Shown: in pieces, positions 1 through 64,000 of the stretch
How positions within the stretch are numbered: the first letter of the stretch is position 1
How the letters are laid out: each line of letters opens with the position of its first letter
Position numbers and translations under genes: made by a program
Notes under the pieces: model-generated
Database searches by the model: none
What the model was told of the DNA's origin: nothing
Seen by the model: only the letters and a program-made list of their open reading frames with translations
Source of the DNA: a virus
IMG/VR virus record: IMGVR_UViG_3300050821_018050
Location: 32,001 to 96,000 of that record
Strand: one strand, 5' to 3'
DNA: 64,000 nt

Positions 1-86
1 AAGATGAAGAAGATCAAACATCTGAAGATCCTCGTTATACAGACATGCCGAAGGCATCTGGAAGACTTGGGCCAGCAGATCAGTAA
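1..86 (+). CDS. 3' end of an upstream gene (acidic C-terminus), truncated by window edge
   Basis: Open frame from position 3 (DEEDQTSEDPRY...PADQ) ending TAA at 84-86, just before a CCTAATAT motif. Confidence 0.55.
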   Translation, partial: DEEDQTSEDPRYTDMPKASGRLGPADQ

Positions 87-87
87 A

Positions 88-95
88 CCTAATAT
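88..95 (+). promoter_or_regulatory. Putative late promoter CCTAATAT
   Basis: Octamer recurring upstream of + strand virion genes; followed by AAGGA SD. Confidence 0.65.
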
Positions 96-114
96 TTGAT
101 ATAAGGAATTGAAC

Positions 115-498
115 ATGCAGAACAAAAGACTTTATAATACTCCAAAAAGACCATCAATGGCAGTGCAAGGCGGGATCGCCGGTTATGCGGGTCGATTACA
201 GCCACTAAATACACCTAATGCGGATTTATCGACAGCGGTTAGTGTGGGACAGAGCATGGTAATAGCTCTTTATAATTCAGCCACTACCACTCAGTTTTAT
301 AATACGGGCATAGACAACACTGTTCTAGCTACTAATTTTACAAATGCAATGCCTATTCCACCATTGAGCTATTTGTACATAAATACATGTTCTGATTCTT
401 ATATTATTACCACTGCTGGTGTTTATGGTTTCTGGTCATATGATGAAGTTCAATATACCAACAATAATGATCAACCAAACCAATCTTTAAACGTATAG
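115..498 (+). CDS. Hypothetical protein, probably virion-associated
   Basis: ORF 109..498; AAGGAA SD favours ATG at 115; follows late motif. Confidence 0.65.
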   Translation: MQNKRLYNTPKRPSMAVQGGIAGYAGRLQPLNTPNADLSTAVSVGQSMVIALYNSATTTQFYNTGIDNTVLATNFTNAMPIPPLSYLYINTCSDSYIITTAGVYGFWSYDEVQYTNNNDQPNQSLNV

Positions 499-510
499 GA
501 TCATTACATC

Positions 511-1056
511 TTGAAACCCAAAAATAAATCAGAATTACTAATGCAACTTAAGTCAAAGTTGACCAAAGCTAAAATGGCTGAAGGCCCATCTGGAGCTGCG
601 ATGCCAAAAGCTCCAGCCCCGCCACAAGTGCCTAAACCCCCAGTAGCTCCCGGTAATAGCCCAGCAGCGCAGCAAGCCAAACAAGGACAAACTGCGGCTG
701 TAAAGATGGCTTCCGCTCCTCCTAAAGCACCCCAAGCTCCTAAACCTCCACAAATGGGTAAATCAGAAACTTACTTTTCGCATAAACGCAAAGAACTTAC
801 TATTTCTGAATCACAACTTTTTACAGAATGCGAACATTGCGGAGTGCCTCAATTCACAAAAACTGAACAAGGGCCATCTTATAAACCCTGTGCTTGTTTT
901 ATGGTTACTAAGAATGAACAATTTGTAACATTGAAAAAGAATGAAACAGGTTATGCATTAGATTTCAATCCTAAAGCAGATGCTGATTCGGTTAAAGCCT
1001 TTTTGCTAGCACTTAAGGCAAGATTACTGGTGACAAAGAAGTTCGGAGACGATTAA
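511..1056 (+). CDS. Head-region protein: Pro/Ala/Lys-rich N-terminus, C-terminal CxxC...CxC domain
   Basis: 181-aa ORF; PKAP/PKPP repeats; MGKSE motif; CEHC...CAC. Confidence 0.7.
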   Translation: MKPKNKSELLMQLKSKLTKAKMAEGPSGAAMPKAPAPPQVPKPPVAPGNSPAAQQAKQGQTAAVKMASAPPKAPQAPKPPQMGKSETYFSHKRKELTISESQLFTECEHCGVPQFTKTEQGPSYKPCACFMVTKNEQFVTLKKNETGYALDFNPKADADSVKAFLLALKARLLVTKKFGDD

Positions 1057-1057
1057 T

Positions 1058-2218
1058 ATGGAGCAAAAGCTCTGGGTCGTCATGTTTTCAACCCAAATTG
1101 CTGACCAGATTCGTAAATTATTGGAATCGGGCAAATTTACTGAAGCTACTACGACAAACGACTTACTAAAAGCATTTCAAGAAAAGATCTCATCAGAAGT
1201 TCAAAAATCTGGTGGGCATTTGCACGTTTTTTTACCAGAATGGATGGTAATACAAATCACCCCATCCTTAGCTGAGCAAATTCCAGAATTAGTTAAATCT
1301 TTTAATGATCAAGTCGGATACAGTTTAGCAACCGGAATCGGCCTAAATTTTGGAGAAGCTGTTAAAGCCGCTAAGATTTCTGAAGAAACTGGTGACATTC
1401 AATTATTTGAAGAAGATATGAGCAAATCCCTAGAACTTCCTCCTAATCTATTCGATTATGGTGATCAATCTATCGCAAATAATGATGAGAATACTGATGC
1501 TCAGGAACAAACTTATACAAAAGGGCCAGATTATAAAGCTTCTTTACAGTTAGCAGCCGAACAGCTTCAGGCGATTATACAACAATTGGGTGGCCAAGCT
1601 CAGCAAGATGCGGCTCAGCAAGTACAGCAAATTCAGCAACAACAGGCTGCACAACAACAGCAACAAGCGCAGGCTCAGCCACGAGATTTAGTGGATGCAT
1701 TGCATGGTGAACAAGTCGGCGACCGTAATCCTTACAGAGCCAAATCTGACGACAAAGATTCTGACAAAAAATCATCTGATAAGTCAGATGACGACAGCGA
1801 TACTGAAAAAGATGAAGAACCTACCGATGATTCTGACGGCGACGAAGTGCAACAAAAACTAGGCGGTGCTTTGCTTCACATAAAAGAGCAAATCCCTCAA
1901 TTAATGGATTTAGCAGAAAAAAATCCTGATGCTTTTAAACAGTCAATGACTTTGATCCAAAAACTTCTTTCTCTTACTAAGCAAACAAAATCTGGCGTTG
2001 AAAAAAGTGAATCGCAAGAACTAACCGGGTCTCTCAATAAAAGAATGTTACTTCCAGTAGGTTCAACTAAAAATCGTAAGAAAAAAGTTTTGGTTAATGG
2101 CAAGCAGGTTTGGAGATCCATGATTAGCGGCCAAGTACAAGACTTGAGTGGTCAAGCTATTTCTGGTAAATCTAGTAATGCGAATGCCGAAAAGGGTGCT
2201 CAGCCCAAGGAAGAATAA
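1058..2218 (+). CDS. Head-region hypothetical protein with Gln-rich and acidic linkers
   Basis: 386-aa ORF coupled to neighbours; MSKS, VEKSE motifs. Confidence 0.75.
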   Translation: MEQKLWVVMFSTQIADQIRKLLESGKFTEATTTNDLLKAFQEKISSEVQKSGGHLHVFLPEWMVIQITPSLAEQIPELVKSFNDQVGYSLATGIGLNFGEAVKAAKISEETGDIQLFEEDMSKSLELPPNLFDYGDQSIANNDENTDAQEQTYTKGPDYKASLQLAAEQLQAIIQQLGGQAQQDAAQQVQQIQQQQAAQQQQQAQAQPRDLVDALHGEQVGDRNPYRAKSDDKDSDKKSSDKSDDDSDTEKDEEPTDDSDGDEVQQKLGGALLHIKEQIPQLMDLAEKNPDAFKQSMTLIQKLLSLTKQTKSGVEKSESQELTGSLNKRMLLPVGSTKNRKKKVLVNGKQVWRSMISGQVQDLSGQAISGKSSNANAEKGAQPKEE

Positions 2219-2221
2219 TCC

Positions 2222-3163
2222 ATGGCTGACAATAAAGAATTTTCCATAAATATTAATATTGATGAAGTAGCCCAGAAGTTAGGGCAAGTGGCGGATACTA
2301 TTGCCCCCCAAATTCAAAAATCTGTAGAAAATCTTTCAGCCGCAACTCACGCAAAAATTGTAACTATAGTCAATGAAGCTTTCCCAGAGGATGAATTTAA
2401 GCGTCAATTTTATTTAGGCCAAGGTAAATATGCCAAGACCAACCTAAAATCAGATGAACATCCGTTGGTATTACCTGATTCTAAAAATTTACGTTGGAAT
2501 AAATTAAGCAATAATCTTTGGGTAGTTGAACTGGACCCTTCCGCAGAATGGCTAGAAATGGGTCGAGATAGAGTATCCATGGCAACTGAAGATTGGCTTT
2601 TAAAGCCCGGTCCAAGTCTTAAGCATGCCAAAGATGGATCCACTTATAAAAGCATTCCGATGCCAGCAGGGAAACAGGCATCTCATAGTAAGTCAGACAA
2701 GGGAGAAGCTTTTCTTAAGGATGCTTTGATGCAGTCTATAGAAAAAGCTGGAATTGATCTCAAGACCATACAGATGGATAACGCCGGTAATCCAAAATTA
2801 GGAATTACTGATAAAATTGATACCTCAGATTTTGAATGGCAAGGCAGCTCCATCGCAGGCGCTTTCTCAAGAGGTCGTACTGCAGAAGAATCAGCCGCCA
2901 CGGGGTTACCAGAGCATGAAGGACATTTCATGATTGGAGGAGCAGTCATGCTTCAAAGAGAAGATCCAGACGTTAAGGGCGGTGTAAGGCGTGACGCCGT
3001 TGTATTTCGCACAGTTTCAAGTAAACATTTAGGGGAAGACAGATGGATGGCTCCCGCAGTCCCCGGCATCCATGCTTTTGAGCAAGCTGAAAGATGGGCT
3101 AATGACCAATGGAATGCCATTGTAAAACAAATGGATGACCAATTCAATAAAGTTCTGGGGTAG
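2222..3163 (+). CDS. Putative neck/head-tail joining protein
   Basis: 313 aa; C-terminal FRTVSS...W..P motif typical of large-myovirus neck proteins; position before tail genes. Confidence 0.55.
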   Translation: MADNKEFSININIDEVAQKLGQVADTIAPQIQKSVENLSAATHAKIVTIVNEAFPEDEFKRQFYLGQGKYAKTNLKSDEHPLVLPDSKNLRWNKLSNNLWVVELDPSAEWLEMGRDRVSMATEDWLLKPGPSLKHAKDGSTYKSIPMPAGKQASHSKSDKGEAFLKDALMQSIEKAGIDLKTIQMDNAGNPKLGITDKIDTSDFEWQGSSIAGAFSRGRTAEESAATGLPEHEGHFMIGGAVMLQREDPDVKGGVRRDAVVFRTVSSKHLGEDRWMAPAVPGIHAFEQAERWANDQWNAIVKQMDDQFNKVLG

Positions 3164-3172
3164 ATTTTATCC

Positions 3173-3180
3173 CCTAATAT
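3173..3180 (+). promoter_or_regulatory. Putative late promoter CCTAATAT
   Basis: Intergenic copy 22 nt upstream of ATG 3203. Confidence 0.65.
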
Positions 3181-3202
3181 TGTATATTAAAGGTAGTACT
3201 AA

Positions 3203-4246
3203 ATGGGCGCTCTTCCTACAGATATTCTAATCCGAACCGCACTAGAAGCCGCAATTCAGGATATGCGCCGTAACGCATATTTGCTTAATGATTGTTTTGG
3301 TGGTCTGGCCAATGACTTGGTATCAAAAGCCGAGTATGGTCCTAAAGAGCCAGCCAAAGCTTTAGAATTTATCACAAAAAATAACATACCAGTTTTTTTA
3401 CCTTTTCGGCCAGATGGAATCACTGTACCTTGTGTATTAATTAATCAAATTGCTGCAAGTGAAGCATCTAACCGTGCTTCTTTAGCCGATGATGGTGAAG
3501 ACAATTCGTTTGATCCTGTTTTGGCTGGTCGACCAGTTCATAGAATCCTTCCAGAAATGAATCCTACTTACGATATCACTAATGGTCAATTAACTATTCC
3601 AACAGACCATAACACATATCAAATTGCTCCAGGCATGTTTTTGGTAACGGCTACCGGCAATAAATATCAAATTCAATCTACAATCGATGATCAAACCATA
3701 CAACTTCAAACGGGAATTACCGAGGATCTTCGAAATTCATATGTTACCCCAGCTCCAAATAATTGGTTAGCTCATAGAGAGCAATTATTTTTTACAGAAA
3801 GTTGGAGTATAACGGTTATTGGAGCAGAACCAGTTCAGGCAGGATGGTTGAGACAGTTCATTTCATATTGCTTAGGAAGATATCGCGAAGCATACTTAGA
3901 GGGTCGCGGTTTTGCGATCAGTTCATTTCAGTCAGGACCAGTAGTGACTAGCTCGGTACCTAATTGTTACGAAGCAAAATTTACATTAAGTGGAGATGTT
4001 GAACAAAGTTGGATTAAATATGTTGCTCCTAAATTTACTCGTGTAGAAGGCGGCATAAAAATCCTAGATATGCCTAAGACTCCCATTGTATATGAGGATG
4101 AGGCCGCTAAACAGGGATGGTCATCGGTTAATGATACATTTGTAAATACTTCAAGCAATGAAGCGGACATAGATACATTTGGTGATGCCACGCACGATGC
4201 TCTTGGAATAAATTCAGATGATATTGATTTGTTGGGGGAGGACTAA
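3203..4246 (+). CDS. Putative tail completion/neck protein
   Basis: 347 aa; context between neck gene and sheath region; late motif upstream. Confidence 0.5.
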   Translation: MGALPTDILIRTALEAAIQDMRRNAYLLNDCFGGLANDLVSKAEYGPKEPAKALEFITKNNIPVFLPFRPDGITVPCVLINQIAASEASNRASLADDGEDNSFDPVLAGRPVHRILPEMNPTYDITNGQLTIPTDHNTYQIAPGMFLVTATGNKYQIQSTIDDQTIQLQTGITEDLRNSYVTPAPNNWLAHREQLFFTESWSITVIGAEPVQAGWLRQFISYCLGRYREAYLEGRGFAISSFQSGPVVTSSVPNCYEAKFTLSGDVEQSWIKYVAPKFTRVEGGIKILDMPKTPIVYEDEAAKQGWSSVNDTFVNTSSNEADIDTFGDATHDALGINSDDIDLLGED

Positions 4247-6784
4247 ATGAGACCTCCTATGCGCGAAGGCGATACAGAAACTATGAATAATGGCGAAACA
4301 TATGCTGCCATAAATCATCCTGATCTCGGCTTAGTTTGGGATTTACATCCACAGCATCATGAAGAGAAAAAACAAAAGTTTTTGGTTCAAGCTAAACAAT
4401 GGCTTCAACACCAACCGCCAGAACATCATGAAGTGATCCGATCATTTGTAAATAAGATTTTAAAAGATCCCAACAAGCATTTACGCGTAGGCCAAGATAC
4501 TCGAACTGGCCCAACGGTACCTCGTTTCCGTCACATTAATCAAATGGTAAATGATCATCCTGACACAAAACTGACAGTACATTCACCAAATTCATTGACA
4601 TTGCAGGTTAAGCGTCATAGCCATGATACAAATAATGAAGGTTTATCCAATTTTCACTATGATATGACGAATGATGTTGTAAAATCAGAAGATTTATGGT
4701 ATAATGGAGTATATGGACTCTATAAAGACGAATTCGGGAATAACTATCGAGTCTCTCATGAAGCTGGGGCCTGCTCTATCTTCAGACGAAAGAGTGGCGA
4801 TTTGGGAAAAAGCGAATTTGGGTATGATCAGCTCGATGAACCAAGTACTAAACTTATCCTTGGAAGAATTCAGCCTCTTCTTAAATCTTTACGATACGGG
4901 AGCCATTCTGGAATTTCTGACCCCATCTCAGATGAAAGCGATAATGATCCATTTCAAGGTGACGGGTCATCGATACTAGAAAAAGGTGAAAAAGTGCATT
5001 CTGGAATTATGGTCGCAATACCAATTCCTACTGATATTGGCGAAAAGATTGCCGTTAAGAACGGCGAATCGCCAGATAAAATGCATGCAACGCTTCTATA
5101 TGTTCCTAAAGTTGGAGACAATGAAGAAGTATTTTATAAGATTGTTGCTATAGTGTCGGAAGCAGCCAAGACTTTTGCGCCATTGAAATCAAAAATTGCT
5201 GGGATCGGTCGTTTTAGTGCTAGTAAGTCAAGCGACGGCAAAGATGTCTTTTATGCTGGCTATGATGCCCCTGCATTACCCGAATTACGTCAATATATTT
5301 TTGATAAAGTAAAAGAATCTGGAATTGATTGGGAAAGTAAATTCGGATTCACTCCCCATATAACTTTAAAATATATTGGTACTGAAGACGAACTTCCACA
5401 AAATCGTCTTGAAGGCGAGGAATTCATTTGTGACAAAATCATCATCAAGTCTCAAAGCTTCAAAGAAGAAGAAACATTTACGGGAGATCGAGTTGCAAAA
5501 TCGGATCAACTGTCAGCTCATTTTAGTTCCCTTCTTAAATCTGGTGATGGTGGGGGTAAATTTATTCGAAGATTGCCCGATCAGCATAGCAATAGATTTG
5601 GGTCCGAGTGGTACAAAAAATCTAAAAAAGATAAACGATTAGAAATTCAAAAACCTGATCCGCATGATAAGATACCCTTAAAAACTTCCATTGCCGATGC
5701 CGTTGCTTCGGTTCTTGGCCCAAAAATTAAAAAAGAAGAGCTTGATAAGGGGGCGGCACAACGTCTTTTTCCCGTAGAATCCCCTAAACCGCTACCCACT
5801 TCTTCTAAATATAATTTAAAGGTTCCAGGAAGAGAAAAAGAAGAACAATGGCAATCTGGCATGAATGGTAGAGATTTGCTTCCTGTGCAGTCTAACAATG
5901 AAAGAGCAAGAGGTTTATTAAAATTAACTGGTCAAACTAATCATAGAAAAAATTCTAAAACCGGCGAAAATGAATTTTTATTGCATCGCGCTCACCATCC
6001 ATCTGAAGTTTTTGGTGAATCCCATAAAAGTAGATCTTCATCTTGGACACCACGTAAATGGGTAGCAGAAGAAGAAGCTAAAGTTCATCAAAAAGAACAT
6101 CCCTCTAAAATAACATCGGCATGGTTTCCAGAATCTGATATAAAACATTATACTTTTCAGACTCCAGGCGCATTTCAATCCGAAGATGGTAAACCATACC
6201 CAGAATTTGGATTTGAAAAAGAAGTGGTTATTAAGCCAGGACACAAAGGCATTATACACAGTCAAAATGATATTGTTAAAAAATCAGAATATTTAAGTAA
6301 AGCTGACGACTGGAAATCAAGTTACGAACAGCATTTATCGCAGCCCAACAAATTAATCCATTATTCTAAAAAGGCGGGATTAACATCTTTGGATCCAACT
6401 TTCCAAGGAACCGGCGCGCCGTCTGAAGAATACAAGCACGGATTACCTTCAATCCCCCGTACATATTTTTATCAACATGGCACCGAACCAGAAGATATTG
6501 TGAAACAAGGTGCAGTTGCAAAATATACGGCTACTTTAAAACCGGAACATAAAATTTATGACTTGGCCCACGATAAGGACAATATTCACCATAAATTAAA
6601 AGTAGCTTCTATGGGTAAACAAGTTAACCCAGGAGTAGTAAGTTCAGATGATTATTTGCATGCTATTAAAGCCGCAGGTTACCACGGCTTCAAAAATTCG
6701 GCGTCGACCCAGCTTCCTAATGTTATAGCACTTTTTCACGCCCATCCGATAGATTACGAGGAGACTGTCCATGAAAAAACGTAA
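4247..6784 (+). CDS. Polyvalent protein: 2H phosphoesterase (Acb1/LigT-like) plus two ADP-ribosyltransferase-like domains
   Basis: HATL (~5084) and HITL (~5357) HxT pair; LHR...SSWT...EKEVVI (R-S-E ART pattern, ~5970-6240); IHYS...G.G...TYFY...GYHG (ART-like, ~6350-6750); domains bounded by xxK[S/G/A] motifs. Confidence 0.7.
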   Translation: MRPPMREGDTETMNNGETYAAINHPDLGLVWDLHPQHHEEKKQKFLVQAKQWLQHQPPEHHEVIRSFVNKILKDPNKHLRVGQDTRTGPTVPRFRHINQMVNDHPDTKLTVHSPNSLTLQVKRHSHDTNNEGLSNFHYDMTNDVVKSEDLWYNGVYGLYKDEFGNNYRVSHEAGACSIFRRKSGDLGKSEFGYDQLDEPSTKLILGRIQPLLKSLRYGSHSGISDPISDESDNDPFQGDGSSILEKGEKVHSGIMVAIPIPTDIGEKIAVKNGESPDKMHATLLYVPKVGDNEEVFYKIVAIVSEAAKTFAPLKSKIAGIGRFSASKSSDGKDVFYAGYDAPALPELRQYIFDKVKESGIDWESKFGFTPHITLKYIGTEDELPQNRLEGEEFICDKIIIKSQSFKEEETFTGDRVAKSDQLSAHFSSLLKSGDGGGKFIRRLPDQHSNRFGSEWYKKSKKDKRLEIQKPDPHDKIPLKTSIADAVASVLGPKIKKEELDKGAAQRLFPVESPKPLPTSSKYNLKVPGREKEEQWQSGMNGRDLLPVQSNNERARGLLKLTGQTNHRKNSKTGENEFLLHRAHHPSEVFGESHKSRSSSWTPRKWVAEEEAKVHQKEHPSKITSAWFPESDIKHYTFQTPGAFQSEDGKPYPEFGFEKEVVIKPGHKGIIHSQNDIVKKSEYLSKADDWKSSYEQHLSQPNKLIHYSKKAGLTSLDPTFQGTGAPSEEYKHGLPSIPRTYFYQHGTEPEDIVKQGAVAKYTATLKPEHKIYDLAHDKDNIHHKLKVASMGKQVNPGVVSSDDYLHAIKAAGYHGFKNSASTQLPNVIALFHAHPIDYEETVHEKT
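4677..4705 (+). promoter_or_regulatory. Internal sigma70-type promoter TTGTAA-17-TATAAT with extended -10 TG
   Basis: -35 at 4677-4682, -10 at 4700-4705, ATG 7 nt downstream (4713), same geometry as other leaderless promoters in the window. Confidence 0.7.
4713..4979 (+). CDS. Overprinted 88-aa hypothetical protein nested out of frame in 4247..6784
   Basis: ORF track 4704..4979; own promoter with leaderless ATG 4713; amphipathic-helix-like sequence. Confidence 0.55.
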   Translation: MDSIKTNSGITIESLMKLGPALSSDERVAIWEKANLGMISSMNQVLNLSLEEFSLFLNLYDTGAILEFLTPSQMKAIMIHFKVTGHRY

Positions 6785-7589
6785 CATGGATTGGAAATTG
6801 GATCAATGCAAATTTGCAGCAGTTCAATATAAATCAAAAATTGAGTGGAAAATGAAAGATCATAAATCTTACGAAGCAGCGCGTAAAAATAAATGGATAA
6901 AAGAATGTTCTGAACACATGGTAAGACCTCAAGTGCATAATAAAAAATGGGATTTCGAATCCTGTAAAATAGAATCTTTAAAACACAAGACTAGGGGTAA
7001 ATGGCAAGCACATCACGCTTCTTCTTATCAGATCGCACAAAGGAACGGATGGCTAGAAGAATGCTGTTCGCATATGTCTAACGCAAGAAATCTCAACAAC
7101 ACTTGGACGTTGGATAGATGTAAGTTAGAGGCATTAAAATACACAACTAGATCCGAATGGTGGAGAACAGATGGGAAATCATATGACGCTGCCAGAAGTA
7201 AAAATTTTTTAGAGGATTGCTGCGCTCATATGCCAAAGCGTAGTCATTCTTCTATGCAAGAAAATATAATTTTATCTATAGTAAAAAATAAATTTCCACT
7301 CGCGTGCTCTCGTAAATTCGGTAAAAATAAAAAATTTCAATCCGGGAATAGATTCGAGCTTGATATTTATATTCCAGAATTGAATAAGGGTATTGAATTC
7401 AATGGAGAATATTGGCACAGAGAAGGGTTGTTGCGTAAAGGTAAAGACCCCGCAAAATACCATAGTTTGAAGCGAGATTTTTTTAAGAAACTATCCATAG
7501 ATTATATAGAAATTTGGGAAAATGAATGGGCAAAAAATAAAGATTTATGCCTCTTAAAAATTAATGATTTTTTAGGAGTTAGCTTATGA
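6771..7589 (+). CDS. Free-standing homing endonuclease-like protein (Cys/His repeats plus Vsr/DUF559-like nuclease)
   Basis: Three W..C..A.KY..W...SY..A...W..C.HM repeats; ELDIYIPELNKGIEFNGEYWH; paralog of 47474..48277. Confidence 0.75.
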   Translation: MKKRNMDWKLDQCKFAAVQYKSKIEWKMKDHKSYEAARKNKWIKECSEHMVRPQVHNKKWDFESCKIESLKHKTRGKWQAHHASSYQIAQRNGWLEECCSHMSNARNLNNTWTLDRCKLEALKYTTRSEWWRTDGKSYDAARSKNFLEDCCAHMPKRSHSSMQENIILSIVKNKFPLACSRKFGKNKKFQSGNRFELDIYIPELNKGIEFNGEYWHREGLLRKGKDPAKYHSLKRDFFKKLSIDYIEIWENEWAKNKDLCLLKINDFLGVSL

Positions 7590-9292
7590 AAAATCCATTT
7601 GATGACCATCACATTATTTTTAGTGCCGAAGGTGCTATGCATCCGACAAAACATCAAGTTGTTCCTTCTCATGAGGAAGTTTTAGATTATCTAAGATCGC
7701 AGGGAGAAAATGCTGTTGGGGTTCAAGGTCATTATGGCTCTCCAGAAAGATCCATTCTAGTTAATTCCCCTAAAAATCCAAAAGGCCTTCATCAGCTTGC
7801 TACCGATCTAGGTCAAGATTCTATTCTTGAATCCAAAAATGGTCAACATGCATTAACTTACTTAAACGGTGCCCAAAAAGGAAAAGTAATCACTGGAGAA
7901 GGAACTACATTCCATCCATTGAAGCCGGAAGACCTTTATACGACTATTAAAACCCCTAAAGGTGATGTGCATTTTAGTCATAATTTAAATTTTAGTCAAT
8001 CTGCAGTAAATAAATCAGAATCTGGAATGGGTGATCTATCTACTGACGAAGATACGAATGATTTGATGAATCGAGAAGAAAATAAATATTTCGTCAGTAG
8101 GGATCAATTGGATCTTCTTACCCAAACGGCCAAAGAAAATCTTAAAGAGGGTGATATTGATACGGAAAGTCGCTATAATACCAATAGAACTTTTTACATG
8201 GATAATAAAGATTTAGACTCCATGAAAGATGGATTAGATGGCATTAAGCCACGACTAAAAATCAGAGTAAGACAATATGCTCCGAATCATAAAGATTGGG
8301 AAAATATTGCTTATGTCGAAATCAAGGCAAAGAAGAAAGACGGGATGACGAATAAATGTCGCGTGCGTATTTATGCTGACGACATCGAACCTTTCCTCGA
8401 AGGAAAGCCTTTAGAAAATAGCAAAGATTTAATTAATCTTAATAAAGATATAACAAAAAAACTTTTGGATAAAAGAATTTTAGCGGTAAACAATATTGTT
8501 TCCACGTATGGATTTAAAAAACAAATTGAAGTTAGATATGAACGCAGAGCTTATACTGGCAAAAAAGTCAGGATTACTATTGACGATAATTTGAAATATT
8601 TGGATGCCACAGAAATTTCTCCAGAAAATAAAGAAGCTATTAAAAATACAGATGGCTGGAAGCGTATGGACAAGCATACAGATAAACTTCGCCGTAAAGA
8701 CTATTTAATAGTAGAAGTCAAACATCAAGGTGATGCGCCAAGATGGGTAAAAGATCTTTTGGATAAAACTGATGCAAAGGAAGTAAAATTTTCCAAATAT
8801 TGCGCCGCCGTAGCCTCGTATATTAAATCTGGCAAAAAAGAAAATAATATTAGTAGACTTAGTTTCGACTTTTCTGATAATCTGGATAAGACAGAAAGTT
8901 TAACTAAGATGCCAAAAGTTTTTACCGGAACACCAAAAAAGCCACATACTACTGTATATCGCATGCAAGATAAACATGGAGAAGGTCCGTATATGGCCGG
9001 AATTCCAGCCCTAGACAATCATGGTTCCTCTTCCTCGGCGCGAGGACTATCTACTCCTGATCCAAAATATGATCAAGGATTCAATGCCACTGATTTAAAA
9101 GTATTACACGATTCTCCTGCTGTTAAATTTGGGTTTGAAAAACCTGAACATGCGCATGAATGGTTTAGTCCAGATGAAATTGAAGAATTGGGGAATCACG
9201 GGTTTACACTTCAGCCCGTTAAAGCTGCGCACGTCTGGTCATCAGGTAAACAGGCATTTTATAAGAAGTATGTAAAGCCTAAAAAGCCTTAA
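7586..9292 (+). CDS. Polyvalent protein: DUF3293/SAM-lyase-like domain, VTC (CYTH-like) domain, unknown C-terminal domain
   Basis: GHYG..ERSILV...LGQDSIL; REENKY...YMD...KIRVRQY...EIK.K...YERRAY...RITID...VEVK...FSKY (VTC pattern); VNKSE and LDKTE at domain borders. Confidence 0.72.
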   Translation: MKNPFDDHHIIFSAEGAMHPTKHQVVPSHEEVLDYLRSQGENAVGVQGHYGSPERSILVNSPKNPKGLHQLATDLGQDSILESKNGQHALTYLNGAQKGKVITGEGTTFHPLKPEDLYTTIKTPKGDVHFSHNLNFSQSAVNKSESGMGDLSTDEDTNDLMNREENKYFVSRDQLDLLTQTAKENLKEGDIDTESRYNTNRTFYMDNKDLDSMKDGLDGIKPRLKIRVRQYAPNHKDWENIAYVEIKAKKKDGMTNKCRVRIYADDIEPFLEGKPLENSKDLINLNKDITKKLLDKRILAVNNIVSTYGFKKQIEVRYERRAYTGKKVRITIDDNLKYLDATEISPENKEAIKNTDGWKRMDKHTDKLRRKDYLIVEVKHQGDAPRWVKDLLDKTDAKEVKFSKYCAAVASYIKSGKKENNISRLSFDFSDNLDKTESLTKMPKVFTGTPKKPHTTVYRMQDKHGEGPYMAGIPALDNHGSSSSARGLSTPDPKYDQGFNATDLKVLHDSPAVKFGFEKPEHAHEWFSPDEIEELGNHGFTLQPVKAAHVWSSGKQAFYKKYVKPKKP

Positions 9293-9572
9293 GTTCAGGG
9301 AATAGAGTCAATACTAAATCACCATATTTATAAACTCTGTAGGCGTCTAATGTTGGCTCGTACTCAAAGGTTGCCTCACGATAGTTGCATTGATATTTTT
9401 TCCCAAAAATCACGCATAGAGCTATCCAGTAAGTAGTCTTAATATCAATTGTTTGTCGCCCGCGAGTTTTTCTGTAGGAATGGCTGAGAATATAATCAAG
9501 TATACGATTTTTAAGGTCTTTTTTTATCATGCAGCGCCTTAAGTTCTTTAAGAGATTGTCGCATTCCGTCAT
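9279..9572 (-). CDS. Hypothetical protein
   Basis: 97-aa ORF downstream of sigma4-like gene; start uncertain. Confidence 0.55.
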   Translation of the reverse strand: MTECDNLLKNLRRCMIKKDLKNRILDYILSHSYRKTRGRQTIDIKTTYWIALCVIFGKKYQCNYREATFEYEPTLDAYRVYKYGDLVLTLFPELKAF

Positions 9573-9813
9573 GAAATTTCTTAGTTTTGACTATACCGAT
9601 CAATAAACGCTGTCTTACGCGTTCTCTGGTAACTCCAAAGTCTTTGGCTATGTTATTAATCGGCTCTCCCATAGCGTAAAGCTTCATAGTCCATAATATT
9701 TCGATATTATATGGATTTCGTTGAAATAATGGTATGTAATGCAATACCTCTGATTTGGTAGGTATACCATCATTAAACCTACGCATAAATCTAAAAAACA
9801 TATTTCTAAGCAT
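9511..9813 (-). CDS. Small sigma70 region-4-like HTH protein
   Basis: IAKDFGVTRERVRQ motif; leaderless ATG 9813 lies 7 nt from the -10. Confidence 0.75.
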   Translation of the reverse strand: MLRNMFFRFMRRFNDGIPTKSEVLHYIPLFQRNPYNIEILWTMKLYAMGEPINNIAKDFGVTRERVRQRLLIGIVKTKKFHDGMRQSLKELKALHDKKRP

Positions 9814-9820
9814 TATATAA

Positions 9821-9849
9821 ATAATAGCATATTTGTCGGGATTTGTCAA
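9821..9849 (-). promoter_or_regulatory. sigma70 promoter TTGACA-17-TATTAT (leaderless)
   Basis: -35 at 9844-9849, -10 at 9821-9826, TG extension. Confidence 0.8.
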
Positions 9850-9850
9850 T

Positions 9851-9858
9851 CCTAATAT
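9851..9858 (+). promoter_or_regulatory. Putative late promoter CCTAATAT, back-to-back with the early promoter
   Basis: Recurring octamer; in-frame GTG at 9866. Confidence 0.65.
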
Positions 9859-9865
9859 TTTCATT

Positions 9866-11389
9866 GTGAAGCGTGATTATTTTAGACAATTACAGAAATC
9901 TAGCGGTTGGTCTGGGAGACAAAAATCTACTCCTCAAGCCGCCGATTCTATACATTTTTCACATCCAGAGCACGGCACTGTATCTATCATAAAAGACAAC
10001 AACCAATATCATGTTAAACACAATGGAGCCTTGGCTGGTATTCGCGGACAAAAAGGTGTATTTGATCATCCTAAATCTGCAGTAGAGCACGCAAAGGCCT
10101 ACATCGGTCATCTCAACGCTGGTCAGCCCGGCAAAACTATTTTTAATACTCCTTCGGCCCCGCATTTAGGTAAGGCCGATCCTTCGCCATCTCCAAGCCC
10201 TAATTGGGACGTTAATAAACAAGCTGCACAAAAATTTCAAGATGGATTTAATCAAGGCCCCGATATCAGCGGGGCTTGGAACAGCATTAAATCTGGCTTA
10301 GGCTTGGGGAAATCTTTCGGTACTACTGAAAAGATGCACCCTACCGGTAAAAATACTGAGATGGGTCAAATTGCTAGAAAGCAATCTTTACAAAAACTAA
10401 GAGCATTAAAAAAGCCAAATCTAGGGAAATCAGAGAATATTATGTCAAAATCAGCAATCGAACAAGCCAAAGACCTTATCAAAGCATTGAAAGAAAATCC
10501 ATCTGGATTAGAAGAACTTTCCAAAGCTGCAGTTCAACACATTAAAGGTGTGCATATGCCAATCGGCGCGGGCGCTCCTGGTATGTCTGAAATGGGAAAA
10601 ATCAATTCTCTTAAAACTGGTGGAAAAGAATTCGCGAATTCTGCTGCCAAGCATCAAGTAAAGCAAATTTCTCAGGCAGCTAAGACTCTTCCGAAGCCTA
10701 AGTTGGGTAAAGAAGAAATTAAAGAAATACCGCAAGAAGATAAAAAAGGCGACCAACCCTCTGGAACAGTTGGCGTAGAAAATCCTAAAAATGTTGATCC
10801 TTTAATGGATAAAACTGGCGCAAATCCAGATTATAAAGCACCGAGTGAAAAAGAATGCAAAGAAATGGTGAATAAAGCTTCTATGTCTGAAAAGGGTGTT
10901 CATAAGCCAGCATTTATGCATTCCAAGAAAAGCGGAACATCTGATGTTGGCGCTCGTATGGCACCGGGCGGAGCCAGTAAAGAGACCAATGCATATGCCA
11001 AAGAAGAACATAAAAAAGTACTAGCTGAATCTAAGGCTATGCCAAAACCTAATCTTGGTAAAGAAGAAATGGGCAAGTCAGCTTTCAAAACCCTTCAGCA
11101 TAAGATTGAACGCAAAGAAGGTTATTCGCCTGATCGTGCTGCAGCAATTACTGCTTCCATCGGTCGTAAAGAGCTTGGCCAAGCTGAAATGACTCGCCGC
11201 TCCAAAGCCGGTATGCATAAAAAAGCAGAAGGCAACCCAGATATGAAACAGGATGCTCAGCTTGGAGAACAAGTCGAACATGCTGTTGAAAGCCATATGA
11301 TGGCTAATGCCGGAGCTGAAGCCAAAGAAGGACATCCAATGGCTAAGGCCTATTTCAGGAATAAATTGGCTAAATGCGGAGTTAGATAA
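9866..11389 (+). CDS. Lys-rich internal head-type protein with internal repeats
   Basis: ORF 9833..11389, GTG 9866 preferred because 9833 lies upstream of the late motif; KP[N/K]LGK[S/E]E x3, KGVH.P x2; more than 10 xxK[S/A/E] motifs. Confidence 0.7.
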   Translation: MKRDYFRQLQKSSGWSGRQKSTPQAADSIHFSHPEHGTVSIIKDNNQYHVKHNGALAGIRGQKGVFDHPKSAVEHAKAYIGHLNAGQPGKTIFNTPSAPHLGKADPSPSPSPNWDVNKQAAQKFQDGFNQGPDISGAWNSIKSGLGLGKSFGTTEKMHPTGKNTEMGQIARKQSLQKLRALKKPNLGKSENIMSKSAIEQAKDLIKALKENPSGLEELSKAAVQHIKGVHMPIGAGAPGMSEMGKINSLKTGGKEFANSAAKHQVKQISQAAKTLPKPKLGKEEIKEIPQEDKKGDQPSGTVGVENPKNVDPLMDKTGANPDYKAPSEKECKEMVNKASMSEKGVHKPAFMHSKKSGTSDVGARMAPGGASKETNAYAKEEHKKVLAESKAMPKPNLGKEEMGKSAFKTLQHKIERKEGYSPDRAAAITASIGRKELGQAEMTRRSKAGMHKKAEGNPDMKQDAQLGEQVEHAVESHMMANAGAEAKEGHPMAKAYFRNKLAKCGVR

Positions 11390-11622
11390 TGAGCCGTAAG
11401 AAAAACCAAAATCAAGCAGAACTACAAATTGTAGGACAGCCTGAATTGGCAGCAAAAAAGATTGAAGTGGCTCCCATTAAGCCAGATATTACCTTTGAAT
11501 CATGGTTTATGCAAACCGGACTCAAAGTAGAACTAAAAAAGGTATTAATGAAGCATTTTAAGGCAAGAGGATTTTTAGATAGTAAAGAATTTGATAAAGG
11601 TTTATCTGATTTTGGTATTTAG
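11389..11622 (+). CDS. Hypothetical protein preceding sheath
   Basis: 77 aa, TAATG coupling. Confidence 0.7.
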   Translation: MSRKKNQNQAELQIVGQPELAAKKIEVAPIKPDITFESWFMQTGLKVELKKVLMKHFKARGFLDSKEFDKGLSDFGI

Positions 11623-11630
11623 TCAGAAGA

Positions 11631-11638
11631 CCTAATAT
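11631..11638 (+). promoter_or_regulatory. Putative late promoter CCTAATAT
   Basis: Intergenic, followed by AAGGAG SD and sheath ATG. Confidence 0.7.
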
Positions 11639-11665
11639 TAACCATAAGTTTTAAGGAGATTATAA

Positions 11666-14437
11666 ATGGCACAGTCAACAGTAACACAAGATGGGATTCA
11701 ATTAGTAGTTCCCGGCACTTACGTAAGCACTAATGTACAGTCAGGCGCTTCCGGTGCTGCAACTGCAGGAATCGTGACAATTGTCGGAGAAGCAGACCAA
11801 GGTCCAGCTTTTATTGATGAAACAGATTTAAACAATTCTGTTTTCACCCCTTCCCAATATAATCAAGTAGTTCAAAAATATGTTTCTGGTAATATTGTAG
11901 ACGCTTTCCGCGCCCTCATCACCGCTGCTAATGATCCAGCTATTGTTGGCGCGGTTAATCAAGTTCGTATTGTTAAAACAAATCCATCGACTGCCGCAGA
12001 CGCAACTATTACTTCTAATGGACTTTCATTTGCAACATTGACCGCAGATACTTTCGGAGCTGCTGGTAATTTGATCAAATACCGTTCACAGGTTGCAACA
12101 GCTGAACTAGCTCCAAGCACTGGTTCCATGTCTTATACCCCCGATTATGCGAGCCATGCTGCTAATTTTATCGTTAACGGCACTGCGACAGAATCTGTAT
12201 CAATCCCTTCAAAAACATCTTTAGCGGCATTGGCATCAGCCATTGAAAGTATTGCTGATGGTATTTTAGTATCAGGCCAATCAGAAATTCTTCCTGTAGC
12301 AGCTCTTGTTGGGATTACATTGTCGGCTTCTACTGCCAATGCATCCACTCTTACCCTTTCGTTACCTGCAGGTCAAGTATTTGCAGGAAGTCCAGCCGTA
12401 GGTGATTCTATTGTTATTCCAGCTACTGGGGATTTTGGCGCAACTGCAAATTCTGTTATCAGTAATTCCGGTGCTTCCAACATCGGAACGTATATTATTT
12501 CTGCTGTAGTCAATTCTCCAGCATCAGCTTCTCTAACATTAGCTCTTGCAAACGCTCCCGTAGGAATGACTCTTTCTGCGCAATCTGGAACCATCGTCGC
12601 TTCTCAACGTGATGTTATCCTTTATAAACCATTTGCAGTGAACAATTATACTGGCGAAGATCGCCATGCTATGGATGGTCTTGCCGGAACCTTTACTACT
12701 GTAATTTCTGGTCCAAATGTAACCGTCACCCCTCCAGCAAGCTGGACAGTTTCTCCACGTACTGGAGATATTGTTAAATTATCATCTTCATTCGCAGGAA
12801 TTAATCCAGGTTTCTATTTGGTTTCATCGGCTTCTGCTAATAGTTTAGTGATGGTTAGACAATCGATTGGAGCAGCCGGTACTTCTGGTTCAGCTACTGT
12901 TGGTACGATCAACTCAGGTAATGCGCCATTTATTGTTCTCAAACCAGCTATCGATGGCCTCGGTAAATCATTAGAAATGACCGGCGACCTGCAAAATCTT
13001 TTCAAGGATCCCGCACTTCGTAGTGCTGCCGCAACTATTAATACTGTAATGTTTTCTGCTGCTGAACTACGTAATACCATGACGGTTAGCCGTAATGCTG
13101 TTTCAGAATCGTTTACTTCTGGCGGAAATATCGTAATTAAGGTTGGATCAAGCCTTCCTTCGCCTACATTGACTGTTGGAACCAGCAGCATTACTCTTAG
13201 CTCAAATGCAACTGTAATTCTTACTGCTGCATTTAGCCAATTTCCTACTTTGCAAAACATGGTTGATTTGATTAATTCTCAAACAGGATTTTCAGCAAGT
13301 TTAGGTTCTGCTAAATACGCGAATATTTCTCCATCTGCTTTAGATGAAGGAACTTACGGATTGGCTACCAACTTAAGCGCTCAACCTGCTCGCATTAAAA
13401 ATGATGCAGCTTCATGGTTAGCAGCTATCAATGGATCAACCCTTGTGTCAGCTACTTTGATTGCAACCGGTGGATTACCTGAAACAGTTACTCCTGATCA
13501 ATTTTTGACTGGTGGGACTAAAGCCGGTACTACTGCCGCGCAAGTGGTTGCCGCTATCGACGCTTGCCAATCATTGGACACTAATTTCATCGTGCCACTC
13601 TTTTCTCGTGATGCGAGTTTAGATATTGCAGATGGATTAACCGATTCTTCATCTACTTATACTGTAGATGCGATCAACGCTTATACCCAAGCTCACGTAC
13701 TTTTAATGTCTCAAGTTAAAATGCGTAAGAATCGTATTGCAATTGTGTCTAAACAAGATACTTATGTAAACGTAAAAGAAGCTGCTGGAGAACTAGTATC
13801 TTTCCGCGTAGCATTAGCATTCCAAAGCTTTAAAAATGTATCAGCTGCCGGAGTAATTACCACTTATCAACCTTGGATGTCCGCAATTATCGCTGCTGGC
13901 ATGCAAGCTGCTGCTGGCTATAAAGGTATCGTAAAGAAATTTGCAAATATTTCAGGTGTAGTTGCTCAACCTGATTTTGATGCAAGTAATCCTGGCGATT
14001 TAGAAGATGGATTAGAAGCCGGTTTGTTGATCATGGAAAGAGTTAATACTGGCGGTTTCCGCTGGGTATCTGACCAAACTACATATTCAGTTGATAATAA
14101 CTTTGTGTACAATTCTTTACAAGCGGTTTATCTTGCAGATCTTATGACTTATAGCTTGATCGCTACTTTTGATCTTCAATTGGTGGGTAAATCTGTAGCG
14201 GAAATTTCTGCTCAAGCAGCTTTGGCGATTTTGGAAGCAGCAATGTTTAACTTCTTACGTCAAAAATGGATTGCACCGTCAGACGATGGTGCTCCAAAAG
14301 GATTTAAGAATGCTTCGGTACAAATTACCGGAGGCGTTTGTTCCATCGCTGTAGAAGCAAAACTTGCGGGTATTTTATACTTTGCTCCAATTGCTTTCAC
14401 TCTGAGTGAAGTACAACAATCGGCATCTAGTTCTTAA
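11666..14437 (+). CDS. Contractile tail sheath protein
   Basis: N-terminal PGTYV...IVGEADQGP; C-terminal sheath-like domain (GLL.ME...FRWV.DQTTY); precedes tube gene. Confidence 0.9.
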   Translation: MAQSTVTQDGIQLVVPGTYVSTNVQSGASGAATAGIVTIVGEADQGPAFIDETDLNNSVFTPSQYNQVVQKYVSGNIVDAFRALITAANDPAIVGAVNQVRIVKTNPSTAADATITSNGLSFATLTADTFGAAGNLIKYRSQVATAELAPSTGSMSYTPDYASHAANFIVNGTATESVSIPSKTSLAALASAIESIADGILVSGQSEILPVAALVGITLSASTANASTLTLSLPAGQVFAGSPAVGDSIVIPATGDFGATANSVISNSGASNIGTYIISAVVNSPASASLTLALANAPVGMTLSAQSGTIVASQRDVILYKPFAVNNYTGEDRHAMDGLAGTFTTVISGPNVTVTPPASWTVSPRTGDIVKLSSSFAGINPGFYLVSSASANSLVMVRQSIGAAGTSGSATVGTINSGNAPFIVLKPAIDGLGKSLEMTGDLQNLFKDPALRSAAATINTVMFSAAELRNTMTVSRNAVSESFTSGGNIVIKVGSSLPSPTLTVGTSSITLSSNATVILTAAFSQFPTLQNMVDLINSQTGFSASLGSAKYANISPSALDEGTYGLATNLSAQPARIKNDAASWLAAINGSTLVSATLIATGGLPETVTPDQFLTGGTKAGTTAAQVVAAIDACQSLDTNFIVPLFSRDASLDIADGLTDSSSTYTVDAINAYTQAHVLLMSQVKMRKNRIAIVSKQDTYVNVKEAAGELVSFRVALAFQSFKNVSAAGVITTYQPWMSAIIAAGMQAAAGYKGIVKKFANISGVVAQPDFDASNPGDLEDGLEAGLLIMERVNTGGFRWVSDQTTYSVDNNFVYNSLQAVYLADLMTYSLIATFDLQLVGKSVAEISAQAALAILEAAMFNFLRQKWIAPSDDGAPKGFKNASVQITGGVCSIAVEAKLAGILYFAPIAFTLSEVQQSASSS

Positions 14438-14447
14438 GGTATAGACA

Positions 14448-14834
14448 ATGGAAAAGCTTTCTAAAACTTCTTTACCCCCTAAGATTAAGTATCGTATCCG
14501 TAAATGGATCGAAACCATGAGACATGCAAAACCAAATATGTCTAATAAAGATCTTGCAGGTAATATTGTGAAGAAATTTGAAGAAGCGTTGGCCATTAAA
14601 GAACTTAAAAAGAATCAGGTGATGGCTTCCATGTACAAATCAGGTGGAATGCGCTTAGATTTTGGAATGAATGTCTCAGAAAAAGCTAAAAAAGCAGCTT
14701 TGGAATGGGCTAAGAAAAAAGGTTTACAGATTGAAACCAGTGAATTGGCTAAATCAGTAGCAAAGTCAAATAAGCTTGAATTCGGCGATTGCCGGACAGA
14801 TGAATGCATCAAACGCGTTATCTGGGAATGTTAA
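14448..14834 (+). CDS. Basic hypothetical protein with xxKS motifs
   Basis: 128 aa, SD AAGG; MYKS, LAKS, VAKS. Confidence 0.7.
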   Translation: MEKLSKTSLPPKIKYRIRKWIETMRHAKPNMSNKDLAGNIVKKFEEALAIKELKKNQVMASMYKSGGMRLDFGMNVSEKAKKAALEWAKKKGLQIETSELAKSVAKSNKLEFGDCRTDECIKRVIWEC

Positions 14835-14849
14835 CAAAGGGGAACGAAA

Positions 14850-15323
14850 ATGGCACAAAGTCAAATTTTTACAGGAGCGAGAGCCAAGCTTCTAATCAAC
14901 GGTAAAGCAGTAGGATTATTTGCCAACTGTAATTGGAGTGTTCGTCAAGAGAAAGTACCAGCTTTCATCTTGGGTGCTTATGCCCCGGTAGAAATTACTC
15001 AAACTACACAAGAAGCAATTACCATGGATCTTCGTGGTTATCGCGTAGTCGACAGCGGTCCATATGCTGTAGCAAATGTTACAATGCTTAAAAACTTACT
15101 CACCGAAGAAGATTTCTCTGTAGCGATCACTGATCGTCAAACAGGTAAAATGATTCTTCTAGTGCAAGGATGTAAGGCAACTGGATTTAGTTCCGGTGCA
15201 GCTTCTAAATCTGTTTCAGATATTAGCGTAAGTATTCTCGGCCTTCGTGCGGACGATGAATATACATTGTCACAAGGTGGCGATGGCGAACCGGGCGCAT
15301 CTACCCTCACTGATGGCAGTTAA
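14850..15323 (+). CDS. Tail tube protein
   Basis: 157 aa after sheath; TGARAKL.ING..VG...LG....EI pattern of myovirus tube proteins. Confidence 0.8.
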   Translation: MAQSQIFTGARAKLLINGKAVGLFANCNWSVRQEKVPAFILGAYAPVEITQTTQEAITMDLRGYRVVDSGPYAVANVTMLKNLLTEEDFSVAITDRQTGKMILLVQGCKATGFSSGAASKSVSDISVSILGLRADDEYTLSQGGDGEPGASTLTDGS

Positions 15324-15353
15324 TTAATCACCAATATTGTCTCAATAATATTG

Positions 15354-15387
15354 AAAGGCTCATCCTAAAGGGTGGGCCTTTTATTTT
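15354..15387 (+). terminator. Rho-independent terminator, probably bidirectional
   Basis: AAAGGCTCATCC-TAAA-GGGTGGGCCTTT hairpin plus T-tract between convergent genes. Confidence 0.8.
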
Positions 15388-15608
15388 ACGATGGGATAAA
15401 ATTCGGCCATAAAATGTTTAACTAATTTTCCGTTTTTGCCTTTATTAAATTTTGGTCTAGCATTCGCAAGATCATTGAAAAATTTGTTATACCAGCACCC
15501 TTTAGGCCCACGGGCTCTAGGTGCCAAAAATGCTAGTAGCCTAGCTTCAAACTCAGTTATCGTTGTATATGAAGGGTATGGATTGAATTTAAAACGTTTC
15601 GCCATCAT
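15381..15608 (-). CDS. Hypothetical protein
   Basis: 75 aa, last gene of antisense cassette. Confidence 0.55.
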   Translation of the reverse strand: MMAKRFKFNPYPSYTTITEFEARLLAFLAPRARGPKGCWYNKFFNDLANARPKFNKGKNGKLVKHFMAEFYPIVK

Positions 15609-15843
15609 GTTTCCAATAAATAGATTTTAGCTTAAAAATTTCAAAACGATCTAATTCGAAATATTCGTCATATTGTTCGATTCTAGCTTCCAATTTAAGT
15701 CTCTTTTTAAGAGACAGCCTCTCAAGTTGGTAATTTACTATTTTATCACATGCAAAGTAAAGTTGCTCGTAGGGGTCATTAGGGGAACTATTTTCCATTT
15801 TAGCTAAAAATGAATGAACCCTTAACAACAGCTCGGTGATCAT
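15589..15843 (-). CDS. Hypothetical protein
   Basis: 84 aa, ATGA overlap with CYTH gene. Confidence 0.6.
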   Translation of the reverse strand: MITELLLRVHSFLAKMENSSPNDPYEQLYFACDKIVNYQLERLSLKKRLKLEARIEQYDEYFELDRFEIFKLKSIYWKHDGETF

Positions 15844-16382
15844 TTTCTGCCCTTTACAAATAGTTGATAAATAGATTTTTTTTCATGATGAAGATCAATA
15901 GCTTTCTTAAGTTTTTTTGTGATGCGCTCGACCTTTTTAATGTCCCTAGCTTCTATTTCTAAGAAAATACGGTGATCTCCCTGGACTTTATAAATACTTA
16001 CATTGGTGTCTTTTTTATCTAAGAAAAATACACTGTACCTTTTACGAACAGATCTTGCTGGTAACCCAAAAAATTGAGTACATATTGCTATCGCCTGGGC
16101 TGGGTCTTTAACGTCAACATCAATCTCTACTCTATTAGTAGTACTACCCTTATCACTATGTTTTACCGTCATTTGGGCTTCACCATGTGGCATCATTCTA
16201 ACTCTAGCAAAATCCGCTTTAATTGACTTAGGGGTATTAAAATAAATATCAGTTGAATCACCGTGAATGATTTTTTTAATTAATTTTCGAAGACAGCATT
16301 TCACTGTTTTAGCAGTAGCGTCGTATCTCCAGCCATTTTTAATTTCAAATTTTTTTTCAATTTCTCGATTACGATAACCCAT
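15840..16382 (-). CDS. CYTH/triphosphate tunnel metalloenzyme (class IV adenylate cyclase-like fold)
   Basis: EIEKK, DIYF, RVR, TVK, RVEI, RKR, FLEIE motifs. Confidence 0.8.
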   Translation of the reverse strand: MGYRNREIEKKFEIKNGWRYDATAKTVKCCLRKLIKKIIHGDSTDIYFNTPKSIKADFARVRMMPHGEAQMTVKHSDKGSTTNRVEIDVDVKDPAQAIAICTQFFGLPARSVRKRYSVFFLDKKDTNVSIYKVQGDHRIFLEIEARDIKKVERITKKLKKAIDLHHEKKSIYQLFVKGRK

Positions 16383-16394
16383 CTTTTTCCTTAA

Positions 16395-16781
16395 TTACTC
16401 GTTTTGATCAACTCCGATAGTGATTTTCTCGCCTTCTGCTGAAATCAGAGTCCGTCGTTTAATGCAATTTCTATTTCTAGTATTTGCTTGGCCAGAAATT
16501 AGAGTACAATTATCAGGTGAATAATGCCCGTTAACATTTTTTCTTTCAAGTTGAAGTTTTTTACTATTTTCAATAAAAAATGAAATATCTATATTTAGTC
16601 TATTTATTTCTCTTAAAAGCCAAAATCTAAAACTTTCTATATCCTTAATCCATTCAGAGCAAACCCTAATACCACGTTCTCCATAATTTTTATATGATCT
16701 ATCGCTCGTTCTATAGCATCTGCCCATCATGCCGTCATATTTTTTGCCGCTTACTGAAATGAAATCTTTCTTTTTATTCAT
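16395..16781 (-). CDS. HNH-type homing endonuclease-like protein
   Basis: M..RCY....Y.NYG.RGI.VC.EW...L.R.N.NG.YSP.NC motif. Confidence 0.75.
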   Translation of the reverse strand: MNKKKDFISVSGKKYDGMMGRCYRTSDRSYKNYGERGIRVCSEWIKDIESFRFWLLREINRLNIDISFFIENSKKLQLERKNVNGHYSPDNCTLISGQANTRNRNCIKRRTLISAEGEKITIGVDQNE

Positions 16782-16788
16782 AAACTTT

Positions 16789-17262
16789 CTACTGAGTAAT
16801 AACGCAATTCGCTTTGATAGTAAAAGTACAACTTGCGTTTACCCCATCACTGCTATAGGTGCCCGGTGGTAACTCAGCTAGGAATCCTCCGTTTAAGCTA
16901 TAAACTCCCCAGATATTACCGTTAATACAAATACCACTTTCTGCAAAAGTGTTCGGATAAGATTGGGTAAAGCCATTACAAAATTGCACTGGCGTAATAA
17001 CAGTACCAGGCGTACCTTGGCTTCCATTTGATCCAGGATTGCCATTTAAAACTACTGAAGAAGTTCCATCAGAGCAAGTGATTAGAGAACCTCCATTAGA
17101 AGCTACAGGGGAGCCAACCGCTAAGGTAGCAACACTACAGCCACTGCCGGATACTCCCGCAGGCCCGGCAGCGCCAACGTCACCTTTTGGCCCTTTTCCA
17201 CATGCAGATAGAGTTAAACTGAAGCAAAGTAATACCGGTAACATTTTCAAATATAATTTCAT
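16789..17262 (-). CDS. Lipoprotein with short collagen-like Gly-X-Y tracts
   Basis: Signal peptide with LSAC lipobox; GPKGDVGAAGPAG; Cys-rich C-terminus; SD AAGGAG. Confidence 0.75.
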   Translation of the reverse strand: MKLYLKMLPVLLCFSLTLSACGKGPKGDVGAAGPAGVSGSGCSVATLAVGSPVASNGGSLITCSDGTSSVVLNGNPGSNGSQGTPGTVITPVQFCNGFTQSYPNTFAESGICINGNIWGVYSLNGGFLAELPPGTYSSDGVNASCTFTIKANCVITQ

Positions 17263-17279
17263 TAGGTCTCCTTACTTAT

Positions 17280-17308
17280 AGTGTACTTTCTTTATAGGGA
17301 TATGTCAA
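17280..17308 (-). promoter_or_regulatory. sigma70 promoter TTGACA-17-TACACT
   Basis: -35 at 17303-17308, -10 at 17280-17285. Confidence 0.75.
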
Positions 17309-17314
17309 TATAAA

Positions 17315-17884
17315 TTATGTAAGACTGTAAGGTGGCGCAAATTTTAAATCAAACTCATTTATCACTCTTAAAAATACTTGATCAGCGCTCAAGACAGCCG
17401 TATCAAGCACTAGATCAAATTGGCCCTCAATTGAATCTAAATCAATTTCAGAAGGATGATTGGTATTGTTACGCCACCCATCGGTACGACCTGCTCGCAC
17501 TTGTTCGTCAGCCTTTAATCGAATACGTAAAGCATTAGGAAATGCATGAAATTCATTTTGAAAACGACAATCGTCAATAATGACAACTCCGCTATTAAAA
17601 CTATTAACTACATTTTGGGCAATTTTGACCCAAATATCATCTCCATACGTTTTACGCCCAAAATCGGTCCCAAGCCATTGTAGCAATGAGCCGTCTTTTT
17701 CTGGAGCGTCGATTCCTCTAGCCCGAAGCAAATCTCTGATATTATTGTGCATAGCATAAAGCGTATCCGCGAATTTAACTTGATTTGATGGTATATTTTT
17801 GGATTTAAACCATTTTGCCAATTCTTTTGACAGTGTTGTTTTCCCAGACCCTTGTTTACCCGAAATAATTATAGTTTGAACCAT
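17315..17884 (-). CDS. Deoxynucleoside monophosphate kinase (T4 gp1-like)
   Basis: P-loop GKQGSGKT; FADTL, LQWLGTDFGR, DCRFQNE, HPSE motifs. Confidence 0.85.
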   Translation of the reverse strand: MVQTIIISGKQGSGKTTLSKELAKWFKSKNIPSNQVKFADTLYAMHNNIRDLLRARGIDAPEKDGSLLQWLGTDFGRKTYGDDIWVKIAQNVVNSFNSGVVIIDDCRFQNEFHAFPNALRIRLKADEQVRAGRTDGWRNNTNHPSEIDLDSIEGQFDLVLDTAVLSADQVFLRVINEFDLKFAPPYSLT

Positions 17885-18008
17885 ATGTGTCTCCCTTGAT
17901 ATCGTTTATTTTTAAAAATACCCGGTAATTCAACAAATATCAACCACGAGTTGTTAACGTGTTTAAGTATATATAATTGCTTATCTATTAAATCGAACAT
18001 GACCCATT

Positions 18009-18016
18009 CCTAATAT
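18009..18016 (+). promoter_or_regulatory. Putative late promoter CCTAATAT
   Basis: Upstream of AGGAG SD and ATG 18038. Confidence 0.7.
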
Positions 18017-18037
18017 TTATGTCAGGAGAAATACACA

Positions 18038-20611
18038 ATGGCATTTAGTTCATTACTTATTACAAAAGAAACACCAGATCGTTCTAATGAACTTTTGAAA
18101 AATGAAACGGATTCAGGCACCTTCTTTAGAAGTGTTACTACTTATTCTGATCCGAGTACCACTTACGCCAAAAACGTTAGTGCTGGATACGTAAAAATCG
18201 TAGAATCTGATTTAGATTTTATTACTGCGACTGGACTTACCCCATTAACTACATGGGCATGGCAATTAGACAGTTCAAGTCAAACATTTAATGGATCAGA
18301 CAATAAAATTACTTTAGTTTATAAAATTGCATTAAACGGTGGACATTTTATTTATCGCACCATAACGGAATATCGCGATACCAGCAGTAATTTGATCAAA
18401 AACGCCGATGAATCAATTAAAAGTTCATATCCATCTGGCGGAGGTGGCGGCGCAGTTGCGTCTGTTTTCGGTCGCACAGGTGCAGTATCCGCTCAAACAG
18501 GAGACTATACAGCTACACAAATAGGTCTCGGCAATGTAAATAACACTTCAGACGTTAATAAGCCCGTTAGCACGGCCCAAGCGGCAGCAGACGCCGCAGT
18601 ACAAGCGTATGCGATACAACGTGCAAATCAAACAGGTACACAAACCTCTTCTACCATTTCAGATTTTACTCCAGCAGCGTTGGCTGCCGCAGAAACTGCT
18701 TTAGGAACTGCAAACGGTTTTGCATCTTTGGATGGATCTGGCAAGTTAACCTCTTCTCAAATTCCTGCGTCGGTTATAGGTGCTTTGAGTTACAAAGGCA
18801 CATTAGACGCTTCAGTCGGATCGTATCCAGCATCCCCAGCAAAAGGTGATTATTATGTAATTAATGTGGCTGGTACAATCGTTGGACACGTGTATAATAT
18901 TGGCGATTGGGCAGCTTATGATGGGACTCAGTGGGATTACATTGACAATACCCAAAATGTAGTCTCGGTTGCCGGTAAGACAGGAATTGTTACTTTAGCT
19001 CCATCTGATGTATCTTTAGGTAATGTAAATAATACTTCAGATGTTAATAAACCGGTTAGTACCGCACAAGCTGCAGCAGATGCTGCGGTTGAAGCATTTT
19101 CTATTCAACGTGCTAATCATACAGGATCGCAAACTGCTTCTACGATTTCCGATTTTAGTACAGCTGTAGCATCTACCGCAGCACTTAAAGCTAATAATCT
19201 TTCTGATCTAGCTAGCGCATCTACAGCTAGGACTAATTTAGGCTTAGGCACAGCCGCTACTCAACCAACCTCTGCCTTTGATGCTTCTGGAGCTGCTGCA
19301 GCAGCACAAGCTGCAAGCGATCCTTCTGGTAGCGCAGCAGCCGTATTAGCCTCTTCTTTACAGAAATCTTCTAATTTATCTGATTTGGCCAGCGCTTCTA
19401 CAGCTAGGACTAATTTAGGGTTAGCCGCTGTAGCTGCGACAGGAGCATATTCAAGTTTATCAGGAACTCCTTCTGCATTACCGCCAAACGGAGCAGCCGG
19501 TGGATCTTTAGCAGGAACTTATCCTAATCCATCTATTGCTGCGACTGCAGTCACCGCAGGTACATATGCAGCTGCAACCATTACTGTAGGTGCAGATGGT
19601 CGTATTACCGCAGCATCTGCCAGTGGAGCTTCTACACTGCCCACTTATCAAGCTAGCTTTAATAGCGAGTATAATGTTTTAACGAGTTATGCCGGTGGAT
19701 CGAGCGACGGATCTCTAGCAAAACCATACACCACCGTTCAAGCAGCAATTAATGCTGCGATCACTAATGGCGGTGTGAATAATGTTGTTTTGATGCACGA
19801 CTCTTCGACTGAAAATCTTACAATCAATAATTCTACGGCTGGCCTTTTAATTACAGCAGCCGTCTCGAATACTGTGGATAGTCAGCGAATTGCTTTAAAT
19901 GGTAATATTACCATTAGCGGAACCAGTACGCGAGTAAAAATCAAAGACATTAATGTGTTATTCCCAGGCGGAACCTCCCCGGATCTAATTGATACTTCGA
20001 CTGGCGGTAGACATTATTATGCTAATGTAGGATTCCAAGGCGGCGGAGGTATTCAATTTAGCGGTTCATGGGCGAGATGGCATGAGTTTACGGATTGCAC
20101 CATTTCAGGTGCAATTAGTATTGCAGGAACTCCGGCAGCTAATTCTTCTATTAGTTGCTGGCGTGTGCGAGGTGGTGGAAACTATACTGTAAATGCCACG
20201 AATGCAACATTAAATTTATATGACAGTTTTTCAGTCGGAAATATTACGCAAACAGCGGGTGTTTTAATTATGGACGGAGGTCGTAACTTTGTTGCGGGAT
20301 CTTCCATTACTTCTACTACCAATGGGGCTGGCGATTTAATGGGCATCAGTAATGTTAATTTTGAAACAGGTGCAGGAACATATTACATCATCAATAAAAC
20401 CGGTACTTCTCCATATATTCTATCTAACGTTCTTCGTAATCAAACTAGTGATACTTTAACTGGAACGAGAGTAAATTACGGATCTTCGGCTACTGATTTC
20501 AGATATGTTCCTGCTAACTCTGGTAATTGGTCAGGTACTGCCCCAGCAAATATTGCTAGCGCTATTGATCGTATTGCTGCAGTTGTAGGTAATCCTACCC
20601 CTATTCCTTAA
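18038..20611 (+). CDS. Tail fibre/spike-like virion protein
   Basis: SVxGxTG, LGNVNNTSDVNKPVSTAQ x2, NLSDLASASTARTNLGL x2, ITVGADGRIT; DGS..KPYTTVQAAI preceding a likely beta-helix. Confidence 0.8.
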   Translation: MAFSSLLITKETPDRSNELLKNETDSGTFFRSVTTYSDPSTTYAKNVSAGYVKIVESDLDFITATGLTPLTTWAWQLDSSSQTFNGSDNKITLVYKIALNGGHFIYRTITEYRDTSSNLIKNADESIKSSYPSGGGGGAVASVFGRTGAVSAQTGDYTATQIGLGNVNNTSDVNKPVSTAQAAADAAVQAYAIQRANQTGTQTSSTISDFTPAALAAAETALGTANGFASLDGSGKLTSSQIPASVIGALSYKGTLDASVGSYPASPAKGDYYVINVAGTIVGHVYNIGDWAAYDGTQWDYIDNTQNVVSVAGKTGIVTLAPSDVSLGNVNNTSDVNKPVSTAQAAADAAVEAFSIQRANHTGSQTASTISDFSTAVASTAALKANNLSDLASASTARTNLGLGTAATQPTSAFDASGAAAAAQAASDPSGSAAAVLASSLQKSSNLSDLASASTARTNLGLAAVAATGAYSSLSGTPSALPPNGAAGGSLAGTYPNPSIAATAVTAGTYAAATITVGADGRITAASASGASTLPTYQASFNSEYNVLTSYAGGSSDGSLAKPYTTVQAAINAAITNGGVNNVVLMHDSSTENLTINNSTAGLLITAAVSNTVDSQRIALNGNITISGTSTRVKIKDINVLFPGGTSPDLIDTSTGGRHYYANVGFQGGGGIQFSGSWARWHEFTDCTISGAISIAGTPAANSSISCWRVRGGGNYTVNATNATLNLYDSFSVGNITQTAGVLIMDGGRNFVAGSSITSTTNGAGDLMGISNVNFETGAGTYYIINKTGTSPYILSNVLRNQTSDTLTGTRVNYGSSATDFRYVPANSGNWSGTAPANIASAIDRIAAVVGNPTPIP
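18529..19422 (+). repeat. Degenerate intragenic repeats in fibre gene (~18529-18670 vs ~19019-19160; ~19195-19245 vs ~19372-19422)
   Basis: Near-identical peptides with synonymous DNA divergence. Confidence 0.8.
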
Positions 20612-20818
20612 TTAACCCTTACGGGCTTTAAATAAGGAATTTACAATCGCTTCCCAGCTTACGAACCATTCTTTAGATGGGACGCTTTTTTTAGAAAGCA
20701 GAATCTCATCTTCAAATTGGAAACGAACGCCTTCTTGTGTAGGGACTGCACCTAAGATCTTAATATCTTTTTTTGCTTGTGGTTTTTTTGCGGCTAGAAG
20801 TGGTTTCGATTTTTGCAT
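20612..20818 (-). CDS. Hypothetical protein
   Basis: 68 aa, end of antisense operon. Confidence 0.55.
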   Translation of the reverse strand: MQKSKPLLAAKKPQAKKDIKILGAVPTQEGVRFQFEDEILLSKKSVPSKEWFVSWEAIVNSLFKARKG

Positions 20819-21215
20819 TGAGTGACTCCAATTGTTTTTGGGCTCGTAAAAAAGCCTGTTGTGTTTTGAACAGTTTAGTTAAAACGATAGATGGAATTTC
20901 GTCAACGTCGTTATGAAAAGAAATCGTTCCTTCAGAATCAATGGTCCCATAAATTGGGCCAATATCGAAATCTAATGAATCAATAGACAAAGGTTGCCCA
21001 TCGATAAACTCTTTTCCAAATTGATATGACTTTTTATCTTCTCTAATGTTAAATGTGCCATCTCGGAAAACGTGATTTACAGTAACTTTTTTGCCAGCAA
21101 AACGATCCATATCATCAATAAAATTTGGACCAACATCTCGCGCAAAACGTAATACAGACAATGGTTTCAACTTTACGGTCAGACCTTCTTTTAATACTAA
21201 TTTCTTAACTGCCAT
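20760..21215 (-). CDS. Hypothetical protein
   Basis: ORF 20760..21239; AGGAG SD favours MAVKK start at 21215. Confidence 0.65.
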   Translation of the reverse strand: MAVKKLVLKEGLTVKLKPLSVLRFARDVGPNFIDDMDRFAGKKVTVNHVFRDGTFNIREDKKSYQFGKEFIDGQPLSIDSLDFDIGPIYGTIDSEGTISFHNDVDEIPSIVLTKLFKTQQAFLRAQKQLESLNAKIETTSSRKKTTSKKRY

Positions 21216-21225
21216 TTGATTTCTC

Positions 21226-22056
21226 CTAGTGATGAGCAATTGCGAATAATCGCGTAGGTTGCTCGGGGTTTAAATAATACAATTTATATACATCAATCAT
21301 TCCATTTGGATAAGTCTTCATCAAACGCCATACCCAAATTTTATACATTAGTGCCCAAAACCAGTTTCTCTTTTTCAGCGGAAACCATATTACGTAAGCG
21401 AGCGTGCGAGCATCTGTATTAGATGGGTCCGCAAACATCCCGATCATCTGCCCGACAAGGAGACCCACCCACCGAAGTGGAGTAGTAAGCCCTCCGGCAG
21501 CGAAATCCTTAAGGGCCAATAACCCAGGACTTCGACCAAACCAGCTATAAAAGCAAAATTTAGTCGGATCGCTTACGTTAAAACAGAATCTTGCTTTGCC
21601 TAAACCGATAATCCTTGCAAGTAGAAGAGTTTGTTGAGACTCTGTTACTTGTCCTGCATCTGGATATGAGGTATCGGCTTCAGTAAGATTAGATTTGGAA
21701 TTAAAAGAATTCATACCTTCGGCGAAAAGATCTTCCACGCCTAAGTTTAAATCTTTAATAATCATTTCGAATGCAAGACGAGCTGTTGTGTTATCCATTG
21801 AATCATATTCAGTGGATCCCGGTGAACGTCGTTGCAATCCTGGCTGAACTGTAAGGATTTTGAAAATGTCAACCAATGCCTTAGCCCGAGCTTTTGCATC
21901 TTCTAAAAATGCAGCCTGAGATAATCCATTGATAAGATGCTCGACAGAATATAGCACACCATCTTGAGACTGTTGACCGGGTTGAAGGGTCGTTAATCCA
22001 GTCTCATCAGTAAATGCCATAGATTGAGCATCAAACGGGGTTCTTTGGTCGCCCAT
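21226..22056 (-). CDS. Hypothetical protein (276 aa)
   Basis: Long ORF within coupled operon; no family recognised. Confidence 0.75.
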   Translation of the reverse strand: MGDQRTPFDAQSMAFTDETGLTTLQPGQQSQDGVLYSVEHLINGLSQAAFLEDAKARAKALVDIFKILTVQPGLQRRSPGSTEYDSMDNTTARLAFEMIIKDLNLGVEDLFAEGMNSFNSKSNLTEADTSYPDAGQVTESQQTLLLARIIGLGKARFCFNVSDPTKFCFYSWFGRSPGLLALKDFAAGGLTTPLRWVGLLVGQMIGMFADPSNTDARTLAYVIWFPLKKRNWFWALMYKIWVWRLMKTYPNGMIDVYKLYYLNPEQPTRLFAIAHH

Positions 22057-22228
22057 TGGCTTTCCTTTCAGATCTTTTAATGCGAAATTGTTCTAACTCA
22101 ATATCACTTCTGGCCGCTTGGGAAAGGAATAAATCTCTTAATTTACCACTCGATAGAGCAGCTTCTTTTAGACTAATTCTAATCAAAACCTTACGATGAC
22201 GAATTTCTTGAGATAGGAGTCGCATCAA
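22031..22228 (-). CDS. Hypothetical protein
   Basis: 65 aa, SD AAGGA. Confidence 0.55.
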   Translation of the reverse strand: MMRLLSQEIRHRKVLIRISLKEAALSSGKLRDLFLSQAARSDIELEQFRIKRSERKANGRPKNPV

Positions 22229-22231
22229 TGA

Positions 22232-22573
22232 TTATCCTTCGGTAGGTTTTTCGTTTTGAGCTTTAGTGAGTAATGCTTTTTGACGAGCTAGCATTACTGC
22301 AGCGTCAGCATTAGGATTTTTGGTTGCAGCACTAGAAAGAACGTCATCTTCGCCGTAGCCTGCGATTGCGATTAACATCGTATGGGGTGTAGCTTCGTCG
22401 AGCGCAGCACAGAAAGTTTGCGCAGCTTCTTGAGCATCGCGAATTTCTACTTTATTCCCACGGTCTTCGTAATTTTTACGAGCAGCCGCAGATAACACGG
22501 TTACATCCATATCTTCAGTTTTTGAGGTGCCATCGTCTTGTTTAGTGGTCATGCTTACTTTTTTAATTTCCAT
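22232..22573 (-). CDS. Hypothetical protein
   Basis: 113 aa, SD GGAG. Confidence 0.7.
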   Translation of the reverse strand: MEIKKVSMTTKQDDGTSKTEDMDVTVLSAAARKNYEDRGNKVEIRDAQEAAQTFCAALDEATPHTMLIAIAGYGEDDVLSSAATKNPNADAAVMLARQKALLTKAQNEKPTEG

Positions 22574-22743
22574 TGTACTTCTACTCCGTTTTTGTTTAAG
22601 TATGATTCGAGCCCAGCGAGGATACAGAAAGTCTGTATACTTTTCTCGTTGTTGCAGTCAAATCTACCTTGTTGCATAAAGGCAGTGTGGGCAAATGTTT
22701 TGATCTCTTGAATTGCCTTATCATCGATCTCAACTTTATCCAT
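22555..22743 (-). CDS. Hypothetical protein
   Basis: 62 aa, SD AAGGAG directly after the tRNA-like CCA. Confidence 0.7.
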   Translation of the reverse strand: MDKVEIDDKAIQEIKTFAHTAFMQQGRFDCNNEKSIQTFCILAGLESYLNKNGVEVQWKLKK

Positions 22744-22759
22744 GCTGCTCCTTAAATTC

Positions 22760-22854
22760 TGGTGTCAAAGTGTGGATTGGAACCACATTACCGAGTTTAT
22801 CTCGGACTAAGAATTAGCAAAACCCTCGCAGAGTTCACACCTCTGTGCTTTGAC
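22760..22854 (-). tRNA. Atypical tRNA or tRNA-like RNA with long variable arm; anticodon ambiguous (GCT Ser or TGC Ala)
   Basis: Acceptor GTCAAAG/CTTTGAC-A-CCA; D stem CAGAG/CTCTG; anticodon arm GAGGG-TTTTGCTAA-TTCTT; variable arm CCGAG/CTCGG; T arm TGTGG-TTCCAAT-CCACA. Confidence 0.75.
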
Positions 22855-22860
22855 ATAACC

Positions 22861-22889
22861 AGGATAACACGACTCATCTAATCTGTCAA
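22861..22889 (-). promoter_or_regulatory. sigma70 promoter TTGACA-17-TATCCT
   Basis: -35 at 22884-22889, -10 at 22861-22866; predicted +1 at or next to tRNA G1. Confidence 0.75.
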
Positions 22890-22963
22890 ACATATTTTTT
22901 ATCTAAAATACCCAAAATATATCATGTGAAATATCAATAGGTTAACTCAAGGGTAACTAAATA

Positions 22964-22971
22964 CCTAATAT
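22964..22971 (+). promoter_or_regulatory. Putative late promoter CCTAATAT
   Basis: Upstream of 23001. Confidence 0.65.
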
Positions 22972-23000
22972 CTTAGTATAATTATTTTTAAGGGGATGGC

Positions 23001-23450
23001 TTGGATCACAAATCGGGTAATACAAAAAATAACGGCGCTGCGCCTCAACCCGACATGAGCGGTATTGAGAAAGATGTCTTACATATTCGCGAATTGATGG
23101 ATGTCAAGTTCGAAGCCAATAGAGCCACATTAGAAAAGAATACAGCGGACATTTCTCAGATGAGTTTAATTTTAGGGGAAAACGTTCGCCAACTCGGGAT
23201 CCATATTCAAGGAGTAAAAGAGCTTAAAGAAATGAATGGATTGATGCGAGAAGAAATCAGTTTATTTAGAAATCAGGTTGCAGCAGAAGTAAACGAAATA
23301 AACTCAAGAATGACTAAAGTAGAAGTTCCGTTCGTTTGGTTTAGAACAACAGCTTCTTTTGCAGAAAAAACTCTCTCAATAGTTAAAATCATCATCCTTA
23401 TAGCAATAGGTTTTGGTGCAGACAAAATACTCTCTAAGTTTTTGGAGTAG
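23001..23450 (+). CDS. Coiled-coil protein with C-terminal TM helix (possible lysis protein)
   Basis: 149 aa; IVKIIILIAIGFG hydrophobic segment; SD AAGGGG. Confidence 0.55.
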   Translation: MDHKSGNTKNNGAAPQPDMSGIEKDVLHIRELMDVKFEANRATLEKNTADISQMSLILGENVRQLGIHIQGVKELKEMNGLMREEISLFRNQVAAEVNEINSRMTKVEVPFVWFRTTASFAEKTLSIVKIIILIAIGFGADKILSKFLE

Positions 23451-23453
23451 CAA

Positions 23454-23831
23454 ATGTTAGAAAAATTAAATAAAATTTATAAATACCTTACCGAAAAAGG
23501 TATTCCGATGCCATTGGGCTATGATCCGGTATCTAAAAAACCATCTATTACGATCACCTTTGCCCATTTTACTTTTACTATTGCTGTTTTTGCTGTTTTC
23601 AGATATTTAAACAACATGTGTAATATTATGCAAGTTTTGGTTTGCATCATGTTTTGGTCAATGTCTACTGTATTTTATCTTATTCGTCAGATAAATAAAG
23701 CTAAATTCAATTTACAGCAACAAAGTTTTGAATTTGAGGGCGGGGATGGTAATCAAAATAATAACAAAAGAAGCTATGAGCCTCAGTATGCGCCAATGGC
23801 CTCTATAAAGGCAGACGACCCCGACGCTTAG
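23454..23831 (+). CDS. Two-TM membrane protein, possible holin
   Basis: Two hydrophobic segments and polar C-terminus; late-expressed. Confidence 0.5.
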   Translation: MLEKLNKIYKYLTEKGIPMPLGYDPVSKKPSITITFAHFTFTIAVFAVFRYLNNMCNIMQVLVCIMFWSMSTVFYLIRQINKAKFNLQQQSFEFEGGDGNQNNNKRSYEPQYAPMASIKADDPDA

Positions 23832-24240
23832 GCTTAATCGTAGCTTTTGGAGCTGGACTCGGTTTGTCTCCTGGGAATTCTTTTACTGATTTCAAAGAAG
23901 CTCTTTCAATAACATCGATAAGAAGTACTTGCTGCATTTCTCTTAATCGAAATTCATTTTCGCTTACATTATAAAGAGCCACATTGATAAAATTGCCCTC
24001 TTTATAGGCTCCCATCATCATGATGCCTTTTTCGAAAAGTTCTTTTGGAGCCCTAAATTGGAAAGTCATACTATTTTCGTCATCTGGGTGCATAAGCTCT
24101 AATTTAAATGGTAAATACAAAGAGGTGAGACCACTTTTAAGGCGCATGTCTGGGAAATCTCCTGAAGTAACTTTTAGTGCGATGGTCCCACCTTCTTGAA
24201 TGGGGGCGTTAACTTGGCTTTTAATAATATATTGTCTCAT
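23803..24240 (-). CDS. Hypothetical protein
   Basis: ORF 23803..24258; leaderless ATG 24240 is 6 nt after TGG-TATTAT (-10 at 24247-24252). Confidence 0.7.
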   Translation of the reverse strand: MRQYIIKSQVNAPIQEGGTIALKVTSGDFPDMRLKSGLTSLYLPFKLELMHPDDENSMTFQFRAPKELFEKGIMMMGAYKEGNFINVALYNVSENEFRLREMQQVLLIDVIERASLKSVKEFPGDKPSPAPKATIKPKRRGRLPL

Positions 24241-24338
24241 GGTCTTATAATACCACAAAAAACATTTTAAGCAACCGCCGATGAGAATCTATGGTAATAT
24301 TCGAGAGTGAGTATAAAGCAAAGGAACAGAGGTAATTA

Positions 24339-24725
24339 ATGGATACAATAAAGACAATCGAACTAGTAACAACCGGCCAAGATACAGGTCACCCATATTC
24401 TGGCAATTTTGAAGTCAAAACCGTTCTTTCAAGACGGGATCGTTTCGCTGCAGATCAAAAACGTAGAGAAGTGCTAGGGCCAGGAGGAGACTCAGCCCTA
24501 CCAACATTACAAGGCGAAGCCTTTATGATTGGTCAATTATGGGTGCGAGTGGTAAAAGCGCCAGATTGGTGGTCTAATGCCAATTGTGGCTTAGATTTAA
24601 AAGACGAGAACGTTACGCCAGAGCTTTTTGAACTTGCTTTAAAAGCAGAGTCTGATGCCGTAAAAGAGCTGCAATCTAAAGCGAAGTCGTCTCTGGAAAA
24701 ACTTAGCGAAAATAAGCTCCCCTAA
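24339..24725 (+). CDS. Putative tail assembly chaperone
   Basis: 128 aa, two genes before tape measure; VVKAPDWW motif; variant GGTAATAT at 24293. Confidence 0.65.
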   Translation: MDTIKTIELVTTGQDTGHPYSGNFEVKTVLSRRDRFAADQKRREVLGPGGDSALPTLQGEAFMIGQLWVRVVKAPDWWSNANCGLDLKDENVTPELFELALKAESDAVKELQSKAKSSLEKLSENKLP

Positions 24726-25240
24726 TGTCCAATATTGACTATTTCCGAGCACTGCAAATCCTCGCATTAAATGCTGTGGAAAATCAGGACGGCGATTCTT
24801 TTTACAGAAAGGTCGCTCGATGGTATTCTCGTGAATTTGCCACTCCTCTTGCTGAAGTTGATTTAATTCCAGAAACTACACTATTTCAAACGTTTTACGA
24901 AGATACATTTGATTCTATGTACCATGGGGATGAAGAGCAAAAGAAACAATATGAAATTTATCGGGCAGATATTATTTCCGGTAAGGCTAATAGTCAAGAT
25001 GAAGAAGATGAAAAGTGGGCACAAGAGGAAATAGCCAAACTAAAGGCCGCTGAAAGACCAAAGAAAGATATTAGTCAAATCATTGATAATACAGCGAAAC
25101 ATGTTAGTGATATGGTAAATAAGGCTAAATTAGACAGACAAAAAGGACCGTCAGTAGACCCTAATATTTCAAAAGAAGGCGAGATAAATCTTGATGGCAT
25201 TCGTCTTCTCGGAGAAGATCCTTCAATTCCATCGAATTAA
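24725..25240 (+). CDS. Putative second tail assembly chaperone
   Basis: 171 aa directly before tape measure; TAATG overlap. Confidence 0.55.
   Translation: MSNIDYFRALQILALNAVENQDGDSFYRKVARWYSREFATPLAEVDLIPETTLFQTFYEDTFDSMYHGDEEQKKQYEIYRADIISGKANSQDEEDEKWAQEEIAKLKAAERPKKDISQIIDNTAKHVSDMVNKAKLDRQKGPSVDPNISKEGEINLDGIRLLGEDPSIPSN
25160..25167 (+). promoter_or_regulatory. Putative late promoter CCTAATAT (intragenic, ~90 nt before tape measure)
   Basis: Recurring octamer. Confidence 0.45.
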
Positions 25241-25257
25241 GATAAGTATTTGTAATC

Positions 25258-27519
25258 ATGGCAAAAATTGAGTTTAGTGCAAATTTCCGCGATGCCGAGC
25301 TAGTTGCTTCTGCAATTAAAAACCTTCAAAAGGAATTGATTGCACTCGGTAATGTTGGAGCTGGAGCTGGTAAGCAAGTTAATACTGCTTTTAAATCACT
25401 TGGCGAATCCATTGCCAAAATCCAAGAAATATCTCGCGGTGCCGGATCTATCAAGGAATTGACTAATCAGGTAGACCAATTAGCTAAAATGGGAACAAGC
25501 GTACAAGCTTTTGCCAGATCGTTCGATTCAATTGGTAAATCTATTAATTCTGCCATCGGCGATGCTCAAGTAGGAGCATTCAAGAATTTAAAAAATGCTA
25601 TCGTTGATATTAAAAAAGAGATGGATGGCTACAAAGATAAGATCCAAGAGATTAACTATAATCTTCCAATCATTGAAGCTCGTCATGGTAGAGATTCTGC
25701 CGAATACAAAGCCGCACAAGCAGATCGTAAAGGAACTGCCGTAGCCTATTCAGAACTAGATCGACAAAAAAAACAAGCTGAATGGTCTGAAACGATGAAC
25801 CGTCCATTGGGTAGCCCTGAATCATTTTTCGGAAGAATGACCCCCAATAAAATTTTAGACTCTGCAAAAAATGTAGCAGCTGGATTGTATGTAGGCGGAG
25901 AAACATCTTTTGAATTAGGCACTATGTCGATGCGTTCGAGCATTCAACAAAGACGATTAAGAATGCAAGTTGGAGATGAAGCTAATGCCGGTGACCCTAC
26001 TTTGGCTATCTTAAGGGCCAACGGCGTCGGATTAGAAAATGGCGCTATGAGCTTTTCTAAAGGCGGCTCGTATGCTAGTGAATACGGAAAAGAAGCCTTA
26101 AAATATGCGGGTATTATAGGAGCAGGGTTACTTAATCCGCTTCTAGGAGTCGCAGCATTTGGCGGAGTAGCCACCAATGGTGGATTCCGTGGAATTGGTG
26201 AAATTAATGCAGCGGCCCAAGGTCGTGTTCGTAATATGGACAAAGACTATTATGAAAAATCATTCGCCCCCGCTTATCAGTCTTACAATGCGAATTTCGC
26301 AGCTTTTGAAGATCAGTACAGAATGTATGGAGATACAGACGTAAATTTAAATACTGCAGGTTTTATGCGTCAAGGAATGAGCCGTGAACGTTTGTCCCCA
26401 GCTCTAAACGCTGTGACTGGATATGGTGGCAGAGCTAACCCAGGAAACGCTTCTGATATTGATATGCTAGATGCGCAACGTAGATATGGCGTCACAGCTC
26501 AAGGGCAGGCACAATTAGCTCGTATGTCGAGATACAATACCTCTACTCCCATAATGGGGAATTATCGTTCGTTCATGAATAGTACTGGAGTAGGCGGAGA
26601 TATTGCCGCTCGTCGTATTGTGAGCGATCAAGCATTTGAAATGGCCGAATCTCTTGGACCAACTAATGCAAATATCGGAGGTAATACTTTATCTGCAGCC
26701 ACTAATGCTGCTGGCGCGACTGGAATGTATAATTCAGCAGCAGGCGGTATTAATGTTGAAGGAGCCCAAGCTGCGGTTACGGCAACCCAAACAGTGTCTG
26801 CTCAGATGAAAAATCCTTCGAATATAATGAATGCCATGTATACTCAGAAGTTAATTACTTTGGGTGTAAGTGATATTCGTACCATTCAAATGATCAATAG
26901 TGAAATGGCTGATGGTGGTGGTATTACTGATCGTGCTGTTAATATTATTGCAGGTATTCGTAAAGCTAAAGGATTACCCGCAATGTCTCCTGCAGATATT
27001 AAATCATCGTTAGGCGGAGTGGGCACAGCAATCAATACTCAGCGTAAAAATTTACTCATGAACTCTGTGGATGCTAAAGTGGCAGCTGAAAATGGATTAA
27101 ACCAAGGTGGTTTTATGATGACCGGAACCACTAAGGGTGCTGCCGGTGGTTTTTTTGATATGGTCCAGGCTGCAACTGGTGGCATGAATGCCGCTGCGCC
27201 TGCTGGCCCAACAGTTGGACCTTACCATCCAGGTGAAGGGGGTGGCGCTAATTATCAAGCAAGAGGAGCTGACGTTGCAGAAGCTGGTAAGGCAAAAACA
27301 GAAGCTCTTAAATTAGAATCTTTCGAAAATTTAAATGATAACATGCAAAAAACCGTACATCAAACCGTTTATTCTGCCATAGCAGATGCACTCATTGATA
27401 GCGGCAATGAAATCAAACAAAAAGTTAAAGAAGCTATTGATGAATCGGCCCCAAAAAGCCCGGTCCAGTCTGGTAAAGTTTTTAATGGAACTGGTAATGG
27501 AATTAACGGTAAAATTTAA
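25258..27519 (+). CDS. Tape measure protein
   Basis: 753 aa Ala/Gly-rich helical protein between chaperones and hub. Confidence 0.7.
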   Translation: MAKIEFSANFRDAELVASAIKNLQKELIALGNVGAGAGKQVNTAFKSLGESIAKIQEISRGAGSIKELTNQVDQLAKMGTSVQAFARSFDSIGKSINSAIGDAQVGAFKNLKNAIVDIKKEMDGYKDKIQEINYNLPIIEARHGRDSAEYKAAQADRKGTAVAYSELDRQKKQAEWSETMNRPLGSPESFFGRMTPNKILDSAKNVAAGLYVGGETSFELGTMSMRSSIQQRRLRMQVGDEANAGDPTLAILRANGVGLENGAMSFSKGGSYASEYGKEALKYAGIIGAGLLNPLLGVAAFGGVATNGGFRGIGEINAAAQGRVRNMDKDYYEKSFAPAYQSYNANFAAFEDQYRMYGDTDVNLNTAGFMRQGMSRERLSPALNAVTGYGGRANPGNASDIDMLDAQRRYGVTAQGQAQLARMSRYNTSTPIMGNYRSFMNSTGVGGDIAARRIVSDQAFEMAESLGPTNANIGGNTLSAATNAAGATGMYNSAAGGINVEGAQAAVTATQTVSAQMKNPSNIMNAMYTQKLITLGVSDIRTIQMINSEMADGGGITDRAVNIIAGIRKAKGLPAMSPADIKSSLGGVGTAINTQRKNLLMNSVDAKVAAENGLNQGGFMMTGTTKGAAGGFFDMVQAATGGMNAAAPAGPTVGPYHPGEGGGANYQARGADVAEAGKAKTEALKLESFENLNDNMQKTVHQTVYSAIADALIDSGNEIKQKVKEAIDESAPKSPVQSGKVFNGTGNGINGKI

Positions 27520-29564
27520 TGCAACATCCAAGAATTAATATTATTGCAAATGGCGAAACGGTAAATGGTTACACAAAACATGATAGAAATGTCGGGTGGA
27601 CAATTGCCTTTATTAGATTTGCCGAACCGGCATCTGCCTATGCCGCACGCACCGATTTGAATAAAACATTAAAAATGTTAATTGTTGAAAACGATTGCGT
27701 TAATGTTCAGATCACTAATAGTAAAACAAGTTTTGCCAAAACCTGTTCTTTGACCATGAAAGTCACTGATGATTGGTATGCATCAAATGTAAATCCAGGA
27801 GATTGGGTATTTGTTTGGTTAAATAATTCTCAAGATCAAAATAATCAATTACAGAACGCCATCGCATCTCAAAATTTTTCTAATCAGTCCCTTATTAATG
27901 GGTGGACATCCGGCTTAAAGTTTTGTGGTCGAGTACTTAATCTTGGTGCTGTTGACTCAATTACCGTGAATGGAATGAGAACTTTGGCCCAAACCGTCAA
28001 TTGCCAAGCTTTCTTGGAATTAGCGACTTCTATTTATTATACTTATATTAGTCAATCCGTTATTAATCCAGCAGCCGGAACTCCGTCTGGGATTTTAGCG
28101 CCAGGATTTAATCCAGATATCATTTCAAGGACTGCGGCAGTGGAAACTTCGCTTAAAGCGGCAAATTATATGACCTCATTTGCTGATAAATTTATTAGCT
28201 TATATTCATCTGGTACCGCTTCATGGACCCCCGATTCCGTAGTAGGATATTTATTTGCTCTTACTATGGGAGTAGATAGGATGCATAATCCAGCCAACGC
28301 TTTCCTTACAAATGGCATTAATGGAACATTCAATGATGCCATCACTATTCCAAAAGATGTAGATAATCTTTTGGGTGCTCGGGGAGCTACGCGACTCTGC
28401 CAAGCTTACCAAGTTATTTTGGGAATACAAAAATACAAAAATTACAATGGTAGTCAAGCGTCATTATTAGCTCCAGCTTTTAACGATACACCGACCAATA
28501 GTTCAATCATATTACAAACACCCGCAAGGTGTAAAGGCTTTGTTCCATTCTATCCTCCTCAATGGGACAACACGCCTATTTGGTCCATTCTAAATCAATA
28601 TACAAATCCTGTAGTGAATGAAATGTACACAGCGCTTCGTATGAATAGTAATGGAATGATTCAGCCAACTTTAATAGTAAGAGAAAAACCACTTAGCACT
28701 GGTCTTTACGCTGCATTAACTAATCCACAATTGAACCAAGGAGCTATCGATAGACTGCCTGCAAAAGTTAAAAATCAAGTCCAACCTAATGCGACGCCTA
28801 TAGCGAAATCTTCAGCCGATTTTAAAACAAAATCTTCAGCCGCAGATCCTCATGGATACGGCCCTCAGTCAACAGAAAGAACTTTTTTTGGGGAATTGCC
28901 ACGTTGGGTAATTGATGAATCAATGATTCAATCCGTTAACACCACCACTTCTGAATCTTCCAGGATCAATTTTGTTCAAGTATGGGGCAGATCAGCCGGT
29001 GTTGAATATTTAGGAATTAATGAACAAGCTTCACAAGGAACTATGCTTGGCCAAATGGCGATGGGAAATTATTTTGCAGATACTGCCGATATTTCTCGCC
29101 ATGGGTTACGAGCATATATCGAAACATCTCCATTTGATGTATCAGTTAATCAAAATGGGTCAGAAGCTCCTCAATGGGCAAGAATGCGTGCCGACTGGAT
29201 GTTTAATGGACATCTTAAACTTGAAGGATCTATTTCTTGCATTGGAATTCAAGAACCTATTTGTGAAGGTGACAATATTGAGGTACGTGGGATAGTTTAC
29301 CATATTGATAGTGTTGGCCACTCCGCAGGTATTTCTCCGAATGGGCAAAAAACTTTTAGTACAGTGTTGCAAGTATCAAATGGAATGTTGGCTGATGGAT
29401 TAGATGATAAAAATCCACCAAAATATATGTGCCATTTACCGAAAGGTCGTGCCGGTCATCCTGGTCCTGGCTATACAGAAGTACAAACTCGTGATAGTTC
29501 TAGTAAGAAACGTAATTCCCAAGGAGATTTACAAGGCTCTGATGAGGATTCTCAAGATGAATAG
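27519..29564 (+). CDS. Baseplate hub-like protein
   Basis: 681 aa after TMP; DISRHGLR, G.I...G...I..GD.I C-terminal hub pattern. Confidence 0.65.
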   Translation: MQHPRINIIANGETVNGYTKHDRNVGWTIAFIRFAEPASAYAARTDLNKTLKMLIVENDCVNVQITNSKTSFAKTCSLTMKVTDDWYASNVNPGDWVFVWLNNSQDQNNQLQNAIASQNFSNQSLINGWTSGLKFCGRVLNLGAVDSITVNGMRTLAQTVNCQAFLELATSIYYTYISQSVINPAAGTPSGILAPGFNPDIISRTAAVETSLKAANYMTSFADKFISLYSSGTASWTPDSVVGYLFALTMGVDRMHNPANAFLTNGINGTFNDAITIPKDVDNLLGARGATRLCQAYQVILGIQKYKNYNGSQASLLAPAFNDTPTNSSIILQTPARCKGFVPFYPPQWDNTPIWSILNQYTNPVVNEMYTALRMNSNGMIQPTLIVREKPLSTGLYAALTNPQLNQGAIDRLPAKVKNQVQPNATPIAKSSADFKTKSSAADPHGYGPQSTERTFFGELPRWVIDESMIQSVNTTTSESSRINFVQVWGRSAGVEYLGINEQASQGTMLGQMAMGNYFADTADISRHGLRAYIETSPFDVSVNQNGSEAPQWARMRADWMFNGHLKLEGSISCIGIQEPICEGDNIEVRGIVYHIDSVGHSAGISPNGQKTFSTVLQVSNGMLADGLDDKNPPKYMCHLPKGRAGHPGPGYTEVQTRDSSSKKRNSQGDLQGSDEDSQDE

Positions 29565-30489
29565 TTTTAATCAACTGTACCTTGGCGTTATCCAAGAAGT
29601 ATATTCTCCGGGTGATCCGTTGAATGCTTCTAAATATCAATACGAATATCGTGTTTTGATATCAGGTGACGGCAATGCGCAAATACCATGCAAATGCATA
29701 AGAATGGATCCATATGGTTCATATCATAATTACCAAGACGCCGTACTCTCTAAAGGCTATCGCGTATTTGTACAGTTTCCCAGAGGTGATCGTTCTATGG
29801 GAGTCATCATGGGCGGCTCAAGATTCCGGCAGGAAGTACAAGACCCCAAAGCAGGAATTATCTATGAGCATAGATTCAACGAAGTGGTCAATACCGTCGA
29901 CTTCACAGGGGCCTGGACTACTCGCACCACTTCCGGGACATTTCTAAAAGTAGAAAAAAATAAAGTCACAATTTCAGATACTCTTATTCAACAACCTGGT
30001 TACCAAAATACAAATTTTCAGGCTCAGAACAATGCAGCTTCTCCAGTTACTACCGATCCTTTTGATGGTGAATTTATTATTTTGGATAAAGCTGCAGGAC
30101 AGCTTTGGATCAACACTAATCAGTTTAAAGTCGTAGTAAATAAAAATGCTGATATACATGTTCGTGCGGACTCCAATGTTGTTCTTGATGGGGCTGCGAC
30201 TATTACCGTTGGTAAAGATGCCAATGTAACCGTTAATGGAAACGCTAATGTAAACGTGGCTAAAGACTTACAAGCAAATGTAACTGGTGAATTAAAAGCA
30301 ACAGTTGGAAAAGATGCCACGATCACCTCATCTGGCTCAGTGAAAGTTAGCGCCAAAGACATATCGCTGCAGGCGCAAGGTGCTAGTTTCCCTTTAGCCG
30401 CATTATTAACAACTACTTCAGATCCCATAATCGACTATATTACAGGAATTCCCACCCAAGGCACACCAACTATTAAAGCAGGCGAATAA
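29557..30489 (+). CDS. Baseplate central spike (gp5/gpV-like OB fold plus beta-helix)
   Basis: G.RVFVQF..GD....VIMG; 8-residue V.GDA...V repeats; GAGG SD favours ATG 29557 over 29404. Confidence 0.75.
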   Translation: MNSFNQLYLGVIQEVYSPGDPLNASKYQYEYRVLISGDGNAQIPCKCIRMDPYGSYHNYQDAVLSKGYRVFVQFPRGDRSMGVIMGGSRFRQEVQDPKAGIIYEHRFNEVVNTVDFTGAWTTRTTSGTFLKVEKNKVTISDTLIQQPGYQNTNFQAQNNAASPVTTDPFDGEFIILDKAAGQLWINTNQFKVVVNKNADIHVRADSNVVLDGAATITVGKDANVTVNGNANVNVAKDLQANVTGELKATVGKDATITSSGSVKVSAKDISLQAQGASFPLAALLTTTSDPIIDYITGIPTQGTPTIKAGE

Positions 30490-31229
30490 TGGCTGTTCAA
30501 CCGTCAGTACTCACACAATTATTCACGACAAAAGCCCACACATATATTTTGGCAGCGGATAATGCTCGTGTTCCGGGCAGAGCAAATTACAATGGCCCGC
30601 TCGCTCAACCCAATCCCCAATATTTTATGAAGTACGCTCAAGGCGTGGCAACTGGTATCGCAATAGGAACTCCTTCAGTAAATTTCATAACAGCTGATAC
30701 TGGAGTTATGGGAGCCCCACCAATTCCAGGCGCTGGTGCAGGAATCGGGATAATCGTCGATGCATTATATTTTGAAAAAACTTGTTATTCGTTAATTCAG
30801 CAAGCTTTACAGGCAAAATATAATGGTACGTCAGTTATTGAGCCATACGCTTCATTAACGCCCACGAGCAATGGAGTTTATTTGAAGGCTATTTGCCAAG
30901 CTCTTGGTGAAGCTATCAAAGAGCATTACGCAACTTGCTGGACATTAACTTCAGTTCACCCATTAATTTATATTGGAACAGGTCTTATAGTCGATGGCGC
31001 ATTTTCTGGAATCCAACAAAACCTAGTCTCTTCTTCAATAATGGGCCAATTATCTGGTTTTAATGGAGATTTTTTGCAAACCATGATAGATCAAATCGCC
31101 TTAGCTTATAAAATGACAATAGAAAAAATGTCCACCGGTCAAGTAGCCATCGTAGGAGTATGTGTTCCAAGTCCTGGACAAATATGCGGTATTGGATCTG
31201 TTGGAGCTGGTACCGGCGTAGCTACATAA
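30489..31229 (+). CDS. Baseplate-region hypothetical protein
   Basis: 246 aa Gly-rich, coupled to spike gene. Confidence 0.7.
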   Translation: MAVQPSVLTQLFTTKAHTYILAADNARVPGRANYNGPLAQPNPQYFMKYAQGVATGIAIGTPSVNFITADTGVMGAPPIPGAGAGIGIIVDALYFEKTCYSLIQQALQAKYNGTSVIEPYASLTPTSNGVYLKAICQALGEAIKEHYATCWTLTSVHPLIYIGTGLIVDGAFSGIQQNLVSSSIMGQLSGFNGDFLQTMIDQIALAYKMTIEKMSTGQVAIVGVCVPSPGQICGIGSVGAGTGVAT

Positions 31230-31264
31230 ACCTCCACTAGTTTGTGGAACCTCTTATACAACCC

Positions 31265-31272
31265 CCTAATAT
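31265..31272 (+). promoter_or_regulatory. Putative late promoter CCTAATAT
   Basis: 12 nt upstream of ATG 31285. Confidence 0.7.
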
Positions 31273-31284
31273 TTAAGGTATCCC

Positions 31285-33906
31285 ATGGCAACTAATTCCC
31301 CTCTTACTAATGGTGCATTAAATTTTGATGCAGAGTCGCAACAAGCGCAATCCTCTATTGATCAACTTAGTTCCGATCTAAAGGATTACTCACATCCCCC
31401 CACTGCAACTCCGGCCAAAACCTATAGATATCAAAACTCTATATTTGATCCAGCTGTTGACTTGGTAACCCTTTCCTCTGCCAATTTCAACGAATTATTT
31501 GATGAATTAGATTTTACCAGACAATATGGGTACACTTTTTGTATTTATTCAAGTGACAATAAATTCCAAAAGGTAGCCTATTCCTTTCCATTGCCACCAC
31601 AAAGTATTTCCATTAGTGTGCCCGCAGCTGTTAGCGGTACCGTTACTATGAAAGGATACGTAGAAGACCACAATGGTGCTCCTATTCGTAGAATTAGTTT
31701 ACGTGGAACTACCGGTATTTACCAAGAAGTCAGCGCTCAAGATCCTGGCAGTACTGGACCAAATTCATTGCTCAGCTCTCTTTTAAAAAATACATTCCAG
31801 TCTGCTGTACGTGTAGCTAACCAAGCCACTGCTTTAGCTGGTACAGTTTCATCAATTTTCAGTGGATCTAGCCCGCTTTCTGCCCGTATTAATTGGAATA
31901 ATTCCGATGTATCTAGTAGAAAACTTCTTACTGGATACGAAGCTGCGCATACTTTGTACCGTTTTTTAGATGGTTATCTTGCGATGAAGAAACAAACAGC
32001 GAATTCAAAAGTTCGTTTGTGTTTCGAAATGCATAAAGATAAAATGTATTATGATTGTACTTTGAATAATTTTACTTTGAATAAAATTGCGGGCACATTG
32101 GAATACGAATACAGTATTGACCTTACCGCTTGGAGACGCCAACCACATCCACCAAGTGGTGATTACCCTGTACAGTCAAGCAATGGAAGCCAAGCAAACG
32201 CCATCAATAAGCTAGCTCAGATTACCCAAGCATTAATTCAAACTCGCGCTCTTCTTTCAGATTCATTTAACGTTTTGGCTGGTATAAGAGCTGATGTAAA
32301 TAGTGTATTTATTGAACCTCTTAGAGAGGCGATTTTATTAGGAGGTACTCTTGTTTCGGGGGTGCTATCACTTTCCAGTTTCCCTCAGTCTATCATTAAT
32401 TCATCCAAAGCGGGAATTATATCGGCCCTAAAGTCTTCTCAAGGAGATGTTAGATTAGCGACAATTAAGGCTTCTATGATTAAAGCTGGATATTATTCTA
32501 ATGACAATAATTCTCCCAACTATGGATTAGTAAATCCCACTACGTCTGTTTTAAATTCTGAATTCCGAGAAACAAATGATACTAACCAGGCAGAGCTAAA
32601 CGGAATTAATAATGATGGCTCTGGCTTCCAATTAGCCCTCAATGATCCTTCTGTGGCTATTCCCATGCTTGATCAATTCACAATTGATGAAATTCCCATG
32701 ACTTCAGCTCAACAAACGGCTGTACAAAATGAGATTAATCGGGTTCAATCATTAACGGCCACTGACCTTCGTAATCGAAGAACATCTATGGAATCTTTTG
32801 CGAATTCAATTGCGCAAGCCTTTGGTGGGGGTTCTACTACATTTAATAGAGTTAATAATTATACAAATTCTCCTACGACTAAAAAATTACAAATATCGGA
32901 CATTATTCTTATGTCTCAGATTAATGATGCTATTATGGCTTATGATTCATTGATTGCACAGATGGAAAGTAACGTGTCTGCAGGTAATGATGATTATTAT
33001 TCTTATTATGCGAACGTCGCTAGAGAAAACAATATCGCATTTACCCAAAGTCAATCAAAGTATTATGTACCTTTCCCATATGGCATGACCATGGAAGCGT
33101 TAGCTGTGCAATATTTGGGGGACGCTCAAAGATGGATTGAGATCGCGGCAATTAATGGACTTCAAGAACCATATATCGACGAATCTGGATTTAATATTTT
33201 ATTCCAAGGCAATGGCGCAGGCAACACATTGACTTTGCCAAATGCAGATGATCTTTTTATCGGCCAAACCATTCTCATTACTTCCAATACTCAATCAGCG
33301 ACTTCTCGCAAAATCACCGGGATCACTGTTGAATCTGCTGTTGAATCCATTGTCACGGTAGACGGTGATCCAACCATGTCTTTATATCGTACTGCTGACA
33401 GCGCTAGTCTAAAAGCTTTTTTGCCAAATACTTTGAATTCTTTAAAGATGGTAGCAATTCCTTCGAATGATCCAGTAGGTGTGCCTCAACAATTAAAAAT
33501 AACCCCCGGTGCTAATGATTTAGATCCAATCATGGTTGTGGCTCAGACTGATTTCTTGTTGTTATCTAGTGGAGATTTGGCTATTGATGCGGCGGGTAAT
33601 GTTGGGATAGCTACCGGAGTCCAAAATCTGACCCAAGCGGCTAAATTAAAACTTCTGACCAAAGCAGGATCGCTAGTGAATGATCCTAGTTGGGGTAACC
33701 CTGTAAGTGCCGGTCAATCGACTGCAGAAACTAATGCCCCAGATATTCTTTCAAAGATCTCTTCAATGTTTGCCCAAGATCCTAGATTTGGTAAGATCCT
33801 GGCTGGCTCAGTTTCAAAGTTTGGCCCGAGTGCGGAGATTAGCATTTTAGTGAAAATCGCCGGTACTAACCTCAATTTACCGCTCGTGGTACAAGCTCCA
33901 TTATAA
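31285..33906 (+). CDS. Baseplate fusion protein: tube-initiator-like, LysM-like and gp25-like domains
   Basis: FPLPPQSISI; GMTMEALAVQYLGDAQRWIEIAAIN (LysM-like); GVQNLTQA...L.T..G.L..DP.WG...QDPR (gp25-like). Confidence 0.7.
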   Translation: MATNSPLTNGALNFDAESQQAQSSIDQLSSDLKDYSHPPTATPAKTYRYQNSIFDPAVDLVTLSSANFNELFDELDFTRQYGYTFCIYSSDNKFQKVAYSFPLPPQSISISVPAAVSGTVTMKGYVEDHNGAPIRRISLRGTTGIYQEVSAQDPGSTGPNSLLSSLLKNTFQSAVRVANQATALAGTVSSIFSGSSPLSARINWNNSDVSSRKLLTGYEAAHTLYRFLDGYLAMKKQTANSKVRLCFEMHKDKMYYDCTLNNFTLNKIAGTLEYEYSIDLTAWRRQPHPPSGDYPVQSSNGSQANAINKLAQITQALIQTRALLSDSFNVLAGIRADVNSVFIEPLREAILLGGTLVSGVLSLSSFPQSIINSSKAGIISALKSSQGDVRLATIKASMIKAGYYSNDNNSPNYGLVNPTTSVLNSEFRETNDTNQAELNGINNDGSGFQLALNDPSVAIPMLDQFTIDEIPMTSAQQTAVQNEINRVQSLTATDLRNRRTSMESFANSIAQAFGGGSTTFNRVNNYTNSPTTKKLQISDIILMSQINDAIMAYDSLIAQMESNVSAGNDDYYSYYANVARENNIAFTQSQSKYYVPFPYGMTMEALAVQYLGDAQRWIEIAAINGLQEPYIDESGFNILFQGNGAGNTLTLPNADDLFIGQTILITSNTQSATSRKITGITVESAVESIVTVDGDPTMSLYRTADSASLKAFLPNTLNSLKMVAIPSNDPVGVPQQLKITPGANDLDPIMVVAQTDFLLLSSGDLAIDAAGNVGIATGVQNLTQAAKLKLLTKAGSLVNDPSWGNPVSAGQSTAETNAPDILSKISSMFAQDPRFGKILAGSVSKFGPSAEISILVKIAGTNLNLPLVVQAPL

Positions 33907-34065
33907 AATCCTTCGGCGTTGATTATTAACGCCTAAGAAAACTCGCCCACCGCAATAATGTTTCAAATATAAGAATAACATAAAAAATCTGCCAGGAACT
34001 GCTAGGGTACCACCTAGATCATGGTCGAGAATCTCTTCAAAAATACGCTTTTCAAATGGCGTCAT
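33901..34065 (-). CDS. Small hypothetical protein
   Basis: Leaderless ATG 34065 lies 7 nt from the -10. Confidence 0.6.
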   Translation of the reverse strand: MTPFEKRIFEEILDHDLGGTLAVPGRFFMLFLYLKHYCGGRVFLGVNNQRRRIL

Positions 34066-34072
34066 ATACGTG

Positions 34073-34101
34073 AGTTTACAATACAATTAGGTTAAAGTCA
34101 A
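34073..34101 (-). promoter_or_regulatory. sigma70 promoter TTGACT-17-TAAACT (leaderless)
   Basis: -35 at 34096-34101, -10 at 34073-34078. Confidence 0.75.
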
Positions 34102-34103
34102 GA

Positions 34104-34111
34104 CCTAATAT
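34104..34111 (+). promoter_or_regulatory. Putative late promoter CCTAATAT, back-to-back with the early promoter
   Basis: Upstream of GAGG SD and ATG 34130. Confidence 0.7.
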
Positions 34112-34129
34112 TCCTTATGAGGGTTATCT

Positions 34130-37100
34130 ATGGCCGACCAGCCTGTTTTACGATCGCAACCACAAATCGCCGGGGATTTAACGGACGGCTTCTTAAGTCG
34201 GGCCACTTCAGTTACCGATTTATCACAACAATCTGTATTAAGTCAGTTTATCACTGCGATATCACAGTCAAATTTTCGTGCATCTGCAGCTATTATTCAG
34301 ATGCTTGATGCACTTTCGATAGACCGCGCAGTAGGGGGCGCTCTTCAGACTTTAGCCCGTGATCGCCAAGTACCCATTCTTTCAGGTAATGCTTCAACTG
34401 GTAATGTTGATATTACAGATAATACATTTTCTAAAATTGAAACAGGTATTTACGCTGGTCAGCCAGCTCCCGTAGCTGGATCTGCAACTATTTACGTAGT
34501 GGATGCGTCGGCCTTCAATCCTACAGGTCAAGTTTATATTGGTCGTACTACCCCCAATGTCGAGGGGCCATTAACTTACACGAGTGTGACGGCTCAAGCT
34601 GGTGGAGCATATTGGGCTATTAATTTGGCAGGGTCTTCTTTGACTACAAAATTCCATAATCTCGGTGAACGAGTGATCATGGCCCAAGGTGGAAATAGAC
34701 TAATTAGATCAGGCTCTTCAGTTCAAACTGCTTCTGGATCCAATTCATCTCCTATAGTTTTTAATACGACCTCTAACGCGACTATTCAAGATGGTGAGAC
34801 CACTGTTAGCGCTGTACCGATCGTGTGCGCTCAGTCGGGCACAGATGGAAATGTACCCAAATCTGCAATTGTTGAAACCGTATCTTTCCCATTTTCTTCT
34901 AGTTGTGTGAATAGTCAGCCATTTACCAATGGTAAAGCTCCAGATGATGACGATACTTTAAGGGAACGTATTAAGGCTTATGAGCAAGCTAAATCAAAAG
35001 GAACTGCTCAAGCGATCGAAACAGCTTCTATTGATGTTTTTTCGCCAGATGACCTTAAAAGAGTCAGTTCGGCTAATATCGTTACTTACGCGGATACTTC
35101 ATCGGCATTGGTATTTGATGATGGAACGGGCTATGAAGCAATTTTTACGGGAGTCGGCTTAGAAACGGTAGTTGATTCTGCATTGGGTGGAGAAATAAAT
35201 CTTCAACTAAGACAATATCCAATTCTCCAGGCCCGTGTTATAAATAATCTTGCCGGACCTTTTAATATTTTACAGAACGACGCTATTGATGTAGAAATCC
35301 AAGGTGATCGTAGGACACATTTTTTCAACTCTACAGACTTTTTAGTCCCAGGAGCTGGAACCGTTAGTGAAATCGCGAATTCAATCAATTCTGATCCTAA
35401 CTTTCATGCATATGCGACTACTGCGACTAATACCTCTCGTATTGCTTTATATCCTCGTAACCGTCTTCAGAATGAGATCACTGTTGTCGCTCGTGGTACA
35501 ACAGACGACGCCAGCGTCAAAATCGGATTCCCATTAAATACTGAATATACAATTCGTTTGTACAAAAATGATATTCCATTATTCCAAGATGGTCAATATG
35601 CGACAGTTGCAACTACTTCTAATGCTAACTGGTTAAACACCATTACTGATGGCGATACTCTAATTTATTCTGTAGATAAAGCTCCTCCAATCACTGCTAC
35701 ATTTACAACTGCATTATTTCAAACAATTGATATTACTGCCACGGTCAGTTCTCAAACTGCATTAAGTACTTGGGTAGCTGTAATGAATTTAATTATGTCA
35801 GGAGTTACGGCGTCTATCAATGGTGATACCATTAATTTGACTTCTAATTTAGGATTGAACAATAGAGCATCAATTGAAATCCAAGGCGGAACGCTACTTT
35901 CTAAAATGTTCCCAGTTAATGTTGATGTAATATCGACCGGTCGCGGATCTGATTACACTCTTAATCGTCAAACTGGTCAATTTGCATTAAACGTGGCACT
36001 AATTAAAGGTGATTCAGTTACTGCTGGATCTTCGTTTACTCGCGCAAACATAATCACATCTTCAATACCTTCTGGTCCAACCATTGATGGAAACACGTGG
36101 ATGGTAGTGGATGGCGCTGCTAAATTAATACCAAATGGTCTTAAGTTAAATACCCAAGTATTTTTTGAATCCTATGCTACAGGGAAAATGCGCATTCGAG
36201 GAGAGTCCGCTACGCTTACTCCAGAAGGTTTCGAAAATGTTGCTATCAACGATTGGATACTTATTTGGGGAGAAGCTAGCGACGCTACAGCATACCCAAT
36301 CATGTACGCTAATCGCGGATACTGGCGTGTAGAGTCTATCGATGGCGGATTGATTGTAAATATCGATGGAAACTTCAGTCCAACATTTGGATCTGAACCA
36401 TCTGTGCCTCTTGACAGAATAGTTGCTGTAGAAACCCTGGCTCCAATTCAACATTTAGGGTATACTGCGGCAAGCATTGGTGGGTTCATTACGCAAATTA
36501 CTACCGATTTACTTGGTGTAGATGCCGATGCAATAGGCTCATCTGTTCGCCTATCTTCTCAAACCTCTGGCGCTTATGGCGAGATTCTTATTGTAGCTGC
36601 AGACAGTGGTGCTAAGTCTATTGGCATTAATCCAGCAACTATATCAGATAACATCACCTCTCATTATGGATTTATTGTAACGGCTGATTCAGAGGCTGGA
36701 ACTCCTTTGTTTACTCATAGTGTTTTTGGTACTAAAACAGATGACCACACTTTTCAAGATTCCAATTACGAAACCTTTGGCGGTAAATTAGATAATTTTG
36801 CAGAAATACTAAATGATTATGAAGCAGATGTAAGTAATTTCCGAGAGTTGCCGGATTCAAATAAGTCTCGTCGGGTATACACGGAAGACTTTAATGAAAG
36901 CACCAATAATATTACATTAAAGATCCCTCCCTATATGACTAGCGCGGAAAGCCCTATTCAAACAGGTGATCGTTATTTTTTGCGTGAATCTTATCAGTTT
37001 GACTCTACAGATGATCTTACATTTATCGTAGATGGTGACGACACTACAAAAACATATACTGCCCCAGTAGCTCGAAATGTTATTGTGGACAATCATTCAA

Positions 37101-40100
37101 CTCCTAGTACGCAAGATTTTTCAGCTTCTGATGCTCAGTCCAGTTTAGCACTAGCTGATCCATCTTCGTTTTTTAACTTTGATTTCTCTGATTTCAAAGT
37201 TTGGCGTCAAGCAGGTGTTGAATTATTAAATGGCACTAATTCGATTAGAATAAAATTTGGTATTTTCGGTCCCGCAGGTAATAGTGTCAGGGTGGGTTAT
37301 GTTTATCCGTCTAATAATACTCAAACTTCATTGTCTTATACGACCCTTAATAATGAAGCTGGGGCAATTGGTATTGTGTTGCCGGTTACAACTCCAAGAA
37401 CACCTAACTGGGACGGAACTACTTCCTTCACTACCGATGTAGTTACTACTGGCGGAAAAGATACCGTCACATATACTTACAGAGTTGGCACACAGCCAAA
37501 TTTTGGTGTTGGCGGTGCTGCAATTAATAATGGTGATATTGCAATGATAGATCCTACTTCTGATCAGTTGAGCCAGAATAAAAATTTCTCTGCTCGCGTT
37601 TCAACTGTATCAGCCACTACATTTTCTATTCAACGCCCAACAGGTACCGCTATAAGCGATAATATCCCTATTGCATCGATGCAAAATATTAATGGAGTGG
37701 TAACAGCTGTCACGGCCCAACCTCACCTCATTCTTCAAGGCGACCGCATCGGTATTTGGGGAACCTCTTCGGTAGATGGATTCAATTATCCATTTCAAAC
37801 CACTTATTATCCTACTGTAGTAAATTCCACCACTTTTACATTTAGTGCGCCCGTTGGGACTCCTGGTGGGGCAATCATTTCGGCTACTCATGCGGCTAAC
37901 ATCGTCACCGTTACAGCATCTGCACATGGGCTACAGGTCGGTAATGTAATAATTGTTTCAGGAATATCTAATCCTAACTATAATGGTACACATACCGTAT
38001 CAGCAGTTTTATCTTCTAGTCAATTTCAATACATCGTAACTGGGTCGGACGCTTCAGTAGTTGGTGGTCGTTTTGACTTCCAAAGCTATGCATTAGATCC
38101 AGCTTCAACAACTTCCATCCAGTCAATCACAAAGACTGGCTATTCAGTAACTGTAAATAGTACCGGCGAAAGTATCGCTGTGGGTGAACTAGTTCAGATT
38201 GCTGGTGCGCAATGGTCAACTTATAATTCTGCTACAACTTATGGTACAAATGATACCGTTTTTTATAGCGGTATTAATTATGTTTCTTTAGTGTCCGGCA
38301 ATACCTCAAATCAGCCAGACATCTCTCCAGCGCAGTGGGCAATTACCTCTTTGACCCTCAATGGCAACTATGTTGTTACGTCCACTGTGCCTGGAGTAAG
38401 TTTAACCTTCGTCACAGATTTCTTAGGAAATGGATCTGCTACGACAGGTACGGCGACAGCCATTAGAACCGCTGCTAGAATTGCACGCTCATTGGGACCA
38501 AATGCTGCGATGTTGCAATTTGCGCAAGTTTCGACAACAGCTCAAGCAATTATAGACTATGCTACGACTCAAATTCCTGATTTACTTGGCGCTGCTTTAG
38601 ACGGCGGCACATCTTCTGATGTGATTAATCTTTCTACCGCCGATACGACTCTTTCTGGTAATTATTACACAGCTACCGTAACTGCGATGGCTGCGACTGA
38701 AGGATCTAGCTTATTGAATATCACCGTTAATGCAAACATACCTGCAGGTTCAGATATATCACTGACTACAGACGCAACTGGGTATAGCGACAGTTATGTG
38801 GTGCTTACCTCTACTCAAGTGGGATCTTCTTGGGTATTATCTATTAGAACTAGAATCGTTTCTCCTACCACTGGCCCAGTAACTTTTACTACGGGTAATA
38901 TCGTGGGCGCACCAAATTATTTAATGATGACTGATGGCGAAAACTTTGTTAAAAGTTCAAACCTTCAATCAGTTCCTACTTTACCTCAGTTTTCTTGCAA
39001 ACGTGCCTGGATTGAAGCGCCAGCTATTGGCGAAGAACTGAGATTGATTGCTTCTACTACTGAACAATTAACAAGATTTTGGAATGTTTTAACTGTAACT
39101 GGTTTGTCTAATGTCGCAACGATTGATAATTCTGATTATGGTCGTCAATTACAAGTCCGTACTCAAACATTCGGAGCTTCTGGATCAATCCAGGCGACTG
39201 GTGGAAATGCTTCTGGTGGCCAAATAGCTATCGTTGGTGCTGGGAATGAAATTGACAGTAAAACCGGTTCTTTGACAATCCCTTTTGCCGCGCACGATGG
39301 GTTGAATGGCGGGTCATGGATTCAAATTACTCAAAATACCAGACAAAACAAAATACTTGGATTTGACGGCACAACAGTAATTAATACTTCTTCAAATGGA
39401 TTGACTTTAGCCGGTGGTTCTGGATCATTTCAAACCGCTCGCGTAACAACTCAAGATTCTACAACTAAAATGAAAGTTGAACGCCAAGGTAATTATATGG
39501 CATTCATAGGTGTATATGGCACATCATTAGGACTCGCATCAGATCCTGTTCAGTATGTTCGTGAAGGTGATTGGGTAAGATTATCTAATACGGCAGCGGG
39601 ATCTGCCTGGTCTGCTTCAGTTACTTATAGTCCCGGCGCAAGAGTTGACTACATTGGTTATCAATGGCTACAAATTTCTGGTGGTCCAGTACTAGCAGAT
39701 ATCCCAGGCACTGACACTAGTTGGCAACGATTAGGTGTATCTTTTTCAAATGAAGGGATTTTCCAGGTAGTAAGAGTTTTCGGTCAAAACACTTTTTATA
39801 TTCAAAACACTTTAGGTATCGATGAAATGGTTCAACTGGGAGCAGGGTCGGAACTCAGCTTTTACAGTTATGACTCTGTTATGCCGGGAGATACCTTGGT
39901 AATCGCTGGCAATATTCTTAACAGCCTGAATGTTGGCAGATACACTGTTCTGGATCAAAATGCTGGTCCTGGCTATGCTTTCCCTACGGCAACCCGAATT
40001 TATACTCTTCCTATCCCAGTCGTTCAAGGTAATACAGTTTTGGGTGATAGCTTTATACAAGTAAACATTGAAGAAGCTAATCCGCTTCAATTACTGAAAC

Positions 40101-40675
40101 GCATTGTAACGATCGCTCCGTCTGATGTAGGCTACGCAAATGTAATTGTAGATTCTTTTAATCTCATCAATAAAGTTTCTTCTTCACTTGGAGCTGCGAT
40201 GGTATTCCAAAATAAAATTGCTTACAATAATGCAATTGCATTTGGAGTAGATTCTTACCGTTATTATGGCGGATTGGTTGAAGAGCTTAATCGAGTGATT
40301 TATGGCGATCCCACTGATCCATTGAATTTCCCAGGCATTCGTGCTGCGGGAACTAATGTAGATATTAAACCGGCATTAGTCAAACGCATCACCGTAGCAT
40401 TAGCAGTTAGGCTTAAGTCGGGTGTTCCGTTCATTGAACTCCGCGATCGTATCAAGGCATCAGTAGCAGGATATGTCAATAGCTTGGGTGTAGGTGATCA
40501 AGTATCTTTAAGTAGTATTGTAGATGCTGCCGGTAAGATCAATGGAGTTACGTCAGTCGTAATTACTTCACCTACCTACGACGTGACACAAGATCAAATC
40601 TTTGTGGGATCCGACATGAGAGCTGCCGTGGTTAATCCAACAAACGATGTTGTGGTTGCTTCCCTGACCTCTTGA
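34130..40675 (+). CDS. Giant baseplate-J/gp6-like wedge protein with large insertion
   Basis: N-terminal BplJ motifs (GTDGNV, FTNG...DDDTLRERI, GT..AI); C-terminal YVNSLGVGDQV.LS.I; internal CBM5/12-like and HGL..G..I.VSG...YNG repeats. Confidence 0.8.
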   Translation: MADQPVLRSQPQIAGDLTDGFLSRATSVTDLSQQSVLSQFITAISQSNFRASAAIIQMLDALSIDRAVGGALQTLARDRQVPILSGNASTGNVDITDNTFSKIETGIYAGQPAPVAGSATIYVVDASAFNPTGQVYIGRTTPNVEGPLTYTSVTAQAGGAYWAINLAGSSLTTKFHNLGERVIMAQGGNRLIRSGSSVQTASGSNSSPIVFNTTSNATIQDGETTVSAVPIVCAQSGTDGNVPKSAIVETVSFPFSSSCVNSQPFTNGKAPDDDDTLRERIKAYEQAKSKGTAQAIETASIDVFSPDDLKRVSSANIVTYADTSSALVFDDGTGYEAIFTGVGLETVVDSALGGEINLQLRQYPILQARVINNLAGPFNILQNDAIDVEIQGDRRTHFFNSTDFLVPGAGTVSEIANSINSDPNFHAYATTATNTSRIALYPRNRLQNEITVVARGTTDDASVKIGFPLNTEYTIRLYKNDIPLFQDGQYATVATTSNANWLNTITDGDTLIYSVDKAPPITATFTTALFQTIDITATVSSQTALSTWVAVMNLIMSGVTASINGDTINLTSNLGLNNRASIEIQGGTLLSKMFPVNVDVISTGRGSDYTLNRQTGQFALNVALIKGDSVTAGSSFTRANIITSSIPSGPTIDGNTWMVVDGAAKLIPNGLKLNTQVFFESYATGKMRIRGESATLTPEGFENVAINDWILIWGEASDATAYPIMYANRGYWRVESIDGGLIVNIDGNFSPTFGSEPSVPLDRIVAVETLAPIQHLGYTAASIGGFITQITTDLLGVDADAIGSSVRLSSQTSGAYGEILIVAADSGAKSIGINPATISDNITSHYGFIVTADSEAGTPLFTHSVFGTKTDDHTFQDSNYETFGGKLDNFAEILNDYEADVSNFRELPDSNKSRRVYTEDFNESTNNITLKIPPYMTSAESPIQTGDRYFLRESYQFDSTDDLTFIVDGDDTTKTYTAPVARNVIVDNHSTPSTQDFSASDAQSSLALADPSSFFNFDFSDFKVWRQAGVELLNGTNSIRIKFGIFGPAGNSVRVGYVYPSNNTQTSLSYTTLNNEAGAIGIVLPVTTPRTPNWDGTTSFTTDVVTTGGKDTVTYTYRVGTQPNFGVGGAAINNGDIAMIDPTSDQLSQNKNFSARVSTVSATTFSIQRPTGTAISDNIPIASMQNINGVVTAVTAQPHLILQGDRIGIWGTSSVDGFNYPFQTTYYPTVVNSTTFTFSAPVGTPGGAIISATHAANIVTVTASAHGLQVGNVIIVSGISNPNYNGTHTVSAVLSSSQFQYIVTGSDASVVGGRFDFQSYALDPASTTSIQSITKTGYSVTVNSTGESIAVGELVQIAGAQWSTYNSATTYGTNDTVFYSGINYVSLVSGNTSNQPDISPAQWAITSLTLNGNYVVTSTVPGVSLTFVTDFLGNGSATTGTATAIRTAARIARSLGPNAAMLQFAQVSTTAQAIIDYATTQIPDLLGAALDGGTSSDVINLSTADTTLSGNYYTATVTAMAATEGSSLLNITVNANIPAGSDISLTTDATGYSDSYVVLTSTQVGSSWVLSIRTRIVSPTTGPVTFTTGNIVGAPNYLMMTDGENFVKSSNLQSVPTLPQFSCKRAWIEAPAIGEELRLIASTTEQLTRFWNVLTVTGLSNVATIDNSDYGRQLQVRTQTFGASGSIQATGGNASGGQIAIVGAGNEIDSKTGSLTIPFAAHDGLNGGSWIQITQNTRQNKILGFDGTTVINTSSNGLTLAGGSGSFQTARVTTQDSTTKMKVERQGNYMAFIGVYGTSLGLASDPVQYVREGDWVRLSNTAAGSAWSASVTYSPGARVDYIGYQWLQISGGPVLADIPGTDTSWQRLGVSFSNEGIFQVVRVFGQNTFYIQNTLGIDEMVQLGAGSELSFYSYDSVMPGDTLVIAGNILNSLNVGRYTVLDQNAGPGYAFPTATRIYTLPIPVVQGNTVLGDSFIQVNIEEANPLQLLKRIVTIAPSDVGYANVIVDSFNLINKVSSSLGAAMVFQNKIAYNNAIAFGVDSYRYYGGLVEELNRVIYGDPTDPLNFPGIRAAGTNVDIKPALVKRITVALAVRLKSGVPFIELRDRIKASVAGYVNSLGVGDQVSLSSIVDAAGKINGVTSVVITSPTYDVTQDQIFVGSDMRAAVVNPTNDVVVASLTS

Positions 40676-40678
40676 TTT

Positions 40679-40981
40679 TTATTCATAATCATACCATACT
40701 TGAACTTCTCGCCAGGATGTTTCAGAATATTCACCTAATTTCACTTCGATTCTTCTTTTGATTTTTACCCAATGTTCTTCGCTTTTATCCGTGAATTTAT
40801 ATGGATTAAAAATAATTGAGCCGCTGTCTAAAAGTTCGGCCTTTATTTTTTTTAGATTACCGTTTTTATCTAATCCTACCCATTTCACTTGTGCATAACA
40901 TGTGTCGAACCAGTAGGTGCTGCGGATCAAATCCCCCTTTTTCGGATTAATGCTTGAAAGTTTGTTATATTTAGGATTCAT
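40679..40981 (-). CDS. Hypothetical protein
   Basis: 100 aa; ATGA overlap. Confidence 0.65.
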   Translation of the reverse strand: MNPKYNKLSSINPKKGDLIRSTYWFDTCYAQVKWVGLDKNGNLKKIKAELLDSGSIIFNPYKFTDKSEEHWVKIKRRIEVKLGEYSETSWREVQVWYDYE

Positions 40982-41486
40982 TTTAGTTGAATTATATAAT
41001 AATTAAAACGAGGCTGTTTGCCTTCACAATCGTATGACTCGTAACGGGATCGCCACGATTTCTTTGGTTTATGCCAATAATGACTTGATTCCCATTCTTT
41101 CTGCTCCTCCACTATAAAATACCCATCTGGAATTCGAATATTTATTTTTTCCATTTCTGGCATTCCTTTATGTATTGTATAGGTCGATAATCAATGACTA
41201 TACTATATACAGTTTTAGTGCGAGGTTTATATCCATCAAAATCAATTGAAAGCGGAGTAATGTTCTCTGTTTTGTAGGCGTGCGGAGGAATATAATAGTT
41301 ATACTTTTTGCTTACTCCCCAAAAGTGAACTCGCCAATATTTACTCATCGATAGTCTCTATTGTGAATAAATAATCCATGGTAATGGATACTCCCCATTT
41401 ATCTTCAAAACGAGTGTTAATACCGCCCCATTCTCCTATTAATACCCACCTCTGTACAGATTTTGGAGTATCCCAATAATAAACTT

Positions 41487-41744
41487 TCATGGCGTCGGAG
41501 ATGGTGAGGGACTTGGAATTGGTTCTGCACTAGAAGCAGTTAAGATTGCCAAGAACTGATCGTAACATTGACTAGCGCAAGTAGTATTGCCGCTGCACTG
41601 CGAAGAACAAAATTGCTGTGCTAATGCATAGTTAATGGTGGTAGAGACCTGAACTTGCAGGGGATCTACTTTTACTGGATCTGAATGAACCTGTAATCCA
41701 CAACCAGAAGCTAACAAAAAACATAAGCTAGTGAAATATTTCAT
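41487..41744 (-). CDS. Small lipoprotein
   Basis: LLASGC lipobox; C-x3-C...C-x3-C; PSPSPTP tail. Confidence 0.7.
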   Translation of the reverse strand: MKYFTSLCFLLASGCGLQVHSDPVKVDPLQVQVSTTINYALAQQFCSSQCSGNTTCASQCYDQFLAILTASSAEPIPSPSPSPTP

Positions 41745-41748
41745 AATA

Positions 41749-41922
41749 TTAGCTATCCAATCTGGCAGGCTGCCAATTACGTAAAAAATTAGTCAAGATT
41801 TCACCAAATTTTTGTAGAGCTTCTTTTTTGGTTTTAGCTTCTGTCATAGGCAATACAGCGAATACGCGTCCAGCAGAGCTAATTTCATATTGTTTTTTGT
41901 CTTCATTTAATTTCACGTTCAT
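41749..41922 (-). CDS. 57-aa hypothetical protein (MNVKLNEDKK...)
   Basis: Hand-translated; leaderless ATG 6 nt after the -10. Confidence 0.65.
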   Translation of the reverse strand: MNVKLNEDKKQYEISSAGRVFAVLPMTEAKTKKEALQKFGEILTNFLRNWQPARLDS

Positions 41923-41928
41923 ATATTA

Positions 41929-41957
41929 ACTCTAACCTCAATCTGTCGGACCGTCAA
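41929..41957 (-). promoter_or_regulatory. sigma70 promoter TTGACG-17-TAGAGT (leaderless)
   Basis: -35 at 41952-41957, -10 at 41929-41934. Confidence 0.7.
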
Positions 41958-42983
41958 GGAAAATCTCGAAACAGTACTCGACTTTAGAATATTGATAAGG
42001 AATATCATAGGAAGTCATCCATGCCCAACCCCCAATGTCAAATACATCCAAGTAAAATGAACTATCATCAATTAACTCATCTATATATTTCATTTAAAAT
42101 AAATCACGTATTGAAGTCTGAAACCAAGTACCTGGCCTCCGTATAAAGTAATCCACCTGTATGTTTTCGATCCCCGAAACTCTTCTACGATGTGATAAGT
42201 AGCATTATCCATTTTCGGGCACCTCTTTGAAAGAGATTTCCATTCTGTAGGTCCAGGTAGCTAATGGTCCAAGTGCCCAGTCTCCATGGGTGCCTATATT
42301 TACGGTACCCCAGTCGTAAATACGATCACCAGGGACTTCGTAACAATGAATTCCGCGTTTATGTACAGAAGGATATAGGTCATTGACCCATTTGTCCCAT
42401 CCTGCCCAGCTTCCCGTGGTTTTAATTTTTTTCATTTCTTAAGCAGTTTCTTTTTGGTTTTGGCCAATTGATCCGCAGCACAAAATAGTGTGTATTTGAA
42501 AGTTAGAATCGTCGCAATAGAAGTCATCACGGTAGCTATTATGATTTGCGATGCCACAGAATTTAATTTCTTTTTCACTCTTATATAATACCATTATTTT
42601 AGATCGATTCTGATATAATTTGTTTGCCATTCGTTTTCATTCGCACAAACCACATACGCGATAGCAGTTACGCCCCCTCCGCGTCGAACAACTGGTAAAA
42701 CAATGTAGTCTATTTTCTTGCCCGCATCCACGCTTTGTTCCTTTCAACTTGGTGCATGACCCAAAATTCACCACAACCCATTTCAATTATAATAACGCCA
42801 ATAGGGGTGACCACAGATATTGAAGTCAACCCTACGTGAAAATAGTATGCTTTAAAGTTATCTAATTGGTCCATATTTCCCAAATTTCAAGATTATCGGT
42901 AGTCCAAAAAATAGTAGGAGTAGCATTTAGTAAAACTATTTTTTGAATTACGGGATTGACGGGAGCCCAATAGTAATTTTTCA

Positions 42984-43178
42984 CTATTCCGCAATTCTTT
43001 CAGCTTCCAGAGAGAACTCATTCATTTCATCTAAGAATTGAGCCATTGGATCAATGGTACATTTAAAATTAGGATTCGTATTATCGACGATAAGATAAAG
43101 CTTACCAGCGCGAGGAGACAATTCAGGAGCGTCATTGCAAACTACCAAAGTATTATTAACGTATTTATGAGTGATCAT
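42984..43178 (-). CDS. Hypothetical protein
   Basis: 64 aa, SD GAGG, own promoter. Confidence 0.65.
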   Translation of the reverse strand: MITHKYVNNTLVVCNDAPELSPRAGKLYLIVDNTNPNFKCTIDPMAQFLDEMNEFSLEAERIAE

Positions 43179-43196
43179 GGGTTACCTCTTAATAAA

Positions 43197-43225
43197 AGAA
43201 TACCATACTAAAATAGGAATGTAAA
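43197..43225 (-). promoter_or_regulatory. sigma70 promoter TTTACA-17-TATTCT
   Basis: -35 at 43220-43225, -10 at 43197-43202, TG extension. Confidence 0.7.
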
Positions 43226-43442
43226 GAAAATTATCGCAGGACCGACATTTTTCTGGCATATGACATTAAACGAATTCTCACTACTATTTCACCCTCTTCT
43301 AAATACGTAGTATAACTGCATAATTTATTTTCTTTCCAATTTAAGCTAGAAGATTTTGCCATTTGATGATAGAAATCTGACGCCACTTCGTCTTCTTCCG
43401 GGCTCCGCTCGATGCGAATATAAATACCGGTATGATCAATCA

Positions 43443-43952
43443 TTATAATAGATTCCAATCTAATTCGGGATTCTTGGGCTTTTTACTCAAAGGTTTAACT
43501 GAAAAGATTACATCACCATTATCTGGAGCCGCGACGATTAACTCATAGTTTGTGTTATGCTGAGCGAATATGTTTTTCAAATCACAGGCACTGATATAAA
43601 ATAGCATTTGCGACATTGGCCCTTCTACATAAATAGGCATAAGATCTGTGCCAAGGGCACCATTAATAGCGTAAACACTGCAATTCCACAATCCCTTAAC
43701 CTTTAGAGGATTGCCATGGCGATCTTCGAAGTCGAACTCGGTACCACCAAATCCATTTTCATTCTTAGCGTTATGGCCATAAATCTGTTTAAACGGATGG
43801 GAATCATGGCTACCGATGTAAATTGTTTCTAATTCATTGATCTTACTTGTTTCATAATGAAACGGCAAAGTTACTTGATCCACTTCTAAGGTGATTTTAG
43901 GTTCGGCCAACTGACCCTCCTGCATGTCGATCTCTATGTTTTTAATTATCAT
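43443..43952 (-). CDS. Hypothetical protein (169 aa)
   Basis: Long ORF in minus-strand cluster. Confidence 0.75.
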   Translation of the reverse strand: MIIKNIEIDMQEGQLAEPKITLEVDQVTLPFHYETSKINELETIYIGSHDSHPFKQIYGHNAKNENGFGGTEFDFEDRHGNPLKVKGLWNCSVYAINGALGTDLMPIYVEGPMSQMLFYISACDLKNIFAQHNTNYELIVAAPDNGDVIFSVKPLSKKPKNPELDWNLL

Positions 43953-44441
43953 TTTTTGCTTTCCAAAGAGATTCTCTTAATACTAATTTTGATCCAATTG
44001 AGAAACGCCAGGGAGCATTCCCTTGCCTAATATAATCGTCGGTCATTATCGAGTCCATAAACTGCATAAAAGAATTTTCATCAAGGTAAAAATGAAACCA
44101 CATTATTTTAACCCTCGAAGATATATTTTTGAGTTATTGGTGTCACCCTCTAAAAACCAGTCAATAGTATTATTTAGATGAGGTACATCCCCAGCACAAC
44201 AATCTTGGAATATGCCATAAAAGGCATTTTCTTCTACGCTAAATACATAAGTTTTCATACTGAAAGAATCTCGATAATCGGTTTTTCATCCAAACCAACT
44301 CTCCATTCGACTTTATAAACAGAAGACTTGCGAGATGTTTCTATAATTCCTTCTCTGATATAGTCTGTCACAGCAAAAGTCCATTTAACCGTAAACTGAT
44401 CTAAAGATACTTCGCCGTATTGCCATTCAACCATTCATTAA

Positions 44442-44470
44442 ATTCTAGCATAATTAAAATCAGAAGTCAA
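44442..44470 (-). promoter_or_regulatory. sigma70 promoter TTGACT-17-TAGAAT (leaderless, ATG 44434)
   Basis: -35 at 44465-44470, -10 at 44442-44447. Confidence 0.75.
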
Positions 44471-44493
44471 GGAATTTATGGTATACTACCATT

Positions 44494-44736
44494 ATGAAAC
44501 AAGTAACAGTTAATGCAGTACATTTTAAATCAAGTGGAGATGTAGAATCCACAAAATCAACCCGCCATCAATTGGGATACCGATTGGACGTAAGCGCAAC
44601 CAATGATTATCCTTATGATAAATATGAGTTGACTTACGGGGAAAAGCCTGGAACTACAACTCTTTTAGTTAAAAATAATAAAGAGCAGCTCCTGGCTAAA
44701 TACGAACTCGTCCCAGACGAAGATCAACCCGAATAA
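44494..44736 (+). CDS. Hypothetical protein
   Basis: 80 aa; TGG-TATACT extended -10 six nt before ATG. Confidence 0.65.
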   Translation: MKQVTVNAVHFKSSGDVESTKSTRHQLGYRLDVSATNDYPYDKYELTYGEKPGTTTLLVKNNKEQLLAKYELVPDEDQPE

Positions 44737-44738
44737 CT

Positions 44739-44746
44739 CCTAATAT
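44739..44746 (+). promoter_or_regulatory. Putative late promoter CCTAATAT
   Basis: Intergenic, upstream of 44793. Confidence 0.65.
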
Positions 44747-44792
44747 TACCTATGCTGTTCTGGGGCAACTCTTATCCCACATTTGTGGGCAA

Positions 44793-47228
44793 ATGAATCC
44801 CCGGTTTTCACTCTATCATATGGTAATATCAGACACAAATTCAGACCAGTACAAATGGGTGCGCCAGTTTATCAGCGATTTCATCGGTGGTGAGAACGCT
44901 GACGCATTCCTATTGTCATTGGCGGACGAGCACCAAAATCTTTCCAACCTGTCTGTTGCTGTTAACAATTCCTTAACAATTTCAATGTCCGGTGGGGAAT
45001 ACCTCGATCGAGTATTAGCTGGCTATGGCATCACCCGTCCAGCAGACCTTGGTCTATCTGACGATGCCTTCCGCAAGATCGGTATCGCGATCAATGCACA
45101 AAAACAGATCACTGACGTAATTCACACGATCTTAGAGATCTTCTTCGGGGAAGAGTCAGTCCGCGCATACGCTCAGTCTACAGTGGCAGGCCCATATGCA
45201 TTCGAAGATGGCGACGAACTATTCGTCGAACTCGAAAACGGCACAATCTATAACATCCCATTTGACTTGACTAATTTTACCGACCCCAGCCAAGTTTCCG
45301 CGCAGGAAGCTAGCGATGTGATCACTAGGTTTTTCTCAAGCCAAAGCTTAAACGCATATTCCAAGGTTTACACCGATTCATCTACGCAGCTCCAATACGT
45401 TAGAATATTCGGATCAGCCAAGGGGCCATACTCGTTAGTGCAAATCCAGGGTGGTCGCGTGCAATCAGTAATGCAGTTCCCAGACATGCGCCCAACTGAA
45501 TTAGCGGTAAACACTACTGTGTGGCAAGTGACGAGAAACGTATCTTCCACGATCCGATTCAGATGGTATTCAGGTCCTAAGCCAGCGCTCGAATCTTTAT
45601 TCCCAAATGATATAGCTAATATATTTGGTCAACCATTCGTATTAGCAGGTATCGACGGATCATTCCCGATCACGAACGTCAGAGCAGCCGGGGTTTCACC
45701 AGAAGTTGACTCAGGCTATTTCGAAGTATCGATCCCGGAATTAAGCGGCCTAAATTCTATCCAAGTAGACACAATACCTCCACCTAATTCAGGCGGCAAT
45801 ATCTATTCTTTCCTCGTCAACCAAGGTGCCTACGAAGATCTAACCTTCTTCGCACCAAAGAAGAACGTACCTTACGGTCAAAGCCGATTCGCATTAGCAT
45901 TCGAAGCAGTGAGCGGTACCCTACAAATTTACTTACCAGCAACCACCCAAGTCGTAGAACGCGCTTTGACCGGTGGGATGCATATGCACATGAAATATAC
46001 CGAACAAGATCTCGACGGTACTTTCGGTTCAAGTTTAACGAACGATACCAAAAACCAAATTATTATCATCTCTGACATGGCGTTCAAATACCCAGCTTTG
46101 GGTTATGACATGGATTCAACAGGTGGGGAAGTGACTATCAATGCACCAAGCCCTTACACTATTCCAGTCAACTATTGTTTCAGAGAACAAGGCTACACCA
46201 CCGTAGTCTGCGCACAGCCACATGGTCTACCTGACCAATCGTGGAGCCCAAACACAAATTACTCAATCGGAAACATCGCCTACTACCAAGGAGCTACTTA
46301 TCAGGCGCTCCAAGCTACAGGTCCATTAAGTATGGTTGAACCTCCAGCAGACAATCCCGTCTTCTGGCAATTCCAGGAGTATAGCCAAAATTATTCGGAC
46401 TATACTATCACACTCGACGTAGATTTCGTTGAATCAGATGATCCTGCTAACCCATTTCTGGGGAGCTACATCGTAGACCCAGCAGCCGGTTACGCATTAA
46501 CATCTGATATGGTAACGACTAGAGAAGCATTAAGAGCTGGCCAAAGGAAGAGTACATTGTACTGCCAAGGCGAACTCCCAAATGCTGCAGGTATTTTGTT
46601 ATTCGGTTTAAACACTGACCAACAAGAAGGACCAGTCAATTACTTCGGTGCCCAAGTCGCGGGCGCTGCAACAGCTATCCCATTAACTTCAGCTTCCCAA
46701 GTCGGTACTACCATAACGGTGGTCACGACCCAAACCAATGGAGCAATCCCTGGTTCAACTGTAGTTATTGCCGGTACAGGAACACCTATCGACGGTACGT
46801 ATGTGGTTACTAACGTTATCAGTCCAACTGTATATCAATGCACAGCAGGAAGCCCAGGCATTTATTCATCGGTTGGAGTTGGTACGAGCACCACCCAAGT
46901 GAATGGGGTTACATCGACTTTACTGATCGACCCTTCATACTCATTTAAGTATGACCACGCAATCGCAACCGACGTTACGGTACTATCGAGCCAATTCGCT
47001 TATGTACCAGCCCCTGACGGTTCAGATTATTCACCTTATATCACAGGTTCACCAGACGGACGCATTTATTGCCAAAGCCTGATAGACCAGATTGTAGCGT
47101 GCGGCATTAATCTGAATATCACAGTGGTATATCCTGGATCAACGGGTGTAGGTAATGATACGGATGGCACATTGGCAACGTCTGTTCCACAAAACGACAT
47201 TGTTTGGATTTACGGTGGGGACACATAG
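44793..47228 (+). CDS. Baseplate wedge (gpI/gp7-like) protein with carbohydrate-binding-like module
   Basis: GEYLDRV...YGITRP...SDDAFR; WSPNTNYSIGNIAYYQGATYQA (CBM5/12-like). Confidence 0.7.
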   Translation: MNPRFSLYHMVISDTNSDQYKWVRQFISDFIGGENADAFLLSLADEHQNLSNLSVAVNNSLTISMSGGEYLDRVLAGYGITRPADLGLSDDAFRKIGIAINAQKQITDVIHTILEIFFGEESVRAYAQSTVAGPYAFEDGDELFVELENGTIYNIPFDLTNFTDPSQVSAQEASDVITRFFSSQSLNAYSKVYTDSSTQLQYVRIFGSAKGPYSLVQIQGGRVQSVMQFPDMRPTELAVNTTVWQVTRNVSSTIRFRWYSGPKPALESLFPNDIANIFGQPFVLAGIDGSFPITNVRAAGVSPEVDSGYFEVSIPELSGLNSIQVDTIPPPNSGGNIYSFLVNQGAYEDLTFFAPKKNVPYGQSRFALAFEAVSGTLQIYLPATTQVVERALTGGMHMHMKYTEQDLDGTFGSSLTNDTKNQIIIISDMAFKYPALGYDMDSTGGEVTINAPSPYTIPVNYCFREQGYTTVVCAQPHGLPDQSWSPNTNYSIGNIAYYQGATYQALQATGPLSMVEPPADNPVFWQFQEYSQNYSDYTITLDVDFVESDDPANPFLGSYIVDPAAGYALTSDMVTTREALRAGQRKSTLYCQGELPNAAGILLFGLNTDQQEGPVNYFGAQVAGAATAIPLTSASQVGTTITVVTTQTNGAIPGSTVVIAGTGTPIDGTYVVTNVISPTVYQCTAGSPGIYSSVGVGTSTTQVNGVTSTLLIDPSYSFKYDHAIATDVTVLSSQFAYVPAPDGSDYSPYITGSPDGRIYCQSLIDQIVACGINLNITVVYPGSTGVGNDTDGTLATSVPQNDIVWIYGGDT

Positions 47229-47447
47229 ATGACTAGATTTGTATATCTTTCATTATACATGAGAACGATGTACAGCTTATACGATTTGTTAGAAAAGGTT
47301 TATATGTACGACACCACTTCAATGCTTATTACTCAGCGCAACATCACAGGAGTAACTAAGTTCTATGAAGCTTTGCGTTTAATCAACCTCAAAGGCGATC
47401 TAAGAAAGACTATGCCAATGATCGGTCAGACTATGGGGAGTTGCTAG
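47229..47447 (+). CDS. Small hypothetical protein
   Basis: 72-aa ORF filling the gap; start uncertain. Confidence 0.45.
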   Translation: MTRFVYLSLYMRTMYSLYDLLEKVYMYDTTSMLITQRNITGVTKFYEALRLINLKGDLRKTMPMIGQTMGSC

Positions 47448-47473
47448 ATTTACAGCGAATTTAGTGATAAGGT

Positions 47474-48277
47474 ATGAATATGAATAAATCTAAATGGACG
47501 TTAGAAGCATGCAAAGAAGATGCCCTTAAGTATACATCACGATGGGCATGGAATAAAGCTTCTAATAATCGGCCATACAAGACCGCTCGCGTTAATGGAT
47601 GGCTGGATATTTGCTGTGCGCATATGCCTCAAATTAATAAGCCACCAAATTACTGGACCATAAAAGAAAATTGTATTATTGATGCACATAAATTTAACGA
47701 TAGAACAATATGGCAAATTACTTCGCACTCAGCCTATAAAAGCGCATGCGATAACGGCTGGCTGAGTGAATGTACGATGCATATGATAGACAAGATTAAG
47801 CCAAAAGGGACATGGACTTTGCAGACTTGTAAGATCGATGCAAAGATATACAAAACTATTTCTGCATGGCAAGAGGGGTCTCCTTCTGGATATCAAACTG
47901 CGTTTAAAAGAGGATGGCTAGCAGAATGTTCTGAGCACATGACGAAGAGCTGTTTATCTAGGCCGGAACAAAGCCTTAGAGAAGAAATTAAAGCATTATA
48001 TCCTAATGCTGATTCCAAATTTTTCACCCAAAACGGTAAAAGAATGCAATTGGATATTTATATACCGGAACTTAATAAAGGTATTGAATTTAATGGGGAT
48101 TATTGGCATGGCGAAGGAATGATCAGACAAGGAATTAACCCTCATCAATATCATGCAAACAAGAAACAATTTTTCCAGTCAATTAATATTAGTTACATAG
48201 AAATTTGGGAATCCGAATGGAATACCAATAAAGATCTTTGCTTAAGCAAAGCGAAGGAGTTTTTATTCAATCCGTAA
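47474..48277 (+). CDS. Free-standing homing endonuclease-like protein, paralog of 6771..7589
   Basis: Three Cys/His repeats; LDIYIPELNKGIEFNGDYWH. Confidence 0.75.
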   Translation: MNMNKSKWTLEACKEDALKYTSRWAWNKASNNRPYKTARVNGWLDICCAHMPQINKPPNYWTIKENCIIDAHKFNDRTIWQITSHSAYKSACDNGWLSECTMHMIDKIKPKGTWTLQTCKIDAKIYKTISAWQEGSPSGYQTAFKRGWLAECSEHMTKSCLSRPEQSLREEIKALYPNADSKFFTQNGKRMQLDIYIPELNKGIEFNGDYWHGEGMIRQGINPHQYHANKKQFFQSINISYIEIWESEWNTNKDLCLSKAKEFLFNP

Positions 48278-48756
48278 TACGCACAGGTGCCCGATTGCAG
48301 TTAAAGGTGTATGATGGCAATGAAGAACGACTAATAGGTTATTGCACGGCTATTAACTATACAGTAAGTTCCGGCCAGAAATCCATTTATGTGGTCGACA
48401 GTCCATTCCCAGCAGAAATCGCGCAGGGGGCTGGCCCATCGCAGGTACGTGGCTCGATGACCATCTACATGCTTCAGAACACAACGCCTGAGATCTTAGG
48501 CTTAGTTCCATTCCGCACATCAGGCACTGCCGCTTCAGGTGACCTGTCGCCTAGCCCAGGTGACTCAACCAATATGTTCAACATGGCATATTCGAAATCA
48601 ATTTTCTTACGTTTGTATGACCGCAATAGTGGGACTCTATTTACTTCACTCGATTACCTAAAAGTCGGATCATACTCCGTAGCAGTGACTGCCAAAGGGA
48701 TCGTAAAGGCTGATTTAGCTTTTGAGGCTCGTTACGCGACTCCTGGCCAAGGATAA
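48265..48756 (+). CDS. Second tail tube-like protein
   Basis: QSVIRTGARLQL aligns with QSQIFTGARAKL of 14850; start is either TTG 48238 or ATT 48265 after AAGGAG. Confidence 0.65.
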   Translation: MQSVIRTGARLQLKVYDGNEERLIGYCTAINYTVSSGQKSIYVVDSPFPAEIAQGAGPSQVRGSMTIYMLQNTTPEILGLVPFRTSGTAASGDLSPSPGDSTNMFNMAYSKSIFLRLYDRNSGTLFTSLDYLKVGSYSVAVTAKGIVKADLAFEARYATPGQG

Positions 48757-48952
48757 TAGCAAAACAAAGTTCGTTAGTTGAATAACTCATGCCTTGACCA
48801 ATTGAATAAATAAATAGAATTACTGCAGTAATCAAAACTTGACCAACTTCTCCAATACCTTTGGATTCAATAAATTTAAAACTTATGAAATACACTGGTA
48901 ATTGCAATGATAATCCTACAATCCATCTTAAAACTTTTTGGAATTTGCTCAT
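48641..48952 (-). CDS. Small two-TM membrane protein
   Basis: Leaderless ATG 48952; two hydrophobic segments; 3' end overlaps tube paralog on opposite strand. Confidence 0.6.
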   Translation of the reverse strand: MSKFQKVLRWIVGLSLQLPVYFISFKFIESKGIGEVGQVLITAVILFIYSIGQGMSYSTNELCFAIILGQESRNEPQKLNQPLRSLWQSLLRSMIRLLGNRVK

Positions 48953-48958
48953 ACCCTA

Positions 48959-48987
48959 ATCCTATCATCGCCAAGCGTTTTTGTCAA
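48959..48987 (-). promoter_or_regulatory. sigma70 promoter TTGACA-17-TAGGAT (leaderless)
   Basis: -35 at 48982-48987, -10 at 48959-48964. Confidence 0.75.
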
Positions 48988-50152
48988 TAATTCTTTCTTC
49001 GACGGAAAAGCATCAACGTGATGGCCCACTATTCAATAAGTTACGGTACGAAGACTGAGCAGCGTCCTCAACTCGCAAACGACTCCAGTAATGTAATTGA
49101 TAATTGGGATAAATTTCGTCGTCCCATTGCTGTTCCCAATCTATCTCTATGTAATAATTAGTGTAATAAATATTATCCAATGCCGTAATCCTCCACCGTA
49201 AATGTGTAAACGTGCCACGGGCGAATGCCAATGCGCGGATAGCACAAAAGACCTGACCTATCTTGAATCCAGAAGTGTGTTATCATTTGTACCCATTATT
49301 CATTATAACTTGCAGCCAGTTAGTGTTCCAATAAAATTCGCCCACTTGAAATACTTTGAGGTATTCCAAAGATCCGGTGGCCCGCTCTCCACGACGATTG
49401 ATCAAGTCAATTTTAAATGTGTATTTAATCACCATTCTTTACATCGCAATCTACTATAAACTATAACCATATCAACACTACTGTATTCATATACACGCCA
49501 TTGTCGGTTAGCCCATTCATGGCACCACTTACGATATTCACGCAGTTCCTGGTGCGATTGAAATAACAAGAAAAATTCGATCATAAATTATAACTCAAGA
49601 AATAACGGCCATACGTGGACGCGCCCATAGTCCAACTCATTCTATTAGATAACCACACTTTGCGGAAGCTTTCGAACTCGTGCTCACTATCGAATTGCAC
49701 ATAAATTAAGATCATTAATAAATCCTGTTAGCAAATGAAATATACTTAAATGGCACTATGACTATGTGTTTCCCCAAATATTCTTCTGATGCCGCTGAAA
49801 TACTCCAGCCATGATCAGGTAAACTCAATAAAAAATCCGCATCATGGGCTTTATAGTCCATCAAAATATAAATCACAAAACCACCAAAAAGCAATAGCGA
49901 TTTCTAGTAACAAGAAGCATTTTTTCATAAGACTCTAGCGCCGCCAGAACATTTTTAGTGGCAGACCAATAATTTAAGTCACATGGGTGCAGAAAATCTG
50001 AGTCAATGTAATAGCAAGCATATTTGAATTCAGTCATTTGCCGTTTACCACTATGCTATAATGGCTATCGGTCAGGAAAAAGTAATTGATATTGCTGTAG
50101 ATTATATAAAGCAGATCGCTACTGACCATATAACTGTCGACCCTATAATTGT

Positions 50153-50389
50153 TCATTCATCCACCATTACGACGACCGGCTGGTAGCCTACGAAACAAAA
50201 ATGGATTGCTCTTTCAATATCATTTGGCGTGCCGCTAGGGACTTTCGCAATCCAATCCAAATACTCTTTCTTATCGTCAAAAGCCTTTTTACATTCTTCA
50301 AACGTTGAATACATGTTTTCGTCAGCGAGTTTAGCGTGAGACCACCGATCGTCCATGTATACGAATTTCAAGAACGTTTTGGCTTTCAT
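50153..50389 (-). CDS. Hypothetical protein
   Basis: 78 aa, coupled. Confidence 0.65.
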   Translation of the reverse strand: MKAKTFLKFVYMDDRWSHAKLADENMYSTFEECKKAFDDKKEYLDWIAKVPSGTPNDIERAIHFCFVGYQPVVVMVDE

Positions 50390-51286
50390 TTTAAAGCTTC
50401 CGCAACCGCTAAGATGCTCATTATCACTACAAACACAATTACGTGGTTTACCATATTTTTATTCATTTTATTGCTCCAATTCAAATATATACCTGGTTCT
50501 GTGAGAAAATCCACTAAAATCGAAAAATAATTCTATGCGAGAGAAATTCTTCCAGTTCTCGGGTTTCATGTGGACTTTCCAGAAGTCATGGTCCCACGCT
50601 GCATACAAATACATTTCACCGTTAAGAGCTTTCATCGTAAATATCCGCGATATCCATATAATCTTCTTCATTGAAAAAAATATTATATTCTGTCCATGTA
50701 CTTCCATTGTAACTGTTTACGGTAATGGAGCAGCTAATTCGATCTGGCGTGAATTGATGTTCGTTACCCATAAGCTATCTCAATCTGATATCTAATGATT
50801 GGATATTGGAGTAGTCGAGCTGGCACTTCGTAAAGATTATACCTGTGTCGCATCCACGGAGCACTTGTAATAGTGATATATTTAACTTTCATATTGTACC
50901 ACTATTTCAAATTTAAGTCGCCACCCATCTTTTTCCCTCATTTTGTCGAAAAACTCATAGTACCTGCGCGATAGATAAGGACGAGTAAAATAGTCTGACC
51001 AGTAGTTTTCCTTTTGCCTGACATTTTTAAACATTATCGCCCCAACCTAATCGAAACCACCAATTACCCAACCGCTCAAATAAATTAAGTTTGCCAGCAG
51101 TGTAAAATATAAGCACGGCATATCCGCTATAAAATCGGTTGCCGAAAGTAAGTTTCAATTCTATGTGAGCCCACTTGCTGTCGAAACGCTGCAGTGAGCG
51201 TACTTCGTTCCGATCCGCTAGAATGATGATCCGGCAATATTCCTCTCGCTTTGGAGTGTATTGGAAAACTTGTTCTGGTCCGCCCT

Positions 51287-51415
51287 TCATTTGTCCTTCT
51301 TTTGACAGTCATCACACTTTTTGACGCGCTTGCCTTTACGCCAAGCCTTGCCTTGGCTACCTTTAATGTAAGTGACAATTACTTTCTTCCATTCGTATTC
51401 GCATTTGCAATTCAT
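51287..51415 (-). CDS. 42-aa basic zinc-ribbon-like microprotein
   Basis: MNCKCEYEW...KKCDDCQKKDK; ATGA overlaps at both ends. Confidence 0.65.
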   Translation of the reverse strand: MNCKCEYEWKKVIVTYIKGSQGKAWRKGKRVKKCDDCQKKDK

Positions 51416-54243
51416 TTGACTCTCGCCACAGTCATATTGTTTTTATAATCCTCTGTCAGGTTGCTCATACCATCATATTTGCCAAACCACCAAGCTATTT
51501 GTCCAATTTTGTATCGAGTATTCCAGGTTTGCCTGAAAAAGAAATCCCATCCTGATTTATCCATTTTTATGGTAAAATATTTCATTTTGTATCCCATTTA
51601 GTCCATAGGAGTGTGCCAGCACGCCATCGATAGGTATTGTATGCCTCAGAAAATTCATACCTGAATGGCGATGTTCTGCGATCCCAACTAATGGTAAATT
51701 CCCAAGTGATGTTATTCATTTGGCCACCACAAATGTGTACGCATTACTCATTAACCCCTGCACGAATTGAGTATTAACCAAGTCAGCATCATGCATAGAT
51801 TGTTCCAAAGACCAGCGCTGAAGCAATCCTTCGTCAAAGCGAATATAGAGACAGTAAAAGAAATTATTTAGGTTGCTATCTATCATACTTCCACCATAAA
51901 TGCGATTCTAACCTCAACAGATCGGGATAATTGCCTATAATCTACTTCGTCGGCAGTATGCCATGACCAAGGTGAATAGTCTATTATTTTATTGTAAAGA
52001 TCATTAAAATGGATATAATAAAGTTTAATCATGATCGTCCTTATCAAGTATATCACCAAATTGCAACATGTACAAGCCCGTTTTCATATTTCTACGGATC
52101 CCCCATGGAGTGCCATTCATAACTTCAAGAAGCTCCCTCAATTCTCTTAGGTGGGTTGGGCATGACCACTCGCCGCCTTCGGGGATGTCTAAATGAATGA
52201 CTATCATAGTTTCCAGAGCCCCAGGGCCACGCGAGAAGCTAGTGAGTGTGACCACCTCTTTTCTTTCGACCATAAACCCAATTGGAACATGCCTCTACCA
52301 TCTGCTATCAATAAGAATTGGTATCGCACGATCATGCGGACCACCATGTAAGGAATATTTCATTCCCATGCCCTAAATGATAATCCCAATGCATAAAATA
52401 ATCTTTAGTTTCAACATCATACACTTTAAGTCCTGCCCGATAAAGTGTGGGTGTGTCATATGCGAGATAAAGTATAATTCTGATCGGTTCACGTTTCATA
52501 AATTTGTAAATAAACTACGTTGGCCGCATTTACCAGCCGTTGAGAAGTGTAATTCCATTTCTTCTCGAAGTCCCATGCATTCTTACCTTCGAAGAACCAT
52601 TCAACGTAATGAGCTTCTTCATCATCCTTGCATGCGATTTTAAATATGAAATTAATCATTTTGCCCGTGCCCAATCTCTGATCAAAGCGGCTGATCGCAC
52701 GCATTTATTATTTAGCGCTTCCTGGGTGGTAACCATGCCTATTACTCCCGTATCTCCCTGAATACTATAAGTTAATGTAATGATCCAGTAATAACACATT
52801 TATTGCATCCCCAATGCTATCCAGCCTAATGTGAAGGCATACCATTGAAAACCTAAATCTTCTCGCTTCGCCATATTGTGATAACGATACTCTGTTTGCA
52901 GGCCATTGTCCAGCAGACAAACGAAGATATATTTAATCACCATACATACCGCCACCGATGTATTTTTTGCTCATTGGTCGGTCGACACAAATGATGAATT
53001 TAATAGTGAATGGAAGCGGTGGGGGTGAATTCCAAATGATAAAATTATAAGCACCTTGGCCTATTTGGTAGTTCTTTTTATAGTTGTGTAGTGCTGAATC
53101 TCCGGCCACATTCCACCCCTTTCTATTTTATATTTAGAATATCCCAATGCATATATTCTAAACATTTGGTACCAGACTCCCAGACCGACTCCCTGGCGCA
53201 TCTCGAATGTAAATTTCATGTATATTTAACAGCCTCTCGGATCAACCAGCCAACAGCACCCCAGATGCAGAACGGAATGAATCTTTCAAAGAAAAACTTA
53301 GTCCACTTAGATTGTATCACTTTTTCGAAGGTTGTCAATGGTGGGGGATTGAATTCGTAATATTGCTTGTAGGGGGAATGCTCGTATACATATATGACAG
53401 CTAATGGTATTTGTCTGCCCTCCCAAGGAGTGTCTCTAAATTCAGGGCTCACCCACCAACCGTATTTCACAAGACTTGCTCTCCCATTTTTATCATAAAT
53501 CTGTCCTTACTTAACCTGAAATTAGACCCGCTCCCTGTCCAGAAATGACCTTTAGCATCCAAAACGCCCTTAAGCGCAAATAACCTCGCTGAATCGAATG
53601 CATAATAAGCCCAAATCTCTTCTTTTTCGTTTTCAAAGTCTAATTCAAAGTTCCAAATTATTATACTACGGGGCGCATTCATTTAGTCCTCTTGATATCC
53701 AAGCCAAGCGCCCGTAAAGATGAAGTCGAATGGCTCCATGCATTATCTAGGATGAGATAATCCAGGCCAAAGGGGCCATAATTTTTGTGCATTAAAGTGA
53801 ATTTGTATCGAAAAATTGTCATTTAACAAATATCTCCCATTTGGGATAGGTCAGAGATCCGATACCTATAGGCTCAATACGGTGTATAGAAATTAATCCG
53901 AACCTCATACTAGGCCACACGACGTGATTGTAATTATTGGGCCAATGGCTTTTAATCACAGTAATTCCTTATTAATTTAGATAGCCAAATAGGAACCAAA
54001 AAACAAACAGTGCTTCCACCTGTGCCAGGCTTAGCGACAAAATATTGAAAATGAGTAGGACTTGAGCACCAGGTTTTCATTTTCTGGGCATTTCCTTTTT
54101 AATAGTTACAATTGCTTCGCCTTCTTCATCTTCCATAATACTGCCATCGTAACTGATCCCATTGGTAGGTAGCCCAAGGCTTGGCCTATTACCGCTCTCA
54201 AAATCTTCCGGCGTTATTTTGCTTATTAAAATTATGAAAGTCT

Positions 54244-54450
54244 TCATTTTCTAAACATTTCCTTAAACCAACGCCAGTGAGCCGCTTTGAATAATTCGGG
54301 ATGAAACATGTCGGAGCCCGAAGGGGGGAAACTTAGGGGGTTACTTTTAATCAATGAATCTACATGAGATTTATATTTGTCCCACCAATCATTAGCCTTT
54401 TGCTTGATTTCTTGCTGCTCGGAGAATTCTAAGTCTGACCATTGTTTCAT
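54244..54450 (-). CDS. Hypothetical protein, first gene of a leaderless transcript
   Basis: 68 aa; ATG 6 nt after the -10. Confidence 0.7.
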   Translation of the reverse strand: MKQWSDLEFSEQQEIKQKANDWWDKYKSHVDSLIKSNPLSFPPSGSDMFHPELFKAAHWRWFKEMFRK

Positions 54451-54456
54451 AAGTTA

Positions 54457-54485
54457 ATCATATCATACACTACGATCGTTGTCAA
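54457..54485 (-). promoter_or_regulatory. sigma70 promoter TTGACA-17-TATGAT (leaderless)
   Basis: -35 at 54480-54485, -10 at 54457-54462, TG extension. Confidence 0.8.
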
Positions 54486-54488
54486 GAT

Positions 54489-54650
54489 TTAAGTGTGCTT
54501 TTCAATTCTTATCTGGTAATTGCCAATATAAATGAACATCTTAGGGCGAGCCCATACGTATCCATCAAGCGCTTCTAAAGTGGAGGGCGTAAAGTTCCAA
54601 TCCCTTTCTCTCTCAGTGAATCCCCACAAGAATTTATATTTGCACTTCAT
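54489..54650 (-). CDS. 53-aa array microprotein (MKCKYKFLWG...WNFTP...WARPKMFIYIG...)
   Basis: Hand-translated; shares motifs with 62338..62529. Confidence 0.65.
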   Translation of the reverse strand: MKCKYKFLWGFTERERDWNFTPSTLEALDGYVWARPKMFIYIGNYQIRIEKHT

Positions 54651-55504
54651 TTATACCTAACGATCGACAGCAGCCCAAATGGCAGCCTAGTGACATTTTT
54701 ACCATCGTCATCCAAGTACCAGGCAGCTTTCCTCGGCCCTAATGTACCACCATCCCACCGTTCGAGTCTCCTGATCATTGGGATGTCTTTTTTGCTATTA
54801 AATAAGATTAATATAGTAATTCTCATCGTTTAATGCCCATCCAATGTCTGAGTATGACTGACATGACCCAAGAGTATTTCCCCGATAAACGCCTACTTAA
54901 ATGGATTGTGGCGTTGCGTGGTACGCTATATCTATTAACGAATGCGAGCTTGAAAGTGTATTCATTATCTGACATATTTCCCCAGCAATGTCGAGACATA
55001 TGGCCCACTGACCCGCCATTCGTACTCTTTAAATGTATGGGAATACGAATAAGTGGCTGATGAATAGTTGCCATCGGAATCAGTGGCAACGAAATAAATA
55101 GTGTAATCCGGGTATTGTTTCATTTGATGCGGAACCTTCGCATTGTGCCTTTTGTGCTCATGGCGATTAAATCCCAAGCGTGAAAGGCATTAACCCACCT
55201 ACCTTTAGGAAATAAAAAGTCTTCTTCAGGAGTAAGATATACCTCGAATGCGAATGATTTAGTCATTTTTTATTCTTGGGAAGATTAGAAGTTTTTTGAA
55301 TAAATTTTGAATTATCGGCAGCTTTTTGTTTTTTAGCTATTAATTCATCAATACAATCTAGGCATGTTCCAGGCCCTTTGTACGTTACTTTGTCGCACTT
55401 ATCACAGCGAGATCTTTTTTCAAAAAACATCATATTTTATCCTCGGCAAAACCAACATTTACATGCATGATCGTGATCATAATCTTCGGAGACTTGTTTA
55501 CCCA

Positions 55505-55948
55505 TTAAAATCCCGCTTTCTTGAGATCACCGATAAGTTTTTTGATGGCGTTCTTAAAACGAACTCCCTTACCTTTGTATTCAGGCATTTCGCGGTTAAA
55601 CCTGTCGCTGCCACTCAATCTGTACAAGTCATCATGGATGCCGAGATACTCAAAAGCGGTATCGCATTCACCCATGCGAAATAAATCAATGGCTCTTAAG
55701 GCATAATGATTGTGATCACCAAAAACTTCTGGGTGTACAGTTTTTGTCTTGGGAGTTTTCAGGGTGCGAGCCATAACGGCTCCTGCCAGACAGACCGAGC
55801 AAGTGTCAGAGCTACTGTAAGATGCCTGATGGTAGTCCCACATATCAATCCTATAATCTTTCTTGAGTTTCTCAACCTTTTGAAGGTCTTTAAGAGCGAT
55901 TGTTAATAATTTAGACGGTTTATACGGAAGTTTTACTTTTTTAGCCAT
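55505..55948 (-). CDS. Hypothetical protein (147 aa)
   Basis: Longest ORF inside the array; CSVCLAGAVM motif. Confidence 0.75.
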   Translation of the reverse strand: MAKKVKLPYKPSKLLTIALKDLQKVEKLKKDYRIDMWDYHQASYSSSDTCSVCLAGAVMARTLKTPKTKTVHPEVFGDHNHYALRAIDLFRMGECDTAFEYLGIHDDLYRLSGSDRFNREMPEYKGKGVRFKNAIKKLIGDLKKAGF

Positions 55949-58900
55949 ACCAATATTCTACTTCAATCTACGTATTTTGTCAAGGATTTTCTGTACCCAA
56001 TTTTGTGTTGCAGCCTGCCAGTCGGCTTCCCAATCGGTGACCGCGTATTCGACTTCATATTTAGGTGGATTGTTTGGGTGAGTTATATTACCAATAGAAT
56101 TGGCGTACCAGCCACCCCCGGCTCCAGTCCCGACCCATTTAAACCATTTTCCGCGCTCCCAATATCGAGCCTGTCGTTCATCCCATACATCAACCTCAAG
56201 ATAAACTATAGCGTAGTACTTCATTTGTTGTTGCTTTCTAAAAACGCTTGGTAAATAGTGTACTTGACCATTACTTTTATAAGGTGACTGGGTGATGTTG
56301 TTAAATATGGCACACTAAGCCAATCTTTTACGAACCACCGGCTAAGTAAAGGAATCATGAATCTTTCCTCATTGCGAGTACACTCTATAGAGATTCTAAT
56401 TATTTCGACGTTCATAGTTCTATGTACCAATCTGGTCCTTCGAATTCATCGCTATAGTAACGTATAGCATATACACGATCTTTATTGTCGGCGTAATAAC
56501 ATGCTCGTAGTTTAAATGGATAGATCATTGTTTCACCATGAAAATAAAACTTACATCCCAAGATTGAAGATTTTTAAAATGCATTTCCGCAACAGGAAAC
56601 TGTCCTTTATCGGTCGGCACCTCTGATAATGTTGTGTACATCTTTATCCTATTCCTCATATGGCTATTATGAATGAAATACAGCACTATCATACATTTTT
56701 CCCCATCAGGAAATATACTTCGGTTGAGAAATCATTCGATTGCACAGCGATTACTTCTACAATGGTAGCACTACTAAATGTCGTATTGAAAGTAAATTCG
56801 TCCATGGGATGGAAAAATTTACCGGAGCGGTATTGGCAGACCCATTCATAATTCATGAAATGATGCTCCTGGTGAACGCGGAACATTTACCCATTTAAAA
56901 ATTATACGACGGTTTAAGTTCGGTAACATGCCAGCGAACTGCCAATAGGAATGATAAATTCCTAGCTTAAATGGCCAATTGCAATTGTAGTAAGGCGATC
57001 CTTCGGCTTCGATACAGATTCTAACGTATTTCACGACAGGTGCTCCCAATAGGTTTGATAATGGAGGGTAATTATTCCAGCTAAATGGTCAGCTTGTACC
57101 CCACAAAATAGATCTGAAGATTGTTTATTAAAAAACTCAGAGCCTTCTTCGTCAGAAACACTAATATCCAAATAATATTTAATCATCATCGAGCCTGCTC
57201 CCAACTAAAAAAGCAATGAAGGGTGCTCACGCCAGATCCTACCCTACTCGAAACAGCTAAACTCATCCAACGGCTCCTCTTAAGAAAAAACATGTTAATT
57301 GTTTTTCTGTCATATTCAGCTTCAATCATATATCGTTTTTCAATCACAGTTTTACTCGATCCCAATGAAAAAAGTATTCTATCAGTCTGATATCCTGCCA
57401 AGAATTGCCCTTACCTTTACATTTCATCCATTGGCTTTCCTTATGGAAAAATTGTATGACTTCTGGCCGATTTACTCCCACATGAATTTCGTAACGCCTC
57501 ACACAAGTCATCGGATGCCCCAAATATATTCGAATCCCATACTGCACGTGTGATGGTAATTTAGTCCGCTTTGTGGATATGGTGTATGAAAACGAATATC
57601 ACCAGCAATACGAGAAGAATTCCATTCCCGTCGCTTGACGGTGATGATAAACATCGCATCTTTCATAATAAGCCCAATCTTTTCTTCGCAGCTTGCCCAA
57701 TGTGCCAATCGTAGTTCCTTCTCCCGATCCGTACACGGCAATCCAGCCAGGTTGTTCCCCAAGCGTCTTGGTAGGCTACTTCGAATTGCCATACTAATTT
57801 TTTACCCATAAATTACCCTACCCCTAAAAAGTTCCAAAGTCTACTCGGAGCCATAAATTTGTGTTTGGATGCACGAGTGTGCCATTGGAGCCTCATCCAT
57901 GGTTCATTCCAAATCCCGTACATATCTTCCGTGATGGGATTAAATTCAAACGTCCAACAAAGATCTTTATCTTTTTCAATATTAATTGCGATCATCAATA
58001 TGATGCCCCCAAATAATCAGCCATCATATGGCTCATGGTCCAACCCCAGTCTTGTTCAATTGTGCCATATTGGTTGCCCATATGGATCCAACCTCTGTAT
58101 TTATGTTCTGGCAACAGAATATGAAATTCAAATAGCGTGAGCTTCATTATTTATTCCCTATAATACGCAGAAAATTAGTGGAAGTATACATTCGATATGC
58201 ATAACCGATCGGGATATAATTGCTGAAGTAAGAAAGGTGGCCAACAAAGTCTCGGTGAATGTATTCTCCACCGACTACGAAATCAAATTGAATGGAATTA
58301 ACCATAAGACCCCATTATATGGGAGGCGTAGCCTGTGTGTGCAACTCGGTACTGGCGCTTAAAGAGTGGGTGTGGGTACACGATAAATGTAATTTCACCA
58401 TGAGCAAGGTAGTTATGCTTCAAAACTCCTGATATAGTGATGGTGATTGAGTCGAAAAAGTTCATTTTGTAGCCTGCCATAATCTAGTAAATGATCTGCT
58501 AGTGAAACGTTGATATTTTTTACCAAACACAGCAGGATGCCATGCAAAAGTAAGTGTTGTTCTCACCCAATGGCGCTCACTGATATTGCCTTCGAATGTA
58601 AAAGTATATGTTTGACGTTTCATCTCTTGCGTTTCCCTGACCACGCTTTTCGGATTAGACGACTCATATTGTCTGGGTGTATCGGATAAAACATGATGTG
58701 AGGATCTTTTTGGTGAGCCTTAAACGCATCGCCCACATGCCAAAACAATGACAAGGCCATGCGATTAATGGCAGGCCAGTCTTCCGTTTTAACGCACACT
58801 TCTATGGCGATAGACTCAATTTGCATGATACTCCAGACAGAACGTACTTTTTTGCCAATCTATATAAACTCCCCATGGATCATTACGCCACCCCAAATCT

Positions 58901-58958
58901 GGTAACCACTCCAGATCATTCGTACCACGAATGTAATTTAGGGTGATTTTGATGATCA

Positions 58959-59201
58959 TTATTTAATTTTAAAAGTAGATTTATGGAGTTTTGCTAGTGA
59001 CTTTTCAAGGCTCGCAATTTTATTGGCTTTCATTTTGTTGTAGATCGCTTCAGCCTCTTCTAAACTTTGAGTCCATTGGCCTTTATGGTAATAGCTATAT
59101 GGTCCAACTTTGATCATGTTATCGAAACCTGGCCCGCAATGCTCAGCATTAGTCGAGTAAATACCTTTTGTAAGAGCAAATTTCAGAATATAAACTTTCA
59201 T
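58959..59201 (-). CDS. Hypothetical protein, first gene of a leaderless transcript
   Basis: 80 aa; ATG 6 nt after the -10. Confidence 0.75.
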   Translation of the reverse strand: MKVYILKFALTKGIYSTNAEHCGPGFDNMIKVGPYSYYHKGQWTQSLEEAEAIYNKMKANKIASLEKSLAKLHKSTFKIK

Positions 59202-59207
59202 ATATAA

Positions 59208-59236
59208 ACTTTACCATACTAATTCGATTAAGTCAA
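59208..59236 (-). promoter_or_regulatory. sigma70 promoter TTGACT-17-TAAAGT (leaderless)
   Basis: -35 at 59231-59236, -10 at 59208-59213, TG extension. Confidence 0.75.
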
Positions 59237-60503
59237 TATTTAATATCTGTAAGTTAAAACAAAGTGATATGGACTAATTACAATGGGGATCGACCATTTG
59301 CTGCGGGCCTGATGAGCCACGCTCCAGAAGTCGCCGTAGTTTTTTAATTTTTCTACGGCTATCTCAATCTTAATCATGAGTAGAATATTCCCAATAACTG
59401 TCCATAAAATTCCAATAAAGAGTCCATCGACCATAAGATTGTGAGATAGCCGTCATTGATACGTTTTGGGTCCAATACGGGAATGCTCGGACTTGTATGG
59501 TGAATTTCATACGGTATAATAAGTCCAAATTCTAGCCACTGTGTCCCATCGGCTAATGAAGTTGGGGCTCACTTTGTGACCATCAGGCATAATCTCTGCC
59601 ATAGTTATCTTGCTAGAATGATGGTGAGTAACAAATATTTTAAAAATGGAATTTCGCAATTACGGCCTCATCCCCAGCTACAAAATGATAGCCATTATAA
59701 TCCATCCATTTGCATAACACGGGTTTATCATCGATTACTATGTCACTAAACCATTCCCAATCTTTTCGGTCAACGATTACATAAATGATGCCGTGACTCA
59801 ATACTTCGCCCATTTTTTATAGTCCTTTACATCGATCTGATAAATGTTCCCACGCTTGGTCGTATACCAGCCTTTGTAAACATGGCGGTACCGTCTTTTG
59901 GTTTCAGGTTTAGTGCGCTCATGGCGACCAAACATGTTAAATTCTTTTGGGGTTGCATAAACTTTGATTACGAATGTCATGTGAGGTAAAATTCCCAGTT
60001 TTCACTTTCGTGATTGTATTTGATTTCCCAATATTTGGCTAGAAAATTGGGTGAAAATACCAAAAGTTTCCCCTGCAAAGATGGTTCCCACGATATTGAC
60101 TTCATAGTAATAAGTATTTCTATTTTCATCCTCTAAACACAATCCCTAAATGCCGCGCTGCATCGCCGCTAAAATACCATCCAGAATAGGTCCCGTGGTA
60201 TTTTGGGTAAAGTCGACCAAAACCCCAACCAACAGTACCCCATTCAACCTTAAAATCCCAAACCGTCAAATAATCTTTCACTTAAACCTCATCTCGATGA
60301 TAATTTTAGTGTATCCGTGATTGCCCCACAGTTGATAACCTACAATTGGTATTTTCAAGGCTTTGCAGCGTTGAAGCGTGACGCTATCTGCCCTTCGATA
60401 GTAATCATCGCGGTGGCCCCTGAATTCCCATTCGTATGGCTTAGATTTGAGGATGACCATTTTGATCCTCATATATGGCCAAAATATATATTCCACTTCG
60501 ATA

Positions 60504-60533
60504 CTTTACGATTCTGGTCTTTACGATTCTGGT
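60504..60533. repeat. Perfect 15-bp tandem duplication CTTTACGATTCTGGT x2
   Basis: Read directly; encodes TRIVK twice on the minus strand. Confidence 0.9.
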
Positions 60534-61797
60534 ATAGTAAAGGAACGGAAAACATGCGGAGATCTCATTATAAAATTCAAATGACCAGGTTTTCATAATT
60601 TATCTCGGGTATAAGCGTCTATCGTATAAACAATGGAGGAATCATGCATAAATTCATTCTTAGTAATGGTTATACTATAAAAGTAATCCCTTACCCATTC
60701 CCTGCACCAATAATTACCGTGATCAACTCCTCTCGCCATCGGAATACCTTACTGCATCACTGGTGATGCTCATAATATACATACCAAAATAATAAATAGC
60801 AACCCGGTTATGTGGACGAACAATGCCAGGGAATTCCGGCCCTAAACAATCATTAAATTCAATTAGGTAATTATATCTGGCATACCTCCTACATTTCATT
60901 CGCTCACCTCAAACCACCAATGCGCCCCAACATTAAAATCGGGCAATGACGGATAAGTATGAAAAACAATACTGATCACGCCTTCGTCAAATGGTTCGCA
61001 AACAAAACCCAATTTATCATAGAAAGTGTATTCTCCGACAGTTCCATTAAATCTCATATACTGGATCCCTTTTTAACTCTATCACAAAAAAGTATTCTGG
61101 TAAACGACCAAACTTAACGTGCAGAAACATCTCAAGATATTTATCATTGCTGAATGTACAGGCTTCAATATCGTCACCATCGAAAAATGCTATAGTCGTA
61201 GTGTACTTATTCACTTTGGCATTCTCCCTAAGAATTGCCATATTTCGATAGATGCAAAGCCCCAAGCCCATCCCTCGCGACATTGATCTACTTCTATACT
61301 TCCAGATCCAAATGGTTCAAAATATATCCTGATTTTGTATTTCATTGGCCAATCTCTATTTCGTAGCAAGGATCCTTCCAATTATCTTTACTGGTTTTAA
61401 TGTAAATCTTACTTGTTAAACTGAGCATGTCTAGGTTCCACAGAGTATAATAGCCTGCTAGCCAAGGATAGGTGTACAGCCATTTGGTCATATTACCTCG
61501 AAATCAAAATGCATCCAATTGTCGTTTTGCCATACCCTATATTCGACGATTCTTTTGTTCATTATGGTTTTATAAAGGAATGCGCGGTCGCTTTTAACGT
61601 GATCGAATGCCATTTCATTTTCAAACCTGACTAGCCACTGATAGATCATTGCTTCACCTTAATTTGGCAATACCCACCATAATAAGTATACTTAAACGTT
61701 CCATCGTATTCGTGAAAAGTGTGCATAAATGCCGGTCTATCGCAGCGATAAAAATTAACACTACCAGCTGGTTTAAATGACCACCCATGGAATCTCA

Positions 61798-61941
61798 TTA
61801 GAATGACTTCCATTCGATGGTAATATAACGCCATCGATTGAAATATGGGTAAAATCTTACTTCAATAGTGTTCATAAACGGGTCAGCCCAAATGTATTTT
61901 TTGCTCATTGGCCCGTTACTCCAAAGATTCCGACTATCCAT
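61798..61941 (-). CDS. 47-aa array microprotein (MDSRNLWSNGPMSKKYIW...)
   Basis: Hand-translated; GAGG SD; overlaps both neighbours. Confidence 0.6.
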   Translation of the reverse strand: MDSRNLWSNGPMSKKYIWADPFMNTIEVRFYPYFNRWRYITIEWKSF

Positions 61942-62098
61942 TTCTTACCTCGATTATATAATATCCGTTCCAAGGATTACTTGTTTTGTCAAACTTGATC
62001 TGATATTCGTACATTTTAGGCCAGCGGACCTGACCTCCCCAAACAAGATCTCCAAAATAACCACTAGACATTCTAAAAATTCTGTAGATTCTTTTCAT
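61934..62098 (-). CDS. 54-aa array microprotein (MKRIYRIFRM...YYIIEVRNG)
   Basis: Hand-translated; ATGA overlap. Confidence 0.6.
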   Translation of the reverse strand: MKRIYRIFRMSSGYFGDLVWGGQVRWPKMYEYQIKFDKTSNPWNGYYIIEVRNG

Positions 62099-62337
62099 TT
62101 TAACTCAATTTTAAAAGACATCGGATATGGATTATCTTGGTTCCACATAAAATATGACCAATCTCCACTTTTATACCAAAAATATTTTTCTTTTACCAAT
62201 CCCATACTTCCCATACTGTTCTGAAAATCGGATTCGGTCTTACGCGGTACGAAGTACACCTAGCCCTATATTCGTAACATTTTTTAAAACTGTAGGTTTG
62301 TGACGGCTTTCCCTCGTCAAATTCAATAGAAAATTTC

Positions 62338-62529
62338 TTAAAAATCATTGATACCAATCCAACCTACCGAACTTATTTCAAATGTTATCCATGTATCCCA
62401 ATGACCCACATATAAAGAGTACTCTGCTCGCGCCCATGTGTCAAAGTGTTTTTCATCAAGGGTGTATCTACCTAGCTGGGGCTTTGGCGTAAATTCCCAA
62501 AGATAATAGGAATATCTCATGTGGGTCAT
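62338..62529 (-). CDS. 63-aa array microprotein
   Basis: ORF track; GGAG SD; ATGA overlap. Confidence 0.65.
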   Translation of the reverse strand: MTHMRYSYYLWEFTPKPQLGRYTLDEKHFDTWARAEYSLYVGHWDTWITFEISSVGWIGINDF

Positions 62530-62674
62530 GTTGGCTCCATGTCAAAGCTCCAGAGTTTTTCGGAAGCTTTCCCGATAACTATTATATGGTATATGTTAGC
62601 AAAATCATCAAAATGCGTCGAAGAAACAAAATAAGTTCTAGGATCGTAAGGGAACTTCATCCAAGTGGCGTACC

Positions 62675-62815
62675 TCATAATTCCCTTTCAAGTGTTAAGA
62701 TAATATAATTTTTCAAATAACTTTCTAGTGATGATTTCCAATACCGATCAACCCAAGCTCTGTTCAGGAAATCATAGTCTTCTTTATTGGTGCAAATAAT
62801 ATCAATTCTGATCAT
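62675..62815 (-). CDS. 46-aa array microprotein (MIRIDIICTNKEDYDF...)
   Basis: Hand-translated; overlaps both neighbours. Confidence 0.6.
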   Translation of the reverse strand: MIRIDIICTNKEDYDFLNRAWVDRYWKSSLESYLKNYIILTLEREL

Positions 62816-62950
62816 GAAATGCCTTTTTTAGCCGTACCATTATGCCATCTGTGTGTCCGTATTCTAAAGTTCTGTCCCACTCCATTACAGTCAATGCGGT
62901 TAAGAAAACTGTGTGATTGATGCCAAAAGGTAAAAATACGATCATTGTTA

Positions 62951-63097
62951 TTATTTTGTCCATATCGTCACGTCGTACCCCAGTCCCCAAGAATTGGCTC
63001 CGCTCCATTTGTGATTTCCGATAACATTATTCACCATGAAAAAATCATCTGCGCCGTCTGAAGACAAGATTAACTGTATTTCAAACCAATGCCTCAT
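62951..63097 (-). CDS. 48-aa array microprotein (MRHWFEIQLIL...TIWTK)
   Basis: Hand-translated; ATGA overlap. Confidence 0.6.
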   Translation of the reverse strand: MRHWFEIQLILSSDGADDFFMVNNVIGNHKWSGANSWGLGYDVTIWTK

Positions 63098-63659
63098 TTG
63101 CGCTTTGTCCATATGATGACCTCGCTCTCATCACTCCACCTGCGAGTCCCGGCCCATAGGTCATCTTTCCCGTACATAAGAATGTCCATGAAATCTCTAC
63201 CGACAGGCGGAATGCCAATTTGGATGATTATGGTAAAGCGCAAATCTTTCAGCATTTCATCACCCATGAGTCTCCAATAGCAACCAATAAAATCCAGTAT
63301 ACATGAACCATTTCGAGCTGCGAGCATTTTTGCCATGCCACTCTCGCCCATCATGTCCATAATCTATATAAATTTGGTATCGACGTTTGAATTTATCCAC
63401 GATACCCCGCAATGTGATCTTGTGGATAAAGAAAAATCGTAGCCGTTACATGAGAGAATTCCCATATGTACGTAGCATTTATGCACCGACTCGACAGTCC
63501 CATTTCATCGTCGTCAAGCTCTATTATTATCATAAACCATAAAAATATACATTTCTGGATGGTCAACCGTAGTACTCCACCTGGAATATATGGGAGGGAG
63601 ATCCAGTATCAGTTCAAACATGCTTTCATCTAGCGTAACATCAAATTTGTAATAAGTCA

Positions 63660-63785
63660 TTAGCGATACCATTCCAATACTAAATAATCTTTAGTGCCAC
63701 ATGCGTGCCATCGCTCAGACTCTAAAACGGCCTCAACAAATGGATCGTCACTTCTCTTAAGAATGACGAAGATTTCAATTTTCAT
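63660..63785 (-). CDS. 41-aa array microprotein (MKIEIFVILK...LEWYR)
   Basis: Hand-translated; ATGA and TAATG overlaps. Confidence 0.6.
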   Translation of the reverse strand: MKIEIFVILKRSDDPFVEAVLESERWHACGTKDYLVLEWYR

Positions 63786-63952
63786 TCACCCACCTTACCA
63801 TAATAATTGCTATGACTTATATGCGGGTAAAATGCGAAATGATCTGGGCGACCGTGGATGCTCCACAGATCGCTATTAAACTGGTCCAGTATGAAATGGA
63901 GTTCATCTCGATCTTTCCACATCACAATGATAACGATTTTAGAAACGTTCAC
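63782..63952 (-). CDS. 56-aa array microprotein (MNVSKIVIIV...)
   Basis: Hand-translated; GTG start with AGGAG SD. Confidence 0.6.
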   Translation of the reverse strand: MNVSKIVIIVMWKDRDELHFILDQFNSDLWSIHGRPDHFAFYPHISHSNYYGKVGE

Positions 63953-64000
63953 CAACTCTCCTAACGTGGAAAAGCAGCCAGTGTAAAGTTTGATTTGGTT

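Follow-up and report, generated by a model that had tools for sequence, protein, structure and literature searches.

A conserved gene nested in the +1 frame of a myophage polyprotein, a candidate inhibitor of the upstream His/Arg domain

Introduction

In the MuF polymorphic toxins of phages (Jamet et al. 2017, PMC5576092), a protein of the head region carries a candidate toxin domain with a small ORF right behind it, the arrangement in which immunity genes are usually found. Polyvalent proteins (Iyer et al. 2017, PMC5512222) combine several unrelated domains in one chain, are encoded in the virion gene region and enter the host with the phage DNA; the word "overlap" is absent from the main text of that paper. 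In the embedded spanins Rz/Rz1 of phage lambda (PMC6139136), one gene is embedded in the +1 frame of another, and the two gene products bind each other. Spanin genes are known both embedded and separated, and read-through of a stop codon is one proposed route (PMC6139136). In the intragenic toxin-antitoxin system Rpn (Zhong et al. 2023, PMC10327210), the antitoxin is made inside the toxin gene from an internal start and blocks the toxin by direct binding. Here we compare with these systems a phage locus in which a small gene lies out of frame within a multi-module polyprotein gene.

Results

The outer polyprotein and its setting

The stretch of DNA analysed, hereafter the window, has a length of 64,000 nt and is part of a 159.8-kb record of an uncultured virus. 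Terminase, portal, major capsid and tail sheath genes are present in this record, which identifies the virus as a myophage. The outer ORF (Table 1) is placed between the capsid and tail sheath genes and is open over 845 codons, in agreement with the open outer frame of the initial annotation. The encoded protein is modular, since homologues match its residues 3–245, 245–427, 491–681 and 698–841 separately. Residues 245–427 form a 2H phosphoesterase module, and together with the three other, separately distributed modules this gives the chain the disparate domains that are typical of polyvalent proteins; the polyproteins of relatives add GNAT, NUDIX, mCpol and VTC domains. A MuF domain was found in the 845-aa protein neither with Pfam nor with PHROGs, and the ART-like assignment of its later modules obtained no Pfam match. 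The same 845-aa protein is encoded in independent IMG, ENA and Logan assemblies of the phage.

Table 1. Coordinates of the features in the window and membership of the partner families
Feature	Position	Strand	Remark
Outer ORF, 845-aa multi-module polyprotein	4247..6784	+	alternative start 4259
Unnamed ~145-aa His/Arg domain, outer aa 3-147	4253..4687	+	alignment of 20 homologues
Cleavage-like motif VVK↓SE closing the His/Arg domain	4676..4690	+	putative cleavage
-35 box TTGTAA, inside V-V-K codons	4677..4682	+	TTGCAA at the same place in L002, L013
Extended -10 (TG-n-TATAAT)	4697..4705	+	outer frame W-Y-N; relatives C-Y-N
Outer-frame read-through linker with LGK↓SE, LLK↓S, LEK↓G	4712..4987	+	Gly/Arg/Ser-rich
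Nested +1-frame gene, 88 aa, six-helix protein	4713..4979	+	predicted leaderless mRNA
2H phosphoesterase domain after the linker	4988..5506	+	Pfam LigT_PEase E 3.4e-6; PHROG 14859 E 2.6e-15
Partner family I			window, L002, L013
Partner family II			L014, L016, L017
Partner family III			L018, L019, L029, L032, L031

The motif L-x-K↓S/A/T (the arrow marking the putative cut) occurs about 1–2 times per 100 aa in the portal protein, in the proteins at the protease and scaffold positions and in several polyprotein-type proteins, and the capsid protein has it at residue 10; tail and replication proteins contain 0.1–0.5 per 100 aa. These motifs may be prohead-protease sites, and the outer protein has L-x-K↓S motifs in common with the head proteins.

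Several neighbouring ORFs are also of interest. A 272-aa ORF (window 6771–7589) that overlaps the end of the outer gene has repeated Trp/Cys segments and a nuclease-like C-terminal motif; judged by eye and without Pfam support, it looks like a homing endonuclease. The 568-aa protein encoded at 7586–9292 contains a VTC domain (E 2e-35) flanked by K↓S-type motifs, and at locus L016 a VTC domain comes after the nested gene within one polyprotein. The 518-aa ORF at 9833–11389 is the densest in K↓S motifs (11). Its start is overlapped by a minus-strand site (9813–9849) with TTGACA-17-TATTAT and, 7 nt later, an ATG opening a 100-aa ORF.

A gene in the +1 frame behind a promoter-like site

The elements that had been pointed out in the initial annotation are all present: the -35 box, a 17-nt spacer ending in TGG, the TATAAT box (4700–4705) and, 7 nt past it, the ATG at 4713, from which 88 codons are open in the +1 frame of the 845-aa ORF up to the stop codon TAG (4977–4979). 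A second in-frame ATG at 4704 overlaps the -10 box. The GGAG at 4706–4709 lies just 3 nt before the ATG at 4713 and is therefore too close for a normal SD sequence. The location of the gene in a linker, running from VVKSE (outer residue 144) to LEKG (244) with LGKSE (186) and LLKS (211) retained, was likewise described correctly, and the inner stop codon falls in the Leu codon of LEK↓G. The share of Gly, Arg and Ser is 25–49% in the outer linker versus 12–27% upstream, and cleavage-like motifs, counted by a looser pattern, number 2.8 per 100 aa in the linker versus 0.8. The outer linker seems to be constrained mainly to remain open and to hold cleavage-like motifs.

Neither the promoter nor the length of the ORF beats chance by itself, since 40 promoter-like sites were observed in window positions 1–16000 with 44.9 expected, and 37 nested same-strand ORFs of at least 45 aa are present in the genome. 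In combination the two features do exceed chance: among these 37, the ORF at 4713–4979 is the sole net-acidic member with a 10/12 promoter, and synonymous recoding of the outer protein leaves the +1 frame open with a probability of 0.006. Genome-wide, 12 of 41 promoter-like sites have an ATG 5–7 nt past the -10 box, and all other distances up to 30 nt together account for 5. Leaderless geometry is therefore a habit of this phage, in line with the earlier remark that the site resembles its other promoters, and is shared by 11 of its ordinary small genes. The nested 88-aa sequence contains no cysteine, and AF2 folds it into six helices (pLDDT 81.7, pTM 0.73). Annotation had missed the gene of every nested protein that was looked up.

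Other nested reading frames were noticed in the same genome. Outside the window, at G000:C1:29712-30700, TTGATT-17-TATAAT with an ATG 6 nt on lies inside a head-type ORF and would yield an in-frame, shortened product of 317 aa from an early-type promoter. A 91-codon +1-frame ORF with an SD-like motif (window 29020–29295) lies within the 681-aa ORF at 27519–29564; it is basic, lacks a good promoter, has a chance of 0.011 of being open and may be a shadow. Two large minus-strand genes each contain a nested +1-frame ORF, one of 138 codons (G000:C1:145816-146232) and one of 83 (G000:C1:153095-153346). Both are basic, lack a promoter and would be open by chance with a probability of ~0.001–0.002 each.

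Selection follows the inner frame

Judged by sequence comparison, conservation in the relatives L002 and L013 is the decisive support for the nested gene. In both, TTGCAA-17-TA(T/C)AAT-7-ATG is retained and the inner ORF is open (88 and 91 aa, respectively), at a distance at which the upstream domains share 46–51% identity and third positions are saturated. The inner protein is 42% (L002) and 32% (L013) identical to that of the window, and the outer frame over the same DNA only 24–27%. Nucleotide identity peaks at inner position 2 (0.56–0.65) and is lowest at inner position 3 (0.39–0.44), which is the level of the saturated third positions upstream. The z values are 20–34 for the inner versus 4–7.5 for the outer frame in group I, and 10–22 versus 1–2 in group II. 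Divergence by codon position across the overlap thus tracks the inner frame, with the outer linker as the passenger. The W/C-Y-N...Y-G motif of the outer frame falls on the extended -10 box and the start codon and was for this reason not counted as conservation of the protein in its own right. L013 itself is a phage-type contig in a Planctomycetaceae UBA969 MAG; it is possibly mis-binned and is therefore not taken as evidence of a host.

Dual coding, as claimed from the window, is accordingly real insofar as the inner ORF, the promoter spacing and the start codon are all kept in two relatives while the outer frame is open. Two of the ways in which the claim could have failed, disruption of the inner ORF in close relatives and an outer ORF produced by assembly, are contradicted by the open homologous ORFs in L002 and L013 and by the continuity of the outer frame in independent assemblies. 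The term "overprinted" does not hold for the inner gene: it is the inner frame that bears the selection, and a related partner family has a free-standing member (L031), so that the outer linker is the newer reading. We regard the nested gene as almost certainly real.

The upstream His/Arg domain

Across the 20 homologues of the domain, W31, H78, R95, H96 and H124 are invariant and R93, P114 and R123 nearly so, and AF2 models the domain with a pLDDT of 93.5. With its clustered His/Arg surface, the domain may be an enzyme for substrates that bear phosphate. The domain is found at differing positions in polyproteins of 400–2350 aa, and the modules downstream of it and the nested gene vary (2H, ParB-like, VTC and others).

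Neither the domain nor the nested protein had a usable match in Pfam, PHROGs, PADLOC, PDB sequences or ESM Atlas features, and tblastn of GenBank phages found neither of them. The family I protein of the window had no match in protein databases, as expected for nested genes that are not called, and a pattern scan of metagenome DNA returned six sites, all unrelated. In fold searches of the domain, with BECR RNase, ART and PD-(D/E)XK folds considered, the best hit (Z 5.0, rmsd 2.1, 43 aligned residues) was a generic sheet, no Foldseek E fell below 0.001 and the Atlas TM was at most 0.40; identity with BECR RNases was not borne out. The nested protein gave a best Z of 3.3 with no convincing match, and for both proteins the lack of a fold match does not establish a new fold.

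The partner gene accompanies the domain

A nested partner gene occurs in ten distinct loci and falls into three families (Table 1), the outer frame being uninterrupted in all ten. All of the first eight long-linker loci have a +1-frame ORF of 48–91 aa that starts 15–36 codons past the last RH of the domain. Five test loci were fetched later, of which three are distinct, and nested ORFs are present in two of these three (L029/L030 and L032/L033). At control positions in the same genes such an ORF occurs in 4.4% of cases and an acidic one in none. Similarity is clear within the families and weak between them (E 2.7e-4 and probability 42 for I–II, E 0.004 and probability 8 for II–III), so that a shared origin of the three is tentative. 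At L014 the nested gene is preceded by an 11/12 promoter of its own, TGGACA-18-TATAAT, and by an SD sequence; the starts in L016, L017 and L029 are SD-led.

In the complete or near-complete genomes that were checked, there is one domain and one partner each, and the two are adjacent. Partners are mostly acidic and domains mostly basic across the loci; the window pair is slightly acidic on both sides, and charge complementarity is not evident there. By back-translation, P0005, P0010 and P0028 can encode partner homologues (z 7.6–8.2), which is compatibility rather than proof. In the unrooted domain tree the partner families follow the domain clades, as kin would anyway.

The initial annotation had suggested an antidote or regulator of the enzymatic domains of the polyprotein. 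An antidote remains the leading idea, but its likely target is the upstream domain, which every locus has, whereas the module downstream differs between loci. The 2H and ART-like domains were discarded as targets, since their occurrence is not tied to that of the nested gene.

Four homologues of the domain (P0012, P0013, P0043 and P0052) have the conserved residues but no nested partner, which is the main objection to the antidote reading. The linkers of P0013, P0043 and P0052 are too short for a partner. For P0012 (L020), no partner was found within the 5.3-kb contig; this protein is sister to two family II carriers (92/86), so that the partner may have been lost or lie elsewhere. The locus itself (L020:857-5242) is a close relative of L017 with the same NUDIX and mCpol context, the conserved residues intact and no nested partner.

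An un-nested form of the pair

At L031:134-3112, the His/Arg domain closes a 929-aa NUDIX/GNAT polyprotein that stops at 2923, and a free-standing acidic gene of 61 codons starts at 2927, 3 nt after the stop, so that both parts are separate genes in the same frame. The 61-aa protein and the one nested at L019 are homologues (38% identity, E 2e-5, z 7.8). A small ORF (<150 aa) immediately behind the domain is thus nested in ten loci and free-standing in L031. This layout suggests that nesting arose via shifted-frame read-through of the partner gene as modules were added, which is the direction that we propose. Of the earlier idea that a gene was absorbed as a cleavable linker, absorption is supported, and the linker is probably cleavable. 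L031 is also the simplest pair for testing.

A predicted complex of the two proteins

The complex of the window domain with the nested protein scored 0.82, versus 0.00 for the best of three controls. Two of three runs succeeded (0.83, 0.82 and 0.00), the runs share at least 3% of contacts, and the partner pLDDT is at least 66. The mark applied was reached by 58 of 80 solved complexes and by 2 of 110 mismatched pairs, a calibration that is roughly applicable here, our own alignments having been used. On the side of the domain the interface includes W31, R93, R95, R123 and H124; on the side of the partner it includes residues 35–38 and 57–70, the part common to families I and II. No similar solved complex was found for the pair, which makes it less likely that the model reproduced a known structure. 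According to these models, the nested protein is likely to bind the upstream His/Arg domain.

Discussion

We consider the chances somewhat better than even that the nested gene encodes the cognate inhibitor, an antidote or immunity protein, of the upstream His/Arg domain. Our best reading is that a toxin-immunity-type cassette was swallowed by read-through and that the antidote is made early from a leaderless mRNA, the outer protein being probably toxic and carried in the virion. From the comparison of loci, the starting point would be a conserved coding gene travelling with the His/Arg domain, arranged as in the one un-nested relative, where the domain ends the protein and a small acidic gene follows the stop. 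The outer frame would then have read through the partner gene and gained modules, leaving a stop-free linker with Lys-Ser cleavage-like motifs. The 88-aa protein is predicted to cover the conserved Trp/Arg/His face of the domain. The polyprotein would presumably be a late product that is cut at L-x-K↓S, is packaged and enters the cell with the next infection; there the domain would act on a host target, probably nucleic acid or a nucleotide. Late synthesis, cleavage, packaging and injection are proposed from the context, with T4 Alt and polyvalent proteins as analogues (PMC5512222). Host sigma70 RNA polymerase may make the leaderless antidote mRNA early, in which case the effector would be limited to a short window and the infected cell protected when the precursor is made later. 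A broader proposal, which we put forward as possible though with the chances somewhat against it, is that the cleavable head polyproteins of large myophages acquire toxic cargo domains through read-through of the immunity gene, which is kept in the +1 frame with an early leaderless promoter as a timer that switches the injected effector off, with a new effector fold and a new inhibitor fold.

The same linkage and the same complex model would also fit a nested protein that binds the domain as an activator, an adaptor or a folding or packaging chaperone, a reading that we consider unlikely but the most serious of the alternatives. Lambda Rz/Rz1 is a cooperative nested pair (PMC6139136), and the occurrence of the domain without a partner in four homologues is easily explained if the domain is harmless. 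Against a helper of this kind, the model buries the conserved residues instead of leaving them exposed, and a helper of late assembly would hardly need an early-type promoter. The partners, moreover, diverge quickly, as immunity proteins tend to do.

Rather less probable is a real early gene that came to lie behind the domain by chance and is carried along, with a separate host target and no binding to the domain. The leaderless geometry is indeed the same as that of the ordinary small genes of this phage, and linked inheritance alone can hold neighbours together, in agreement with partner families that follow the domain tree. But the linkage survives changes of the downstream modules and of the position in the polyprotein, each genome has a single copy of each, always adjacent, and the complex passes its controls.

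We find it improbable that a programmed +1 frameshift fuses the domain to the inner frame and gives an alternative C-terminus in a self-inhibited fusion. At several loci the inner frame is open for some codons upstream of the ATG, and the binding model would also fit an arrangement in cis. The conserved promoter and start codon in group I and the SD-led starts in L014, L016, L017 and L029 speak against this; in the window the inner frame has a stop at 4680–4682, no common shift motif was found by eye, and L031 encodes both parts as separate genes. Least probable by far, and largely refuted, is an inner ORF that is a chance shadow of the outer protein or an outer read-through produced by faulty assembly or sequencing. 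Chance alone yields many promoter-like sites and 45-aa nested ORFs, and no annotated homologue was found, but the codon-position signature, the conservation and the confident AF2 model favour the inner frame, and the outer frame is continuous in the ten distinct loci and the independent assemblies.

The preferred reading, that of a cognate inhibitor, can now be set beside the known systems. The literature searched, with incomplete coverage, yielded no description of out-of-frame immunity genes in phage polyproteins. Both states of the pair are present in the sequence data, which outlines how a toxin-immunity cassette can leave its place at a gene end and come to lie within a polyprotein, with the antidote retained. 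The two proteins are small, fold well in prediction, belong to no known family and are open to a simple toxicity-and-rescue test. The Gly/Arg/Ser-rich linkers of phage polyproteins can, furthermore, conceal real genes that annotation misses.

L031 matches the layout of the MuF phage toxins exactly. In the window, by contrast, no MuF domain was found in the outer protein, the domain in question lies at the N-terminus, and the small gene, which has its own putative promoter, is hidden in the +1 frame. Different from described polyvalent proteins, the His/Arg domain and its partner match neither Pfam nor PHROGs. Spanins are cooperating membrane lysis proteins, whereas the nested protein, having no cysteine, has no lipobox and so lacks the outer-membrane lipoprotein feature of the embedded spanins, and its gene has its own putative promoter. 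RpnS is translated in frame, as the C-terminal domain of a defence nuclease of bacteria, while the partner in the window is out of frame, unrelated in sequence and phage-encoded. In de novo overprinted genes the nested frame is the newer and less constrained one; here the inner frame is the constrained one. In its proposed function the nested pair resembles the toxin-immunity pairs of phages, in its construction Rz/Rz1 and in its intragenic antitoxin Rpn, but it departs from each of them in a defining feature.

Follow-up and report, generated by a model that had tools for sequence, protein, structure and literature searches.

An extended minus-strand array of coupled, aromatic-rich microprotein genes in an Mx1-like myophage

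In large T4-like myophages, hyperplastic regions (as the term is used in PMC2147016) contain variable small hypothetical genes, which occupy the early strand, are flanked by modules of conserved core genes and are not shared among relatives. Myxococcus phage Mx1 (PMC10720576) has such a region, for which a median length of 89 aa, 34% overlapping genes and 12.6% aromatic residues were obtained here. Bacillus phage G carries a lineage-specific zinc ribbon expansion of approximately 35 copies (Iyer et al. 2021, PMC7824862). The T4 proteins Ip1-3 are small and mutually dissimilar, are encoded at a hotspot, and each blocks one GmrSD variant (PMC12373910). Diversity-generating retroelements give rise to a phage-borne repertoire of variable, presumably binding proteins from a single target gene. 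Among single-copy phage proteins of small size, p56 acts against Ung, T4 Dmd is an antitoxin, and T7 Gp2 acts against RNA polymerase.

The window analysed here is a stretch of 64,000 nucleotides (bases 32001-96000) from a contig of 159,805 bp with 39% GC, which is 99% complete; positions are counted from the first base of the window. The nearest cultured relative is phage Mx1 (capsid 52%, tail tube 42%), and the phage is an Mx1-like myophage. Its virion genes are on the plus strand, and the microprotein array is inserted among them on the minus strand. Between 49013 and 64000 the minus strand was tiled by 92 ORFs covering 98.2% of the bases, with a median of 52 aa, and 82 of the 92 were 35-70 aa long. 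One call of 88 aa consists of two ORFs (63260-63400 and 63094-63255), giving a total of 93. The initial annotation had proposed an array of more than 15 kb with about 90-100 microprotein genes in this interval, and the tiling agrees with it; the 16 consecutive ORFs proposed for 61646-63952 were also obtained in the same number once the 88-aa call was split. The interval it gave is real but too small. Block B extends over 48641-69877 (minus strand, 127 ORFs, 21.2 kb, of which approximately 93 ORFs are in 49013-64000). Block A, of the same kind, is found at 40679-44434 (minus strand, 20 ORFs) between a baseplate-J-like gene and an 811-aa structural gene, and block C at 75576-86748 (minus strand, 61 ORFs) is located beyond the window. 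The whole genome thereby has approximately 208 such genes in three blocks, together 36 kb or 23% of the genome. Conserved structural genes that flank the array (44793-48756, plus strand) serve as synteny anchors; their products have 811 aa and 172 aa, and they enclose an endonuclease-like gene of 267 aa. An assembly or tiling artefact is ruled out by the same layout in independent ENA and Logan assemblies together with the shuffle controls given below. The block consists of real coupled genes.

The junctions in 49013-64000 (n=91) comprise 51 at -4 (ATGA), 6 at -1 and approximately 24 at -8 to -20. Spacings of -4 to +3 are the most efficient for coupling, and the -4 overlap is the commonest spacing among prokaryotes (PMC12548453). 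When ATGA couplings were counted without tiling, 40 were found on the minus strand and 1 on the plus strand, compared to 0.8 +/- 0.9 (maximum 5) in 200 dinucleotide shuffles; the same tiler applied to shuffled DNA gave 70 ORFs, 59% coverage and 5 ATGA couplings. The proposed ATGA coupling is far above that in shuffled sequence and is biased to the minus strand. A Shine-Dalgarno (SD) sequence had been proposed in the tail of the previous gene, and a G-rich peak is indeed found there at -13 to -8. The anti-SD duplex energy was -4.6 kcal/mol at array starts, -2.3 at random positions and -5.2 at core genes. Synonymous codon use correlated with that of the core genes at r=0.87 in the called frame, compared to 0.47 and 0.62 in the shifted frames, and the codon bias of the array genes is weaker than that of the core genes. 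The frame changes at 87 of 92 junctions. As only 5 junctions are in frame and the core uses all three stops, an alternative genetic code or stop read-through was rejected. The frame changes could also be taken as a sign that the products are pieces joined by frameshifting at ATGA junctions or, together with terminal strands that in several members are hydrophobic on both faces, as subunits of heteromeric assemblies (mixed sheets, surface or decoy structures). We regard this as highly improbable, since the SD signals at the junctions fit re-initiation, the predicted early expression from host promoters is on the strand opposite the virion genes, and a fixed assembly would hardly allow the wholesale turnover seen between sister phages.

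A total of 38 consensus sigma-70 sites were found in the genome, and at 15 of these an ORF-opening ATG is placed 5-8 nt past the -10 box (background 2.8%); 11 of the 15 leaderless ATGs are at exactly 6 nt. Leaderless promoters were seen at 12 of 38 sites in a sister phage and at 1 of 12 in the outgroup. The sigma-70-type promoters in the array are all on the minus strand. At 59208-59236, the ATG of an 80-aa ORF (58959-59201, PHROG 22725) is 6 nt past the -10 box, and this predicted leaderless start heads a chain of 20 genes. The sites at 55955-55983 (11/12 matches) and 54457-54485 (11/12, extended -10) precede leaderless starts of a 147-aa ORF (55505-55948) and a 68-aa ORF (54244-54450), respectively. 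The site at 53311-53338 (11/12, 16-nt spacer) is inside a gene and may drive the final chain of 28 genes from 52943 to 48641, and the one at 48959-48987 precedes the leaderless start of the last ORF, of 103 aa. The genes at the chain heads encode longer and more ordinary proteins, followed by up to 20-28 coupled microgenes. Promoters of this host type suggest early expression of the array. On this anatomy, host sigma-70 RNA polymerase would start mRNAs at the internal promoters, giving a set of early operons in which the first gene is leaderless and the next 3 to 28 genes would be read by stop-start coupling, assisted by the SD in the preceding tail.

The products had been described as rich in W, Y, F and H, and this was found to be far above both base composition and ordinary small genes of related phages. 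Tryptophan makes up 4.3% in the array, 1.05% in the core and 1.55% as expected from base composition; for W+Y+F+H together the figures are 21%, 10% and 13.5%. Relative to small proteins of the outgroup, W is raised 3.3-fold, Y 1.8-fold, F 1.7-fold and H 2.1-fold, and at least 15% aromatic residues are present in 102 of 110 small block-B proteins compared to 5 of 34 in the outgroup. Aromatic richness is not a general trait of small phage genes, because the small genes of outgroup relatives (median 70-99 aa) have only 9-13% W+Y+F+H. Stop-codon repair or SD overlap alone is an unlikely source of the Trp excess, as Trp is evenly spread along the proteins and neither Gln nor Leu shows an increase. 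Net charges scatter around neutrality, from -4 at the 10th percentile to +5 at the 90th. The protein p56 is an acidic DNA mimic; for the array proteins a general role as DNA mimics was rejected, as they are not acidic as a class. That they are membrane peptides in general was likewise rejected, since only 16 of 208 proteins have a hydrophobic segment; CxxC is present in 8 of 208.

The initial annotation had also pointed to a strand at the start and another at the end of the proteins. With junction residues held fixed during shuffling, 74% of the in-window proteins had an alternating hydrophobic strand near the N end, compared to 32% after shuffling; near the C end the figures were 42% and 29%. 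Both proposed strands are supported by this, and only 29% of the proteins have the two together (shuffled 8%). The strands persist when junction residues are excluded, and small outgroup proteins show no terminal-strand enrichment. The basic start, also proposed, is seen but is partly forced, as residue 2 after ATGA is limited to K, I, N, T, R, M and S. The overlapping start, stop and SD account for part of the terminal pattern. At the N-terminus of the array proteins, Met was the only conserved column found.

Pairwise scores in the block as a whole are only slightly above shuffles, in line with the very low identity first reported, and clear paralogue pairs and trios nevertheless exist. Neighbouring genes resemble each other more closely than under permutation (excess 5.5 vs 2.1, p=0.0004), which implies tandem duplication; expansion of the array by this route is supported by the gene sequences. 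Three adjacent tandem paralogues of 55, 53 and 52 aa at 57031-57511 (minus strand) are 21-25% identical with saturated synonymous sites, and a pair within 52204-53822 (53679-53822 and 52204-52335, minus strand) has 40% identity over 43 aligned residues. A run of strand-helix-strand-strand (EHEE-type) paralogues is located at 62675-63952 (minus strand), where the adjacent genes 63094-63255 and 62951-63097 are 30% identical end to end and the product of 62675-62815 is modelled with pLDDT 87. Overall, the amino-acid identity between paralogues is still 21-50% although third positions are saturated, a figure biased by the protein-based alignment. In the paralogue pairs pS (0.7-1.1) exceeds pN (0.34-0.56) and is saturated, so the duplications are old, and no sign of positive selection was measurable in these pairs. 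No divergent close strain was found for dN/dS, the array proteins being singletons at 90%. In a held-out profile test with halves of block B, 3 of 55 and 2 of 55 proteins scored above the 99th decoy percentile. Block B is, because of this low recovery, several diverged subfamilies and not one provable family, and the proposal of one or two scaffolds is supported only for subsets, such as the EHEE subfamily, and considerably better for the array of a sister phage.

The array had further been called rapidly diversifying. It is hyperdiverse, but recent hypermutation is not supported, given the saturated synonymous sites and the lack of reverse transcriptase, integrase and template repeat. A search with PF00078 found no reverse transcriptase in the 99%-complete genome although positive controls were detected, and the sole ORF with a YADD motif is a VTC-domain protein. 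Self-BLAST of the genome gave no template/variable repeat among the microprotein genes, and no long repeats were present in 40000-64000. Two genes outside the window have a near-repeat of 27 nt in common, which is too weak to use (score 40 vs null maximum 33-37). A diversity-generating retroelement was rejected on these grounds. An integron-like cassette array was also rejected, as the tyrosine recombinase/integrase PF00589 is absent from the genome and the overlapping genes leave no spacer att sites.

Syntenic arrays in related phages were compared, as had been proposed; the architecture is common and the genes have turned over. A sister phage of 160.6 kb (IMG/VR 3300035181) is colinear with this genome, with 83% identity in the capsid and mostly 40-85% in the core. 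It has approximately 80 small genes of the array kind, most of them at two of the insertion sites also used here, with 3.2-3.3% W and 18-20% aromatic residues. Its proteins have a Tyr-Arg-Ile start strand and a terminal strand, and held-out recovery above the 99th decoy percentile was 26-32%; by these sequence profiles, the sister array is a demonstrable family. Direct alignments of array proteins between the two phages revealed almost no orthologues. A weak positional pattern is common to both arrays (excess 0.97 +/- 0.09; outgroup -0.11 +/- 0.13). In a third phage (ENA ERZ27248008), His/Tyr/Phe-rich, apparently helical paralogues occupy the block-A site, and the three phages form one 100/100 clade. 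Aromatic arrays are absent from the sampled regions of Mx1 and of the outgroups, most of which were seen in part, and ordinary small genes are found there.

Three near-complete relatives are 157-161 kb in length with or without arrays. This constancy, the weaker codon bias and the lack of orthologues between sister phages would suit a near-neutral stuffer, i.e. capsid-filling DNA in coupled short frames whose mRNA is shielded by ribosomes and whose peptides matter little. We find this very hard to credit. The composition departs from random in a protein-like manner (besides W, C is 1.4 vs 3.3 and L 6.7 vs 10.5), the terminal strands do not depend on junction residues, one member is predicted to fold confidently, and the paralogues retain amino-acid identity (within the alignment bias noted above) where third positions are saturated.

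A strong family match is missing for 91 of the 92 in-window proteins and only one has a strong PHROG match, although short queries are insensitive. With the same restriction, profile searches in 5.8 and 1.8 billion proteins recovered nothing beyond the query families' own members. Nothing significant was found in Pfam, NCBIfam, PDB sequences, Rfam or by phage blastn, and the ESM Atlas gave only sub-0.9 hypothetical clusters. A literature search found no description of such an array, which is real and striking and apparently undescribed.

An extreme but ordinary hyperplastic early region would consist of unrelated or loosely related small accessory genes of mixed functions, packed by coupling and with no unifying mechanism. 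Related phages do have long same-strand early regions of small hypothetical genes (approximately 40 kb in Mx1), -4 overlaps are common anyway, pairwise similarity is close to shuffles, and several members are ordinary, being helical, membrane or CxxC proteins or, in one case, a PHROG match. We consider this explanation unlikely, though ahead of the other alternatives, since such regions have longer products with 9-13% W+Y+F+H and no terminal-strand signal, very few small outgroup proteins reach the 15% aromatic level typical of block B, nearly all in-window proteins are without a strong family match, neighbours are paralogous, and in the sister array family membership can be demonstrated.

The product of 62675-62815 (46 residues) was modelled by AlphaFold2 from an alignment of 13 neighbours as E2-8 H11-21 E27-33 E37-44; five models agree with pLDDT 83.5-87. 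Its best whole-chain matches are the designed EHEE miniproteins 5vli_C (Z 6.5, rmsd 1.2, 39 aligned) and 5jg9_A (Z 5.9), followed by half-ferredoxin-like fragments. A homodimer prediction scored 0.02, in a program where the fold of the chain itself was uncertain. A member from the sister phage was modelled as strand-strand-helix-strand with pLDDT 71 and gave weak whole-chain matches to p56, T4 Dmd and T7 Gp2 (Z 3.5-3.8, rmsd 2.5-2.9, 43-45 aligned). The two families differ in strand order and topology, and profile-profile comparison gave no match between them; that they are circular permutants, as tandem arrays can generate, is speculation. The Z-scores are modest and in the range of common arrangements, and they show shape, not function. 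Two models cannot represent 200 proteins, and a compact folded scaffold is supported by prediction for one subfamily.

Foldseek gave no match with E below 0.001; KH and RRM domains are among its weak matches (E 0.55-0.8). Such matches would be expected if the miniproteins bind nucleic acid or small nucleotides, as RNA-binding half-domains or immune-signal sponges, and not proteins. Aromatic together with Arg/His enrichment suits base stacking, and beta-alpha-beta-beta dodecin-like oligomers bind flavin through Trp. Such binding is nonetheless improbable in our judgement: net charge is close to zero, no pocket residues are conserved across paralogues save a loosely aligned Trp, and there are too few signal molecules for 200 variants.

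The best explanation, to which we give a probability of about 0.5, is that the miniproteins are early, non-catalytic binders of variable host proteins and form an old repertoire shaped by birth and death of genes. What was observed is that the genes are real, the anatomy of their coupling, their composition, the paralogy of neighbours, the restriction to one clade and the turnover; the fold is predicted for two members, and early expression, binding and targets are our inference. Extended beyond these two, most products would be single three-stranded alpha/beta minidomains of 40-60 residues in which the terminal strands are fixed and the middle is variable and rich in aromatic residues; W and Y are enriched in binding interfaces. 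As the comparison of the phages shows, the genes arose by old tandem duplications and then diverged or were replaced until sister phages had only the architecture in common. Each binder would be aimed at a host protein or complex, e.g. strain-specific defence or expression machinery, and the array might act as a broad counter-defence or host-takeover repertoire. Against the binder reading, a single host strain would have far fewer defence systems than approximately 200 distinct inhibitors could serve, function does not follow from a common fold, and the whole-block profile barely generalises. A bolder version is possible but tentative, and we would not rely on it: that the clade keeps a natural miniprotein-binder library of 80-200 early genes on a few alpha/beta scaffolds of 45-55 residues, with interface-like aromatic surfaces, leaderless coupled mRNAs and renewal by birth and death of tandem copies, and that every member neutralises a host target of its own.

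If the products are binders, no model phage is known to match this one genome in its number of candidate counter-defence proteins, and their scaffolds would be ones that protein designers reached independently. The array would then offer a ready-made pool in which to search for new host defences, and a test of the origin and turnover of orphan small genes. With or without a function there is a warning for annotation: such arrays may hide in other uncultured phages, because the gene caller of one database missed more than half of these ORFs.

Several known systems share single features with the array. Diversity-generating retroelements have the variable repertoire in common with it, but vary one target gene, whereas many genes are involved here with neither reverse transcriptase nor repeat. 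The phage G zinc ribbons are likewise a small domain amplified within one phage lineage; the array differs in having no Cys motif, 5-6 times more genes, paralogues near the detection limit and several scaffolds. The T-even Ips provide the functional model used here, but they have a common N-terminal packaging signal, are injected and number three per genome, while the array has no common leader and its inhibitory role is suggested by analogy. The proteins p56, Dmd and Gp2 resemble the sister-phage model in size and, at modest Z-scores, in their three-strand, one-helix build; they are single-copy, the in-window model has another strand order, and no sequence similarity of the array proteins to them was found. 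De novo designed EHEE miniprotein binders (5vli_C, 5jg9_A) also place many variable sequences on a scaffold of 40-50 residues, but are synthetic, and the analogy is one of shape only. With the hyperplastic regions the array shares variable small genes between conserved core blocks and near-consensus sigma-70 sites at chain heads. Loosely defined, it is a hyperplastic early region itself (PMC2147016), but it differs from those known in scale (approximately 200 genes), uniform small size (median 52 aa, 87% overlapping), composition (twice as aromatic) and local paralogy.

An ATG lies 5-8 nt past the -10 box at 15 of the 38 consensus promoters counted across the whole genome of the phage under study (G000). 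Promoters of this leaderless type include those at window positions 9849, 34101, 41957, 44470, 67749, 69912, 78076 and 107629, where numbers above 64000 lie beyond the window on the same contig. The layout is present in the colinear sister phage G001 too, and was not seen as a feature of the promoters of the outgroup phage G002. Judged from the sequence, G000 appears to use leaderless mRNAs genome-wide. In G001 the -35 box is often found within the final codons (Val-Asp or Leu-Thr/Leu-Asp) of a microprotein gene, as at C1:14410, 18657, 19723, 20482, 32686, 33931 and 58165, and promoters and coding tails therefore overlap.

Immediately ahead of block C, a minus-strand array of aromatic microprotein genes (75576-86748), a stable hairpin RNA (z -4.6) is located on the minus strand at L003:2760-2870 (window 86760-86870), with an anti-SD-like run at its stem-loop boundary. 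The hairpin matched nothing in Rfam, and neither G001 nor G002 carries a copy of it. An Rrf2-family regulator gene lies within block C on the minus strand (L002:12830-13165, window 76830-77165); a homologue is present in G002.

Block B, a second such array (48641-69877), has a GIY-YIG endonuclease gene at its far edge (L002:5968-6699, window 69968-70699), which is missing from the corresponding G001 site, and, close to its opposite edge, a 267-aa endonuclease-like gene (47474-48277). Insertion of block B could have had help from homing endonucleases.

Elsewhere in the window, the head region encodes an 845-aa protein with a 2H phosphoesterase domain (4247-6784) and a VTC-domain protein (7586-9292). 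The latter and a CYTH-domain protein (15840-16382) are both triphosphate-tunnel enzymes. A single tRNA-like gene of 95 nt (22760-22854) was assigned to Ala(TGC) by ARAGORN and had no Rfam match at gathering score.

In the early region of G001, release-factor-like and cold-shock-like candidate proteins were noted by eye (C1:56312 and 58609). G002 has a tandem family of its own (C1:62197-71309), made up of helical proteins of about 70 aa with an MKRSE start and a WEPE end; one pair is 74% identical, and the family is younger. G000 carries a single MKRSE gene, near genome position 128876. The array of the third clade member (L007:2769-5335) is rich in His/Tyr/Phe/Arg and does not show the start strand, the alternating hydrophobic strand near the N end that is common in block B of G000. 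Its scaffold is a different one, probably helical, at the site of block A (40679-44434), another array of G000.
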